From the NCBI GenBank assembly GCA_031406795.1, contig JANOHV010000218.1, forward strand, positions 1-36,764: a DNA stretch of 36,764 nt, in the 5' to 3' direction. Position 1 is the stretch's first letter. Each line of letters begins with the position of its first letter. The notes beneath the pieces were generated by a model, which was not told the DNA's origin, did not search any database, and saw nothing but the letters and a program-made list of their open reading frames with translations. Shown one piece after another: positions 1 to 36,764 of this stretch. Made by a program: the position numbers and the translations under genes. This DNA is from Candidatus Rokuibacteriota bacterium. Its GTDB lineage: Bacteria > JAUVQV01 > DATDCY01.

Positions 1-280
1 GTTCCGTGTTGGGGGGGCGCCCGGCCGGTCGCCCCTACACGAGCAATTTCCGAATCTGACGGTGAAGAAGATCCCGAAGGCCGTCCTTTCCCGCTGCGAA
101 TGGGGCCATGACGACTACAGCCTGGAGATCAAGAACCTGCCCATGAAAGCGCCGGAAGAAGATAGCGTTCCGGAGGCCCCGGCCACTGGCAAGAAGCCGC
201 GTACCAAAGAGGAACGGCGGGCCAGCGTTCAGCAGACCTCACTTTTCGATCCGCCCGCCGGGAAGGGAGGTGCGAAATGA
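1..280 (+). CDS. mod: Type III restriction-modification DNA methyltransferase (Mod), C-terminal fragment; gene starts before the window
   Basis: Frame is open from position 2 (FRVGGAPGRSPLHEQFPNLTVKKIPKAVLSRCEWGHDDYSL...). I recognise FPNLTVKKIP..CEWGHDDYSL as a type III Mod C-terminus. Its TGA overlaps the res ATG (ATGA at 277-280). Confidence 0.75.
   Translation, partial: FRVGGAPGRSPLHEQFPNLTVKKIPKAVLSRCEWGHDDYSLEIKNLPMKAPEEDSVPEAPATGKKPRTKEERRASVQQTSLFDPPAGKGGAK
14..38 (-). repeat. GTAG-family REP-like palindrome inside the mod coding frame
   Basis: Minus strand reads GTAGGGGCGACCGGCCGGGCGCCCC: a GTAG head plus an imperfect palindrome. The same GTAGGGG head occurs in the REP pair at 15900-15968. 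Confidence 0.5.
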
Positions 281-2991
281 ACCCAAACCTCAGCACCATC
301 GCCAACCGCCTGAGCCTCCGTAAACCCCAGCGCGACTCGCTGGAGATTCTCGCCCGCCTCTGCGAGATCGTGTCGCTGCAGAAGAGCACCGACGTGGCCC
401 AGGCGCTCAAGACTATTCAGGCCGAGTACGCCACGGTCAGCGACTTCGAGCGCGATTTCCCGTCGCTCTGCTTTGCATTGGCGACCGGTGTGGGCAAGAC
501 GCGGCTCATGGGCGCGTTCATCGCCTACCTTTTCAAGGCCGAGGGTATCCGGCATTTCTTCGTGCTGGCGCCGAACCTGACCATCTATAACAAGCTCATT
601 GCCGACTTTACGCCCAACACGCCCAAATACGTCTTTCAGGGGATCTCCGAATTTGCCGTGGAACCGCCGGAAATCATCACCGGCGACAACTACGAGATCG
701 GGCGCGGCGTCCGCAAGAGGGACCTCTTCGGCGAATCGGCCGTCCACATCAACATCTTCAACATCTCGAAGATCACGAGTCTGGAGACGCCCAAGGGAGC
801 CGAGAAGACCACGATCCCCCGTTTTCGGCGGCTGCAGGAGTATATCGGAGAGAGTTACTTCGAGTACCTGTCGAAGCTCGACGACCTCGTGCTGCTTATG
901 GACGAGTCGCACCGCTACCGGGCATCGGCGGGCATGAGGGCGATCAGCGAATTGAAGCCCATTCTCGGCCTCGAACTGACCGCCACGCCGCATATGGAGC
1001 GCGGCGGCGGGACGCAGGTGTTCCAGAACGTCATCTATGCCTACCCGCTGTCGAGCGCCATGACGGACGGGTTCGTCAAGGAACCAGCCGTGGCGACTCG
1101 CGAGAATTTCAATCCGAAGAACTATGACGTGGCCGGTCTGGAGCGGCTGAAGCTGGAAGACGGCATCCGCATCCACGAGAACACCAAGGTCGAGTTGGAG
1201 GTCTACGCCCGCGAGAACGGCAAGTCGATCGTCAAGCCCTTCATGCTGGTGATCGCCAAGGATACCGATCACGCAAACGCCCTGGTGAAGGTCATTGAAG
1301 ACGAGGCGTTCTTCGAGGGGCGCTACAAGGGCAAGGTCATCCAGGTCCACTCGAAGCAGACCGGCGAGGAGCGGGACGAGACCGTTGAGCAGCTGATCAA
1401 CGTGGAGAAGGCAGACAACCCGACGGAGATCGTCATCCATGTGAACATGCTCAAGGAGGGTTGGGACGTCACCAATCTTTACACCATCGTCCCGCTCCGG
1501 GCGGCAAACTCGCAGACGCTGGTGGAGCAATCCATCGGCCGCGGGCTGCGCCTGCCCTACGGTAAAAGAACAGGCGTGGGCGCGGTGGACCGGCTGACCA
1601 TCGTGTCGCACGACAAGTTCCAGGAGATCGTGGACTACGCCAACAGTGCCGACTCCGTCATCCGGGGCGGGATGAGGATAGTCTATATCAGCGAAGAGCG
1701 TTCCAAGGTCGTGATCGCAGAGCCGGAGATTATGCAGCGACTTCAGGAACCGCTGATCGCTTCGGATAACATCAAGGGCGAGTACAAGGTTGTGCATCCC
1801 AAATTGCTGTTCGAGAACCCCAGGGAGCAGGAAGCGGCCAAGGCAACGCTCGAGGTCATCCGTCGGGAGTTCGAGCGCCTGCCAAGTTCCGCCGACCTCG
1901 CCAAGCCGGACATCCAGAAGCAGATTGTTGACAAGGTGAAGAAGATCATCACCCCGGTGCAGCCGGAGTTGGTAGGTGTCGCCGTGCCGGTGAACGTGGC
2001 CGAGGTGGTGGCCAAGACCATCACCCTGCGCAATGAACTGTCCATCGACATTCCCCGCATCACGATCCAGCCCGTGGGCGACGTGACGCGCGGGTTCCGG
2101 GAGTTCAATCTCGACCTGTCCAGCGTGCGACTACAGCCGGTGGACAACGAGATTCTCATTCAGGAGCTGCACCGCCGGGAACAGTTCCGGCTCATGAGCG
2201 GCACTGGCATTGTCCCGGAAGAGAAGCTCGAAGACTATCTCGTGCGCGGGCTGATCGACTTCAACGACATCTGCTACGACGACCATGCGGCGCTGCTCTA
2301 CAAACTGGCCGGGCAGGCCGTGACGCACCTGCGTAGCTACCTCAAGAACGAGGACGAGGTGCTGAATGTGCTTCAGTACCACCAGCAGGCGCTGGTGAAT
2401 CTGATTCATGCCCGGATGCAGGAGCACTACGAGGAGAAAGCGACCGCCTACGAGGCGCACGTGAGCAAGGGCTTCACGACGCTCCAACCCAATAACTACT
2501 CGGCTCCTTCCGGTGAAGGCGAGCGGGACTTCCGCGCCACGGTCGCCGACCTACAGGATATCCGCAAGATGCTTTTTGCCGGGTTCGGCAAGTGTCTCTA
2601 CCGCGTCCAGAAGTTCGATTCGGATTCGGAACGCCGCTTCGCCGTGGTACTGGAGAACGACAAGGAAGTCCTCAAGTGGTTCAAGCCCGCCAAGAGCGTC
2701 TTTCAGATCCACTACACCAGCGAGGCGTCCTACGAGCCGGACTTCGTGGTCGAGACCAGGACGGCTAAGTTCCTCTGCGAGCCCAAGGCCGCGAACGAGA
2801 TGACGGCGGGAGATGTGCTGGACAAAGCCAAAGCGGCGGCGGAATGGTGCGGCCATGCTACGGTGCACGAGAAGCAATACGGCGGCAAAACGTGGGCGTA
2901 CCTGCTCATTCCGCACGACGCGGTTGCGGACAACAAGACACTTCAGGGGCTGGCGGCAACCTACACCTATGGTGGGGCATCCAGAAGTTAA
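277..2991 (+). CDS. res: Type III restriction endonuclease Res subunit (SF2 helicase plus C-terminal PD-(D/E)xK nuclease)
   Basis: 904 aa. Walker A ATGVGKT, Walker B DESH, motif III LTATP, LKEGWD, QSIGRGLR, and C-terminal YEPDFVVE..EPK nuclease motif. Coupled to mod. Confidence 0.9.
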   Translation: MNPNLSTIANRLSLRKPQRDSLEILARLCEIVSLQKSTDVAQALKTIQAEYATVSDFERDFPSLCFALATGVGKTRLMGAFIAYLFKAEGIRHFFVLAPNLTIYNKLIADFTPNTPKYVFQGISEFAVEPPEIITGDNYEIGRGVRKRDLFGESAVHINIFNISKITSLETPKGAEKTTIPRFRRLQEYIGESYFEYLSKLDDLVLLMDESHRYRASAGMRAISELKPILGLELTATPHMERGGGTQVFQNVIYAYPLSSAMTDGFVKEPAVATRENFNPKNYDVAGLERLKLEDGIRIHENTKVELEVYARENGKSIVKPFMLVIAKDTDHANALVKVIEDEAFFEGRYKGKVIQVHSKQTGEERDETVEQLINVEKADNPTEIVIHVNMLKEGWDVTNLYTIVPLRAANSQTLVEQSIGRGLRLPYGKRTGVGAVDRLTIVSHDKFQEIVDYANSADSVIRGGMRIVYISEERSKVVIAEPEIMQRLQEPLIASDNIKGEYKVVHPKLLFENPREQEAAKATLEVIRREFERLPSSADLAKPDIQKQIVDKVKKIITPVQPELVGVAVPVNVAEVVAKTITLRNELSIDIPRITIQPVGDVTRGFREFNLDLSSVRLQPVDNEILIQELHRREQFRLMSGTGIVPEEKLEDYLVRGLIDFNDICYDDHAALLYKLAGQAVTHLRSYLKNEDEVLNVLQYHQQALVNLIHARMQEHYEEKATAYEAHVSKGFTTLQPNNYSAPSGEGERDFRATVADLQDIRKMLFAGFGKCLYRVQKFDSDSERRFAVVLENDKEVLKWFKPAKSVFQIHYTSEASYEPDFVVETRTAKFLCEPKAANEMTAGDVLDKAKAAAEWCGHATVHEKQYGGKTWAYLLIPHDAVADNKTLQGLAATYTYGGASRS

Positions 2992-3046
2992 TAGTGTTGG
3001 GGGCGCCGTCGTCATCAAACCGGAATCTGCTCGCTGAAATATCCTC

Positions 3047-3075
3047 TTGACACGATACAGTAGCGATGCTATCGT
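3047..3075 (+). promoter_or_regulatory. sigma70-type promoter for the sulfite-reductase-like gene
   Basis: TTGACA (3047-3052), 17 bp spacer, TATCGT (3070-3075) preceded by TG. Confidence 0.6.
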
Positions 3076-3119
3076 AATAGTAGTAAATAAGAAACGAGCT
3101 ATCGAAAAGGGGTTCGAAT

Positions 3120-3197
3120 ATGAGCGAGGCCGTTGTTCCGACCAGCCGGAAGATGGGTCTCGCTCTGTCAGTCCGCCGCACGCTCATCTGTAGCTAG
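3120..3197 (+). CDS. Putative 25-aa leader peptide MSEAVVPTSRKMGLALSVRRTLICS
   Basis: AAAAGGGG 7 nt before the ATG. Lies in the long leader between the promoter and the reductase, ends in Cys-Ser, and is immediately followed by a hairpin (3196-3232). Confidence 0.35.
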   Translation: MSEAVVPTSRKMGLALSVRRTLICS

Positions 3198-3339
3198 CCT
3201 GGCGCTCCGGCAGTCCCGCGGAATGCCAGGCTCTCCCCCAGTCGCATGCATTCATCTGACGACAACGCCATCACGTAGTCACAGAGTTGCTGGCGTTCCA
3301 CCAAGAAAGCGAGCGCGAAAGAACACGGGAGGTGATACG

Positions 3340-4218
3340 GTGAGCGAGATCGATTACCGGGAGTTGAAGCGCGGCGGCGTGATGCGCCAGCAGGGGGAAG
3401 ACCGCTTTCTGGTGCGGCTGCACCTGGTTGCCGGTGGACTAAGTAGCGGCCAGGCCCGTGTGGTGGCTGAGGCAGCGGACCAGTTCGGCAGCGGTGCACT
3501 GCACTTAACGAGCCGTCAGGGGATCGAGATCCCGGACGTCAGTTCCGGTGCGCTGACAGAGCTCAAAGAGTTCTTGGCATCCTCTGGGATAGGATTCGGG
3601 GTCAGCGGGCCGACCGTTCGCGGTGTCACTGCCTGCCAGGGCTGCCACGTCTGCCCGAATGGCGTCATCGACAGCCCGAGTCTGGCGGCGGAGGTTGATC
3701 GTGCGTTCTACGGAAAACATGCGCCCCACAAGTTCAAGGTCGGCATCAGCGGCTGCGCGAACAACTGCCTCAAAGCCGAGGAGAACGACCTCGGCGTCAA
3801 GGGGTGGATCGAGCCGCGCTGGAGCGGAGATGGTTGCACCGGCTGCGGTCTCTGCGTTGCAGTCTGCCCGGTGAAGGCGATTCGGATCGGCGGTGACAGC
3901 GGATCCGTCGAGATCGAGACCGCTCGCTGCATAGGATGCGGAGACTGCATTAACTCCTGCCCGACGACCGGCATGGTGGAGCAGACACGTGGTTACCGGA
4001 TCTACTTTGGGGGTAAACTGGGACGTGTACCTTACCTGGGGCAGCCGGTGTCCGGAGTGTTCACCGGTACCGCGGGTGTCCTCGGCGTCATCGCGGAGGC
4101 CCTGGAGTTCTTCCGACTTCACGGGCGTGCCCGCGAGCGCTTCGGCGACACGCTTCAGCGCGTGGGCTTCGAGACATTGGCGGCGCACATCGGCGCGCCG
4201 GCGAGGAGGGTCGCATGA
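3340..4218 (+). CDS. Siroheme-[4Fe-4S] nitrite/sulfite reductase-like protein (AsrC/Dsr-like small type) with inserted 2x[4Fe-4S] ferredoxin domain
   Basis: GTG start at 3340 after GGGAGGTG. HLTSRQGIE, Cx5C (CQGCHVC), PHKFK, Cx3C (CANNC), and ferredoxin motifs CTGCGLCVAVCP and CIGCGDCINSCP. Confidence 0.85.
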   Translation: MSEIDYRELKRGGVMRQQGEDRFLVRLHLVAGGLSSGQARVVAEAADQFGSGALHLTSRQGIEIPDVSSGALTELKEFLASSGIGFGVSGPTVRGVTACQGCHVCPNGVIDSPSLAAEVDRAFYGKHAPHKFKVGISGCANNCLKAEENDLGVKGWIEPRWSGDGCTGCGLCVAVCPVKAIRIGGDSGSVEIETARCIGCGDCINSCPTTGMVEQTRGYRIYFGGKLGRVPYLGQPVSGVFTGTAGVLGVIAEALEFFRLHGRARERFGDTLQRVGFETLAAHIGAPARRVA

Positions 4219-4280
4219 CACGGCGCCTGGACATTCAGCGCTACATCTGCCCGATGACCACCGTCAATCGACCACGATGA
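4215..4280 (+). pseudogene. Truncated TusA/SirA-family sulfur carrier remnant (MTRRLDIQRYICPMTTVNRPR*)
   Basis: GAGGAGG SD and ATGA overlap with the reductase stop. Carries the N-terminal LDxxxxxCPMT motif, then stops at 21 aa; no TusA-like continuation in other frames. Confidence 0.6.
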
Positions 4281-4376
4281 TGCCGATGACCAACAGTGAG
4301 GAGAAGATAAAATCCCAGCGACGATCGGCGTCGTTATGTGGCTGTAGAGGTAAACTCCAACCGGTCGCAAGCCCTC

Positions 4377-4613
4377 TCAGGATTTCCTGATAAGAAACCG
4401 GAACAGGCCCTCGCTTCGGTTTGTTTCGATGATCGCGTGCCCGAGCCTCTGGACCAGTGCGCTGATGTCCGATTCCGATCCGAAGTCAGTGGCCATGACT
4501 TCCATGACCTGGCCGGAAAGGAGCCGGGCCAGGCCCCGCTTGGTGTTCAGCACCGGCATCGGGCAAGCTTGCCCTCGCGTGTCGACCACCAGATCGACTT
4601 TGATCTCAGGCAT
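4377..4613 (-). CDS. TusA/SirA-family sulfurtransferase (78 aa)
   Basis: VDTRGQACPMP (CPxP persulfide Cys), VMATD.GS, C-terminal FRFLIRK. SD AAGGGAG. Confidence 0.9.
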   Translation of the reverse strand: MPEIKVDLVVDTRGQACPMPVLNTKRGLARLLSGQVMEVMATDFGSESDISALVQRLGHAIIETNRSEGLFRFLIRKS

Positions 4614-4662
4614 CGTCTGCTCCCTTCGGTCAATGGTTTGACGCCACTCCTGGACTGGATAT

Positions 4663-4678
4663 TGCAAGAGGAGTGCCA
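4663..4678 (-). promoter_or_regulatory. sigma54 -24/-12 promoter for tusA
   Basis: Minus strand TGGCACTCCTCTTGCA with exact GG-N10-GC spacing. Confidence 0.8.
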
Positions 4679-4717
4679 GCAACATCGCGTAATGCAAGGT
4701 GTTAAGATGATGACGTC

Positions 4718-6212
4718 ATGACGAGCCAGGCAACCCCTCCGCAGCCTCCGGGAGACCGGTTCTCGATCCTGTACGACATCGCCCTGACGGTCGGCAAGTC
4801 GCTCGATCTCAAGAGGATTCTGGACGATGTTCTCGACCGGATCATCCGTTTCATGGGCGTCGACGCCGGCGTCATTTATGTCGTCGACGACGCAACCATG
4901 GAGATGATACCCGTCTCGTTCAGGAATTTGTTGGAAGAGGTCGTCAGGGACCTCAGCGAAAAAAAGGTGAAAGTGGGCGAATGCATGTGCGGGACCATTG
5001 CACAATGCAATCAGGAGGTGATCATCACCGAACGGGCATACGAAGACCCGCGATTCACGCGTGGTGTGCTGAAGAAGGAGGGTATGGAGTTCTACGCCGG
5101 CCTCCCCATCCTCGCCAGAGGCAAGGTGGTGGGCGTGCTCTGCGTCATCAACCACACCCCCTACCAGCTCGACCGTGAACTTCTCGACATTCTCAGGGCT
5201 GCGACGCAGCCGATCGGCCTTGCCATCGAGAATGCCCGGATTTTCGAAACCGTCAGGAAGGAGGCGGACGCGAGGATTCGCTACTTCAACTTCGAGGGGA
5301 TTATCGCCAACAGCCCCAAAATGACCAGCATCCTCAGCCTCGTGCGGAAGATCACCGATGTGCCCACGAGCATCCTGATCTACGGGGAAAGCGGCACCGG
5401 CAAGGAATTGATCGCGCGGGCCATCCACTTCAACAGCATCCGCAAGGACCGGCCCTTCGTCGCCGTCAACTGCGCTGCCCTCCCGGAGAGCCTGCTGGAA
5501 TCGGAGCTCTTCGGTTACGTCAAGGGCGCTTTCACCAGGGGCCGGCGCCGACAAGAAGGGGCTCTTTGAGGCAGCCGACAACGGCACCATGTTTCTGGAC
5601 GAAGCGGAGGCAATGAGCGGCAATCTGCAGGTCAAGCTGTTGCGGGTCCTGCAGGATGGCGCTTTTCTCAAGGTCGGGGGCACGCAACCGTGCCAGGTGA
5701 ACGTGCGGATCATCGCGGCCTCGAACAGAAACCTCGAGGAGGCGATCCGGGAGAAACGCTTCAGGGAAGACCTCTACTATCGGCTGAACGTGATCCGTAT
5801 CGATCTGCCGCCGCTTCGGGACCGGCGCGAAGACATTCCCCTGCTGACGAGATACTTCATGGCAAAATACAGCAGGAAGATCGGAAAAAATGTTCGCAGA
5901 ATCGCCGACGACGCAATGCAGGCGCTGGTGTGGTATCCCTGGCCAGGCAATATCCGAGAGCTCGAGAACATGGTCGAACGCGCGCTGGTAGTGACCGAAA
6001 CCGACGAAATCAGAAAAGAAGACCTGCCTGTCGAACTGCTGGGCAGAGCGGACGATATGCACAAAGACCTCACCCTGAAGTCCATCGAGAAGGACCACAT
6101 CTTCCACGTACTGAAACTTACCGGGGGCAACAAGAAACTGGCGGCGCGAGAGTTGGGGGTGAATGCTGCCACCCTCTGGAGAAAATTGAAGTCGTTCGCT
6201 GAGGCCCACTGA
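4718..6212 (+). pseudogene. GAF-AAA+-HTH sigma54 enhancer-binding protein (NifA/FhlA-like) with a +1 frameshift
   Basis: ORF 4718-5569 has [11 protein letters not shown] and ESELFG..KGAFT. ORF 5589-6212 has FLDE, FREDLYYRLNV, WPGNIREL and a Fis HTH. Removing the A at 5537 restores GAFTGA and a continuous frame. True pseudogene or sequencing error. Confidence 0.85.
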
Positions 6213-6315
6213 TTGCATTTTGCCGAATCGCTGTATTTCGTATTATTTCAATAACTTATCGTGATTTTTCCTGGATCACCCGCAATTGACCCTTCGTTGT
6301 GATTGCATTTTGCAA
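6210..6315. promoter_or_regulatory. Candidate enhancer (UAS) sites: 14-bp direct repeat TGATTGCATTTTGC
   Basis: Copies at 6210-6223 and 6300-6313; the second extends to the dyad TTGCA-TTT-TGCAA (6303-6315), ~120 bp upstream of a sigma54 promoter. Confidence 0.55.
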
Positions 6316-6435
6316 GACTGTTCGACTGCAAGGCCGCTGAGTGATCCTGTTCAAACTGACTCTTGCTGCCCAAATCCGGGCGCTTTGCCTTTCTTTCAGC
6401 TTGGGCAAACCATGAAAGACCGGTCTCGGTGATTA

Positions 6436-6451
6436 TGGCATGGCTCATGCA
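6436..6451 (+). promoter_or_regulatory. sigma54 -24/-12 promoter for the osmC-like/dsrE-like operon
   Basis: TGGCATGGCTCATGCA, GG-N10-GC. Confidence 0.7.
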
Positions 6452-6484
6452 ATTGCCCATGCAAACCTACACGGAGGAACGGCG

Positions 6485-7015
6485 ATGACGATGATCAACG
6501 GTCTCGAAGTGGACAACCTGGTCAAGGTAGTCGAGGCGGTCAAGCAGAAGTGGGAGATGGGCAAGACGGTCTGGAAGGCCTCAACCACATGGAAGGGCGG
6601 CTTCAAGGTCGAGACCTGTTCGCGCGACTTCACGCTGCTGGCGGACGAGCCGGAGATGCTCTGCGGCACCAACACGGCGGCCAACCCCGTCGAGATGGTC
6701 CTTCAGGCGTACGGCGCCTGCCTCTCGATCGGCTACGCGATGAATGCGGCGGTCCGCGGGATCAAGATTCATGACCTGAAGATCGATCTCGAAGGCGAGA
6801 TCGACCTTCCCGGCTTTCTCGGTCTCGAAGCACCCGAGAACCTGAAGATGGACAAGCTCCCCGGCTTCAAGACCATCGATGTGAAGGTAAAGATCAAGGC
6901 CGACGCCACTGCGGAGGCGCTTCGTCAGCTCCACGCGCACGTGGTGGGCACCTCTCCGGTCGGCGTTACGCTCGCGCGTCCGGTCAAGATCGTCACGGGC
7001 GTGGAGGTCTTGTGA
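6485..7015 (+). CDS. OsmC/Ohr-family protein (long INGL..DEP..G.N..ANPVE subtype)
   Basis: SD GGAGG. Motifs DEPEMLCGTNTAANPVE, GACL, EGEIDLPGFLG, and TSPV at the second-Cys position. Confidence 0.85.
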   Translation: MTMINGLEVDNLVKVVEAVKQKWEMGKTVWKASTTWKGGFKVETCSRDFTLLADEPEMLCGTNTAANPVEMVLQAYGACLSIGYAMNAAVRGIKIHDLKIDLEGEIDLPGFLGLEAPENLKMDKLPGFKTIDVKVKIKADATAEALRQLHAHVVGTSPVGVTLARPVKIVTGVEVL

Positions 7016-7431
7016 TCCAGCTGCTCGGTCAGACGGCGACGGATGAGCGCCTCTCCTGTGCCGAGCAGCCGCACTATGCGATCGTCTGCGCCACCGGATT
7101 CGAGAACGAGGAGCGGGTCCGGTCGGCGCTGATGTTCGCGGCATTGGCGGCCTCGGCGGATTACCAGACCGTCCTGTACTGCATCCAGGGCGCGGTTGAA
7201 GTGATGGTGAAGGGTGCGATCGCAGCGCGCGAGACGCCGCGACCGGGCCTGCCATCGATCGCCCAGCGGCTGCAGGAGGCTTTGGAAATGGGGGTGACGA
7301 TTCAGTGCTGCACCCAGACCATGGCGAACAAGGGCATCTCCCCCGCTGATCTCGTGGACGGCGTGGCTCCAGCTGGGGCAATGAGCCTGATTGCATTGAC
7401 GACCCGCGCGAAGGGCACGATCAGCTTCTGA
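7012..7431 (+). CDS. DsrE/DsrF-family sulfur-relay/peroxiredoxin-like protein
   Basis: GTGA overlap with the osmC-like stop. GVTIQCCTQT and GISPADLVDGV..AGA motifs; typical DsrE size. Confidence 0.75.
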   Translation: MIQLLGQTATDERLSCAEQPHYAIVCATGFENEERVRSALMFAALAASADYQTVLYCIQGAVEVMVKGAIAARETPRPGLPSIAQRLQEALEMGVTIQCCTQTMANKGISPADLVDGVAPAGAMSLIALTTRAKGTISF

Positions 7432-7440
7432 TTCTGAGCA

Positions 7441-7471
7441 CCGTCGGGGGAGGACAGCCCTCTCCCGGCGG
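7441..7471. terminator. GC-rich hairpin between convergent dsrE-like and binding-protein-fold genes
   Basis: CCGTCGGGGGAGG pairs with CCTCTCCCGGCGG (13 bp, two G-U pairs). No U-tract. Confidence 0.35.
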
Positions 7472-7535
7472 CGCTCCGAAATGCAAGAGGTACGATTGAT
7501 ATTGGAAAGCGCAAATATCATGACAGTCAAGCTGG

Positions 7536-8462
7536 TCAGCCGTGGTAATGATCGGGCTCCGGGTGGATCGAATCGATAAGGGTGCGGTCGAATATCTCCT
7601 GTTCTGCGACCTCGCGGCCGATGTAGCCGAGCCGCCTGAGCGCTCGTGCGAACGTCATCGTCGCGGCGACGTACGGTTCGGTCAGCCGGGCACAGTAGTG
7701 CGGCGAGACTTGAAGCGTCTCGAGGATAAAGTCCCTGTCGATGATCCCGACATGCGCCGCGATGTCCCTGGCGGCCGAATCCGGATCCGACCGAAAGACG
7801 GCAGTCGCTTCCTCGTGCAGCCGCAGGAACCGCTCCACACAAGAGCGGTGATCTTCGAGAAATGGTCGGGAGACAATGACCCCGTAGCTGGGATTGCCGG
7901 GCCAGAGCCGGGAGGGCGGATAGAGAATCCTGCCGCCGGCAAAGCGGCGGATCGCGACGGCGAGCGCCGGCGTCCCGACAGCGGCGGCCACTTCATTGTT
8001 GACAACGGCCTCGGTCACCAGATCGGCCCATGGGTAGTTCACGACCTCGATCTTGCCGGAGAGATCGTGTCGTTCAAGACAGTCCTTGAGGATGACGTCG
8101 TGTATCGACCCCGTACCCGGCACGCCGAGTTTCAAGCCATCGAACTGACGGAGAACGTCTCCGAGGTCGTCGAGTTCCGGGAAGCCCCGCCAGCAGTCCC
8201 TGCCGGCCATCACGGTGCCTTCGATGTGCCCGCCCGCCACACAGACCACGCTGCTCCCACGCTCGATGCCGATGATCGCGGGCGGCAACCCGATGTAGGC
8301 CAGATCGAGCTCGCCGCGGCCGAAAGACGCCATGATCGCGGGCCCCGTCCCCATGAGCCGCCACTCGACGCCGACGCCGAGCCGCTCCGGCACGGTGCCT
8401 CGAGCCATGAGCAGCACGGCGGTGTGGTAGAAGGTCGACAGGTGCCCGATTCGAACGATCAT
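7536..8462 (-). CDS. NitT/TauT (SsuA/NMT1-like) substrate-binding-fold protein lacking a signal peptide
   Basis: TGPAIMASFGRGELDLAYIGLPP and GVPGTGSIHDV motifs. Starts directly at strand 1 (MIVRIGHLS); in-frame TGA at 8480-8478 excludes an N-terminal extension. Confidence 0.8.
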   Translation of the reverse strand: MIVRIGHLSTFYHTAVLLMARGTVPERLGVGVEWRLMGTGPAIMASFGRGELDLAYIGLPPAIIGIERGSSVVCVAGGHIEGTVMAGRDCWRGFPELDDLGDVLRQFDGLKLGVPGTGSIHDVILKDCLERHDLSGKIEVVNYPWADLVTEAVVNNEVAAAVGTPALAVAIRRFAGGRILYPPSRLWPGNPSYGVIVSRPFLEDHRSCVERFLRLHEEATAVFRSDPDSAARDIAAHVGIIDRDFILETLQVSPHYCARLTEPYVAATMTFARALRRLGYIGREVAEQEIFDRTLIDSIHPEPDHYHG

Positions 8463-8640
8463 GGGACTGTAGTAGCCTCATGCCGGGCCGGCGTCAAGGC
8501 GGGCGGGAGACTTGGCTGCCCCGCCCGGGGTTGCCGCGTTGCCGGCCGCTGTGATACGTATTTGCCATGAGAACCGCGTTCCGCTGCACGAGCGACAGTC
8601 GCCCCGCGCGTTGCGACGAGCGCGATACGGACAATCCCTC

Positions 8641-9900
8641 ATGAGCCACTTCGGACTGCGGTGCCGCAAATGCGCAAAGCTACTCCAGGACACCTACTGC
8701 GCGTTCTGCGAGCACTGCCGCGACGCGCTGCTCGTGAGCGACTACGGCGGCGCGCGGTTTTCGGAAATGAGCGGGGAGGGGATCTGGCGATTCAACTGGC
8801 TCCCGGTGCACGCGCCCTCCTTTGCGCAGCCGGGGCCCAGCGTCTACCGATCCCGCGGGCTCGCGATGCACTTCGGGCTCGAAAACCTCTCCGTGGTGTT
8901 CAATGGCTACTGGCCGGAGAAAGGCGCTTTTCTCGAGACCTGCACCTTCAAAGAGTTCGAAGCCTCGGTGGTGTTGCAGAACGCGCGGGAGAATGGCGTC
9001 GAGGGGCTGACCGTCGCATCGGCGGGAAACACAGCGCGATCTTTCGCGTACCTTTCGGCGCAGACCGGCTACCCGGTGGTCATCGTGGTGCCGGCGATGT
9101 GCCTGACCGAGATGTGGTACCACAAGCGATCAAAGGACGTCCCCACGGTTGTGGTCGCCGACGGCGACTACTCCGACTCGATCGACGTCGCCCGGCGGAT
9201 TGCGGCGACTCTCGGATTTCCGTTCGAAGGCGGCGTCAAGAATGTCGCCAAGCGTGACGGACTCGGCCTGGTGCTGCTCGAGGCGGTGGCTGCGCTGAAG
9301 AGCCTCCCGGGCCACTACTTCCAGGCGGTGGGAAGCGGCACGGGAGCCATCGGTGTCTGGGAGATGAGTGAGCGTTTTCTCGCCGATGGGCGGTTCGGCT
9401 CCCGGCTCCCGGTTCTGCACCTGGCGCAGAACCTGCCGTTTGCGCCGATGACAAAGGCCTGGGCGCGCCAGGAGCGGCACCTCGAGCCGGCGGATCTGTT
9501 GCCGGAGCTGATCCCCGAGATCACGACGAGAGTACTCTCCACGCGTTATCCGGCGTACACGATCGCAGGCGGCGTCTATGATGCCCTCACCGCCACCCGG
9601 GGGAGGATGTACGGCGTGCGCAATGGGGAGGTCTACGCGGCGATGGAGTTGTTCCGTCGGCTGGAGGGAGTCGATATCGTCCCCGCTGCCGGGGTTGCCG
9701 TTGCCGCGCTGGCGCAGGCAGTCGCCGCCGGCGTGCTGCGGCCGGACGAGACCGTGGTGCTGAACATCACCGGCGGCGGGGAAACGAACCTGGCGCCGGA
9801 GCTCATGACCCGGACGCTGCGCCAGCACATCGTGTCGAAGGCGATCACGCACAAGGAAATCAAGGAGCTGCTGTGTCCCGTCCTGAAGAAGAGCTGCTAG
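8641..9900 (+). CDS. Cysteate synthase (PLP-dependent, threonine-synthase fold, Methanosarcinales MA3297 type)
   Basis: N-terminal Cys cluster; FNGYWPEKGAFLETCTFKEFEA (PLP Lys), ASAGNTARSFA, EGGVKNVAKRDGLG, HYFQAVGSGTG, RFLADGRFGSRLP, QNLPFAPM. These are signatures I recognise from cysteate synthases rather than ThrC. Confidence 0.88.
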   Translation: MSHFGLRCRKCAKLLQDTYCAFCEHCRDALLVSDYGGARFSEMSGEGIWRFNWLPVHAPSFAQPGPSVYRSRGLAMHFGLENLSVVFNGYWPEKGAFLETCTFKEFEASVVLQNARENGVEGLTVASAGNTARSFAYLSAQTGYPVVIVVPAMCLTEMWYHKRSKDVPTVVVADGDYSDSIDVARRIAATLGFPFEGGVKNVAKRDGLGLVLLEAVAALKSLPGHYFQAVGSGTGAIGVWEMSERFLADGRFGSRLPVLHLAQNLPFAPMTKAWARQERHLEPADLLPELIPEITTRVLSTRYPAYTIAGGVYDALTATRGRMYGVRNGEVYAAMELFRRLEGVDIVPAAGVAVAALAQAVAAGVLRPDETVVLNITGGGETNLAPELMTRTLRQHIVSKAITHKEIKELLCPVLKKSC

Positions 9901-11021
9901 GGATCCTCAGCGCAAACGGTACGGACTTCACGGCCTCGCTGCCCTGCGAGAAGATCAAAGTCCTGCTCGAGATGCTCGGCAGGACGTTTCCCCACGTGCC
10001 GCTCACGCGCGAAGAAGAGGGGGTGGGGATCTGCGCCGGCGCTTCCCTCGCGGGCCGCCGGCCGGCGATGTTCGTTCAAAGCTCCGGCATTGGCAACATG
10101 ATCAACGCGCTTCTCTCGTTGACCGATTTCTACGAGCTGCCGCTGGCGCTCTTCGTGAGCCGTCGCGGCGTTTACCAGGAGCGGATCGCCGCACAGCTGC
10201 CGATGGGTCTGCGGCTACCCGGCATGCTCGACGGCGCAGGGATTCCGTGGACAGAGGTCAACGTTCGCGGGGATCTTGCGGCGGTGGCGCGCATTTTGCC
10301 GCAGGTCTATGAACGCGGCGGCATTCACGCCTTTCTGATGAGTCCAGCGGTGTGGGAGGATTCCGAGTGCCAGGGTGGTGGTGCGCCAGCGATCGGTGCT
10401 CGGCGGTCGTGCCGGCCGGAATGCCCCGAACCGACCGGAGGGTGCCGCCGCCCGATCCCGGTACACACTCGTTTCGAGATCCTGCGGCTGATCGCCCCGC
10501 AGCTCGAGGGGAAGGTCGTCGTCTGCAACCTTGGCGCCCCCTCGAAGGAGTTGTACTCCCTGCGGCACCAGCCGTCGAATTTCTACATGCTCGGCAGCAT
10601 GGGCATGGTTACGCCGATCGGTCTCGGGGTGGCGCTCTCGACGCTGCGGGAGGTCGTGGTCATCGACGGCGACGGCAGCCTGCTGATGAACCCAGGCACG
10701 CTCGCGGTGTGCGCGGCCGCGGCGCCGAAGAATCTGACCATTCTCGCCATCGACAACGGGGCCTACGGTTCGACCGGCAGCCAGCCGACCCACGCGGCCA
10801 CCTGCGTCGACCTCGAGCAGGTGGCGCACGGGTTCGGCGTCGCGAATACCCTGAAGACGGCGGGGGGGGCGGATCTGATCGCGGCGATGGGCACGTGCGG
10901 GGAAGGCCCGCTGTTCGTTCACGCGCTTGCCGTGCCGGGAAATGCGGAGGTTCCGAATATTCCACTGGATCAACTGGAGAACAAGCGCCAGGTGATGGCA
11001 TTTCTTCACGCAGGCTGCTAG
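9873..11021 (+). CDS. comDE: Fused sulfopyruvate decarboxylase alpha-beta (ThDP-dependent)
   Basis: GTG start after AAGGAG, overlapping cysteate synthase. Alpha part SLPCEKIK, LTREEEGVGICAG, QSSGIGNMINAL. Beta part NLGAPSKEL, NFYMLGSMG, DGDGSLLMN..DNGAYGSTGSQ. Confidence 0.88.
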   Translation: MSRPEEELLGILSANGTDFTASLPCEKIKVLLEMLGRTFPHVPLTREEEGVGICAGASLAGRRPAMFVQSSGIGNMINALLSLTDFYELPLALFVSRRGVYQERIAAQLPMGLRLPGMLDGAGIPWTEVNVRGDLAAVARILPQVYERGGIHAFLMSPAVWEDSECQGGGAPAIGARRSCRPECPEPTGGCRRPIPVHTRFEILRLIAPQLEGKVVVCNLGAPSKELYSLRHQPSNFYMLGSMGMVTPIGLGVALSTLREVVVIDGDGSLLMNPGTLAVCAAAAPKNLTILAIDNGAYGSTGSQPTHAATCVDLEQVAHGFGVANTLKTAGGADLIAAMGTCGEGPLFVHALAVPGNAEVPNIPLDQLENKRQVMAFLHAGC

Positions 11022-11055
11022 AGCCGACCGGTTTCCCGCCGGGGGCTCTTCCCCG

Positions 11056-11084
11056 TTGACAAGACTCATGCGGAAGATGATATT
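11056..11084 (+). promoter_or_regulatory. sigma70-type internal promoter for moeB-JAB-moaD
   Basis: TTGACA (11056-11061), 17 bp, GATATT (11079-11084). Confidence 0.5.
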
Positions 11085-11153
11085 CACCGCCAGATGGTGG
11101 ACCAACAAGATCATTCAGGCGACAGGACGCTGGAGAAACCTCGGGTCTGAGTC

Positions 11154-11954
11154 ATGGAATTCACGGAAGAGCAGATCCTCCGCTACAGCCGTCACCTCAT
11201 TCTCCCCGAGGTCGGGGGCGATGGGCAGGAACGACTCCTGAACGCGAAGGTGGCGCTCGTGGGGGCCGGCGGTCTGGGCTCCCCGGTCGGGTATTATCTC
11301 GCCGCGGCGGGGGTCGGCACCATCGGCGTGATCGACGACGACCGGGTGGAATTCTCGAATCTCCAGCGCCAGATCGCCCACAGCACGCGGCAGGTCGGCA
11401 CGCTCAAAGCCGAGTCGGCCAAGACGACCTGGGAGGCGCTCAACGGCGACGTGCGAGTGATCGCCCACGCGACGCGGCTCACGGCCGCGAACATCCGCGA
11501 AATCATCGGGGAGTACGACATCGTCGCGGACGGCAGCGACAATTTCCCGACGCGCTACCTGGTGAACGACGCCTGTGTCATGATGAAAAAAACGCTGATC
11601 AGCGCCGCGGTCTTCCGCTTCGAGGGGCAGGTGATGGGGATTTACCCAGGAGAAGGTCCGTGCTACCGCTGTCTCTTCGAAACCCCGCCGCCGGCCGGCA
11701 TGGTGCCCTCCTGCCAGGAGGCCGGCGTTCTCGGCGTGGTGCCCGGCGTCATCGGCACGCTGCAGGCGACGGAAGTGCTCAAGGCGATCCTGGGCATCGG
11801 CGACCCGCTGCGCGGCCGTCTACTGATCTGGAACGCGCTTGAGATGAGCTTCACGACCGTGAATGTCCCGCGCAACCACGAGTGCCCGGTCTGCGGCGAC
11901 CACCCGACGATCATCAACCTGCTCGGCGGCGAACGCTCCTGCAGCATGGGATGA
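11154..11954 (+). CDS. moeB: MoeB/ThiF/HesA E1-like adenylyltransferase (no rhodanese domain)
   Basis: RYSRHLILPEVG, GAGGLGSP, SNLQRQ, DGSDNFPTRY, Zn motifs CYRC and CPVC, PSCQEAGVLG. Confidence 0.92.
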   Translation: MEFTEEQILRYSRHLILPEVGGDGQERLLNAKVALVGAGGLGSPVGYYLAAAGVGTIGVIDDDRVEFSNLQRQIAHSTRQVGTLKAESAKTTWEALNGDVRVIAHATRLTAANIREIIGEYDIVADGSDNFPTRYLVNDACVMMKKTLISAAVFRFEGQVMGIYPGEGPCYRCLFETPPPAGMVPSCQEAGVLGVVPGVIGTLQATEVLKAILGIGDPLRGRLLIWNALEMSFTTVNVPRNHECPVCGDHPTIINLLGGERSCSMG

Positions 11955-12391
11955 GCACTGCCGCCCTGACGATGGCCGGTGATGTACTTGCGGCAATCCT
12001 CGAACATTGCCGCCGGGAACTGCCGAACGAGGCGTGCGGGATCCTCGGCGGCAGGGCCGGCAGGGTCGAGAGCGTCCATCCGGTGCAAAGTGCGCACCCG
12101 AGTCCTTCGCGTTTCGCTATGGAACCGACGGCGCAGTTCCTGGCGATGGACGAGGTGAGCCGCGCTGGCCGGGAACTGGTGGGGATCTATCACTCTCACC
12201 CGGGCGGGCCTGCCGTTCCGTCAACTACCGACCTGCAGGAGGCCTGCTGGCCGGGGACGACGTTGCCGAATTACCCCGAGGCAATTCAGGTGATTGTGTC
12301 GCTCCTGGAGCGCGCCGCACCGGTCGTGAGGGGGTACGCAGCGGATCGGGGGATGTTCGTTGAAGTGCCGATTATCATTGACGAACGATAA
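11951..12391 (+). CDS. JAB/Mov34 (M67, Mec-like) metallopeptidase
   Basis: EACG..IYHSHP....PSTTD JAMM motif; ATGA overlap with moeB. Confidence 0.9.
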   Translation: MSTAALTMAGDVLAAILEHCRRELPNEACGILGGRAGRVESVHPVQSAHPSPSRFAMEPTAQFLAMDEVSRAGRELVGIYHSHPGGPAVPSTTDLQEACWPGTTLPNYPEAIQVIVSLLERAAPVVRGYAADRGMFVEVPIIIDER

Positions 12392-12421
12392 GCAGTTGGA
12401 TGACACAATGCGGAGGAGCTC

Positions 12422-12700
12422 ATGCCGGTCACCGTCAGGATTCCCACGCCGCTGCAGCGGTTCTCGGGTGGCAAGTTGAATGTGTCGTGCAGCGCGACGA
12501 GCATCGAGGGATTGTTGGAAGCCCTGGAGATGGCGCACCCGGGGATGAAGGAACGACTGACCGTTGGCGGTAAGGTTCGTCCCTTCATCAATATCTATGT
12601 CAACGGCGAGGACATCCGCACCCTTGACGCGGAGGCCAGTGTGCTCAAAGATGGCGACACAGTCGCGATCATTGCCGCCATTGCGGGTGGTCACGGATAG
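12422..12700 (+). CDS. MoaD/ThiS/CysO-family ubiquitin-like sulfur carrier with masked C-terminus (AIAGG-HG)
   Basis: VRIPTPLQRF, INIYVNGEDIR, LKDGDTVAIIAAIAGGHG. SD GGAGGAG. Confidence 0.92.
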   Translation: MPVTVRIPTPLQRFSGGKLNVSCSATSIEGLLEALEMAHPGMKERLTVGGKVRPFINIYVNGEDIRTLDAEASVLKDGDTVAIIAAIAGGHG

Positions 12701-12815
12701 CGCCTCTTACGTTTAGCGACCGTCATCAAGGACCGTCGCACTGAAGGGGCAGGCCTCAAAGTCGCGGGGGGGGTGATTGGAGGGTATAACCGGCAGGAGA
12801 GGCACTTCGATTGCG

Positions 12816-12850
12816 GAATAGTCTCCAGTACGCTGAAGAATAGTCTTCAG
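12816..12850. promoter_or_regulatory. Tandem enhancer-like sites upstream of the cus operon
   Basis: GAATAGTCTYCAG at 12816 and 12838 (22 bp apart). The second lies in the perfect dyad CTGAAGA-ATAG-TCTTCAG (12833-12850). An AT-rich tract follows. Confidence 0.6.
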
Positions 12851-12902
12851 CCCTCTTCGATCTGCCCTGACTTAAGTATCTTAATACTGATAGTTACCTG
12901 CT

Positions 12903-12918
12903 TGGCATCACAATTGCT
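12903..12918 (+). promoter_or_regulatory. sigma54 -24/-12 promoter for the tolC-tolC-cusBA operon
   Basis: TGGCATCACAATTGCT, GG-N10-GC. Confidence 0.8.
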
Positions 12919-12946
12919 TTCCAGTAGATCACAGGAGGAGGAAGGC

Positions 12947-14317
12947 ATGACGAGCGACATCCGGAGCTGGACGACGGCAACAAGAACGGTCGCCATGATC
13001 GCCGGCGTCGCGCTGGTCGTGCTGGCGTGCTCGCCGACGGCGCGGGCGGAGACTCCCCCGGGAGCACCAGTTCACGTTGCGGAGGCGGCCGCCCTCGAAG
13101 CAAACCTGGCCGGGAAGGCGGCGCTGAGCGACCTCGTCGCCATCGCTTACCAATCCAATCCGATGATCCGCGCGGCGCGCGCCGAGTGGCGCGGCACCGT
13201 AGAGAAGTACCGCGTCGACACGTCCTGGCCCGAACCCGAGCTGATGGCGGAGGGGATGTACGCTGCGGACACCCTGGGCGAGACGACAAGACCGATGGGC
13301 TGGAGCCTCGGACTGACTCAGGCGATCCCGCTGTGGGGCCGTCAGGGGAGCGCCGGAAGACTGAGCAGCGCCGAAGCGAAAATCGCCAGGCTCAAGCTGG
13401 ACGCCACGCTCCGGGACGTCGTTGTCCAGATCCGCCAGTCTGCCGCCGAGCTGCGCTACCTCGAGACGGCCGTGGAAATCGTGCAGGGCCAGCAGTTGCT
13501 GCTCGGAAAACTGACGGCGGCGGGTGCCGCGGCCTACACCGCGGAGCGCGCCGGCCTCTACGAAGTGATGAAGGCGCGCGCGCAGTCCGGTCAACTCGAT
13601 TACGACGCCCTGCTCCTCGAGGAGTCGGCGCGCACGGAAAAGGCGCGGCTCAACGCCCTGCTCCATCGCGCCCCGGACGCGCCGATCGGGCCGATCACGG
13701 CGGAGCCGGCCCGGCCCGTGTTGTACGAGCTCCACGAAATCGATGCGTTGGCCGACGCCAACGCCGAGGACCTGCGGATCGCCCGCGCCGAGGTGGAGCG
13801 CAGCGAGGCGATGGCGGACCTCACGCAATACGAAACCCTCCCGGGATTCAAGCTCGGGCTCTCCTATGGACTGGCGAACGAGGTGAATCAGGTCGGGATT
13901 CAGGCCACCGTGATGCTGCCCCTGCGGCGGGGGAAGAACGCCGGGCTGCTCGGCGCGGCCCGGGCCGACAGCGACAAGATGCGGGCGATGTACGGCGCAA
14001 AGATGAATGACACCCGCACCGCGGTCCGGGATCTCGCTTTTCGGCTCAAGAACGCCGAGCGGCTCGTGAGCCTCTACCGTGACGACCTCACCCCGCAGGC
14101 CGAACGCGCCCTGCAAACGGCGCAGACCCGCCTCGCTCAGGGTCTCGGCGGCCTCGGCGACGCCGCGGAGGCGCAGAGCGCCTGGTACGGCTTCCGGCTG
14201 GCTCTTGCGCGCGCGGAGGCGGATCGCACCGTCATGCTGGCGAGACTCGAAGCGCTCGCGGGCCGCAGCCTGACCGAACGCGAGGACGCTGTCGTCCGCC
14301 CGGAGGAGGCGAAATGA
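12947..14317 (+). CDS. TolC/CusC-family outer membrane efflux protein 1
   Basis: SD AGGAGG; signal peptide; AYQSNPMIRAARA and LGLTQAIPLWG OEP repeat features; heads an RND operon. Confidence 0.8.
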   Translation: MTSDIRSWTTATRTVAMIAGVALVVLACSPTARAETPPGAPVHVAEAAALEANLAGKAALSDLVAIAYQSNPMIRAARAEWRGTVEKYRVDTSWPEPELMAEGMYAADTLGETTRPMGWSLGLTQAIPLWGRQGSAGRLSSAEAKIARLKLDATLRDVVVQIRQSAAELRYLETAVEIVQGQQLLLGKLTAAGAAAYTAERAGLYEVMKARAQSGQLDYDALLLEESARTEKARLNALLHRAPDAPIGPITAEPARPVLYELHEIDALADANAEDLRIARAEVERSEAMADLTQYETLPGFKLGLSYGLANEVNQVGIQATVMLPLRRGKNAGLLGAARADSDKMRAMYGAKMNDTRTAVRDLAFRLKNAERLVSLYRDDLTPQAERALQTAQTRLAQGLGGLGDAAEAQSAWYGFRLALARAEADRTVMLARLEALAGRSLTEREDAVVRPEEAK

Positions 14318-15876
14318 GCAAACGCATCGGGCTGCTGTTCGCGGCGCTGGCGCTGGCCGTCCAGCCGGCGTGCGCGTCGAAATACCGGACGCTCAAAGGC
14401 GAGGCGGACGCCTACACCCCATCCCCGTTGTATCTCGGCTTGGCGAGTGGGGCGCCTGCTCCGGCGGCGGCTCCGGCGACGCCGCTCGCGGAGGCGGGGG
14501 AATTCGCGGCGGCCTCCCTGCGCCTGGGGGATCTGGCCGCGCAGTGGGAGCTGACGCTTCAGCGTCCGGAGGCGGCGGATTCGTTCATCGTGCCCGAAGC
14601 CGACCTGCTGCGCGCGCTCGCCGGCGCCGCCGCCGACCCCGCCGTTGCCGGCCAGGCACTCGGCGACGGCTTCTCTCTGCAGACGCTGGAGACCTTGACG
14701 CTGCTGCGCAACCCGACGATCAGAACCCGGGAGGCCGAGGCGCGCGCCGCCATCGAGGTCTTCGGACAGGCGGAGCAGATCGATGCGGTTCTGCGCCGCT
14801 ACGCCGCCCTCACCGCAACCTCGATGGCCGGCGGCGGGATGGGTGCCCCGCCGGATTTCCCGTTCCCCGCAATCCTCGCTCTGAAGGGGCAGATCATCGA
14901 CCAGGAGCTGCGCAGCGCCCGCGAAATGTTCGAGGCGGCGAGGCGCGACACGGTCACCGCGGCGCGCACGGCGTACTGGGAACTGATCTACGTCGGCCAG
15001 GCCGCGGAGATCACCAGCCGCATGATCGATCTGCTCGAGAATCTGGACCGCTCGGTCGCCTCACGCTACGAGGCGGGCAAGACCAGCTTCCAGGACCTGG
15101 TCCGCATCCGCATCGAGCGCGAGAAAGCGCGGGAGGAACTCAAGACCCTGGCGGAGGAGCGCGCCAACCGGGCGGCCGAAATCCGCGGCCTTCTGGCGCT
15201 GCCGCCCGAAATCGTGGTGGGGACCCCGGCGTTTCGCGAGGACTGGGCGCCGCTCCCCGCGCAGGGAGAACTGGAGACGCTCGCCCTCGCGCGGCGTCAG
15301 GAAGTGCGGGCCGCCGACGCGATGATCGGCCGGATGGAGCGGATGCTGGAGATGGTCGAGACCATGACGTACCCGGGGTACGATCTCGGACTCTCGCCCT
15401 CGCCGCGCGGGCTGATCGCGCCGCCTGCCGACGGCCCCGGGATGGGAGCAGCGGCCGGGGGTCCCGGGGCGCGAGCCGCCGTCGCCGCGAGACCACCGGA
15501 GCGGCCGTTCTTCGCGGGTGACGAAGCGTATGTGCGCGAGATCCGCCAGCGAATTGCGGGTCTGAAGAGCGAACGTGAGGCGGTGCGCGCGGAGACGCTC
15601 GTCGGCGTGCGGGCCGCCTGGTTCGCCTCGGATCGCGCCCGGCGGGAAGAAGCGCTCTATGCGGCGAAAGTGCTCGGGCTCTCCCAGAGCGCCCTCGAAT
15701 CCTCCCTCCAGGGGTACTCGTCCGGGAGCGTGGGGTTCTCCGATCTTCTCGAATCCTACACGGGCTGGCTCGAGGCCAGCCTCGCTCGCCAGAGGGCGCG
15801 CGTCGACATCGGGATCGCCCGGTCCGGCCTCGAGGCGGCGGTCGGTGTCGCGAACCTCGAGGGGGCCGAAAATTAG
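14314..15876 (+). CDS. TolC/CusC-family outer membrane efflux protein 2
   Basis: Signal peptide with possible lipobox Cys; LRNPTIR, FPFP..LALKG, RYEAGKTSFQDL, YSSGSVGFSDLL OEP motifs; ATGA overlap. Confidence 0.75.
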   Translation: MSKRIGLLFAALALAVQPACASKYRTLKGEADAYTPSPLYLGLASGAPAPAAAPATPLAEAGEFAAASLRLGDLAAQWELTLQRPEAADSFIVPEADLLRALAGAAADPAVAGQALGDGFSLQTLETLTLLRNPTIRTREAEARAAIEVFGQAEQIDAVLRRYAALTATSMAGGGMGAPPDFPFPAILALKGQIIDQELRSAREMFEAARRDTVTAARTAYWELIYVGQAAEITSRMIDLLENLDRSVASRYEAGKTSFQDLVRIRIEREKAREELKTLAEERANRAAEIRGLLALPPEIVVGTPAFREDWAPLPAQGELETLALARRQEVRAADAMIGRMERMLEMVETMTYPGYDLGLSPSPRGLIAPPADGPGMGAAAGGPGARAAVAARPPERPFFAGDEAYVREIRQRIAGLKSEREAVRAETLVGVRAAWFASDRARREEALYAAKVLGLSQSALESSLQGYSSGSVGFSDLLESYTGWLEASLARQRARVDIGIARSGLEAAVGVANLEGAEN

Positions 15877-15899
15877 CAAAGACATTCGCGATCTGCCTC

Positions 15900-15968
15900 G
15901 GGAGGGTCTGAAACCCTCCCCTACATCCCGGATCGGGAACAACGTAGGGGCGGGATTTATTCCCGCCC
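15900..15968. repeat. Inverted pair of GTAG-type REP elements (REPIN/BIME-like)
   Basis: GGGAGGGTCTGAAACCCTCCCCTAC (15900-15924, minus-strand REP) and GTAGGGGCGGGATTTATTCCCGCCC (15944-15968), each a hairpin, with a small TCCCG-GAT-CGGGA hairpin in the spacer. Confidence 0.7.
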
Positions 15969-15999
15969 GAAAGGCATAACCGCAGAAGGAGCGAGGATC

Positions 16000-17505
16000 A
16001 TGGTTGCTGACGAAGAGACGGTGGCGGGAAAGCGGCGTTCCCGGAAAGGGATCGTCATCGGGCTGATCGCGCTGCTGCTGATCGCGGGGGGCGGGGCCGC
16101 CTGGTACGGCGGGTTGTTCCACGAGCATGGCGCCGGCGAGAAAGCCACGGGCGAGAAGTACACCTGCGGCATGCACCCCTGGATCATTACGGACAAGCCC
16201 GGCGACTGCCCCATCTGCGGCATGAAGCTCACGAAGATCGAAAAGCAACCCGAAGCGGGCAAGGCGTCGGCGGGCGCGGCCGCGCCGAAGAAAGAGGCTG
16301 AGGATTTCTTCGCGGACATGAAGCCCGAAGGCGGCGCGAAGCGCAAAGTGCTCTTCTACCGCAACCCGATGGACCCGATGGTCACTTCGCCGACGCCGGC
16401 GAAGGACGACATGGGCATGGACTACGTGCCGGTCTACGAGGACGAGGCCGTGCCGCCGGCGGCGGGCGCCGCCGAGGGGCTGGCCACGGTGCGCGTGGGG
16501 GAGGACGTTTTGCGACGCTCGGGGGTGCAGACCGCGCCCGCCGTCCGCGCCACTGCCGGGAGGAGCATCCGCACGGTCGGGATCGTGGTCCCGGACGAGA
16601 CGCGGGTCCGCCACGTCCAGCCGAAGTTCGAGGGGTGGGTCGAGAAGCTGCACGTGAACTACACGGGCCAGTACGTCGCCGCCGGGGAGCCCCTGGCCTC
16701 GATCTACTCGCCCGAGCTGCTGGCGACCCAGGAGGAGTACCTGCGCGCGAAGAAGACCGCCGCGCAGTTCACCGCCTCGCCCGACCCGCAGGTCCGCAGC
16801 ATCGGCGAAGACCTCGTCCGGTCGGCACGGCGGCGCCTGGAGCTCTACGACGTCCCCGCGAGTTTCATCGCGGCGCTCGAAAAGCGGGGGACGCCGCAGA
16901 AGGCGGTGACCATCGTCGCCCCGTTCGCCGGCTACGTCACCGTGAAGGGCGTTTTCGAAGGGCACAAGGTCGATCCCGCCACCGAGTTGTTCGCGCTGAC
17001 GGACCTCTCGAAGGTCTGGATCGAGGCCTCGCTTTACGAGTACGAGGCCAGCGCCGCCGCGGTCGGCAAACAGGCGACCCTCACCATCGCCCAGCAGCCG
17101 GATCTCGCGCTCACCGGGCGGGTGACCTTCGTCAGCCCCGTCATCTCCCCCGACAGCCGGACGCTGACGGTGCGTTTCGAGTTCCCGAACCCGGGACTGG
17201 TGCTCAAGCCGCAGATGTACGTCGACGTCTCCCTCGCCCTCGAAGCCTCCGCGGGTGTCATCGTCCCGGACGCCGCACTGATGGACACGGGGCTGCGCAC
17301 CGTGGTCTTCGTGGAAACCGAGCCGGGCAGTTTCGAACCGCGCGCCGTCACCGTGGGGGTGCGCGGTGACGGCAAAGCCGAGATTCTCAGCGGGGTGCGC
17401 GAGGGCGAGCTGGTCGCCGTGAAGGCCAATTTTCTGCTGGACTCGGAATCCCGCCTCCGGGCCGCGATCGAGCGCATGACCACCGGCAAGGGCGCCGCGA
17501 AATGA
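16000..17505 (+). CDS. cusB: CusB-type RND periplasmic adaptor with two N-terminal heavy-metal-binding domains
   Basis: TM anchor; YTCGMHPWI..PGDCPICGMKL; FYRNPMDP..KDDMGMDYVPVY; IYSPELLATQEEY; NFLLDSESRL. Confidence 0.9.
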   Translation: MVADEETVAGKRRSRKGIVIGLIALLLIAGGGAAWYGGLFHEHGAGEKATGEKYTCGMHPWIITDKPGDCPICGMKLTKIEKQPEAGKASAGAAAPKKEAEDFFADMKPEGGAKRKVLFYRNPMDPMVTSPTPAKDDMGMDYVPVYEDEAVPPAAGAAEGLATVRVGEDVLRRSGVQTAPAVRATAGRSIRTVGIVVPDETRVRHVQPKFEGWVEKLHVNYTGQYVAAGEPLASIYSPELLATQEEYLRAKKTAAQFTASPDPQVRSIGEDLVRSARRRLELYDVPASFIAALEKRGTPQKAVTIVAPFAGYVTVKGVFEGHKVDPATELFALTDLSKVWIEASLYEYEASAAAVGKQATLTIAQQPDLALTGRVTFVSPVISPDSRTLTVRFEFPNPGLVLKPQMYVDVSLALEASAGVIVPDAALMDTGLRTVVFVETEPGSFEPRAVTVGVRGDGKAEILSGVREGELVAVKANFLLDSESRLRAAIERMTTGKGAAK

Positions 17506-20500
17506 TCCCCGCGCATCCGCCCGGCGGGAATCTCTCGCCCATCCAGCGCCTCATCAGGTTCTGCGCGCAGAACCGGGCGCTGACGCTCCTCGGCGTCGCC
17601 GTGCTCTGCGCGATGGCGTTCTACACGCTCAAGCAGATCCGCCTCGACGCGCTGCCCGATCTGTCGGACACCCAGGTCATTGTCTACTCGCGCTGGGACC
17701 GCTCCCCCGACATCATCGAGGACCAGGTCACCTACCCCATCGTCAGCGCGCTGCTCGGAGCGCCGCACGTCAAGGCGATCCGCGGCTTCTCGGACTTCGG
17801 CTTCTCCTATGTCTACGTGATCTTCGAGGACGGCACCGACATCTACTGGGCCCGCTCGCGCGTGCTGGAGTACCTCTCCAAGATCCTCTCGCGGCTGCCC
17901 GACGGGGTTCAGACCGAACTTGGCCCCGATGCGACGGGGGTCGGCTGGGTCTACCAGTACGCCCTCGTCGACCGCTCCGGCCGGCACTCCGCCGACGAGC
18001 TGCGCTCCTTCCAGGACTGGACGCTGCGCTATGCGCTCCAGGCGGTGCCGGGCGTCGCCGAGGTCGCCTCGATCGGAGGCTTCCAGAAGCAGTACCAGAT
18101 CACCGTCGACCCCAACCGCCTCGCCGCCTACGGCCTCTCGCTGGACATGGTCATGGATGCCGTGCGCGCCTCGAACAACGAGGTCGGCGGGCGGCTGATC
18201 GAGTTCGCCGGGGCCGAGTACATGGTGCGGGGCAAGGGCTACGCCCGCAAGCTCTCGGACTTCGAGCAGATCGTCGTCAAGATCGCGCCGGGCGGCGTGC
18301 CGGTGCTGCTCAGAGACATCGCCCGGGTCGAGATCGGGCCGGAGATCCGGCGCGGTGTCTCCGACCTCGACGGTCTCGGCGACCACGTCGGCGGCATCGT
18401 CGTGATGCGCCACGGCGAGAATGCGCTGAACGTGATCGAGCGCGTCCGCAAGCGGATGGAGGAACTCAAGCCCTCGCTCCCTGCCGGCGTGGAATTCGTC
18501 ACGACCTACGACCGCTCCGACCTGATCAACCGCGCGCTGGAGACCCTGAAACACGAGCTGGTGCAGGAGATGATCGTCGTCTCGCTGGTGATCATGCTCT
18601 TTCTCTGGCACATCCCGTCCGCGGTCGTGCCGATCGTCACGATCCCGATCTCGGTGCTCCTCTCCTTCATCCCGCTTTACTTCATGGGGGTGACGATCAA
18701 CATCATGAGCCTCGCGGGGATCGCGATCTCGATCGGGGTGCTCGTGGACGGCGCCATCGTCGAGGTCGAGAACGCCTACAACAAGATCCAGCGCTGGCAG
18801 GCGGCCGGCGGCAAAGGCGATTTCCACGCCGTGCGGCTGGAGGCGCTCATGGAGGTCGGCCCGTCGGTCTTTTTCTCGCTGCTGGTCATCGCCGTGGCCT
18901 TCCTGCCGATCTTCGTGCTCGTCGACCAGGAGGGGCGGCTCTTCAAGCCGCTCGCCTACTCGAAGAACCTGGCGATGGGGATCGCGGCGGTCCTGGCGGT
19001 CACGCTCGACCCGGCGCTGCGGATGATGTTCGCGCGGATCGAGCCTTACACTTTCCGTCCACGCTTCCTGGCCAAGATCGCGACCACCGTGCTCGTCGGG
19101 ACCTACCACCCCGAGGAGCGCCACCCGATCAGCCGGACGATCTTCCGCGTCTATTACCCGGCCTGCCGCTTCGTGCTGCGCCACCCGAAGGCGGTGATCG
19201 GCGCCGCGTTCGGGCTCGTGCTCGTGAGCCTGCCGGTCTACTTCAAGCTCGGCAGCGAGTTCATGCCGCCGCTGAACGAGGGGACGATTCTGTACATGCC
19301 GACCACGCTGCCGGGCATCTCGGTCGCGCAGGCGCAGGAGCTGCTGATCGCCCAGGACAAGGTGCTCAAGTCCTACCCCGAGGTGGAGCGGGTCTTCGGC
19401 AAGGCCGGCCGCGCCGACACCTCCACCGACCCGGCGCCTTTCTCGATGATGGAGACCACGGTCGTGCTCAAACCCCCGGATCAGTGGCGGGGGAAGGAGC
19501 AGTGGTACTCCTCGTGGGCGCCCGGCTGGGTCAAGGCCATACTCCGCCCGATCTGGCCGGACCGCATCTCCTGGGACGAGTTGATCACCGACATGGACGG
19601 CAAGATGCGCTTTCTCGGCAACACCAACGCCTGGACGATGCCGATCAAGGCGCGCATCGACATGCTCTCGACGGGCATGCGCACCCCGGTGGGCATCAAG
19701 ATCTCCGGGGCGGACCTCGGCGAGATCCAGAAGATCGGCGAGCAGCTCGAGGGGATCGTCGGCAAGGTCCCGGGCACCCGCAGCGTCTTCGCCGAGCGCG
19801 TTACCGGCGGCTACTTCGTGGACATCGAGCCGAAGCGCGACCAGATCGCCCGCTACGGCCTGACCATCGACGCGGTGCACCGCGTGATCATCACCGCGGT
19901 CGGCGGCGAGAACGTCACGACCACGATCGAGGGGCGCGAGCGCTACTCCGTCAACATCCGCTACCCGCGCGAACTGCGCGACGACCTCGGGCGGCTCGGG
20001 CGCGTGCTGGTCGCGGTCCCCGGGGCGGCCGGAATGGCCGCGCAGCAGGTGCCGCTCGCCCAGCTCGCGGACATCAAGCTCGTCTCCGGCCCGGCGATGA
20101 TCCGCAACGAGAACGGCTTCCTCTCGGGGTATGTCTACATCGACCTGGCCGGACGGGACATCGGCGGCTTTGTCGCGGCGGCCAAGCAGGCGGTCGATGC
20201 CCAGATCACGCTGCCGCAGGGGTACGTGCTCCAGTGGAGCGGGCAGTACGAGAACATGATGCGCGTGCGCGAGCGGCTGAAAGTCGTCGTGCCGATCACG
20301 CTCGTGCTGATCTTCGTGCTGCTCTACGCCAACACCCGCAGCGCCTTCAAGGCTTCGGTGGTGATGCTGGCGGTGCCCTTCTCGGCGATCGGCGCGATCT
20401 GGCTCTTCTACCTTCTCGACTACAACGTCTCGATCGCGGCCTGGGTCGGCATGATCGCGCTGCTCGGCCTCGACGCCGAGACCGGGGTCTTCATGCTGCT

Positions 20501-20846
20501 CTTCCTCGATCTGGCGTACGACGAAGCGAAGGCGGACGGGAAGCTCCGGACGCACGCCGAGCTCGACGAGGCGATCCTGCACGGCGCCGTCAAGCGCGCC
20601 CGCCCGAAGATGATGACCGTGGCCGCGGCCTTCATGGGCCTGCTGCCGATCATGTGGTCCACCTCCGCCGGCGCCGACGTCATGAAGCGCATCGCGGCGC
20701 CGATGATCGGCGGGCTGGTGACCTCGTTCATCCTCGAGCTGCTCGTCTACCCCGCCATCTACAAGCTCTGGAAACAGCGGGAGATCGGGAAGCACCCCGA
20801 GCCGCACACGGCCACGGACGCCGGGCTCGCCGGCGCCGAGGCATAG
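17502..20846 (+). CDS. cusA: CusA/SilA heavy-metal RND permease (Cu(I)/Ag(I))
   Basis: LDALPDLSDTQVIV, IYWARSRVLEYL, GPDATGVGWVYQY. Met triad equivalents ILYMP, FSMMET, RIDMLSTG. RPKMMT, MKRIAAPMIGG. Confidence 0.95.
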   Translation: MIPAHPPGGNLSPIQRLIRFCAQNRALTLLGVAVLCAMAFYTLKQIRLDALPDLSDTQVIVYSRWDRSPDIIEDQVTYPIVSALLGAPHVKAIRGFSDFGFSYVYVIFEDGTDIYWARSRVLEYLSKILSRLPDGVQTELGPDATGVGWVYQYALVDRSGRHSADELRSFQDWTLRYALQAVPGVAEVASIGGFQKQYQITVDPNRLAAYGLSLDMVMDAVRASNNEVGGRLIEFAGAEYMVRGKGYARKLSDFEQIVVKIAPGGVPVLLRDIARVEIGPEIRRGVSDLDGLGDHVGGIVVMRHGENALNVIERVRKRMEELKPSLPAGVEFVTTYDRSDLINRALETLKHELVQEMIVVSLVIMLFLWHIPSAVVPIVTIPISVLLSFIPLYFMGVTINIMSLAGIAISIGVLVDGAIVEVENAYNKIQRWQAAGGKGDFHAVRLEALMEVGPSVFFSLLVIAVAFLPIFVLVDQEGRLFKPLAYSKNLAMGIAAVLAVTLDPALRMMFARIEPYTFRPRFLAKIATTVLVGTYHPEERHPISRTIFRVYYPACRFVLRHPKAVIGAAFGLVLVSLPVYFKLGSEFMPPLNEGTILYMPTTLPGISVAQAQELLIAQDKVLKSYPEVERVFGKAGRADTSTDPAPFSMMETTVVLKPPDQWRGKEQWYSSWAPGWVKAILRPIWPDRISWDELITDMDGKMRFLGNTNAWTMPIKARIDMLSTGMRTPVGIKISGADLGEIQKIGEQLEGIVGKVPGTRSVFAERVTGGYFVDIEPKRDQIARYGLTIDAVHRVIITAVGGENVTTTIEGRERYSVNIRYPRELRDDLGRLGRVLVAVPGAAGMAAQQVPLAQLADIKLVSGPAMIRNENGFLSGYVYIDLAGRDIGGFVAAAKQAVDAQITLPQGYVLQWSGQYENMMRVRERLKVVVPITLVLIFVLLYANTRSAFKASVVMLAVPFSAIGAIWLFYLLDYNVSIAAWVGMIALLGLDAETGVFMLLFLDLAYDEAKADGKLRTHAELDEAILHGAVKRARPKMMTVAAAFMGLLPIMWSTSAGADVMKRIAAPMIGGLVTSFILELLVYPAIYKLWKQREIGKHPEPHTATDAGLAGAEA

Positions 20847-20878
20847 ACGAACAACCAAACGACAGGAAAGGGAACACG

Positions 20879-21388
20879 ATGAACACGAAGCTGCTGCACA
20901 CCGTCACGCTTGGGGCTCTGCTCACCCTCACGACCGGCCCGTACGCCGCCGCTCTCGACCACGCGCAGATGGATCACTCGAAGATGGGACACGGGACGGC
21001 GGCCGCCGCGACGACGCAGCCCGTGAGCACGGACGTGGAGATTCGCACGGCCGTCGTCAAGGGGTACACCTTGACCTACACCCTCATCGACGTGAAAAAG
21101 CAGATGGCGGCCTCGCCCACGCCGATGACCCACGACATGTCGAAGATCAAGTCGCACCACCTGATGGTCAACCCCGTGGCACCCGACCGCAAACCGGTGA
21201 CCGGCGGCAAAGCCGGGTTCCTCGTCGTGCAGCCGGACAAAGTCGAGGTCAAGGCGATGGCGATGCTGATGGAAGGCGGCTTCGGCGCCGACGTGGATCT
21301 TGTCGCCAAGGGGGACTACAAGATCACGACCAAGATCTCCCTCGGGGACACGACGCTGGTCGACGAGTTCGTCTACACGGTGAAGTAA
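20879..21388 (+). CDS. Exported His/Met-rich protein (169 aa), candidate periplasmic copper chaperone
   Basis: True start ATG 20879 (SD GGAAAGGG) inside track ORF 19484-21388. Signal peptide; DHAQMDHSKMGH, MTHDMSKIKSHHLM, MAMLM; beta-rich C-terminus. Confidence 0.75.
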   Translation: MNTKLLHTVTLGALLTLTTGPYAAALDHAQMDHSKMGHGTAAAATTQPVSTDVEIRTAVVKGYTLTYTLIDVKKQMAASPTPMTHDMSKIKSHHLMVNPVAPDRKPVTGGKAGFLVVQPDKVEVKAMAMLMEGGFGADVDLVAKGDYKITTKISLGDTTLVDEFVYTVK

Positions 21389-21418
21389 ACCGGCGGCACG
21401 CGGCGCAGCCCCCGGTGG

Positions 21419-22864
21419 TCACGGATCGGCGGCTGGCGCCGCGCTCCCCTCGCGGTGCGTGATGCCACGGTGCGCGCGGACGACGGTGACGGTGCAGGGC
21501 GCCTCGGCGACGACCCGCGCGGAGACGCTGCCGAGGAGCCGCCGCAGCGAGGAGCTGCCGCGGGCGCCGATCACGACGTGGTCGACGCCGTTCTCCCGGG
21601 CGTACTCGATGAGCGCGTCCGCCGGGTCGTCGGCCTCGAGAACATGGAAGGAAACCAGTTCGGGGGGCAGGCCGAGGGGCTGCGCCCAGTGTTTGAGTTC
21701 CGCGAGCCGCTGAACTCGCAGGTTGCGACCGTCCTGATCGACATTGGCCTCGACCACGCCGATCTTGAGCAGGGAGCGGACCGTGACGCACGCCAGGCGG
21801 ATGGCGCGACGGTATTCGTAGGTCCGGCGCACGGCGGCGCGCAACGCCTCGGCGAGCGGCTCAGCGCCGGGAGACAGATCGACCGCGGCCATCACGGTCG
21901 GTACCCTCTCCCGCCGCGGCGCGGCCGCCGCGGCCGCGGCCGGCCCGGCCCCCGGCGAGGAGAACTTCCGCGCCAACGCGGCGAAGAACCCGCCCGGCTT
22001 GGCGCAAACGGCTCGCGTAAGCTGAATCTTCCCGGGATCCTTCAGCAGGACTGCGATCTGATCCGCATCCTGATAGCGGCGAGCCGGGTCGACTTCGAGG
22101 CACCCGAGGATCACCTCCTGCAGCCAGTGGGGGCAGGAAGGGCTCACGCGCCGCGGCGGCGCGGGGTCGTGGTAGAGCCGCCGGCGCAGCCCCTCGGTGC
22201 TGGCCGGGTTGCCGAACGGAGGCCGTCCCGTGATCAGGTGGTACAAGATCGCCCCGAGTGCGAAGAGGTCGCTGCGGCTGTCCGTGCGCACCCCCAGCAC
22301 CTGCTCCGGAGCCATGTAGGCCGCGGTTCCCAACGGCGCCCGGAATTGCTCGGCGATGAGATCCGGCAACTGCGCATGGTGCGCGAGGCCGAAGTCGACC
22401 AGGACCACCTCGCCGCTCTTGCGGAAGATCACCGATCGCGGTTTCAGATCCAGATGGACGACCTGCTGGCGATGAATTTCGCGCAGCGCCACGGCGATCT
22501 TCGCCCCCAGGTGCGCCACATCGTCGGCCGCGAACATCACGGCACCAAACCGGTTGTGCAGCGAGGCGCCCGCGACCAGTTCCGTGACGAGGTACGCCCG
22601 GGCCGTGAAATCCCCCGCCGCGACGAAACGCGGAACGTGCGGCCCCGTCAGCCTCGGCAGCACGCGCTGCTCGACCTCGAAGCGGACGATTTCGCTGGCG
22701 TCGTCCCCGCCGACCCGCGGCACCTTGAGCACCAGCGGAAAGTCGATGTCCGGGCGCGTCACCCGCCAGAGCGAGGCCGCGGCCCCGCCGGGAAGCTCGG
22801 CCTCGAGACGAAAGCCCTCGAAGATTGCGCCGGGGGCGAGTTGCTGCGGACCCATCGCGCTCAC
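21419..22864 (-). CDS. Bifunctional Ser/Thr protein kinase - universal stress protein (paralog 2)
   Basis: LVLKVP, HLDLKPRS, DFG, YMAPE, SDLFALG; C-terminal USP (GARG..LLGSVSARVVAEAPCTVTVVR). Start GTG 22864 (overlapping upstream stop) or ATG 22855. Confidence 0.88.
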   Translation of the reverse strand: MSAMGPQQLAPGAIFEGFRLEAELPGGAAASLWRVTRPDIDFPLVLKVPRVGGDDASEIVRFEVEQRVLPRLTGPHVPRFVAAGDFTARAYLVTELVAGASLHNRFGAVMFAADDVAHLGAKIAVALREIHRQQVVHLDLKPRSVIFRKSGEVVLVDFGLAHHAQLPDLIAEQFRAPLGTAAYMAPEQVLGVRTDSRSDLFALGAILYHLITGRPPFGNPASTEGLRRRLYHDPAPPRRVSPSCPHWLQEVILGCLEVDPARRYQDADQIAVLLKDPGKIQLTRAVCAKPGGFFAALARKFSSPGAGPAAAAAAAPRRERVPTVMAAVDLSPGAEPLAEALRAAVRRTYEYRRAIRLACVTVRSLLKIGVVEANVDQDGRNLRVQRLAELKHWAQPLGLPPELVSFHVLEADDPADALIEYARENGVDHVVIGARGSSSLRRLLGSVSARVVAEAPCTVTVVRAHRGITHREGSAAPAADP

Positions 22865-24318
22865 GCGCCCTGTGGCTCGGGCCGACCGTCGGCTGCGACG
22901 CCAGGTGTTTGCCCGGTTTCCGGGGTGCGCACAACGGTGACGGTGCAGGGCGACTCGGCGGCGACGTGGGCCGAAACGCTGCCGATCAGGCGGCGCATCG
23001 TGGAGCTGCCGCGCGCGCCGATGACGATGTGCTCGACCTCGTTGGCACGCGCGTAGTCGACGAGCGCCGCCGCCGGGTCCGGCGACTCGAGGACGTGAAA
23101 CGAGATCTTGCCCGCCGGCAGCTCCAGAGCGTGCGCCCAACGCTTGAGAGCCGTCAGCTGCTGCATGTGAAGGCTTTCCCCGTTTTCATCGACGGCCGGA
23201 TCGAGAGTGACCAGAGAGGTCTTGCGCACGGTGACGCAGGTGAGCCGGGCGCTCTTCTCCGACAGGAAGATGCGCTGCGTCGCAAGGCGCAGCTCCTGCG
23301 ACAGGGCGTCCTCGCCGGGGGAGAGGTCGACGGCAACCATGAGGATCGGCACGGCGTCCAGGTGCCGGGAAACGGCCCAGGCGGCGACCGGGCCTGAGGT
23401 CGCGTACCGCATCCACCCACCCACCGCGCTGAAGAAACCGGCGCGCTCGCTGCGCTCGGCGCGCTCGGTGAGCACGACCTGGCCGGGGTTCTGAAGGGCA
23501 AAGGCGAGTTGCGCCGCGCTGCTGAACCGCCGCGCCGGATCCGCCTCCAGGCAGCGCAGGATGATCTCCTGCAGCCAGTCCGGACAATCCGCGTTGAGGG
23601 ACCGGGGAGGATCGGGCGCGGCGTACAGCCGCCGCCTGAGTCCGGCCTGGCTGGAGTCGCCGCCGAAGGGCAGCTCGCCGGTGACCAGCTCGTACATGAT
23701 CACCCCGAGCGAGAAGATGTCGCTCCGCGGGTCGCTGCGCACCCGCAGCACCTGTTCGGGGGAGATGTAGGCGTCCGTGCCCATCGGCTGGGTGATGACC
23801 TCGGCCATCAGGTCGGGGAGCTGATCGTGCCGCGAGAGGCCGAAATCGATGAACACCGCCTCGCCGCTCTCGCGGAAGAGGATGTTCCCCGGCGTGACGT
23901 CCAGGTGGATGACGTGTTGTCGGTGCAGGTCGTGCAGCGCCGTGGCCACGCGGGCGCCGATGCCGGCGACCTGCTCCGGCTCGAGCGGTCCGCTGCCGAG
24001 CCGGGCTTCGAGGGACGCGCCGGGGACGCGCTCCATGACGATATAGGGCTGGCCGTCCGCATCGCCGGCGGCGACGAAGCGGGGAACGTGCGGCCCTGCG
24101 AGCCGCGGCATGATCATCTGCTCGACCTCGAAACTGACGATCGGCCCCGGCTCGTCGAGGTCGCGCAGCTGGGGGAGCTTCATGAGCATCGGCAGGTCGG
24201 TCCCCTCCCGCGTCACCCGCCAGAGGGTCGCCATCCCGCCCTGGTGAACCTGCTCCTCGAGCGTGAAGCCGTCCAGCGATCCGCCGGGCGCCGGGGCCGT
24301 GCGCGCGCTGCCCGTCAT
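22861..24318 (-). CDS. Bifunctional Ser/Thr protein kinase - universal stress protein (paralog 1)
   Basis: QGGMATLW, LMKLP, HLDVTPGN, DFG, YISPE, SDIFSLG; USP tail GARG..IGSVSAHVAAESPCTVTVVR. ATG 24318 overlaps the phosphoesterase stop. Confidence 0.9.
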   Translation of the reverse strand: MTGSARTAPAPGGSLDGFTLEEQVHQGGMATLWRVTREGTDLPMLMKLPQLRDLDEPGPIVSFEVEQMIMPRLAGPHVPRFVAAGDADGQPYIVMERVPGASLEARLGSGPLEPEQVAGIGARVATALHDLHRQHVIHLDVTPGNILFRESGEAVFIDFGLSRHDQLPDLMAEVITQPMGTDAYISPEQVLRVRSDPRSDIFSLGVIMYELVTGELPFGGDSSQAGLRRRLYAAPDPPRSLNADCPDWLQEIILRCLEADPARRFSSAAQLAFALQNPGQVVLTERAERSERAGFFSAVGGWMRYATSGPVAAWAVSRHLDAVPILMVAVDLSPGEDALSQELRLATQRIFLSEKSARLTCVTVRKTSLVTLDPAVDENGESLHMQQLTALKRWAHALELPAGKISFHVLESPDPAAALVDYARANEVEHIVIGARGSSTMRRLIGSVSAHVAAESPCTVTVVRTPETGQTPGVAADGRPEPQGA

Positions 24319-25061
24319 CAGACCCCCGTCTCCAGCCGCGTGCCGAGCCAGGCCGGCAGCCCGGCCTCGATGATCTTGCGGGAAGCGGTCCCCACGTCGA
24401 ACGGCACGCGATGAAAGGTCAGCTGCCTGCGGGCCAGATCGTGGATCGCATAGCAGGCTGCCGGATTCCCGTCGCGCGGCTGCCCGACGGCTCCCAGCAC
24501 CGCGAGCCAGCGGTGGTGAGCGCCGAGCGGGATGCCGACACCGGCCACCGGGGCGAAATGGGCCACTCTTCCGAGCGATCCCTGGTGAAAAAGCGCGGGC
24601 ACGTGCAGGTGCCCGCAGAACGTGAAGCGCGACAGCGTCGCGTCCAGGCTCCGCCGGGCGTCGGTGGTCGTCGCGACATATTCCCACCCCTCCGGCTTCC
24701 AGGCGTTGGCGTGCACGTACAGGCTGTCCGCGCCCTCGCAGGAGCGGGGCAGACCGGCCAGGAACTCCCGCTGTCCCGGCGTGATGCGCGAGCGCGTCCA
24801 GGCGATGGCGGCCTGCGCATCCTCGCGCATCGTCCGCTCCGCGCCATCGAGCACCGCCGCGTCGTGGTTCCCGATCACGGCGAGGGCGCCCTGCCGCGTG
24901 AGGTCGAGGACGGTATCGAGCACCCACGCGGGGTCCGCGCCGTAGCCGACCAGATCACCGAGAAAGACATACCTTTCGACACCGCTGAACCGGGCGTGGT
25001 GAAGGCAGGCCTCCAGGGCCTCCCGGTTGGCGTGAACGTCGGCGAGCAACGCTATGCGCAT
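24318..25061 (-). CDS. Calcineurin-like metallophosphoesterase (YfcE/PPP-like)
   Basis: DVHAN, GDLVGYG, GNHD, GHLH, GAVGQPRDG. Confidence 0.92.
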   Translation of the reverse strand: MRIALLADVHANREALEACLHHARFSGVERYVFLGDLVGYGADPAWVLDTVLDLTRQGALAVIGNHDAAVLDGAERTMREDAQAAIAWTRSRITPGQREFLAGLPRSCEGADSLYVHANAWKPEGWEYVATTTDARRSLDATLSRFTFCGHLHVPALFHQGSLGRVAHFAPVAGVGIPLGAHHRWLAVLGAVGQPRDGNPAACYAIHDLARRQLTFHRVPFDVGTASRKIIEAGLPAWLGTRLETGV

Positions 25062-25152
25062 GCGCCCAAAATAACAGAAGATCCGGCGGATGACTTCCTT
25101 CCCGCCGGATCCAGGCCAATCCAACCCTCGGGAGGTCGCACCCGCCCCGGAA

Positions 25153-25299
25153 CTACTTCTTCGGCTCGCCCGCGGGGGGGTGGGCCGGCATCTCGACCGC
25201 GTGTTCCGGCTGCATCTCGAGCGCGCCGCCGTGCGTCAGCACATAGTACGACCCGCCGATGAGCAACCCGGCTCCGAGGATAATGTATACCCATTTCAT
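25153..25299 (-). CDS. Small single-pass membrane protein, 48 aa (MKWVYIILGAGLLIGGSYYVLTHGGALEMQPEHAVEMPAHPPAGEPKK)
   Basis: Very strong SD AAAGGAGGTGA 5 nt before the ATG; N-terminal hydrophobic helix; GC3-rich codons. Below the ORF-track size cut-off. Confidence 0.65.
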   Translation of the reverse strand: MKWVYIILGAGLLIGGSYYVLTHGGALEMQPEHAVEMPAHPPAGEPKK

Positions 25300-25331
25300 G
25301 ACCTGTCACCTCCTTTGCTCTCTTGATGATG

Positions 25332-25364
25332 AAAAACCGGCGGGTGGCACTCGCCACCCGCCGG
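25332..25364 (-). terminator. Rho-independent terminator after the MFS gene
   Basis: Perfect 12-bp stem CCGGCGGGTGGC/GCCACCCGCCGG with a 4-nt loop, followed by TTTTT on the minus strand. Confidence 0.8.
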
Positions 25365-25401
25365 CCTGGTCGGTCAACAATAACCGTTCAACAACCCGCG
25401 A

Positions 25402-27033
25402 TCAATGGGCTCCGTGCTCGTGCGTCGTGATGTCGCGGTCCTTGGTCTCCTTGAGGAAGAGGAAGCCCACGACCACCGTGATCAGCGAGACGATGATCGG
25501 GTACCAGAGGCCGTAGTAGATGTCCCCCTTCATAGCGACCATAGCCGTCGCCGTCAGCGGCAACATGCCGCCGAACCAGCCGTTGCCGATGTGGTACGGC
25601 AGCGACATCGACGTGTAGCGGATCCGGGTCGGGAAGAGCTCGACCAGGAACGCCGCGATCGGACCGTAGACCATCGTCACGTAGATCAGGAAGATGAAGA
25701 GGATGAGCAGGGTCATCGGGTAGTTGATCTTGCTCTTGTCGGCGGCGGCAGGATACCCCTTGGCCTTCAGGGTTTCCTTGACCAGGGCGTCATTGAAGCC
25801 CTCGATCTTGACGTCGTTGATCTGGGTAGTGACCTTCGTGCCCGCCGGGGCGTCGATGGCCGTGAAGTTCAGACCCAGCTTCGTCAGGGAGTCCTTCGTC
25901 TTGTCGCACTCCGTGAACTTGCTCCACGGCCCGACGAAGAGGTGGAACTGACAGTCGTTCGGGTCGGCGGTGACGGAGATCTGCGTGTTCTTATGGAAGG
26001 CCTCGAGGTCCGGGTTGACGTAGTGGGTCAGCGCCCCGAACAGCGGAAAGTACGTCAGCGCGGCGATCAGACAACCGGCGAGGATGATCTTGAGGCGGCC
26101 GATCTTGTCCGAGAGCCAGCCGAAGAAGATGAAGAACGGCGTGCCGAGCAGCAGCGAGGAGCCGATCAGCATGTAGGTCGTCAGGAAGTCGAGCTTGAGG
26201 GTGATCTGCATGAAGAACAGCGCGTAGAACTGCCCGGTGTACCAGACGACGCCTTGGCCCATCGTCGCGCCGAGCAGCGAGAGCAGCACGTACTTGTTGT
26301 TCGGGTAGCGCAGGAAGCTGTCGGTGAGCGGCGCCTTGGAGCCCTTGCCCTCTTCCTTCATCTTCTTGAAGAGCGGCGACTCGTGCAGCTTGAGCCGGAT
26401 CCAGATCGAGACGCCGAGCAGGACGATCGAGAGCCAGAACGGGATGCGCCAGCCCCAGGTCGCGAAGACCTCCTTGGGCAGCAGCGTGCGGGAGAGGCCG
26501 ATGACCAGCAGCGCCAGGAAGAAGCCGACCGTGGCCGTGGTCTGGATCCAGCTGGTGTTGTAGCCGCGCCGACCGTGCGCGGAGTGCTCGGCAACGTAGG
26601 TCGCCGCGCCGCCGTACTCGCCGCCGAGCGCGAGGCCCTGCAGCAGGCGCAGCGTCACGAGGATGATCGGGGCCACCCAACCGATGCTCTCGAAGGTCGG
26701 CAGCAGACCGACGCAGAAGGTCGCGAGACCCATGACGACGATGGTAACGAGGAACGTGTACTTGCGGCCGATCAGGTCGCCGATGCGGCCGAAGACCAGC
26801 GCGCCGAAGGGCCGGACGAGGAAGCCTGCCGCGTAGGTCGCGAAGGCCGACATCAGGGCCGCGGTCTCGTTCCCCTTCGGGAAGAAGAGAACGGCGAAGA
26901 ACGGGGCCAGCGTGGCGTACAGGTAGAAATCGTACCACTCGAAGACGGTACCGACCGACGAAGCAACGATAACCAGCTTTTCTTCCTGGCTGATCGGCGC
27001 TTTTGTGACTACTGCTTCTGTTGCTACGGCCAT
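25402..27033 (-). CDS. MFS metabolite:H+ symporter (MHS family, long form with periplasmic insertion)
   Basis: GTVFEWYDF, FGRIGDLIGRK, RLLQGLALGGEYGGA, WGWRIPF, ELFPTRIRYT. SD AAGGAGG. Confidence 0.93.
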   Translation of the reverse strand: MAVATEAVVTKAPISQEEKLVIVASSVGTVFEWYDFYLYATLAPFFAVLFFPKGNETAALMSAFATYAAGFLVRPFGALVFGRIGDLIGRKYTFLVTIVVMGLATFCVGLLPTFESIGWVAPIILVTLRLLQGLALGGEYGGAATYVAEHSAHGRRGYNTSWIQTTATVGFFLALLVIGLSRTLLPKEVFATWGWRIPFWLSIVLLGVSIWIRLKLHESPLFKKMKEEGKGSKAPLTDSFLRYPNNKYVLLSLLGATMGQGVVWYTGQFYALFFMQITLKLDFLTTYMLIGSSLLLGTPFFIFFGWLSDKIGRLKIILAGCLIAALTYFPLFGALTHYVNPDLEAFHKNTQISVTADPNDCQFHLFVGPWSKFTECDKTKDSLTKLGLNFTAIDAPAGTKVTTQINDVKIEGFNDALVKETLKAKGYPAAADKSKINYPMTLLILFIFLIYVTMVYGPIAAFLVELFPTRIRYTSMSLPYHIGNGWFGGMLPLTATAMVAMKGDIYYGLWYPIIVSLITVVVGFLFLKETKDRDITTHEHGAH

Positions 27034-27231
27034 TGTGCACTACCTCCTTGTTGAGCGACCATGCCCTACATGCGACAGGGAGCGGTGTGTGTCATCGGTA
27101 ATCCGGTGGTTCTCGATGAACATGGCGTCTACTGCGGTACAGACACAGGTGCCACCAACAAACACCTCCCTCCCTGTTTGAGCCTCGAGCGTTTCATGCG
27201 CCATGTGCGGTATCATTGCTATTGCTTTGAT

Positions 27232-27247
27232 AGCAAATGCCGTGCCA
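27232..27247 (-). promoter_or_regulatory. sigma54 -24/-12 promoter for the MFS gene
   Basis: Minus strand TGGCACGGCATTTGCT, near-perfect consensus, with an AT-rich upstream region. Confidence 0.85.
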
Positions 27248-27438
27248 AATCCACGCGCAGGAATCGACAGATAATTTTGCTGCAATAACAAAGAATTGCA
27301 GATAGAACAGGATTTCACTAATGCGGCCGCTCTATCAGCAGTGAATCAAACGTAACCGCGGGTAATTACAGACAAACAATTGTTACCGATAGTAGCATCA
27401 ACCACACTCGGCGCAGAGTTCTGCCCCGAAGAGCTCCT

Positions 27439-28722
27439 CTAGTGCATCAGGCGGTACTGAACGACATAGACGGCGGCGCCAGCGAAATAGCCGACCAGGG
27501 CCAGGCCGCTGATACGCCTCACGTACCAGAAGAAGTGGATCTTCTCCAGACCCATCGCGGCGACCCCGGCCGCGGAACCGATGATCAGGATCGATCCGCC
27601 GGTGCCGGCGCAGTAGGCGATGAACTCCCAAAGGAAGGAGTCGGTCGGAAACTGCGCCAGCTCGTACATCCCCATGGAAGCGGCCACCAGCGGCACGTTG
27701 TCCACGATCGCGCTGACCAGGCCGATGATCATGACGATGATGTCCTGCCGGCCGACCGTCTTGTCGAGCATCGCGGCCAGAGAGGAGAGGATGTGGCTGT
27801 GCTCCAGGGTGGCCACCGCGAGCAGGATGCCGATGAAGAAGACGATCGAGCTCATGTCGATCCGCACCAGGGCCCGCGCCAGCGTCAGGTGCTCCTTCTC
27901 GCTGTCCTCCTTGCCGCGGTGAACCAGTTCCCCGGTCAGCCAGAGAATGCCGAGCCCGAACAGGATCCCCATGAACGGCGGCAGGTGGGTCACTGTCTTG
28001 AAGATGGGCACGGCGACCAGCGTACCGATCCCCATGAAGAACATCAGGTTGCGCTCGAAGGCAGTGCAGCTCGAGGAGTCGCCGTTCTCGACCCGGACGG
28101 GCGAGGACACCGCTCGCCCCCTGAGCAGGTAGCCGGTGATCGCCAGAGGAACAAGCAGGTTGACGATCGAGGCGAGAAAGACCGCCTTCATGATGCCGAG
28201 CGACGAGATCTGGCCGCCGATCCAGAGCATCGTCGTGGTCACGTCGCCGATCGGCGACCAGGCGCCCCCGGCGTTGGCGGCGATGACGATCATGCCGGCG
28301 AAGAAAAGCCGGTCCTCCTGCTGGTCGAGGAGCTTCTTCATCAGCGAGATCATGACGATCGTGGTGGTCAGGTTGTCCAGCACGGAGCTCAGGAAGAACG
28401 TGACGAAGCCGACCAGCCACATCAGCGAGGAGAGCTTCGTCGTCTTGATCCGGCTGGTGATGACCTCGAAGCCGTTGTGGGCGTCGACCACCTCGACAAT
28501 GGTCATCGCCCCCATCAGGAAGAACACGATCTGCGCGGTCGCGGCCAGCGATTCGTTCAACTGCTCCCCGACGAGGTGGTGGGCTCCGCTCGCCATGGCG
28601 AAGAGGGTCCAGAGCAGACCCGCGCCGATGAGCGCCGAGGCGGACTTGTTGACTCGCAGCTGATGCTCAAGGGCAATTGCAGCGTAGGCAACGACGAAGA
28701 CAGCGACCAGCGCGGTGACCAT
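27439..28722 (-). CDS. nhaD: NhaD-family Na+/H+ antiporter
   Basis: FFLMGAMTIVEVVDAHNGF, LDNLTTTIV, ANAGGAWSPIGDVTTTMLW, SAIVDNVPLVAA, GTGGSILIIGSAAGV. Confidence 0.92.
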   Translation of the reverse strand: MVTALVAVFVVAYAAIALEHQLRVNKSASALIGAGLLWTLFAMASGAHHLVGEQLNESLAATAQIVFFLMGAMTIVEVVDAHNGFEVITSRIKTTKLSSLMWLVGFVTFFLSSVLDNLTTTIVMISLMKKLLDQQEDRLFFAGMIVIAANAGGAWSPIGDVTTTMLWIGGQISSLGIMKAVFLASIVNLLVPLAITGYLLRGRAVSSPVRVENGDSSSCTAFERNLMFFMGIGTLVAVPIFKTVTHLPPFMGILFGLGILWLTGELVHRGKEDSEKEHLTLARALVRIDMSSIVFFIGILLAVATLEHSHILSSLAAMLDKTVGRQDIIVMIIGLVSAIVDNVPLVAASMGMYELAQFPTDSFLWEFIAYCAGTGGSILIIGSAAGVAAMGLEKIHFFWYVRRISGLALVGYFAGAAVYVVQYRLMH

Positions 28723-28769
28723 GCCCCCCCTACGCGACTTCGCGGAAGATCTTCTCCACGTCTGCCGCA

Positions 28770-28848
28770 AACATACAGGTCGTATTTCTTGCCTGTCAAG
28801 TTGCGGCACGACGGCTTTCTTGACACTTCCCCGGGGCCGGGGGAGAAT
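28770..28848. promoter_or_regulatory. Back-to-back sigma70-type promoters
   Basis: Minus strand: TTGACA (28799-28794), 18 bp, TATGTT toward nhaD. Plus strand: TTGACA (28820-28825), 17 bp, GAGAAT (28843-28848), 8 nt before ATG 28857. Confidence 0.55.
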
Positions 28849-28856
28849 GCGCCGCA

Positions 28857-29060
28857 ATGGGAAACGATCTCGCCGGGTTCCTCCGTTCGCTGACGGCCGC
28901 CAGCGCGTTTCGTCTTGTCCTGACTGTCGCCCTGACCACCGGGAGCGTGCTGCTGGCCTATCGGGACGCGGTGACCCCGGTCCTGCTGGTCGCGTGCAAC
29001 GCCTTCACGATCGCCGGGACCATTTACATGGAGTACCGGAACTACCTGGCGCGGCGGTGA
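28857..29060 (+). CDS. Small two-helix membrane protein (67 aa), probably leaderless
   Basis: Two hydrophobic segments, GC3-rich codons, promoter immediately upstream; fills the gap before the CDP-alcohol transferase. Confidence 0.55.
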   Translation: MGNDLAGFLRSLTAASAFRLVLTVALTTGSVLLAYRDAVTPVLLVACNAFTIAGTIYMEYRNYLARR

Positions 29061-29082
29061 GAGCTGCCGTGCGGACGAGCCG

Positions 29083-29772
29083 ATGACCGCACCTTCTGCG
29101 GCCCCTGGCGGCTTCGACTTCGACGCGGCCCAGAAGACGCAGCGTTCCGCGTTCATGGCGAGCATCGGTTTCGTCGACCGCCAGGTGAACCGTCGCGCGG
29201 CGGCGCTGCTGGTCAAGGCCGTCTACCGCACGAGCATCACGCCAAACCAGCTGACCTGGGTCTCGGCCGTCTTCGGCTGGGCCGCCGGCGGACTGTTCGC
29301 CCAAGGCGAGACGACCGCCTTCGTCCTGGCCGGTGTCGCCGCGCAACTTTCCTCGATCATCGACGGCGCCGACGGGATGCTGGCCCGCGCAAAGGGACTG
29401 AGTTCGCCGTTCGGGTCGCACCTGGACCTTTTCCTGGACCGCGTCATCGACTTCGCCATCTTCGCGGGGATCGCGGTGGGGGCGAGCCGGCACTTCCAGG
29501 CGCCGCACCTGCTCGCGCTGGGGCTCCTGGCAACGGGCCTCTACCAGCTCCAGATCATTCTCTTCTACCTGACGAAGAGCTACCTGAAGTCCGAAGAGCG
29601 TGGCGACACCGGCGAAGCGCGGGCGGTGCTCTACTGGCTGGTGCTGATCTTCGCCGTGACGAGCCGGCTGGACTTCTTCATCTACCTGCTGCTTGCCGAG
29701 ACGGTCGTTCTCGTCACCTTCCGGCTGGGGTACTTCGTCAGCCTCGGCAGCCGGGAGCCCGGGAGATCCTGA
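29083..29772 (+). CDS. CDP-alcohol phosphatidyltransferase family protein
   Basis: ITPNQLT and the signature DGADGMLAR..(8)..GSHLDLFLD. Confidence 0.92.
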   Translation: MTAPSAAPGGFDFDAAQKTQRSAFMASIGFVDRQVNRRAAALLVKAVYRTSITPNQLTWVSAVFGWAAGGLFAQGETTAFVLAGVAAQLSSIIDGADGMLARAKGLSSPFGSHLDLFLDRVIDFAIFAGIAVGASRHFQAPHLLALGLLATGLYQLQIILFYLTKSYLKSEERGDTGEARAVLYWLVLIFAVTSRLDFFIYLLLAETVVLVTFRLGYFVSLGSREPGRS

Positions 29773-29781
29773 GGCTCGCAA

Positions 29782-31365
29782 TCACAGGCGGTAAGTGACC
29801 CCGACGGAGTAGCGCGACTCCGTCCCCCGGCTGACCGTGTCCCGGATGGCACCACGACGACTTGACCAGCCGGCCGACGCCTCCACGGCCAGGGGCGTTC
29901 CGGGAATGGGCACCCCGAGATTGGCGTCGACCCGGAACCAGGTGTCCGCAGCGTGCACGTCGCCGGCGAGCTTGTCCTCGAATCGATCGAGACCCTCGAT
30001 CGATTCGTGATAGTGCAGAGCGGCCGCCGTGCCGATCGTCACTGGGCCGGCGCTGACTTCGACCCGGGCCTTGATGCTCGCCCCGTAGCCGTAGTAGTAG
30101 CCGTCGTAGAGCAGCGTGGTCTTCACGCCGGCGATGTCGCGATCCGCCGAGTAGTCGTTCAGAGCGTAAGCGTTGACGATCGCGAAGTCCGGATAGGCCT
30201 CCAGCGCCCAGGTGACGCCGAGCGCCGCGCCGCGCCAGTACCCCTCGTACACCGGCCCGAAGAGATGGACGATCGAATACTTGTCGCGGAAGTCCCGGGG
30301 CTCTTCCAGGTGCAGATCGGCTCCGGGGAGGACCTTGACTTTCCCGGCATCGTAGTCGGTGACCGGCGCCTTGCGAAGAAGCGTGAACGCGGAGCCGAAG
30401 CCGAGGATCGAGGCGCTGCCCCGGCCGTCCTCCCGCACCCGGCGCTCGAGCTGGCCGTAGAAGACCGCCCGGCTGAAGACGTCGAACTCCCGGACCGTTT
30501 CGCCATCGAGGCCCGCGCTGAGATTGAGGGTGCTCGAGAGCACCTCCCACCCCCGCCGGCTCTCGCTTCCCGGCGCGGTGAACCCGGGGGCGAGCGCCAG
30601 CCGCGAGCGCAGTCCGACGGTCGCGAAGCCGCCGGTGTCGGAGGCGTAGTGCGAGTCGACGCTCGCGGCGCCGAGCGAGAGATAGACGCCGTACCCGGGC
30701 AGCGTCTGGCGGTCGGTGGGGAGGGGACGGGAGGCGGGGTCGAGCAGCGCGTGCAGTCCCAGCACCGGGTGGATGAAGCCAAGAGTTCGCGCCACCGGAC
30801 CTGGCCGGGTGATGAGATAGCGCGAGAGCTGATACCAGGGTTCGCCGATGGAGAGCCCGCCGAACACCGACATGAACATGTCGTTGACGGAGACGACTTC
30901 CCGCCATTCGACGATGAGCTCCCAGTAGAGGGACGCGAATGTCGAGAGCAGGAATGAATCCTTCACCCCGAGGTTGTTGGCCCGCCCCAGCGAGTAGTAC
31001 ACGCCGCCGGCGGGGGCGTGGGTCCAGTTGGTCTTGAAGCCGTTGGAGTCGAAACGCACTCCCTCGAGTTCCAGCAGCCTTCTCTTCTGGTCCTCCCCCG
31101 TGAGTTCGAATTGCCAGTCCTCGACGAAGCCGGCAGCGACCCAGTAGCGGATGTTCTCGTACAGCAGGACCGTGGAGAACTCCAGCAGGGCCCGCTGTCC
31201 CTGAGGAGACGGCGCGCTCTGGGCGGTGGCCGGTGGGCGGTAGACGAGCTGCACCTCCCGGCCGACGTCTACGTCCACGTCTGCGGCGGGGGCGGCCGCG
31301 CAGGGGACTGCGGCGGCAGCAAGCCCCAGCGCAGCCGCGCCGAGGAGAGCGGCCGCAGGCCTCAT
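29782..31365 (-). CDS. DUF3943-domain outer-membrane protein
   Basis: SD GGAGG and ATG 31365; Ala-rich signal peptide; NWTHAPAGGVYYSLGR..S..WE...E..SVND..GG..IGE; amphipathic beta C-terminus YSVGVTYRL. Confidence 0.7.
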   Translation of the reverse strand: MRPAAALLGAAALGLAAAAVPCAAAPAADVDVDVGREVQLVYRPPATAQSAPSPQGQRALLEFSTVLLYENIRYWVAAGFVEDWQFELTGEDQKRRLLELEGVRFDSNGFKTNWTHAPAGGVYYSLGRANNLGVKDSFLLSTFASLYWELIVEWREVVSVNDMFMSVFGGLSIGEPWYQLSRYLITRPGPVARTLGFIHPVLGLHALLDPASRPLPTDRQTLPGYGVYLSLGAASVDSHYASDTGGFATVGLRSRLALAPGFTAPGSESRRGWEVLSSTLNLSAGLDGETVREFDVFSRAVFYGQLERRVREDGRGSASILGFGSAFTLLRKAPVTDYDAGKVKVLPGADLHLEEPRDFRDKYSIVHLFGPVYEGYWRGAALGVTWALEAYPDFAIVNAYALNDYSADRDIAGVKTTLLYDGYYYGYGASIKARVEVSAGPVTIGTAAALHYHESIEGLDRFEDKLAGDVHAADTWFRVDANLGVPIPGTPLAVEASAGWSSRRGAIRDTVSRGTESRYSVGVTYRL

Positions 31366-31409
31366 CCGCCTCCGCCACACGGCGACCGGATCCCCGGACA
31401 GCGCCGCAG

Positions 31410-32423
31410 TCACGGGGCAGTTTCGAATGCCGCGGCGCACGCACCCTGCGCCGCCCGCGGTTCGTGATAGCGGTTGAACAGCCGGTTGCCCAGCGGCACC
31501 AGCACGGCCACGGCCACCAGGCCGGCCAGCACGTCGATCACATAGTGATAGCGGCAGTAGATGGTCGAGAGGCAGAGCAGAACCACCATGACCAGGTGGA
31601 GGTAGCGGATGCGCAGCCGGTAGCGAAAGGAGAACCAGAGAGTGCAGATCGACGCCGCCACGTGACTGCTCGGCAGGGCCGCGCCGGGCGCCTCGAACAC
31701 GTCATAGATCAGGGCCATGATGCGGAAGAACGGGCCGCGGGTCACCTGCGGCGGAAAGGAAAGCAGCTCCGGCGCGACGAGCGCCAGGATGTCGGGGGGG
31801 AGCGTGAAGCCGCCGAGACTGCGGGAGAACAGCCGCGGCCCGATCACGGGCAGAAAGATGTAGATCAGGTAGCAGACATAGAACACGAAGGAGAGCACGC
31901 TCACGTAATGGAAGAATGCCTCGCGGCGGCGCAAGAACAACGCGATCCCGACCCCCGCGATCATCACGTAGTAGGAGAAGTAGGCGGCGTAGAACATCTC
32001 GCTCACCGGCAGCCAGGGCAGGCTGGCCATGAACTGCATGCTCGGCTGGAAGCCGAAGAGCGCCTGCTCCCAGCGGATGACCACCGGGTCCAGGCAGCCG
32101 GAGACGAACATCTGGCTGAGCATGCCGGACTCGCGGTAGAATGCCGCATACAGCAGGACTGGGTAGAAGTGGCGCAGAAAATCGACGACGCCCCCGCCTC
32201 TGCCGCGTTCGCCGGCGCGGACCAGCAGATGAACCAGCAGCAGGACTGCGGCGTGCGCCACGATCAGCCAGCCCCAGCCCGGCACCGTCTGGTTGTGGAA
32301 GAGCAGGACGAGCAGCCCCACCACCAGGATGTAGCCCTGGGTCACGTAATCGATGAATAGGTAGTGCTTGATCATGGTTTCGGCCTGGCTGCTCCATAAC
32401 GCCTCTGCTGCTCGGGCGCTCAT
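31410..32423 (-). CDS. PAP2-superfamily, Aur1/inositol-phosphorylceramide-synthase-like membrane phosphotransferase
   Basis: IFLPVIGPR, AALPSSHVA, RYHYVIDVLAG; multiple TM helices. Start could be 32375. Confidence 0.85.
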   Translation of the reverse strand: MSARAAEALWSSQAETMIKHYLFIDYVTQGYILVVGLLVLLFHNQTVPGWGWLIVAHAAVLLLVHLLVRAGERGRGGGVVDFLRHFYPVLLYAAFYRESGMLSQMFVSGCLDPVVIRWEQALFGFQPSMQFMASLPWLPVSEMFYAAYFSYYVMIAGVGIALFLRRREAFFHYVSVLSFVFYVCYLIYIFLPVIGPRLFSRSLGGFTLPPDILALVAPELLSFPPQVTRGPFFRIMALIYDVFEAPGAALPSSHVAASICTLWFSFRYRLRIRYLHLVMVVLLCLSTIYCRYHYVIDVLAGLVAVAVLVPLGNRLFNRYHEPRAAQGACAAAFETAP

Positions 32424-32478
32424 TGCTGCGGTTACTCCCGGCTCACGGGAGCGTGATTTTCAGGCCTTGGGCCATCCG

Positions 32479-32709
32479 TGTCAAGCTCTTGCGGACGACC
32501 CAGATCCGCGCGTACGCGCGGATCCAGCAGGAGAGGAGACATTTCAACCGCCGAAAAAGCAGGATTTCTTGCAGGTAGCACGGTGTGCCAGAGGTCAAGC
32601 ATCCCTTGCGATTAGATATGAGCAACGACTTGGATGAACCGGACCAGGTGACAAGCCTGACTCTCCTGATCCGCGCGTTACGCGCGGATTTGGGGACGCC
32701 GCTTTGACA
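32479..32709. repeat. ~230-bp element bounded by imperfect inverted repeats, each with a long palindrome and an outward-facing TTGACA
   Basis: GATCCGCGCGTACGCGCGGATC (32503-32524) and ATCCGCGCGT-T-ACGCGCGGAT (32669-32689). Flanks are also inverted: CAGGAGAG/CTCTCCTG and TGTCAA..GCGG/CCGC..TTGACA. Confidence 0.65.
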
Positions 32710-32780
32710 AACTTCCGCCCTTGCCCGTAGAATCGCCGCCATCGCGATCGAAAACCCACGGATGGGCAACCCGACGGAAC

Positions 32781-33998
32781 ATGAGAATCCTCTACAGCTA
32801 CGACCGGCCGCTGCCCAACACCGGCGCCGACGCCGAGCAGGTGGTCAACACGCTCTCGTCGCTGGCGCGCCGTGGCCACCGCACCGCGCTGCTGATACCC
32901 GGCCCCGTGGGCGGCCCCGGCGACGCCGAGGCGATCCGCGCCTATTTTCAGGTGAGCGGCGATCTCGCGGTCCACGTGCTCAGGTGGCGCTACCACCGGA
33001 TTCGCGCGCTCGAGAAGTGGTCGCATGCATTTCGGGCTCCGCGGCACGCCGCGGTCGCCGCTGCGGATCTGGTCTACACGCGTAATCTTCCCGGCGCGTG
33101 GAGCTTTCTCCGCGCCGGCCGGCGGGTGGTGTACGAACACTTTCGCCCCTGGGGCGACCAGTTCCCGCCGCTGCAACCGTTCTTGCGGGGCATCCTCCGG
33201 CACCCGAACCTGGCCGGCGCGATTTTCCACTCCCGCCACTGCCTCGAGAGCTACCGCCGCATCGGCGTGCCCGGAGAACGGCTGCTCGTCGCCCACAACG
33301 GCTGGGACCCCGGCCGGATCGATCCGCGGCTCACCCGCGCCGAAGCGCGGTCGCGGCTCGGCCTGGAGCCGAATCGCTTCACCGTCGTCTACAGCGGCCG
33401 GCTGAACACCCGCAAGGGGCTCGACATCATTCTCGCGGCCGCGCGCGAGGCCCCGGAGATCGCCTTCGTACTCGTTGGATCCGAGGGCGAGGGGCCGATC
33501 GAAGCGCACGCGAAGACGCTCGCCAACGTGCGCGTCGTCGGGTGGCAGAAGTTCAAGGACATCTCGCCCTGGCTCCACGCCGCCGACGTGCTGGTGCTCC
33601 CGCCGAGCCTCGAGCCGCTCCAGAAGCACGGCAACACGGTGCTGCCGATCAAACTCTTTCTCTACCTCGCCGCGGGGCGCGTCGTTCTCGCCCCGATCGC
33701 GCCCGACACCGCGGAGCTTCTCACCGACGAGGTGAACGCCGCCCTCGTGCCGGCCGGCGATCTGGCGGCAACGATTCGGACGTTGCGCGCACTCGCGGCC
33801 GACCCGGCGCGGGCGGCGCGGCTGGCCGCCGGCGCGCTGCGCACAGCGCAGGGGTTGACCTGGGACGCGCGGGCCGCGCGGATCGAGCGCTTCCTGCTGG
33901 AGCGCCTCGCGGCCGCACCAGAGGTTCGCCCGGCCGCCGATCCGTGGACGGCGCGCTGCTGGGCGGGGGAGGTCGGGCGCTGGCTGCTTCGCCGCTGA
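32781..33998 (+). CDS. Glycosyltransferase family 4 (GT-B)
   Basis: MRILY start, YSGRLNTRKG, AADVLVLPP, PIKLFLYLAAG. Promoter TTGACA-18-TAGAAT at 32704-32733. Confidence 0.85.
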   Translation: MRILYSYDRPLPNTGADAEQVVNTLSSLARRGHRTALLIPGPVGGPGDAEAIRAYFQVSGDLAVHVLRWRYHRIRALEKWSHAFRAPRHAAVAAADLVYTRNLPGAWSFLRAGRRVVYEHFRPWGDQFPPLQPFLRGILRHPNLAGAIFHSRHCLESYRRIGVPGERLLVAHNGWDPGRIDPRLTRAEARSRLGLEPNRFTVVYSGRLNTRKGLDIILAAAREAPEIAFVLVGSEGEGPIEAHAKTLANVRVVGWQKFKDISPWLHAADVLVLPPSLEPLQKHGNTVLPIKLFLYLAAGRVVLAPIAPDTAELLTDEVNAALVPAGDLAATIRTLRALAADPARAARLAAGALRTAQGLTWDARAARIERFLLERLAAAPEVRPAADPWTARCWAGEVGRWLLRR

Positions 33999-34075
33999 CG
34001 GTCGGGATAGCCGGCGGCCGCGAAGCTGCTGCCGGGAGCGGCCGGTCTTCGCTCACGGCGAAGAACGGGACCGGC

Positions 34076-35266
34076 TTGACCGAACCGCGCCGCGATCCCG
34101 ACGGCAAGCCATCCGCCGCGCTGTGGCGAAATAATTTTCTCCCGTATTCGGAAACCTTCATCCATGACCAGCTCCGCTTCCATGAACGCTACCGCGCCGT
34201 CGTCTTCTGCCGCCTGCGGCTCAACGCGGAGCTCTTTCCCCACGAACCGACCGTTGCGCTCGAAGAGATCCCGCGCGGCGGCTCGAAGCTCGCAGCGCTG
34301 GGGTACGGCCTGTTCGGCGTGTCGCCCCGCTTCGACCGCGAGCTTGAACGATACCGCGTGAAGATCTGCCACGCCCACTTCGGCCACAACGGCGCATTCG
34401 CGCTGCCCTTCGCGAAGCGGCATCGCCTGCCGCTCGTCGTCTCGCTGCACGCGCACGACGTCACGGTGCTCGGCAGCACGGAGCGGTTCCGGCCGGCCTG
34501 GTGGCGGTACACGCTGCGGCTCAAAGCGTTGTTCGACTACACCGCGGCGTTCCTCGCCACATCGGCCGAGATCAGGGAGCTGATCGTTGCCGCTGGTTGC
34601 CCGCCCGCGAAGGTCCGCGTCCACCACCTGGGGATCGACCTCGACCAGTTCGCACCGCGAACCCGGCGGACCGAAGGCGACAGCGCGCCTCTCGTCGTCA
34701 TGGTCGGGCGCTTCGTCGAGAAGAAGGGGCACGAGTACGGACTGCGCGCCTTCGCCGCGGCCCGGCGCCGCGGGCTGAACCCGCGTCTGGTGATCGCCGG
34801 CGACGGGCCGCTCAGAGACCGCTACGAGCGGCTCATCGCCGAACTCGGGCTCGGCGGATCGGTCGAGCTCCCCGGCGCCCTCCGCCACGAACAGATCCGC
34901 GCCCTGCTCGCCGCCGCCGCCGTCGTCCTGACGCCGAGCGTCGTCGCGCGAACGGGGGACCGCGAGGGCGGACTCACGTTCGCGAAAGAGGCGTCCGCCT
35001 GTGCGGTCCCGGTCGTCGGCACGCACCACGGCGGAATTCGAGAAATCATCGACGACGGCGTGACCGGGTACCTCGTCGCGGAGCGCGACGCCGAAGCGCT
35101 CGGCGAGCGCTTGTGCGCGATTCTTCAGAACCCGACGCTCGGAAATCGCCTCGGAGCCGCCGCGCGAGCGAAGATGGAGCGGGAGTACGATATCGTGAAG
35201 CAGATGCGGGAGCTCGAGGCGATCTATGACGAGGTGATCGCCGCCCGCCGGTGTAATCTCCCCTGA
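34076..35266 (+). CDS. Glycosyltransferase family 4 (WcaL-like)
   Basis: Probable TTG start at 34076 within track ORF 33098-35266. LPYSETFI, HAHFG, VGRFVEKKG, GDREGGLTFAKEA (Ex7E), HGGIREII. Confidence 0.88.
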   Translation: MTEPRRDPDGKPSAALWRNNFLPYSETFIHDQLRFHERYRAVVFCRLRLNAELFPHEPTVALEEIPRGGSKLAALGYGLFGVSPRFDRELERYRVKICHAHFGHNGAFALPFAKRHRLPLVVSLHAHDVTVLGSTERFRPAWWRYTLRLKALFDYTAAFLATSAEIRELIVAAGCPPAKVRVHHLGIDLDQFAPRTRRTEGDSAPLVVMVGRFVEKKGHEYGLRAFAAARRRGLNPRLVIAGDGPLRDRYERLIAELGLGGSVELPGALRHEQIRALLAAAAVVLTPSVVARTGDREGGLTFAKEASACAVPVVGTHHGGIREIIDDGVTGYLVAERDAEALGERLCAILQNPTLGNRLGAAARAKMEREYDIVKQMRELEAIYDEVIAARRCNLP

Positions 35267-35268
35267 CC

Positions 35269-36764
35269 ATGGAAGAGAGCCGGCCGGTGTCCACGCTTTC
35301 CGAAAGCCAGCGCGCCATCGCCCGGGGCGCCGGCGTCAACATCCTCGGGACCATCGGCAAGGCGCTGACCCCGGTCTTCTTCATCCTCGTCACCCGGCTC
35401 TACGGCCCGCACGACATGGGCCTCTTCTATCTGGCATTCGTCTTCCTCGACAGCCTGGTCACCAGCCTGACCGTGAGCGGGTTCAACGACGGGGTGCTGA
35501 TCTACGCCTCGCAGTGGGCCGACAAGCCCGAGCGGGAGGCGGAGTTCTACCGCGTTCTCGCCAATGGCCTGGTGCTGACCCTGAGCATCGCCGGCGGGGT
35601 GCTGCTTCTCGTGCACTTCGGCGGGCTGGGGTGGCTGCTCGCCCGGTACGGGCAGCCGCAGATCGCGGAGTCGGTGCTGTTCATGGCCTGGGCGCTGCCG
35701 TTCGTCTGCATCCCGATCATCGTGGTCGCCGCCACGAAATCCCTGATGATCATGAAGTGGGACGCCCTGGTCTACGGATTCTGCAAGCCCGCCCTGCTGA
35801 TCGCCACCACGGTCGGCTTCCGATTCTTCGACGCTGGCCTGCCGGGGCTCTGGCGCAGCTACGTGCTCACCCATGTCGCGCTGACCGGCATCGCGCTGTA
35901 CATCTTCCGGCGCCACTTCTCCTTCCGCAAGCTGTTCCGCCAGATCCGCCGCTTCCGCTATCTCCCCGCGCTCGTTGGCTACGCCGTCCCGCAGAATCTC
36001 AACATGACCTTCAACTCCTTCATCAACAACCTCGACGTCATGATGCTGGGTTACTACGGCGTGAGCCCGGAACTCATCGGCTTCTACGGCATGGGCGCCC
36101 AGATCGTGATCAACCTGCGCCAGGTCCGGCTGGTCTTCTCCGGTGCCTATGCCCCCGTCATCTCCCGCCTCTGGGCCGAGCGCAACCGCGAGGAGATGAA
36201 CCGCTCTTTCTCCATGGTCTTTCGCTGGACGACGACGTTCGCCTTCCCGGTCGCGCTGCTGATCCTCGTCTTCCGGCAGGATCTGCTGCGGCTCTTCCAC
36301 AGCAGCTACACCAGCGACACGACGTTCATGATCCTGCTGTTGATTCCGGCGCTGCTGAACTGTTCCATCGGCCTCGCCGGCAATCTGATGGCGATGACCG
36401 GGCACTCCCTCTGGAACCTGACCAACTCCCTGTCCATCGCCGGCGCCAGCGTGCTGTTCAACGCGCTGCTCATCCCGCGGTACGGCATCCTGGGCGCGGC
36501 CGGCGCGTCGGCGCTGGCCGGCACGCTGATCTATTCCCTGGTGCTCCTCGAGGCCCGACTCGTCCTGGGGGCCTCGCTGGCCTGGAGGCGCATCTACAAG
36601 CCGCTGGTGGCCATCGTCCCGGCCCTCGTGTTCACGCTGGTCTTCACCAGCCAGGGCTTCGCGACGCACCTGTCGCTGCGGGTGGTGCTGGCGCTGCTGA
36701 ACACGCTGTCGTTCGCGGCCGTTTTGGCGGCGCTCAAGCTGGACCCGGGCGACCGGGAAGCGCT
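35269..36764 (+). CDS. Wzx/MOP-superfamily oligosaccharide flippase, runs off the 3' end of the window
   Basis: Open frame from ATG 35269 with no stop in the window (absent from the ORF track): IARGAGVNILG..VTRLYGPHDMGLFY..DVMMLGYY..IGFYG..LLIPRYGILGAA; many TM helices. Confidence 0.85.
   Translation, partial: MEESRPVSTLSESQRAIARGAGVNILGTIGKALTPVFFILVTRLYGPHDMGLFYLAFVFLDSLVTSLTVSGFNDGVLIYASQWADKPEREAEFYRVLANGLVLTLSIAGGVLLLVHFGGLGWLLARYGQPQIAESVLFMAWALPFVCIPIIVVAATKSLMIMKWDALVYGFCKPALLIATTVGFRFFDAGLPGLWRSYVLTHVALTGIALYIFRRHFSFRKLFRQIRRFRYLPALVGYAVPQNLNMTFNSFINNLDVMMLGYYGVSPELIGFYGMGAQIVINLRQVRLVFSGAYAPVISRLWAERNREEMNRSFSMVFRWTTTFAFPVALLILVFRQDLLRLFHSSYTSDTTFMILLLIPALLNCSIGLAGNLMAMTGHSLWNLTNSLSIAGASVLFNALLIPRYGILGAAGASALAGTLIYSLVLLEARLVLGASLAWRRIYKPLVAIVPALVFTLVFTSQGFATHLSLRVVLALLNTLSFAAVLAALKLDPGDREA

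Follow-up and report, generated by a model that had tools for sequence, protein, structure and literature searches.

The question raised by this locus was whether a bacterium has joined an archaeal-type route toward coenzyme M (CoM) to a protein-thiocarboxylate sulfur relay. In the analyzed stretch of 36,764 nucleotides (hereafter the window), which originates from an uncultured sediment bacterium, the genes for cysteate synthase and a fused ComDE (the pair, 8641-11021) precede those for MoeB, JAB, and a sulfur carrier (the trio, 11154-12700), and an earlier note on this DNA had proposed that the thiocarboxylate sulfur of the trio may be added to sulfoacetaldehyde, giving CoM by a last step unlike that of archaeal ComF. 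We found that both archaeal enzymes opening CoM synthesis are indeed present as true copies, but the proposed coupling to the trio was not borne out; with a probability of roughly 0.6, the pair and the trio are two neighboring units without a functional tie. The genes named earlier exist at or near the places given for them (Table 1), except that TusA lies on the minus strand; the minus-strand SsuA/NMT1-like gene had been missed. The source genome (G000, its contigs bearing C-numbers) is 99.9% complete and belongs to a small phylum distinct from Nitrospirota and represented by 6 genomes in the set analyzed; G001 denotes the sister genome of the same genus, and L102 the closest relative of the window locus.

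Table 1. Features of the cysteate synthase-ComDE region, with assigned activities and their basis
Feature	Position	Strand	Assigned activity	Basis or remarks
Siroheme sulfite-reductase-like protein, 292 aa, with two-[4Fe-4S] ferredoxin insert	3340..4218	+		NIR_SIR 96.2 bits, NIR_SIR_ferr 58.2 bits
TusA-like remnant, 21 codons	4216..4281	+		Read from sequence; C-P-M motif
TusA sulfurtransferase, 78 aa	4377..4613	-		Pfam TusA 74.7 bits; CPMP motif
Sigma-54-type promoter, perfect TGGCAC-N5-TTGC	4664..4678	-		Upstream of TusA; 0 mismatches
GAF/sigma-54 AAA+/HTH_8 transcriptional activator	4718..6212	+		Two frames, 4718-5569 and 5589-6212; Pfam
OsmC-like protein	6440..7015	+		Pfam OsmC 65.3 bits
DsrE-like sulfur-transfer protein	7012..7431	+		Pfam DsrE 54.8 bits; 4-nt overlap with OsmC-like gene
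SsuA/NMT1-like sulfonate-binding-fold protein	7536..8462	-		NMT1_2 64.8 bits; SsuA_fam 77.4 bits, under cut-off 163.5
Cysteate synthase	8641..9900	+	O-phosphoserine + sulfite -> L-cysteate	TIGR03844; PDB 9k3c
Fused sulfopyruvate decarboxylase ComDE	9873..11021	+	Sulfopyruvate -> sulfoacetaldehyde + CO2	TIGR03845/TIGR03846
Sigma-70-like promoter, TTGACA-17 nt-GATATT	11056..11084	+		10/12 consensus matches; consensus match only
MoeB/ThiF-type E1 adenylyltransferase, without rhodanese domain	11154..11954	+		Pfam ThiF 273.9 bits
JAMM/JAB metalloprotease, Mec/HcyD-like	11951..12391	+		Prok-JAB 85.5 bits
MoaD/ThiS-family sulfur carrier	12422..12700	+		Pfam ThiS 50.4 bits

The protein assigned as cysteate synthase scored 455.1 bits on TIGR03844 (cut-off 324.9), against at most 85 bits on ThrC models, and matched the solved cysteate synthase with 286.8 bits, against at most 51 for ThrC structures. 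These values upheld its identification as cysteate synthase rather than ThrC. Among 14 control genomes, M. acetivorans alone exceeded the TIGR03844 cut-off. Relatives of the window protein, of 419 aa and aligned over the full length, were 63-76% identical at 80 genome loci and 63-92% identical at 80 metagenome loci.

ComDE overlaps the cysteate synthase gene by 28 nt and follows it at 77 of the 80 genome loci and 76 of the 80 metagenome loci. Its alpha half exceeded the TIGR03845 cut-off (165.3 versus 147.95 bits), and its beta half fell slightly under that of TIGR03846 (213.1 versus 221.5). That this protein is instead a phosphonopyruvate decarboxylase, and the locus one that produces phosphonate, might be suggested by its nearest solved structures, which are putative subunits of that enzyme (78 and 58 bits), sulfopyruvate decarboxylase being absent among its five PDB matches. 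This reading is nevertheless scarcely credible, as the phosphonopyruvate decarboxylase model gave 191.9 bits, well under its cut-off of 312.5, whereas the ComD and ComE models sum to 378 bits; moreover, the protein is constantly paired with cysteate synthase, and PEP mutase, looked for throughout the nearly complete source genome, was not found. Since the two proteins group with cysteate synthase and ComDE, a methanogen-type path to sulfoacetaldehyde in a bacterium is a sound reading of their sequences. Together with a housekeeping aminotransferase, the pair would convert O-phosphoserine and sulfite to sulfoacetaldehyde, the front end of the type 2 CoM route of methanogens.

That phosphoserine-dependent pathway is represented by cs-comDE-MMP16 (MA3297-MA3299) of Methanosarcina acetivorans, in which a fused ComDE likewise comes directly after cysteate synthase and a dedicated aminotransferase is likewise lacking (PMC11844431). 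Both M. acetivorans proteins match the same curated models as those of the window. Unlike that cluster, the pair studied here resides in a bacterium with DsrAB and has other neighbors, and MMP16/ComF was absent both beside it and in the whole source genome, which holds only an L-ASST-type COG1900 gene. The Xcb route of Xanthobacter autotrophicus is likewise bacterial, ends in a C2 sulfonate thiol, and draws its sulfonate from sulfite, but it starts from phosphoenolpyruvate (XcbB, ComA type) and proceeds via sulfoacrylate, with cysteine supplying the thiol (PMC9457059); Xcb enzyme types are absent from the window.

The genes upstream of the pair differed in how far they accompany it. The sulfite-reductase-like gene exists as had been reported, but is not a conserved neighbor of the pair: a relative was found near the pair at 0/80 genome loci and 1/80 metagenome loci (29% identity), and homology between the window and L102 begins only at 4377, leaving the gene outside the conserved part. 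Its product also lies far under the AsrC and DsrB cut-offs (sulfite_red_C 127.6 versus 324.1 bits; dsrB 100 versus 341.5). A broken remnant of a paralogue adjoins MetY-like and CysK/M genes on C51. The TusA-like remnant shares bases with the stop codon that ends the sulfite-reductase-like gene and is probably the trace of a rearrangement junction. TusA itself, near the pair as claimed but encoded on the minus strand, has an 83% identical copy in L102. Two perfect sigma-54 sites do occur in the window (4664-4678 and 27233-27247), but when up to 2 mismatches are allowed the pattern shows no enrichment (22 sites versus 32.6 expected). The activator gene reads as a single frame in L102; one base at 5537 was absent from related-strain contigs in 4/4 runs. 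The OsmC-like and DsrE-like genes were confirmed near the pair: the former has copies 92% identical in L102 and 86% identical directly after ComDE in L081, and in L063 and L069 a 58-60% identical copy of the latter separates cysteate synthase from ComDE. The TolC/RND context was likewise corroborated by two OEP genes followed by CusB and CusA. A plus-strand ORF at 7542-8570 was without a family match and was rejected as a gene, the true gene being the SsuA/NMT1-like one on the opposite strand. This gene is divergent from cysteate synthase, adjoins the pair in G001, and lies near it at 12/80 genome loci and 14/80 metagenome loci; judged from its N-terminus by eye, its product is apparently cytoplasmic, without a signal peptide.

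The trio was well defined in itself. MoeB scored 292.1 bits on NF004281 (cut-off 266) and was the only PF00899 match above cut-off in the source genome, hence the sole E1 found there. The JAB gene joins it by an ATGA overlap and encodes the motif H-S-H-x7-S-x2-D, and the carrier ends in -A-G-G-H-G, two residues past Gly-Gly; JAB would trim the C-terminus of the carrier. As the sole E1, MoeB must also serve MoaD, whose gene adjoins that of MoaE on C144, for molybdopterin, and probably ThiS, encoded on C198; the trio would accordingly be read as the general protein-thiocarboxylate module of the cell. In G002 and G003, the MoeB orthologues have unrelated neighbors without JAB, and three and one weaker ThiF-family matches, respectively, were found besides them.

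Several observations are consistent with the proposal that the trio supplies the sulfur of CoM. The trio follows ComDE on the same strand after a gap of 132 nt, a contig from another study spans the ComDE-MoeB junction, and the block of NMT1-like gene, cysteate synthase, ComDE, MoeB, JAB, and carrier has been kept together in both G000 and G001 though both flanks differ. Cysteate synthase and JAB are both present in these two genomes and both absent from G002 (88% complete) and G003 (95% complete). In addition, the window holds no ThrC-like (MetM), MetY, or sulfhydrylase gene beside the trio, and a thiol product in Nitrospirota would require a sulfur donor other than ComF, as no COG1900 gene was found in the 58 Nitrospirota genomes that carry cysteate synthase (nor in 5 further genomes checked). 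The earlier note had itself made the coupling depend on co-conservation of the trio with the pair; however, MoeB, JAB, or the carrier occurred within ~10 kb of the pair at 0/80 genome loci and 0/80 metagenome loci, and the adjacency was seen only in G001 and near-identical strains. Because cysteate synthase and JAB are neighbors, their joint presence and absence within the genus may be a single event, and JAB, present in 278/301 Nitrospirota genomes, is too widespread there for its presence to be informative on the link. In G001, a YedF/TusA-like gene lies between ComDE and MoeB, indicating that the trio module brings along the gene that heads it, and in the window the 132-nt gap holds a candidate promoter before MoeB. 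An enzyme for thiocarboxylate attack on an aldehyde followed by reduction is absent beside the trio, and the sole E1 has the other carriers to serve as well. Delivery of trio sulfur to sulfoacetaldehyde is therefore improbable, and the position of the trio beside ComDE is better regarded, with modest confidence, as a gene-order trait of one genus than as the sign of a new final reaction in CoM synthesis.

The trio orthologues in Nitrospirota further argue for separate units, forming a self-standing cluster. Of the 18 JAB loci compared there, all had MoeB adjacent to JAB, 15 had the carrier, 11 a ThrC-like gene, and 5 CysK/M; ten of these genomes have cysteate synthase and eight do not. The distance from cysteate synthase to JAB was 321 kb in G041, 111 kb in G337, and 873 kb in G299. 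The window MoeB is 54-81% identical to that of 17 of these clusters (43% in the remaining one, L229), and its carrier is 41-61% identical to theirs, 11 of 15 of which also have residues after Gly-Gly. The one annotated cluster (L213) runs homoserine dehydrogenase, YedF/TusA-like, MoeB, JAB, ThrC, carrier, and proposed homoserine kinase. These homoserine genes and the frequent ThrC-family gene point to methionine-type sulfur transfer as the probable role of the trio orthologues.

Wolinella HcyS/HcyD/HcyF is a thiocarboxylate-dependent system for homocysteine. Streptomyces MetO/Mec/MoeZ/MetM is another, as given in Table 2 of PMC13759103. Like both, the trio combines an E1 with a JAMM protease and with a MoaD/ThiS-type carrier that extends past Gly-Gly, and the JAB-carrier pair would be the counterpart of the Nitrospirota cluster, which often includes a ThrC-family gene and resembles the Streptomyces system. 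Unlike in these systems, the window trio adjoins neither a ThrC-like gene (MetM) nor MetY, and its E1 is without a rhodanese domain. MetY-like and CysK/M genes lie away from it, on C51, and the best G000 match to the ThrC-like partner was 27% identical, too distant for a close orthologue.

Cysteate synthase being the ThrC-family gene nearest the trio here, it could also be imagined that this enzyme takes the carrier thiocarboxylate rather than sulfite, making cysteine from O-phosphoserine, with JAB freeing the product. Mycobacterial CysM-CysO makes cysteine from O-phosphoserine with a carrier thiocarboxylate in this way, and the ThrC-family gene accompanies MoeB, JAB, and the carrier at the 11 Nitrospirota loci. 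Such a function is nonetheless highly improbable, given the absence of a carrier gene near all 160 loci of its 63-92% identical relatives, the nearly constant ComDE, a decarboxylase not involved in making cysteine, the score on the cysteate synthase model, and the CysK/M genes elsewhere in the genome.

The product of the pair is judged here from its usual partners. By tblastn at the 80 genome loci, these were HdrD-like (78), DUF6951 (64), DsrM-like (63), RACo (61), ferredoxin (57), a B12-binding protein (54), MtaA/CmuA-like URO-D (52), and MtrH-like (50) genes, and at the 80 metagenome loci HdrD-like (67) and DsrM-like (41) genes. Among named families, the HdrD-like protein best matched TfrB of thiol:fumarate reductase (CoM/CoB), with 178.6 bits, under the TfrB cut-off. 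In bacteria, the pair normally closes an operon of predicted corrinoid methyltransferases and a putative DsrMK/HdrDE-like membrane thiol-disulfide reductase. In G001 the partner genes are contiguous with the pair, and in G000 they sit on C33 and C68 (36-90% identity). G003 has the methyltransferase/Hdr-like operon but not the pair, so the link between the two is not obligatory.

Because the pair normally has these partners, and G000 keeps them on other contigs, its product is most likely CoM or a close sulfonate thiol. The pair could instead make sulfoacetaldehyde for a C2 sulfonate that is not a thiol, namely taurine, isethionate, or sulfoacetate serving as an osmolyte or lipid head group, or it could bind sulfite, without CoM. 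The missing ComF, in G000 as in the Nitrospirota, fits this, as do the sulfonate-binding-fold protein adjoining the pair and the presence of DsrAB, which implies that sulfite is a metabolic intermediate; one report also interprets a cysteate synthase gene of a bacterium as a potential route to taurine under anaerobic conditions (PMC12019592). We consider this rather unlikely, since taurine aminotransferase, sulfoacetaldehyde reductase, and Xsc-type enzymes were absent from the conserved neighbor clusters, of which the ten largest were named, and the MtaA/CmuA-like and HdrD/TfrB-like neighbors belong to families handling the CoM thiol or disulfide in methanogens. For a CoM-type thiol, the last, sulfur-inserting step would fall to a candidate enzyme other than ComF. 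The stated lack of ComF and sulfhydrylase holds in the window, but the genome has MetY-like and CysK/M genes (C51, C70, and C145) and one COG1900 gene, on C191 with NIL-ferredoxin and class V aminotransferase genes. The latter is of the L-ASST type (TIGR03287 119 bits, cut-off 364) and could also contribute to that step.

In the literature searched, we found no paper describing the Nitrospirota cysteate synthase-ComDE operon. Its cysteate synthase and ComDE are 63-76% and 50-69% identical to the window proteins, the two genes overlap in the same manner, the SsuA/NMT1-like neighbor is common to both, and every operon gene also occurs in G000. Unlike in Nitrospirota, the G000 genes are divided among C33, C68, and the window, where TusA, OsmC-like, and DsrE-like genes border one side of the pair and the trio borders the other. 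The novel aspects of this locus are the occurrence of cysteate synthase-ComDE and the operon genes in a second phylum besides Nitrospirota, and their dispersed layout there.

The identity of the two central genes was assessed by family and structure scans. The product of the gene preceding fused ComDE scored 455.1 bits with the equivalog model of cysteate synthase, TIGR03844 (cut-off 324.9), and 85.4 bits with the best threonine synthase (ThrC) model (cut-off 303). A solved structure named 'Cysteate synthase' (9k3c) matched it at 286.8 bits over residues 6-385, and solved ThrC structures matched at no more than 51.2 bits. Among 14 control genomes, Methanosarcina acetivorans was the sole one to pass the cysteate synthase cut-off. 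The homology search returned 190 clusters at E ≤ 1e-30, and the Atlas clusters nearest to the protein, taken as a lead only, were named 'putative Cysteate synthase', with Methanobacteriota as the commonest phylum. In the fused protein, the ComD part exceeded the cut-off of TIGR03845 (165.3 vs 147.95 bits), and the ComE part fell 8 bits short of that of TIGR03846 (213.1 vs 221.5 bits). An assignment of ComDE as phosphonopyruvate decarboxylase was rejected, as TIGR03297 gave 191.9 bits, clearly below its cut-off of 312.5, and a PEP mutase partner was lacking: TIGR02320 had no match in the 99.9% complete genome of the window (G000). By these comparisons, the pair groups neither with ThrC nor with phosphonopyruvate decarboxylase, and the first enzyme is predicted to form L-cysteate from O-phosphoserine and sulfite. 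The proposal of the earlier note that a bacterium here carries an archaeal-type route to a C2 sulfonate is supported by this predicted identity; such a route in bacteria is already annotated in public records.

The genes of the locus are summarized in the table below. The gene calls of the earlier note were correct, but it had missed the minus-strand SsuA-like gene, had not given the strand of TusA and had not seen the frameshift in the activator. A plus-strand ORF at 7542-8570 was rejected as a gene, as it matches nothing and the SsuA-like gene lies there instead. In the ESM Atlas, the clusters nearest to the SsuA/NMT1-like protein contain Nitrospirota sequences together with archaeal ones, and one cluster has Methanobacteriota as its commonest taxon, a lead that the protein may be part of the same archaeal-type gene set. 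As for the activator, one base at 5537 was absent from related-strain contigs in four of four runs, and the gene is a single frame on the contig of the closest relative (L102); the split seen here thus reflects either a genuine frameshift of this population or a fault in the assembly. The G+C content is 60-66% across 3047-12700 of the 36.8-kb contig. An Rfam search of 2800-13000 (E ≤ 0.1) found no riboswitch or other RNA family, and the sigma-54 pattern with up to two mismatches occurred not above chance in the window. The C-terminal endonuclease-domain match of the upstream helicase was weak (21.0 bits, below the cut-off of 23.4). The junction between the carrier gene and the outer-membrane factor genes is kept in related strains.

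Features of the cysteate synthase-ComDE locus and its flanks
Feature	Position	Strand	Basis or remark
ResIII/SNF2 helicase, type III restriction-like, 904 aa	277-2991	+	just upstream of the locus; restriction or defence type
Small siroheme sulfite-reductase-like protein with ferredoxin insert	3340-4218	+	ORF listing and family scans
TusA	4377-4613	-	ORF listing and family scans
Perfect match to a sigma-54 promoter pattern, upstream of TusA	4664-4678	-	pattern search
GAF/sigma-54/HTH activator, two frames	4718-5569 and 5589-6212	+	family scans
OsmC-like protein	6440-7015	+	family scans
DsrE-like protein	7012-7431	+	family scans
SsuA/NMT1-like binding-fold protein	7536-8462	-	family scans; apparently without signal peptide (N-terminus read by eye)
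Cysteate synthase (predicted), 419 aa	8641-9900	+	family scans
Fused ComDE (predicted), 382 aa	9873-11021	+	family scans
MoeB	11154-11954	+	family scans; ATGA overlap with JAB
JAMM protease (JAB)	11951-12391	+	family scans
MoaD/ThiS-like carrier	12422-12700	+	family scans
Copper/silver-type efflux set: two tandem outer-membrane factor genes, CusB-like adaptor with heavy-metal-binding domain, RND pump (CusA)	12773-20846	+	

Many close relatives of the protein, already bearing the label 'cysteate synthase', stand in public records of uncultured bacteria, mostly Nitrospirota. Scans for relatives gave 455 in a collection of one genome per species and at least 478 in metagenomes. Neighbourhoods were examined for the best 80 genome loci and the best 80 metagenome loci, and cysteate synthase was followed by ComDE in 77 and 76 of these, respectively. 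In the genome loci, ORF clustering and family scans placed the pair at the end of a same-strand operon, the partners of which were counted by tblastn on the same 80 loci: MtaA/CmuA-like URO-D methyltransferases (52), a CMD-family protein (41), an MtrH-family methyltransferase (50; a representative exceeded the NF002142 cut-off of 287 with 338.8 bits), a B12-binding corrinoid protein (54), a ferredoxin (57), a RACo-type reductive activator (61), DUF6951 (64), with three conserved Cys and one conserved His, a DsrM-like cytochrome b (63) and, immediately upstream of cysteate synthase, an HdrD/DsrK-like CCG-domain protein (78; 70 by ORF clustering). The best named match of this last protein was TfrB, the CoM/CoB thiol:fumarate reductase, at 178.6 bits, below the cut-off. 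The metagenome loci, a large share of which are short, had the HdrD-like gene in 67 and the DsrM-like gene in 41 of 80 cases. No publication describing a cysteate synthase-ComDE operon was found among the top matches of longer lists, in a literature that covers subscription journals poorly; PMC12019592 mentions that a cysteate synthase gene in a single bacterial genome might provide a route to taurine under anaerobic conditions.

The phylum of G000 is small (6 genomes in the collection searched), and the best protein match with a name carries the label Candidatus Methylomirabilia. This genome has the complete operon, but dispersed over two further contigs and the window: C33 carries the methyltransferase genes, DUF6951 and a 201-aa protein of unknown family (40-90% identity to Nitrospirota proteins), and C68 carries the DsrM-like/HdrD-like pair (36% and 73%). 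In the sister genome G001, the order is DsrM-like, HdrD-like, 201-aa protein, SsuA-like (divergent), cysteate synthase, ComDE, YedF/TusA-like, MoeB, JAB and carrier. At this locus (L091, G001:C18:512000-531900), cysteate synthase is in three pieces and ComDE in two, in several frames, which could be either gene decay or errors of long-read assembly. Cysteate synthase is absent from a third genome of the genus, G003 (95% complete), which has the methyltransferase/Hdr-like operon without the pair, and this organism may either import the sulfonate or have no need of it. At L211 (G003:C335:8000-27900), the corrinoid methyltransferase, DUF6951, DsrM-like, HdrD-like and 201-aa protein genes form an unbroken operon with neither cysteate synthase nor ComDE. 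Elsewhere in G000 (C13:28359-36522), DsrA was detected above its cut-off (560.7 bits) with a DsrB-like gene adjoining, so that the organism has a dissimilatory sulfite reductase system with sulfite as a metabolic intermediate; upstream, tblastn weakly matched the DsrM-like protein (30% identity) and the HdrD-like protein (32% identity over 79 aa).

The earlier note had further proposed that MoeB, JAB and the carrier deliver thiocarboxylate sulfur to sulfoacetaldehyde, giving coenzyme M by a last step other than ComF. The sulfur-carrier module itself was confirmed as described, comprising an E1 enzyme (ThiF, 273.9 bits), a JAMM protease with its metal motif H-S-H-x7-S-x2-D intact (Prok-JAB, 85.5 bits) and a Gly-Gly carrier (ThiS, 50.4 bits) with the C-terminus -A-G-G-H-G, in which residues extend beyond Gly-Gly so that trimming would be needed. 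A TTGACA-17-GATATT site lies upstream of MoeB. The statement that no sulfhydrylase occurs here holds for the window alone: no PLP acceptor enzyme (MetY, CysM or ThrC-like MetM) stands beside the trio in the window, but MetY-like and CysK/M genes are located on C51, C70 and C145 of the same genome.

Co-conservation of the trio with the pair, which the proposal implied, was not observed. At none of the 80 genome loci and none of the 80 metagenome loci did MoeB, JAB or the carrier lie within about 10 kb of the pair, and module proteins of the Nitrospirota type were not detected near it at ≥35% identity in any of these 160 loci; beyond the window's own genome, the adjacency occurs only in G001, of the same genus. 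In the two other genomes of the genus, the MoeB orthologues (81% identical in G002, 73% in G003) lie among unrelated genes, namely those for a histidine kinase, an FMN reductase, an amidase and glucose-6-phosphate dehydrogenase, with no carrier gene beside them, and JAB was not found with the window protein as query (E ≤ 1e-10). Within G000, no ThiF-family gene other than this MoeB passes the cut-off, MoaD adjoins MoaE on C144 and ThiS lies on C198, so that MoeB would have to serve molybdopterin synthesis and probably thiamine synthesis as well.

The relatives of the module were analyzed in a separate set of 18 Nitrospirota JAB loci; cysteate synthase is present in the genomes of 10 of these and absent from those of the other 8. 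MoeB adjoins JAB in all 18 (54-81% identical to the window MoeB in 17, 43% in L229), and the carrier is present in 15 (41-61%). A ThrC-family gene occurs in 11, mostly between JAB and carrier, and CysK/M, MetY and YedF/TusA-like genes occur in 5, 1 and 7, respectively; a cysteate synthase orthologue, ComDE and a sulfite-reductase-like gene were found in none of the 18. On contigs that carry both, cysteate synthase and JAB are separated by 321 kb (G041), 111 kb (G337) and 873 kb (G299). Among the 18 loci, L213 has the order homoserine dehydrogenase, YedF/TusA-like, MoeB, JAB, threonine synthase (TIGR00260, 280.7 bits, cut-off 167.1), carrier ending in -GGRG and an ApgM-type 'proposed homoserine kinase' (573.3 bits, cut-off 446.3), a layout as expected for the MetO/Mec/MoeZ/MetM homocysteine system as it appears in Table 2 of PMC13759103. 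The YedF/TusA-like gene is the first gene of the module and still stands between ComDE and MoeB in G001, where 294 nt correspond to 47 nt in the window. Since the JAB family was detected in 278 of 301 sampled Nitrospirota genomes, the JAB profile cannot discriminate.

Several observations favor a functional tie between the trio and the pair: the six-gene block is unbroken in G000 and G001 despite different flanks on both sides, the ComDE-MoeB junction is bridged by a contig of a different study, cysteate synthase and JAB are both present in these two genomes, while neither was found in G002 (88% complete) or G003, and a close orthologue of the ThrC-like partner is lacking in G000 (best match 27% identical). 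The strains and genomes concerned are, however, close kin, and because the genes are neighbours, both block retention and co-presence may reflect one event. Set against the tie are the absence of the trio near the pair at the 160 other loci, the independence of the orthologous module in Nitrospirota, the role of MoeB as sole E1 and the location of MoeB elsewhere in G002 and G003. These four results indicated that the trio is an orthologue of a housekeeping module that now lies behind ComDE in one genus. A thiocarboxylate-fed last step to coenzyme M, the distinctive claim of the earlier note, is thus unsupported and appears quite improbable, the trio being better explained as housekeeping.

The other sulfur genes of the locus were compared in the same manner. 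The sulfite-reductase-like gene is not conserved beside the pair, and L102, in which cysteate synthase is 92% identical, matches the window only from 4377 on; TusA, the activator, the OsmC-like, DsrE-like and SsuA-like genes, cysteate synthase and ComDE are common to both. A 21-codon TusA-like remnant (4216-4281) follows the sulfite-reductase-like gene, and at G000:C51:6656-6894, downstream of genes of the MetY-like and CysK/M types, lies what remains of a paralogue of the reductase-like gene, a frameshifted C-terminal piece with 75% identity across 59 residues. These remnants point to past rearrangement among sulfur-assimilation genes. In the Wolinella-type layout, sulfite reductase is placed with a sulfhydrylase, and the remnants hint that a reductase of this type formerly stood with sulfhydrylases here as well. 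DsrE-like genes (58-60% identical) recur between cysteate synthase and ComDE at two Thermodesulfovibrionia-type loci (L063:11362-11727 and L069:2027-2392), and an OsmC-like gene (86% identical) directly follows ComDE in a Nitrospira-labelled genome (L081:12512-13039). As this recurrence concerns just 3 of 160 loci, it is a weak lead, by which a TusA/DsrE-type persulfide relay would be no worse a candidate for the sulfur donor than the thiocarboxylate.

With regard to the last step, the archaeal ComF is described in PMC11844431 as MMP16, a COG1900 protein with a ferredoxin domain, which an L-ASST homologue may partly replace. The view of the earlier note that ComF is not recognisable in the window extends to the whole of G000 by the MMP16 model: its one COG1900 gene (C191; PF01837, 516 bits) reached just 118.9 bits with TIGR03287 against a cut-off of 363.95. 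Downstream of this gene stand genes for a NIL-ferredoxin and a class V aminotransferase, which is the L-ASST arrangement, and the COG1900 product could act on sulfoacetaldehyde. Among the 301 sampled Nitrospirota genomes, cysteate synthase was present in 58 (E ≤ 1e-60; 55 above the cut-off) and PF01837 in 10, and in none of the 301 did the two occur together; PF01837 was likewise not found in five further-checked carriers of cysteate synthase, one of them a closed chromosome (G041 and G042 are also in the 301 sample). With these carriers devoid of COG1900, an enzyme of the C191 type cannot be the general answer, and ComF is missing from the bacterial system. In the same sample, COG1900 and JAB were nearly complementary, as a JAB match was lacking in just 23 of the 301 genomes and 9 of the 10 PF01837 genomes belong to these 23, which fits alternative sulfur-insertion routes to homocysteine.

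Without ComF, the end product may not be a thiol at all; if it is one, a conserved member of the operon would perform both thiolation and reduction, for which the HdrD-like/DsrM-like pair, DUF6951 and the 201-aa protein are candidates. The gene neighbourhood somewhat favors a thiol as the end product, because the families to which the conserved neighbours belong act in methanogens in the methylation and reduction of coenzyme M, and an end product other than a thiol is considered unlikely; MtaA/CmuA-like and HdrD-like genes are present in G000 with scores below the family cut-offs.

According to PMC9457059 and PMC11844431, coenzyme M is known from methanogens, other alkane-metabolising archaea and a few alkene-oxidising bacteria with a different route. 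A more far-reaching reading, taken as a whole and given a probability of roughly one in four, is that coenzyme M or a closely related compound is made in two or more bacterial phyla by the archaeal-type front end of cysteate synthase and ComDE and a non-ComF last step, that these bacteria use it with soluble corrinoid methyltransferases and a quinone-linked HdrDE/DsrMK-like reductase, and that in this genus the pair moved between TusA/DsrE-like persulfide carriers and the E1-JAB-carrier module, one donor feeding sulfoacetaldehyde thiolation. The window adds a second phylum carrying the pair, a dispersed form in which the biosynthetic pair lies apart from the genes that would use its product, and a clear negative, namely that a housekeeping role accounts better for the adjoining thiocarboxylate genes, which had seemed to supply the missing last step. 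It also adds the absence of COG1900 from Nitrospirota carriers of the pair, which sharpens the question of the sulfur-inserting step. If true, the combination of archaeal enzymes, methyltransferases and an Hdr-like reductase in sulfate- or sulfite-respiring sediment bacteria would constitute a new thiol cofactor system for bacterial one-carbon and sulfur metabolism, and would bear on the spread of the methanogen pathway.

Follow-up and report, generated by a model that had tools for sequence, protein, structure and literature searches.

Binding-protein folds put to cytoplasmic use and enzymes that take sulfur from ThiS/MoaD-type carrier proteins are both known. Among carrier clients, CysM works with CysO, MetY with HcyS, MoaE with MoaD, and ThiG with ThiS, and adenylation of the carrier followed by thiocarboxylate formation is established for ThiS/MoaD systems. 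Among binding folds turned enzyme, the HMP-P synthase THI5/NMT1 carries a conserved PLP-binding lysine and a donor histidine, and the catalytic residue of DszB, Cys27 (so given in the PDB title of a Foldseek match), sits in the loop that follows strand one. NasS is described, in the part of the source available, as a cytoplasmic NrtA-like nitrate/nitrite sensor that binds a partner protein, NasT (PMC3795266). The archaeal enzyme for the last step of coenzyme M (CoM) synthesis is MMP16, whose distribution tracks sulfoacetaldehyde biosynthesis according to the available portion of PMC11844431.

Here we examine an SBP-like gene (7536..8462, minus strand) in a 36,764-nucleotide stretch of DNA, hereafter the window. 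On balance we think that its product, a cytoplasmic protein of the SsuA/TauA fold taken off transporter duty, is a client enzyme of a carrier thiocarboxylate, with the carrier tail in its cleft. If true, a binding-protein fold with a carrier tail as its ligand would be a new combination of two known themes. Word searches of the literature found no published account of a binding-protein fold gripping a carrier tail, and the main texts of large surveys of carrier-gene neighborhoods, as far as available, do not contain TauA, NMT1, sulfonate or periplasmic.

The gene is a single-gene unit encoding a leaderless SsuA/TauA/NMT1_2-fold protein of 308 amino acids with the N-terminus MIVRIGHLSTFYHTA. 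An earlier note on this DNA held that the protein starts at its first strand, with a stop six codons upstream. This was borne out: the start of the protein is the first strand, and the minus-strand sequence before it (TGA GGC TAC TAC AGT CCC ATG) holds an in-frame TGA six codons 5' of the 308-aa frame. The His/Cys motifs listed there are likewise all present, namely GHLSTFYH (residues 6–13), GGHIEG (77–82), SIHD (119–122), SPHYC (253–257) and HPEPDHY (300–306). In Pfam, the protein matched only NMT1_2 (E 1.4e-17, residues 3–235) and, marginally, NMT1 (21.9 bits, cut-off 20.5). Its best sequence-family match is NCBIfam SsuA_fam, which covers the full length at 77.4 bits, below the cut-off of 163.5, and the taurine_ABC_bnd model yields 17.6 bits, far under its cut-off of 304. 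An AF2 model (pLDDT 97.2) has TauA, SsuA, 3un6 and Thi5 as its top Foldseek matches, at TM of about 0.75–0.79.

Transport genes are absent from the surroundings. A Pfam scan of 54 window ORFs gave no match to ABC permease or ABC ATPase families, in agreement with the earlier note. The only paralogue in the same genome (contig C33, 26–28% identity) begins with a signal-peptide-like segment and lies next to an ABC permease-like ORF. Scanning positions 7300–8750 for promoters and terminators returned nothing above chance except one sigma-70-like site at 8435–8462 on the plus strand.

The leaderless family is found in Nitrospirota, the source organism's small phylum, Thermodesulfobacteriota and Asgard archaea, and these hosts, Asgard archaea and three bacterial phyla, all appear to be anaerobes. 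The best 120 homologues are 305–341 aa long and 63–94% identical, and the N-terminus becomes longer by 30–80 residues in the next sequence tier (28–32% identity). Among 43 related genome loci, 24 have an in-frame stop within 14 codons 5' of M-x-x-R-I-G-H, the conserved start. The annotated loci of Nitrospirota, Asgard archaea and Thermodesulfobacteriota show no TauABC/NitT operon beside family members. The earlier note had named exported close homologues in such operons as the finding that would speak against it; the homologues are instead leaderless. These observations support a cytoplasmic, transporter-free protein that is no truncated remnant.

Across 34 family sequences sharing 35–86% identity, 18 columns are invariant and conservation reaches at least 90% in another 43. 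Going by the secondary-structure map of the AF2 model, these columns fall mostly in loops, and the conserved residues include C74, H79, E81, S119, H121, H216, Y256, C257, H300 and H305. Three side observations touch the limits of the family. A hydrophobic stretch precedes the SBP-like start at one locus (L027), a homologous-protein search with the distant representative P0130 returned homologues from Asgard sources, and the ESM Atlas gives a hint of Methanobacteriota relatives.

Across a divergent intergenic region (8463..8640) from the SBP-like gene lies a cysteate synthase orthologue (8641..9900, plus strand), a divergence that the earlier note had pointed out; the orthologue scores 455 bits on TIGR03844 (cut-off 325). 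The longest ORF of this synthase runs from TTG 8512, leaving 49 bp to the SBP-like gene; orthologues align from about query residue 42, which corresponds to ATG 8641 and a gap of 178 bp. Overlapping the end of the synthase gene is a fused, ComDE-like sulfopyruvate decarboxylase (9873..11021, plus strand), which scores 165 bits on TIGR03845 (cut-off 148), 213 bits on TIGR03846 (below the cut-off of 221.5) and 192 bits on the phosphonopyruvate decarboxylase model against a cut-off of 312.5.

Three carrier genes follow on the same strand. The ThiF/MoeB-type E1-like adenylyltransferase (11154..11954; Pfam ThiF E 1.1e-81) has no rhodanese domain, matches the NCBIfam MoeB and UbaA models under cut-off, and is the only copy of its type found in the genome. 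The JAB/MPN metalloprotease (11882..12391; Pfam Prok-JAB E 3e-24) is desampylase-like, scoring 85 bits on the desampylase model, under the cut-off of 130. The MoaD/ThiS-type sulfur-carrier protein (12422..12700, 92 aa) matches the SAMP1 and MoaD models under cut-off and ends in AIAGG plus two residues, which the JAB protease would presumably trim; A-I-A-G-G is invariant in an alignment of the window, Nitrospirota and Asgard carriers. From their order and strand, the ThiF–JAB–MoaD genes look like part of one operon with cysteate synthase and ComDE. On the other side, a DsrE-family sulfur-relay protein (7012..7431, plus strand; Pfam DsrE E 1.3e-14) is convergent with the SBP-like gene across 104 bp, and a GAF/sigma-54 activator gene lies 1.3 kb from the SBP-like gene.

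Linkage to the carrier recurs across lineages. A 95-aa ThiS-family gene ending in AIAGG lies 49–152 bp 5' of the SBP-like gene in 28 of the 30 Asgard metagenome loci with at least 700 bp upstream, and 13 of the 29 Asgard loci with at least 600 bp downstream show the convergent SBP/DsrE pair seen in the window. Six of 18 Thermodesulfobacteriota loci carry an operon in which ThiF-rhodanese is followed by a ~90-aa carrier ending in PIAGG and then by SBP; the other 12 have no ThiF within 8 kb of SBP at the thresholds used. In the source genome, ThiF–JAB–MoaD lies 2.7–4.2 kb from the SBP-like gene, inside the divergent operon. Linkage of a gene to carrier and E1 in several lineages is what marks the client class, and it is found here with the exception of Nitrospirota, where carrier genes occupy other contigs than SBP, in TusA–ThiF–JAB–(ThrC-like)–MoaD clusters. 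TusA adjoins ThiF in both Asgard and Nitrospirota clusters, and the Asgard ThiF has no rhodanese domain. Among 301 Nitrospirota genomes, 280 have a carrier orthologue and 59 have SBP, and the carrier is present in 58 of those 59. Because the carrier is so much more widespread than SBP, and because the Thermodesulfobacteriota operon ThiF already bears a rhodanese domain, the SBP-like protein is better read as a client than as a general loader.

Structure prediction with the MoaD-like carrier, a check proposed in the earlier note, came out in favor of an interaction. Three runs of the complex model gave ipSAE values of 0.81, 0.77 and 0.80, and the best of three controls reached 0.01; all these values come from one prediction job, whose controls were unrelated proteins rather than another binding-fold protein. 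Among 157 solved complexes, 116 attain this ipSAE mark, and among 215 mismatched pairs 2 do so; with own alignments used, the counts are a rough guide only. Partner pLDDT is 89, and contacts agree by at least 97% between runs. In the model, carrier residues 84–90 touch SBP residues 8–11, 38–40, 119, 121, 145–151 and 163–167; Cys74, His79 and Cys257 are absent from the listed carrier contacts. Aligned with TauA, SBP G40 corresponds to Gly61 and S119 to Thr132, which are two of the four sulfonate-binding positions of TauA, through backbone amides, in the part of PMC6906117 available. On the model, the ligand is most likely the C-terminal Gly-Gly tail of the carrier and not a free sulfonate.

Combining these observations, we propose the following sequence of events. 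The carrier would be trimmed by the JAB protease, then adenylated by ThiF and converted to its thiocarboxylate. It would dock with its tail between the two lobes, placing the terminal (thio)carboxylate, as modeled, where TauA holds the sulfonate group. There, a pocket lined by Cys74, His79, Glu81, His13, His216, Tyr256, Cys257, His300 and His305, all conserved across domains, may take up the sulfur or hold a small acceptor for thiolation. Being conserved in Asgard archaea as well as in three bacterial phyla, apparently all of them anaerobic, the family is probably the mark of a sulfur-insertion reaction not yet described. In the source genome, sulfoacetaldehyde, a product of the cysteate/ComDE route, is a plausible candidate acceptor, since the carrier genes share an apparent operon with synthase and ComDE from which the SBP-like gene diverges; this is the least supported step.

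Taken to its end, this step would make the SBP-like protein a new, non-homologous bacterial CoM synthase, joining MoaD thiocarboxylate and sulfoacetaldehyde into 2-mercaptoethanesulfonate in place of MMP16/ComF, which we consider unlikely. The earlier note had proposed profiling against cysteate synthase, and the expected association held in Nitrospirota and failed in Thermodesulfobacteriota. Among the 301 Nitrospirota genomes, 56 have synthase and SBP, 3 SBP only, none synthase only and 242 neither, so that all 56 synthase-positive genomes have SBP, although these are related genomes, not independent ones, and one clade may explain the pattern. The SBP gene there often lies 2–30 kb from cysteate synthase on the same contig, just as it diverges here from the synthase–ComDE–ThiF–JAB–MoaD operon, and in the source genus the two genes were found in the same two of four genomes. 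A COG1900/MMP16-family gene was found in none of five Nitrospirota genomes with synthase, ComDE and SBP, and the only COG1900 gene of the source genome scores 110 bits against an MMP16 cut-off of 364. A DsrM-like protein and a TfrB/HdrD-like disulfide-reductase protein beside synthase and ComDE in Nitrospirota argue for a thiol as the end of the pathway; corrinoid methyltransferases also stand beside CoM-pathway genes in the bacteria concerned, and in TauA and SsuA this fold has ethanesulfonates as ligands. Against this, 19 of 351 Thermodesulfobacteriota genomes have the family and cysteate synthase was found in 0 of these 19, ComDE-like genes occur in two of five positives tested and are absent from the three with the ThiF–carrier–SBP operon, and neither cysteate synthase nor ComDE is within reach in 20 Asgard loci of at least 6 kb. 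Since the family is present where the synthase was not found, CoM cannot be its family-wide function, and the Thermodesulfobacteriota counts likewise mean that sulfoacetaldehyde cannot be the general acceptor. Conversion of the aldehyde to a thiol moreover consumes two electrons, and the SBP-like protein shows no evident site for a redox cofactor; CoM in these bacteria is itself a proposal made from genes. The CoM link is thus at best lineage-specific, and the protein possibly supplies the missing last step, the thiolation, of the bacterial CoM pathway, a role suggested in the earlier note that we can only infer.

Other readings give the protein a different place in sulfur metabolism or none. 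It could be a cytoplasmic sensor in the manner of NasS–NasT (PMC3795266, as far as available), binding a small anion such as sulfonate, sulfite or thiosulfate and controlling a PAS-GAF kinase and a sigma-54 response regulator. In Nitrospirota, a soluble PAS-GAF histidine kinase adjoins SBP divergently in 26 of 43 loci and a sigma-54 regulator in 27 of 43; 60 of 301 genomes have the kinase orthologue, and 57 of these are among the 59 SBP-positive ones. Orthologues of kinase and regulator (67% and 73% identity) are also present in the source genome, and the window has its nearby GAF/sigma-54 activator. Those two orthologues, however, are on another contig (C24), no kinase was found in annotated Asgard or Thermodesulfobacteriota SBP loci, and the kinase occurs without SBP in three Nitrospirota genomes and, with neither SBP nor synthase, in a 95%-complete genome of the source genus (G002). 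Taking TGGCAC-N5-TTGC as the sigma-54 consensus, we found no -24/-12 site in the 300 bp upstream of the SBP-like gene in the window at up to 2 mismatches, and just two chance-like matches (L021, L029) in the same interval of 42 loci; the whole window has 22 matches, fewer than the shuffle mean of 32.6. Sigma-54 control of the SBP-like gene was rejected on these results. The Cys/His set conserved across domains would also resemble a reaction center more than a binding site. A sensor seems to us improbable. Slightly less probable again is a sulfur loader that passes sulfane sulfur from DsrE/TusA, or thiosulfate held in the anion site, through Cys74/Cys257 to the adenylated carrier as thiocarboxylate. 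The convergent DsrE here and in Asgard loci, TusA beside ThiF, the lack of a rhodanese domain in the window and Asgard ThiF, the two conserved cysteines and the carrier tail modeled in the cleft would fit it, but at least 221 Nitrospirota genomes run the same carrier system without SBP, the Thermodesulfobacteriota operon has rhodanese on its ThiF, and a tail buried in the SBP cleft could presumably not occupy the ThiF active site simultaneously. A decayed or orphaned importer component without function of its own has in its favor just the fold and automatic database names ("NitT/TauT family transport system substrate-binding protein"). The frame is intact, the best 120 matches keep their high identity, the cleft residues are invariant, none of the lineages examined has a leader at the N-terminus, annotated loci have no transporter genes, and the genome's real importer paralogue retains signal peptide and permease. 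We rejected an importer remnant on these grounds, a leaderless, conserved and transporter-free family, and give it next to no probability.

The client reading that we prefer bears on CoM in a restricted set of organisms. Nitrospirota and the source lineage have archaeal cysteate synthase and ComDE and no ComF, and the SBP-like protein is the best-placed candidate to finish a CoM-like thiol there. Were it a CoM synthase, bacteria without MMP16 would have a complete CoM pathway of the archaeal type.

Comparison with MMP16/ComF (COG1900) shows a likeness of setting. In its hosts the SBP-like gene, too, is found near the genes for cysteate synthase and ComDE, and in Nitrospirota its distribution, like that of MMP16, follows sulfoacetaldehyde biosynthesis, the family being present also in genomes without the cysteate route. 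The two proteins have no sequence relationship, and HcyBio (PF01837)/TIGR03287 was not matched, which makes any role in common one of analogy. NasS, in the part of the source available, is leaderless like the SBP-like protein and belongs to the same broad binding-protein group (PMC3795266). NasS has an ANTAR partner, whereas Pfam scans of the window and of relatives' neighborhoods found no ANTAR-type gene near the family; the predicted partner here is a sulfur carrier, and the Cys/His set suggests chemistry over sensing.

THI5/NMT1 and DszB are cytoplasmic enzymes on the fold of the SBP-like protein (TM 0.74–0.77 for Thi5, 0.63 for DszB). The PLP lysine of THI5 is lacking in the family, which in neither alignment has a Lys among the invariant columns or those conserved to 90% or more, and the DszB cysteine is wanting in the first loop, H-L-S-T-F-Y-H-T. 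Chemistry like that of THI5 or DszB was rejected on the absence of these defining residues. The best PDB profile match (E 1.1e-7) is 3un6, a Staphylococcus aureus ABC-type binding component crystallized with zinc, which has counterparts of SBP H13, H79, E81, S119 and H121; it aligns to the SBP-like protein from residue 37, and thus has an N-terminal extension.

TauA and SsuA (6ssy, 2x26, 3ksx) share the two-lobe fold with the SBP-like protein (TM 0.77–0.79), at just 15–18% identity for the solved proteins. Sulfonate-binding positions of TauA are retained as G40 and S119, and TauA Gln30 is apparently replaced by Leu8, as judged by motif position and not by computed alignment. Unlike them, the SBP-like protein has no signal peptide, permease or ATPase and falls below the SsuA_fam cut-off. 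TauA and SsuA bind free sulfonate; the SBP-like protein has an extra conserved Cys/His set, and its predicted ligand is a protein tail. In this it approaches CysM, MetY, MoaE and ThiG, which like the SBP-like gene are encoded beside a ThiS/MoaD-type carrier and ThiF, here with JAB too, and the entry of the carrier tail into the active-site cleft of these clients is also predicted for the SBP-like protein by the model. The known clients have other folds, being PLP enzymes, TIM barrels or MoaE, and the SBP-like protein would be alike to them in role, not in ancestry.

The SBP-like gene at 7536–8462 (minus strand) encodes a 308-residue protein beginning MIVRIGHLSTFYHTA. The coding strand 5' of its ATG reads TGA GGC TAC TAC AGT CCC, an in-frame stop six codons upstream, so the protein cannot be extended by a leader. 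NMT1_2 (Pfam) matches residues 3–235 (E = 1.4e-17), NMT1 matches marginally, and the NCBIfam model SsuA_fam aligns end to end at 77.4 bits, below its cut-off of 163.5. A Pfam scan of 54 ORFs in the window found no ABC permease or ATPase. The earlier note had claimed this stop, this lack of transport partners and divergence from cysteate synthase, and all are borne out, the last by gene order; the motifs it quoted are all found in the protein.

Divergent from the SBP-like gene lies cysteate synthase (TIGR03844, 455 bits; cut-off 325), followed in turn by a fused ComDE, ThiF, a JAB protease and a MoaD/ThiS-type sulfur carrier of 92 residues. All five run in one direction, overlapping or closely spaced, an arrangement suggestive of a single operon, and the two residues that follow the AIAGG motif at the carrier C-terminus fit the adjacent JAB protease. 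On the other side, a DsrE-like gene (7012–7431) is convergent with the SBP-like gene, and an OsmC-like gene (6440–7015) comes after a GAF/sigma-54 activator gene broken into two frames (4718–5569 and 5589–6212, plus strand; Pfam). The activator ORFs cover positions 1–88 and 97–167 of the 168-position Sigma54_activat profile. A frameshift has made the gene a pseudogene, or else the assembly is in error here. Matches to the sigma-54 −24/−12 consensus are not above chance in total across the window, two of them being perfect (TGGCAC-N5-TTGC; 4664–4678 and 27233–27247, both minus strand). The former is divergent from and just upstream of the split activator gene, facing 4377–4697 (minus strand) and the sulfite-reductase-like region. 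There, 3.3 kb from the SBP-like gene and next to the OsmC-like and DsrE-like genes, 3133–4218 (plus strand) encodes a small sulfite-reductase-like protein with NIR_SIR and two 4Fe-4S motifs, matched by the AsrC and DsrB models below their cut-offs; this protein might supply or consume the sulfite that cysteate synthase requires.

A word-indexed search with the SBP-like protein returned 1989 homologues, the best 120 of which are 305–341 residues long and 63–94% identical. Across 43 genome loci, mostly from Nitrospirota MAGs but including a close relative of the source genome (87% identity), all copies start M/V-x-x-R-I-G-H-L-S-T, and 24 of the 43 have an in-frame stop within 14 codons upstream. 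Only 47 representatives reached E = 1e-30 or better in an exhaustive search of 1.84 billion. Full-length representatives at 35–47% identity align from their residues 1–11; for the next tier (28–32% identity) alignment begins only at residues 30–80, indicating that these relatives have leaders. Seventy columns are invariant among 27 family members. When Asgard and other distant leaderless members are added (34 sequences), 18 columns are invariant and 43 more are conserved at 90% or above, together including His13, Cys74, the G-G-His79 motif, Glu81, Ser119, His121, His216, Tyr256, Cys257, His300 and His305; most of these residues are gone in leader-bearing relatives. AF2 predicts the structure with high confidence (pLDDT 97.2), and the model's top structural matches are TauA, SsuA, 3un6 (a zinc-bound S. 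aureus protein), PqqT, Thi5 and ThiY, with DszB more distant.

The source genome holds only one paralogue (contig C33, 26–28% identity), which has a signal-peptide-like N-terminus and an adjoining ABC permease-like ORF; the SBP-like protein is therefore not simply the organism's importer component. Positions 25500–40000 of contig C33 form a corrinoid methyltransferase cluster with genes for an MtrH-like protein, two corrinoid proteins, a pair of RACo activators and DUF6951, whose products are 80–89% identical to Nitrospirota counterparts, an identity so high across phyla that it suggests gene transfer of the entire set. The NitT/TauT binding protein found within this interval is of the classical kind, with a leader and its own permease.

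In Nitrospirota, the SBP-like gene recurs with MtrH-like, MTHFR, CobW and sigma-54 response regulator genes and a divergent gene for a soluble PAS-GAF-PAS histidine kinase. Farther out lie ComDE, cysteate synthase, a TfrB/HdrD/DsrK-like CCG protein, a DsrM-like cytochrome b, DUF6951, RACo and a corrinoid protein. Within 10-kb flanks of the 43 loci, the regulator occurs in 27, the kinase in 26, ComDE in 10 and cysteate synthase (counted at 50% coverage or more) in 8. Among 301 evenly drawn Nitrospirota genomes at least 80% complete, 59 have the SBP-like gene and 56 cysteate synthase, all 56 within the 59 (G041, G131 and G178 have the former without the latter), and the two often share a contig at a distance of 2–30 kb. 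Since related genomes cannot be counted as independent, a single clade may account for much of what these and the kinase counts record. In the window's own phylum (only six genomes), both genes occur in G000 and G003 only, with the kinase additionally in G002 (95% complete).

Nitrospirota operons ending in cysteate synthase and ComDE (L053:4325–8722 in G160; L029:11668–15256; L005:12241–15925) include the DsrM-like cytochrome b and the CCG-domain protein, which among NCBIfam models scores best against TfrB, a subunit of thiol:fumarate reductase (182 bits, under the cut-off), with DsrK lower. The pair resembles a membrane-linked disulfide reductase encoded alongside genes for CoM precursors; its source-genome orthologues (76% and 48% identity) lie off the window contig, at C68:5293–7177. 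In the relative at 87% identity (L001:7259–9674; G003/G312), ComDE and cysteate synthase are in several pieces, probably through indel errors of long-read assembly, real decay being the less probable cause.

The partner that the family retains across phyla is the sulfur carrier, not cysteate synthase. ESM Atlas indicated archaeal look-alikes, and the distant representative P0130, with which we retrieved 48 metagenome loci, falls in a large Asgard clade (source names Lokiarchaeota, Thorarchaeota, Hodarchaeota and Promethearchaeota). Among the 30 Asgard loci with at least 700 bp upstream, 28 have a gene for a 95-residue ThiS-family protein ending in AIAGG 49–152 bp upstream of the SBP-like gene (26 divergent, 2 co-directional). 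Thirteen of 29 loci have a convergent DsrE-family gene no more than 245 bp downstream, an arrangement also present in the window. At 11 of 26 loci ThiF lies 4 kb away or less, as a rule accompanied by TusA and a ThiI-like PP-loop protein, and a MetY-type PLP enzyme sits beside the carrier at three loci. Neither cysteate synthase nor ComDE was found in the 20 Asgard loci of at least 6 kb.

The family is also present in 19 of 351 Thermodesulfobacteriota genomes, where 6 of 18 retrieved loci run, on one strand, from a ThiF-rhodanese fusion through a carrier (~90 residues, C-terminus PIAGG) to the SBP-like gene; in 5 of 9 annotated loci a glycosyltransferase and a Wzy/TPR protein precede it instead. 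One Thermodesulfobacteriota locus, L126 (10497–11468, minus strand), has a PEP-mutase/isocitrate-lyase-family enzyme, which together with a TetR regulator precedes ThiF-rhodanese, carrier and SBP-like gene on the same strand and hints at a small biosynthetic operon producing a carbonyl acceptor. A carrier orthologue occurs in 280 of the 301 Nitrospirota genomes, including 58 of the 59 with the SBP-like gene; its usual home is in TusA-ThiF-JAB-(ThrC-like PLP enzyme)-MoaD clusters, away from that gene. In G009 (Thermodesulfovibrionia; L107:4194–4826, minus strand), the frame of a MoaD-type carrier continues ~120 residues beyond AIAGG, either as a fusion or as read-through of two genes.

We lean, by a modest degree, towards the SBP-like protein being a cytoplasmic client enzyme that would use the carrier thiocarboxylate. 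The intuition of the earlier note, that the protein could serve the adjacent sulfur chemistry inside the cell as catalyst or sensor, survives with its emphasis moved to the carrier. Computation establishes the gene, its lack of a leader, its conservation, its neighbourhoods and the co-occurrence counts, and a model gives the binding pose; catalysis, an acceptor, any metal and roles for Cys74, His79 and Cys257 are what we infer. The client reaction could be conversion of sulfoacetaldehyde to coenzyme M (CoM), an unlikely and lineage-specific possibility. The source genome's only ThiF-JAB-MoaD set stands behind cysteate synthase and ComDE, as such a role would have it. One account gives MMP16 as the enzyme of the last archaeal CoM step (PMC11844431), a job that an earlier proposal gave to DUF39 proteins (PMC4045070). 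A COG1900 gene is absent from all five tested Nitrospirota genomes with cysteate synthase, ComDE and the SBP-like gene, and the single one in the source genome scores 110 bits on the MMP16 model (cut-off 364). Against a family-wide CoM role, cysteate-synthase-like genes occur in 2 of 351 Thermodesulfobacteriota genomes and ComDE-like genes in 2 of 5 family-positive ones tested, with none in the three that have the ThiF-carrier-SBP operon. Profiling against cysteate synthase, as proposed earlier, thus gives co-occurrence in Nitrospirota (56 of 56) but none in the 19 family-positive Thermodesulfobacteriota.

That the protein is instead a sensor linked to the histidine kinase strikes us as improbable. 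Of the 301 Nitrospirota genomes, 57 have both the kinase and the SBP-like gene. Three more (G038, G045 and G076) have the kinase alone, bringing its total to 60, and two (G226 and G256) the SBP-like gene alone. Less probable again is a sulfur loader: at least 221 of the 301 Nitrospirota genomes have the carrier system without an SBP-like protein, and ThiF of the Thermodesulfobacteriota operon is already fused to rhodanese, the usual sulfur-loading module. Both observations favour a thiocarboxylate user rather than a general loader.

Structure prediction with the MoaD-like carrier, suggested by the earlier note, paired the SBP-like protein (34-row alignment) with carrier residues 1–90, cut at the Gly-Gly end (10-row alignment). 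Three runs gave ipSAE values of 0.81, 0.77 and 0.80, versus 0.00, 0.01 and 0.00 for controls in which the carrier (two) or the SBP (one) was swapped, the carrier for an unrelated protein. In calibration, this score was attained by 116 of 157 complexes with solved structures and by 2 of 215 mismatched pairs, counts that are approximate with custom alignments. The partner had a pLDDT of 89, and the runs agreed on 97% or more of their contacts. The modelled contacts involve carrier residues 84–90, 8–11, 19, 45, 48 and 53–57, and SBP residues 8–11, 34, 36, 38–40, 115–116, 119, 121, 145–151, 154–155, 163–167, 170, 173–174, 238–241 and 245. The latter lie mostly in inter-strand loops of the AF2 secondary-structure map and include the conserved S9, T10, W34, T39, G40, S119, H121, W145, D147 and T164. 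The model supports carrier binding, with the carrier tail predicted to be held in the SBP cleft; to our knowledge, no structure of this fold bound to a ubiquitin-like carrier has been solved. In TauA, the reported sulfonate ligands are Gln30 and the backbone amides of Gly61, Gly79 and Thr132 (PMC6906117). Profile alignment equates Gly61 and Thr132 with G40 and S119, and the terminal carboxylate or thiocarboxylate of the carrier is therefore modelled at the position that sulfonate occupies in TauA.
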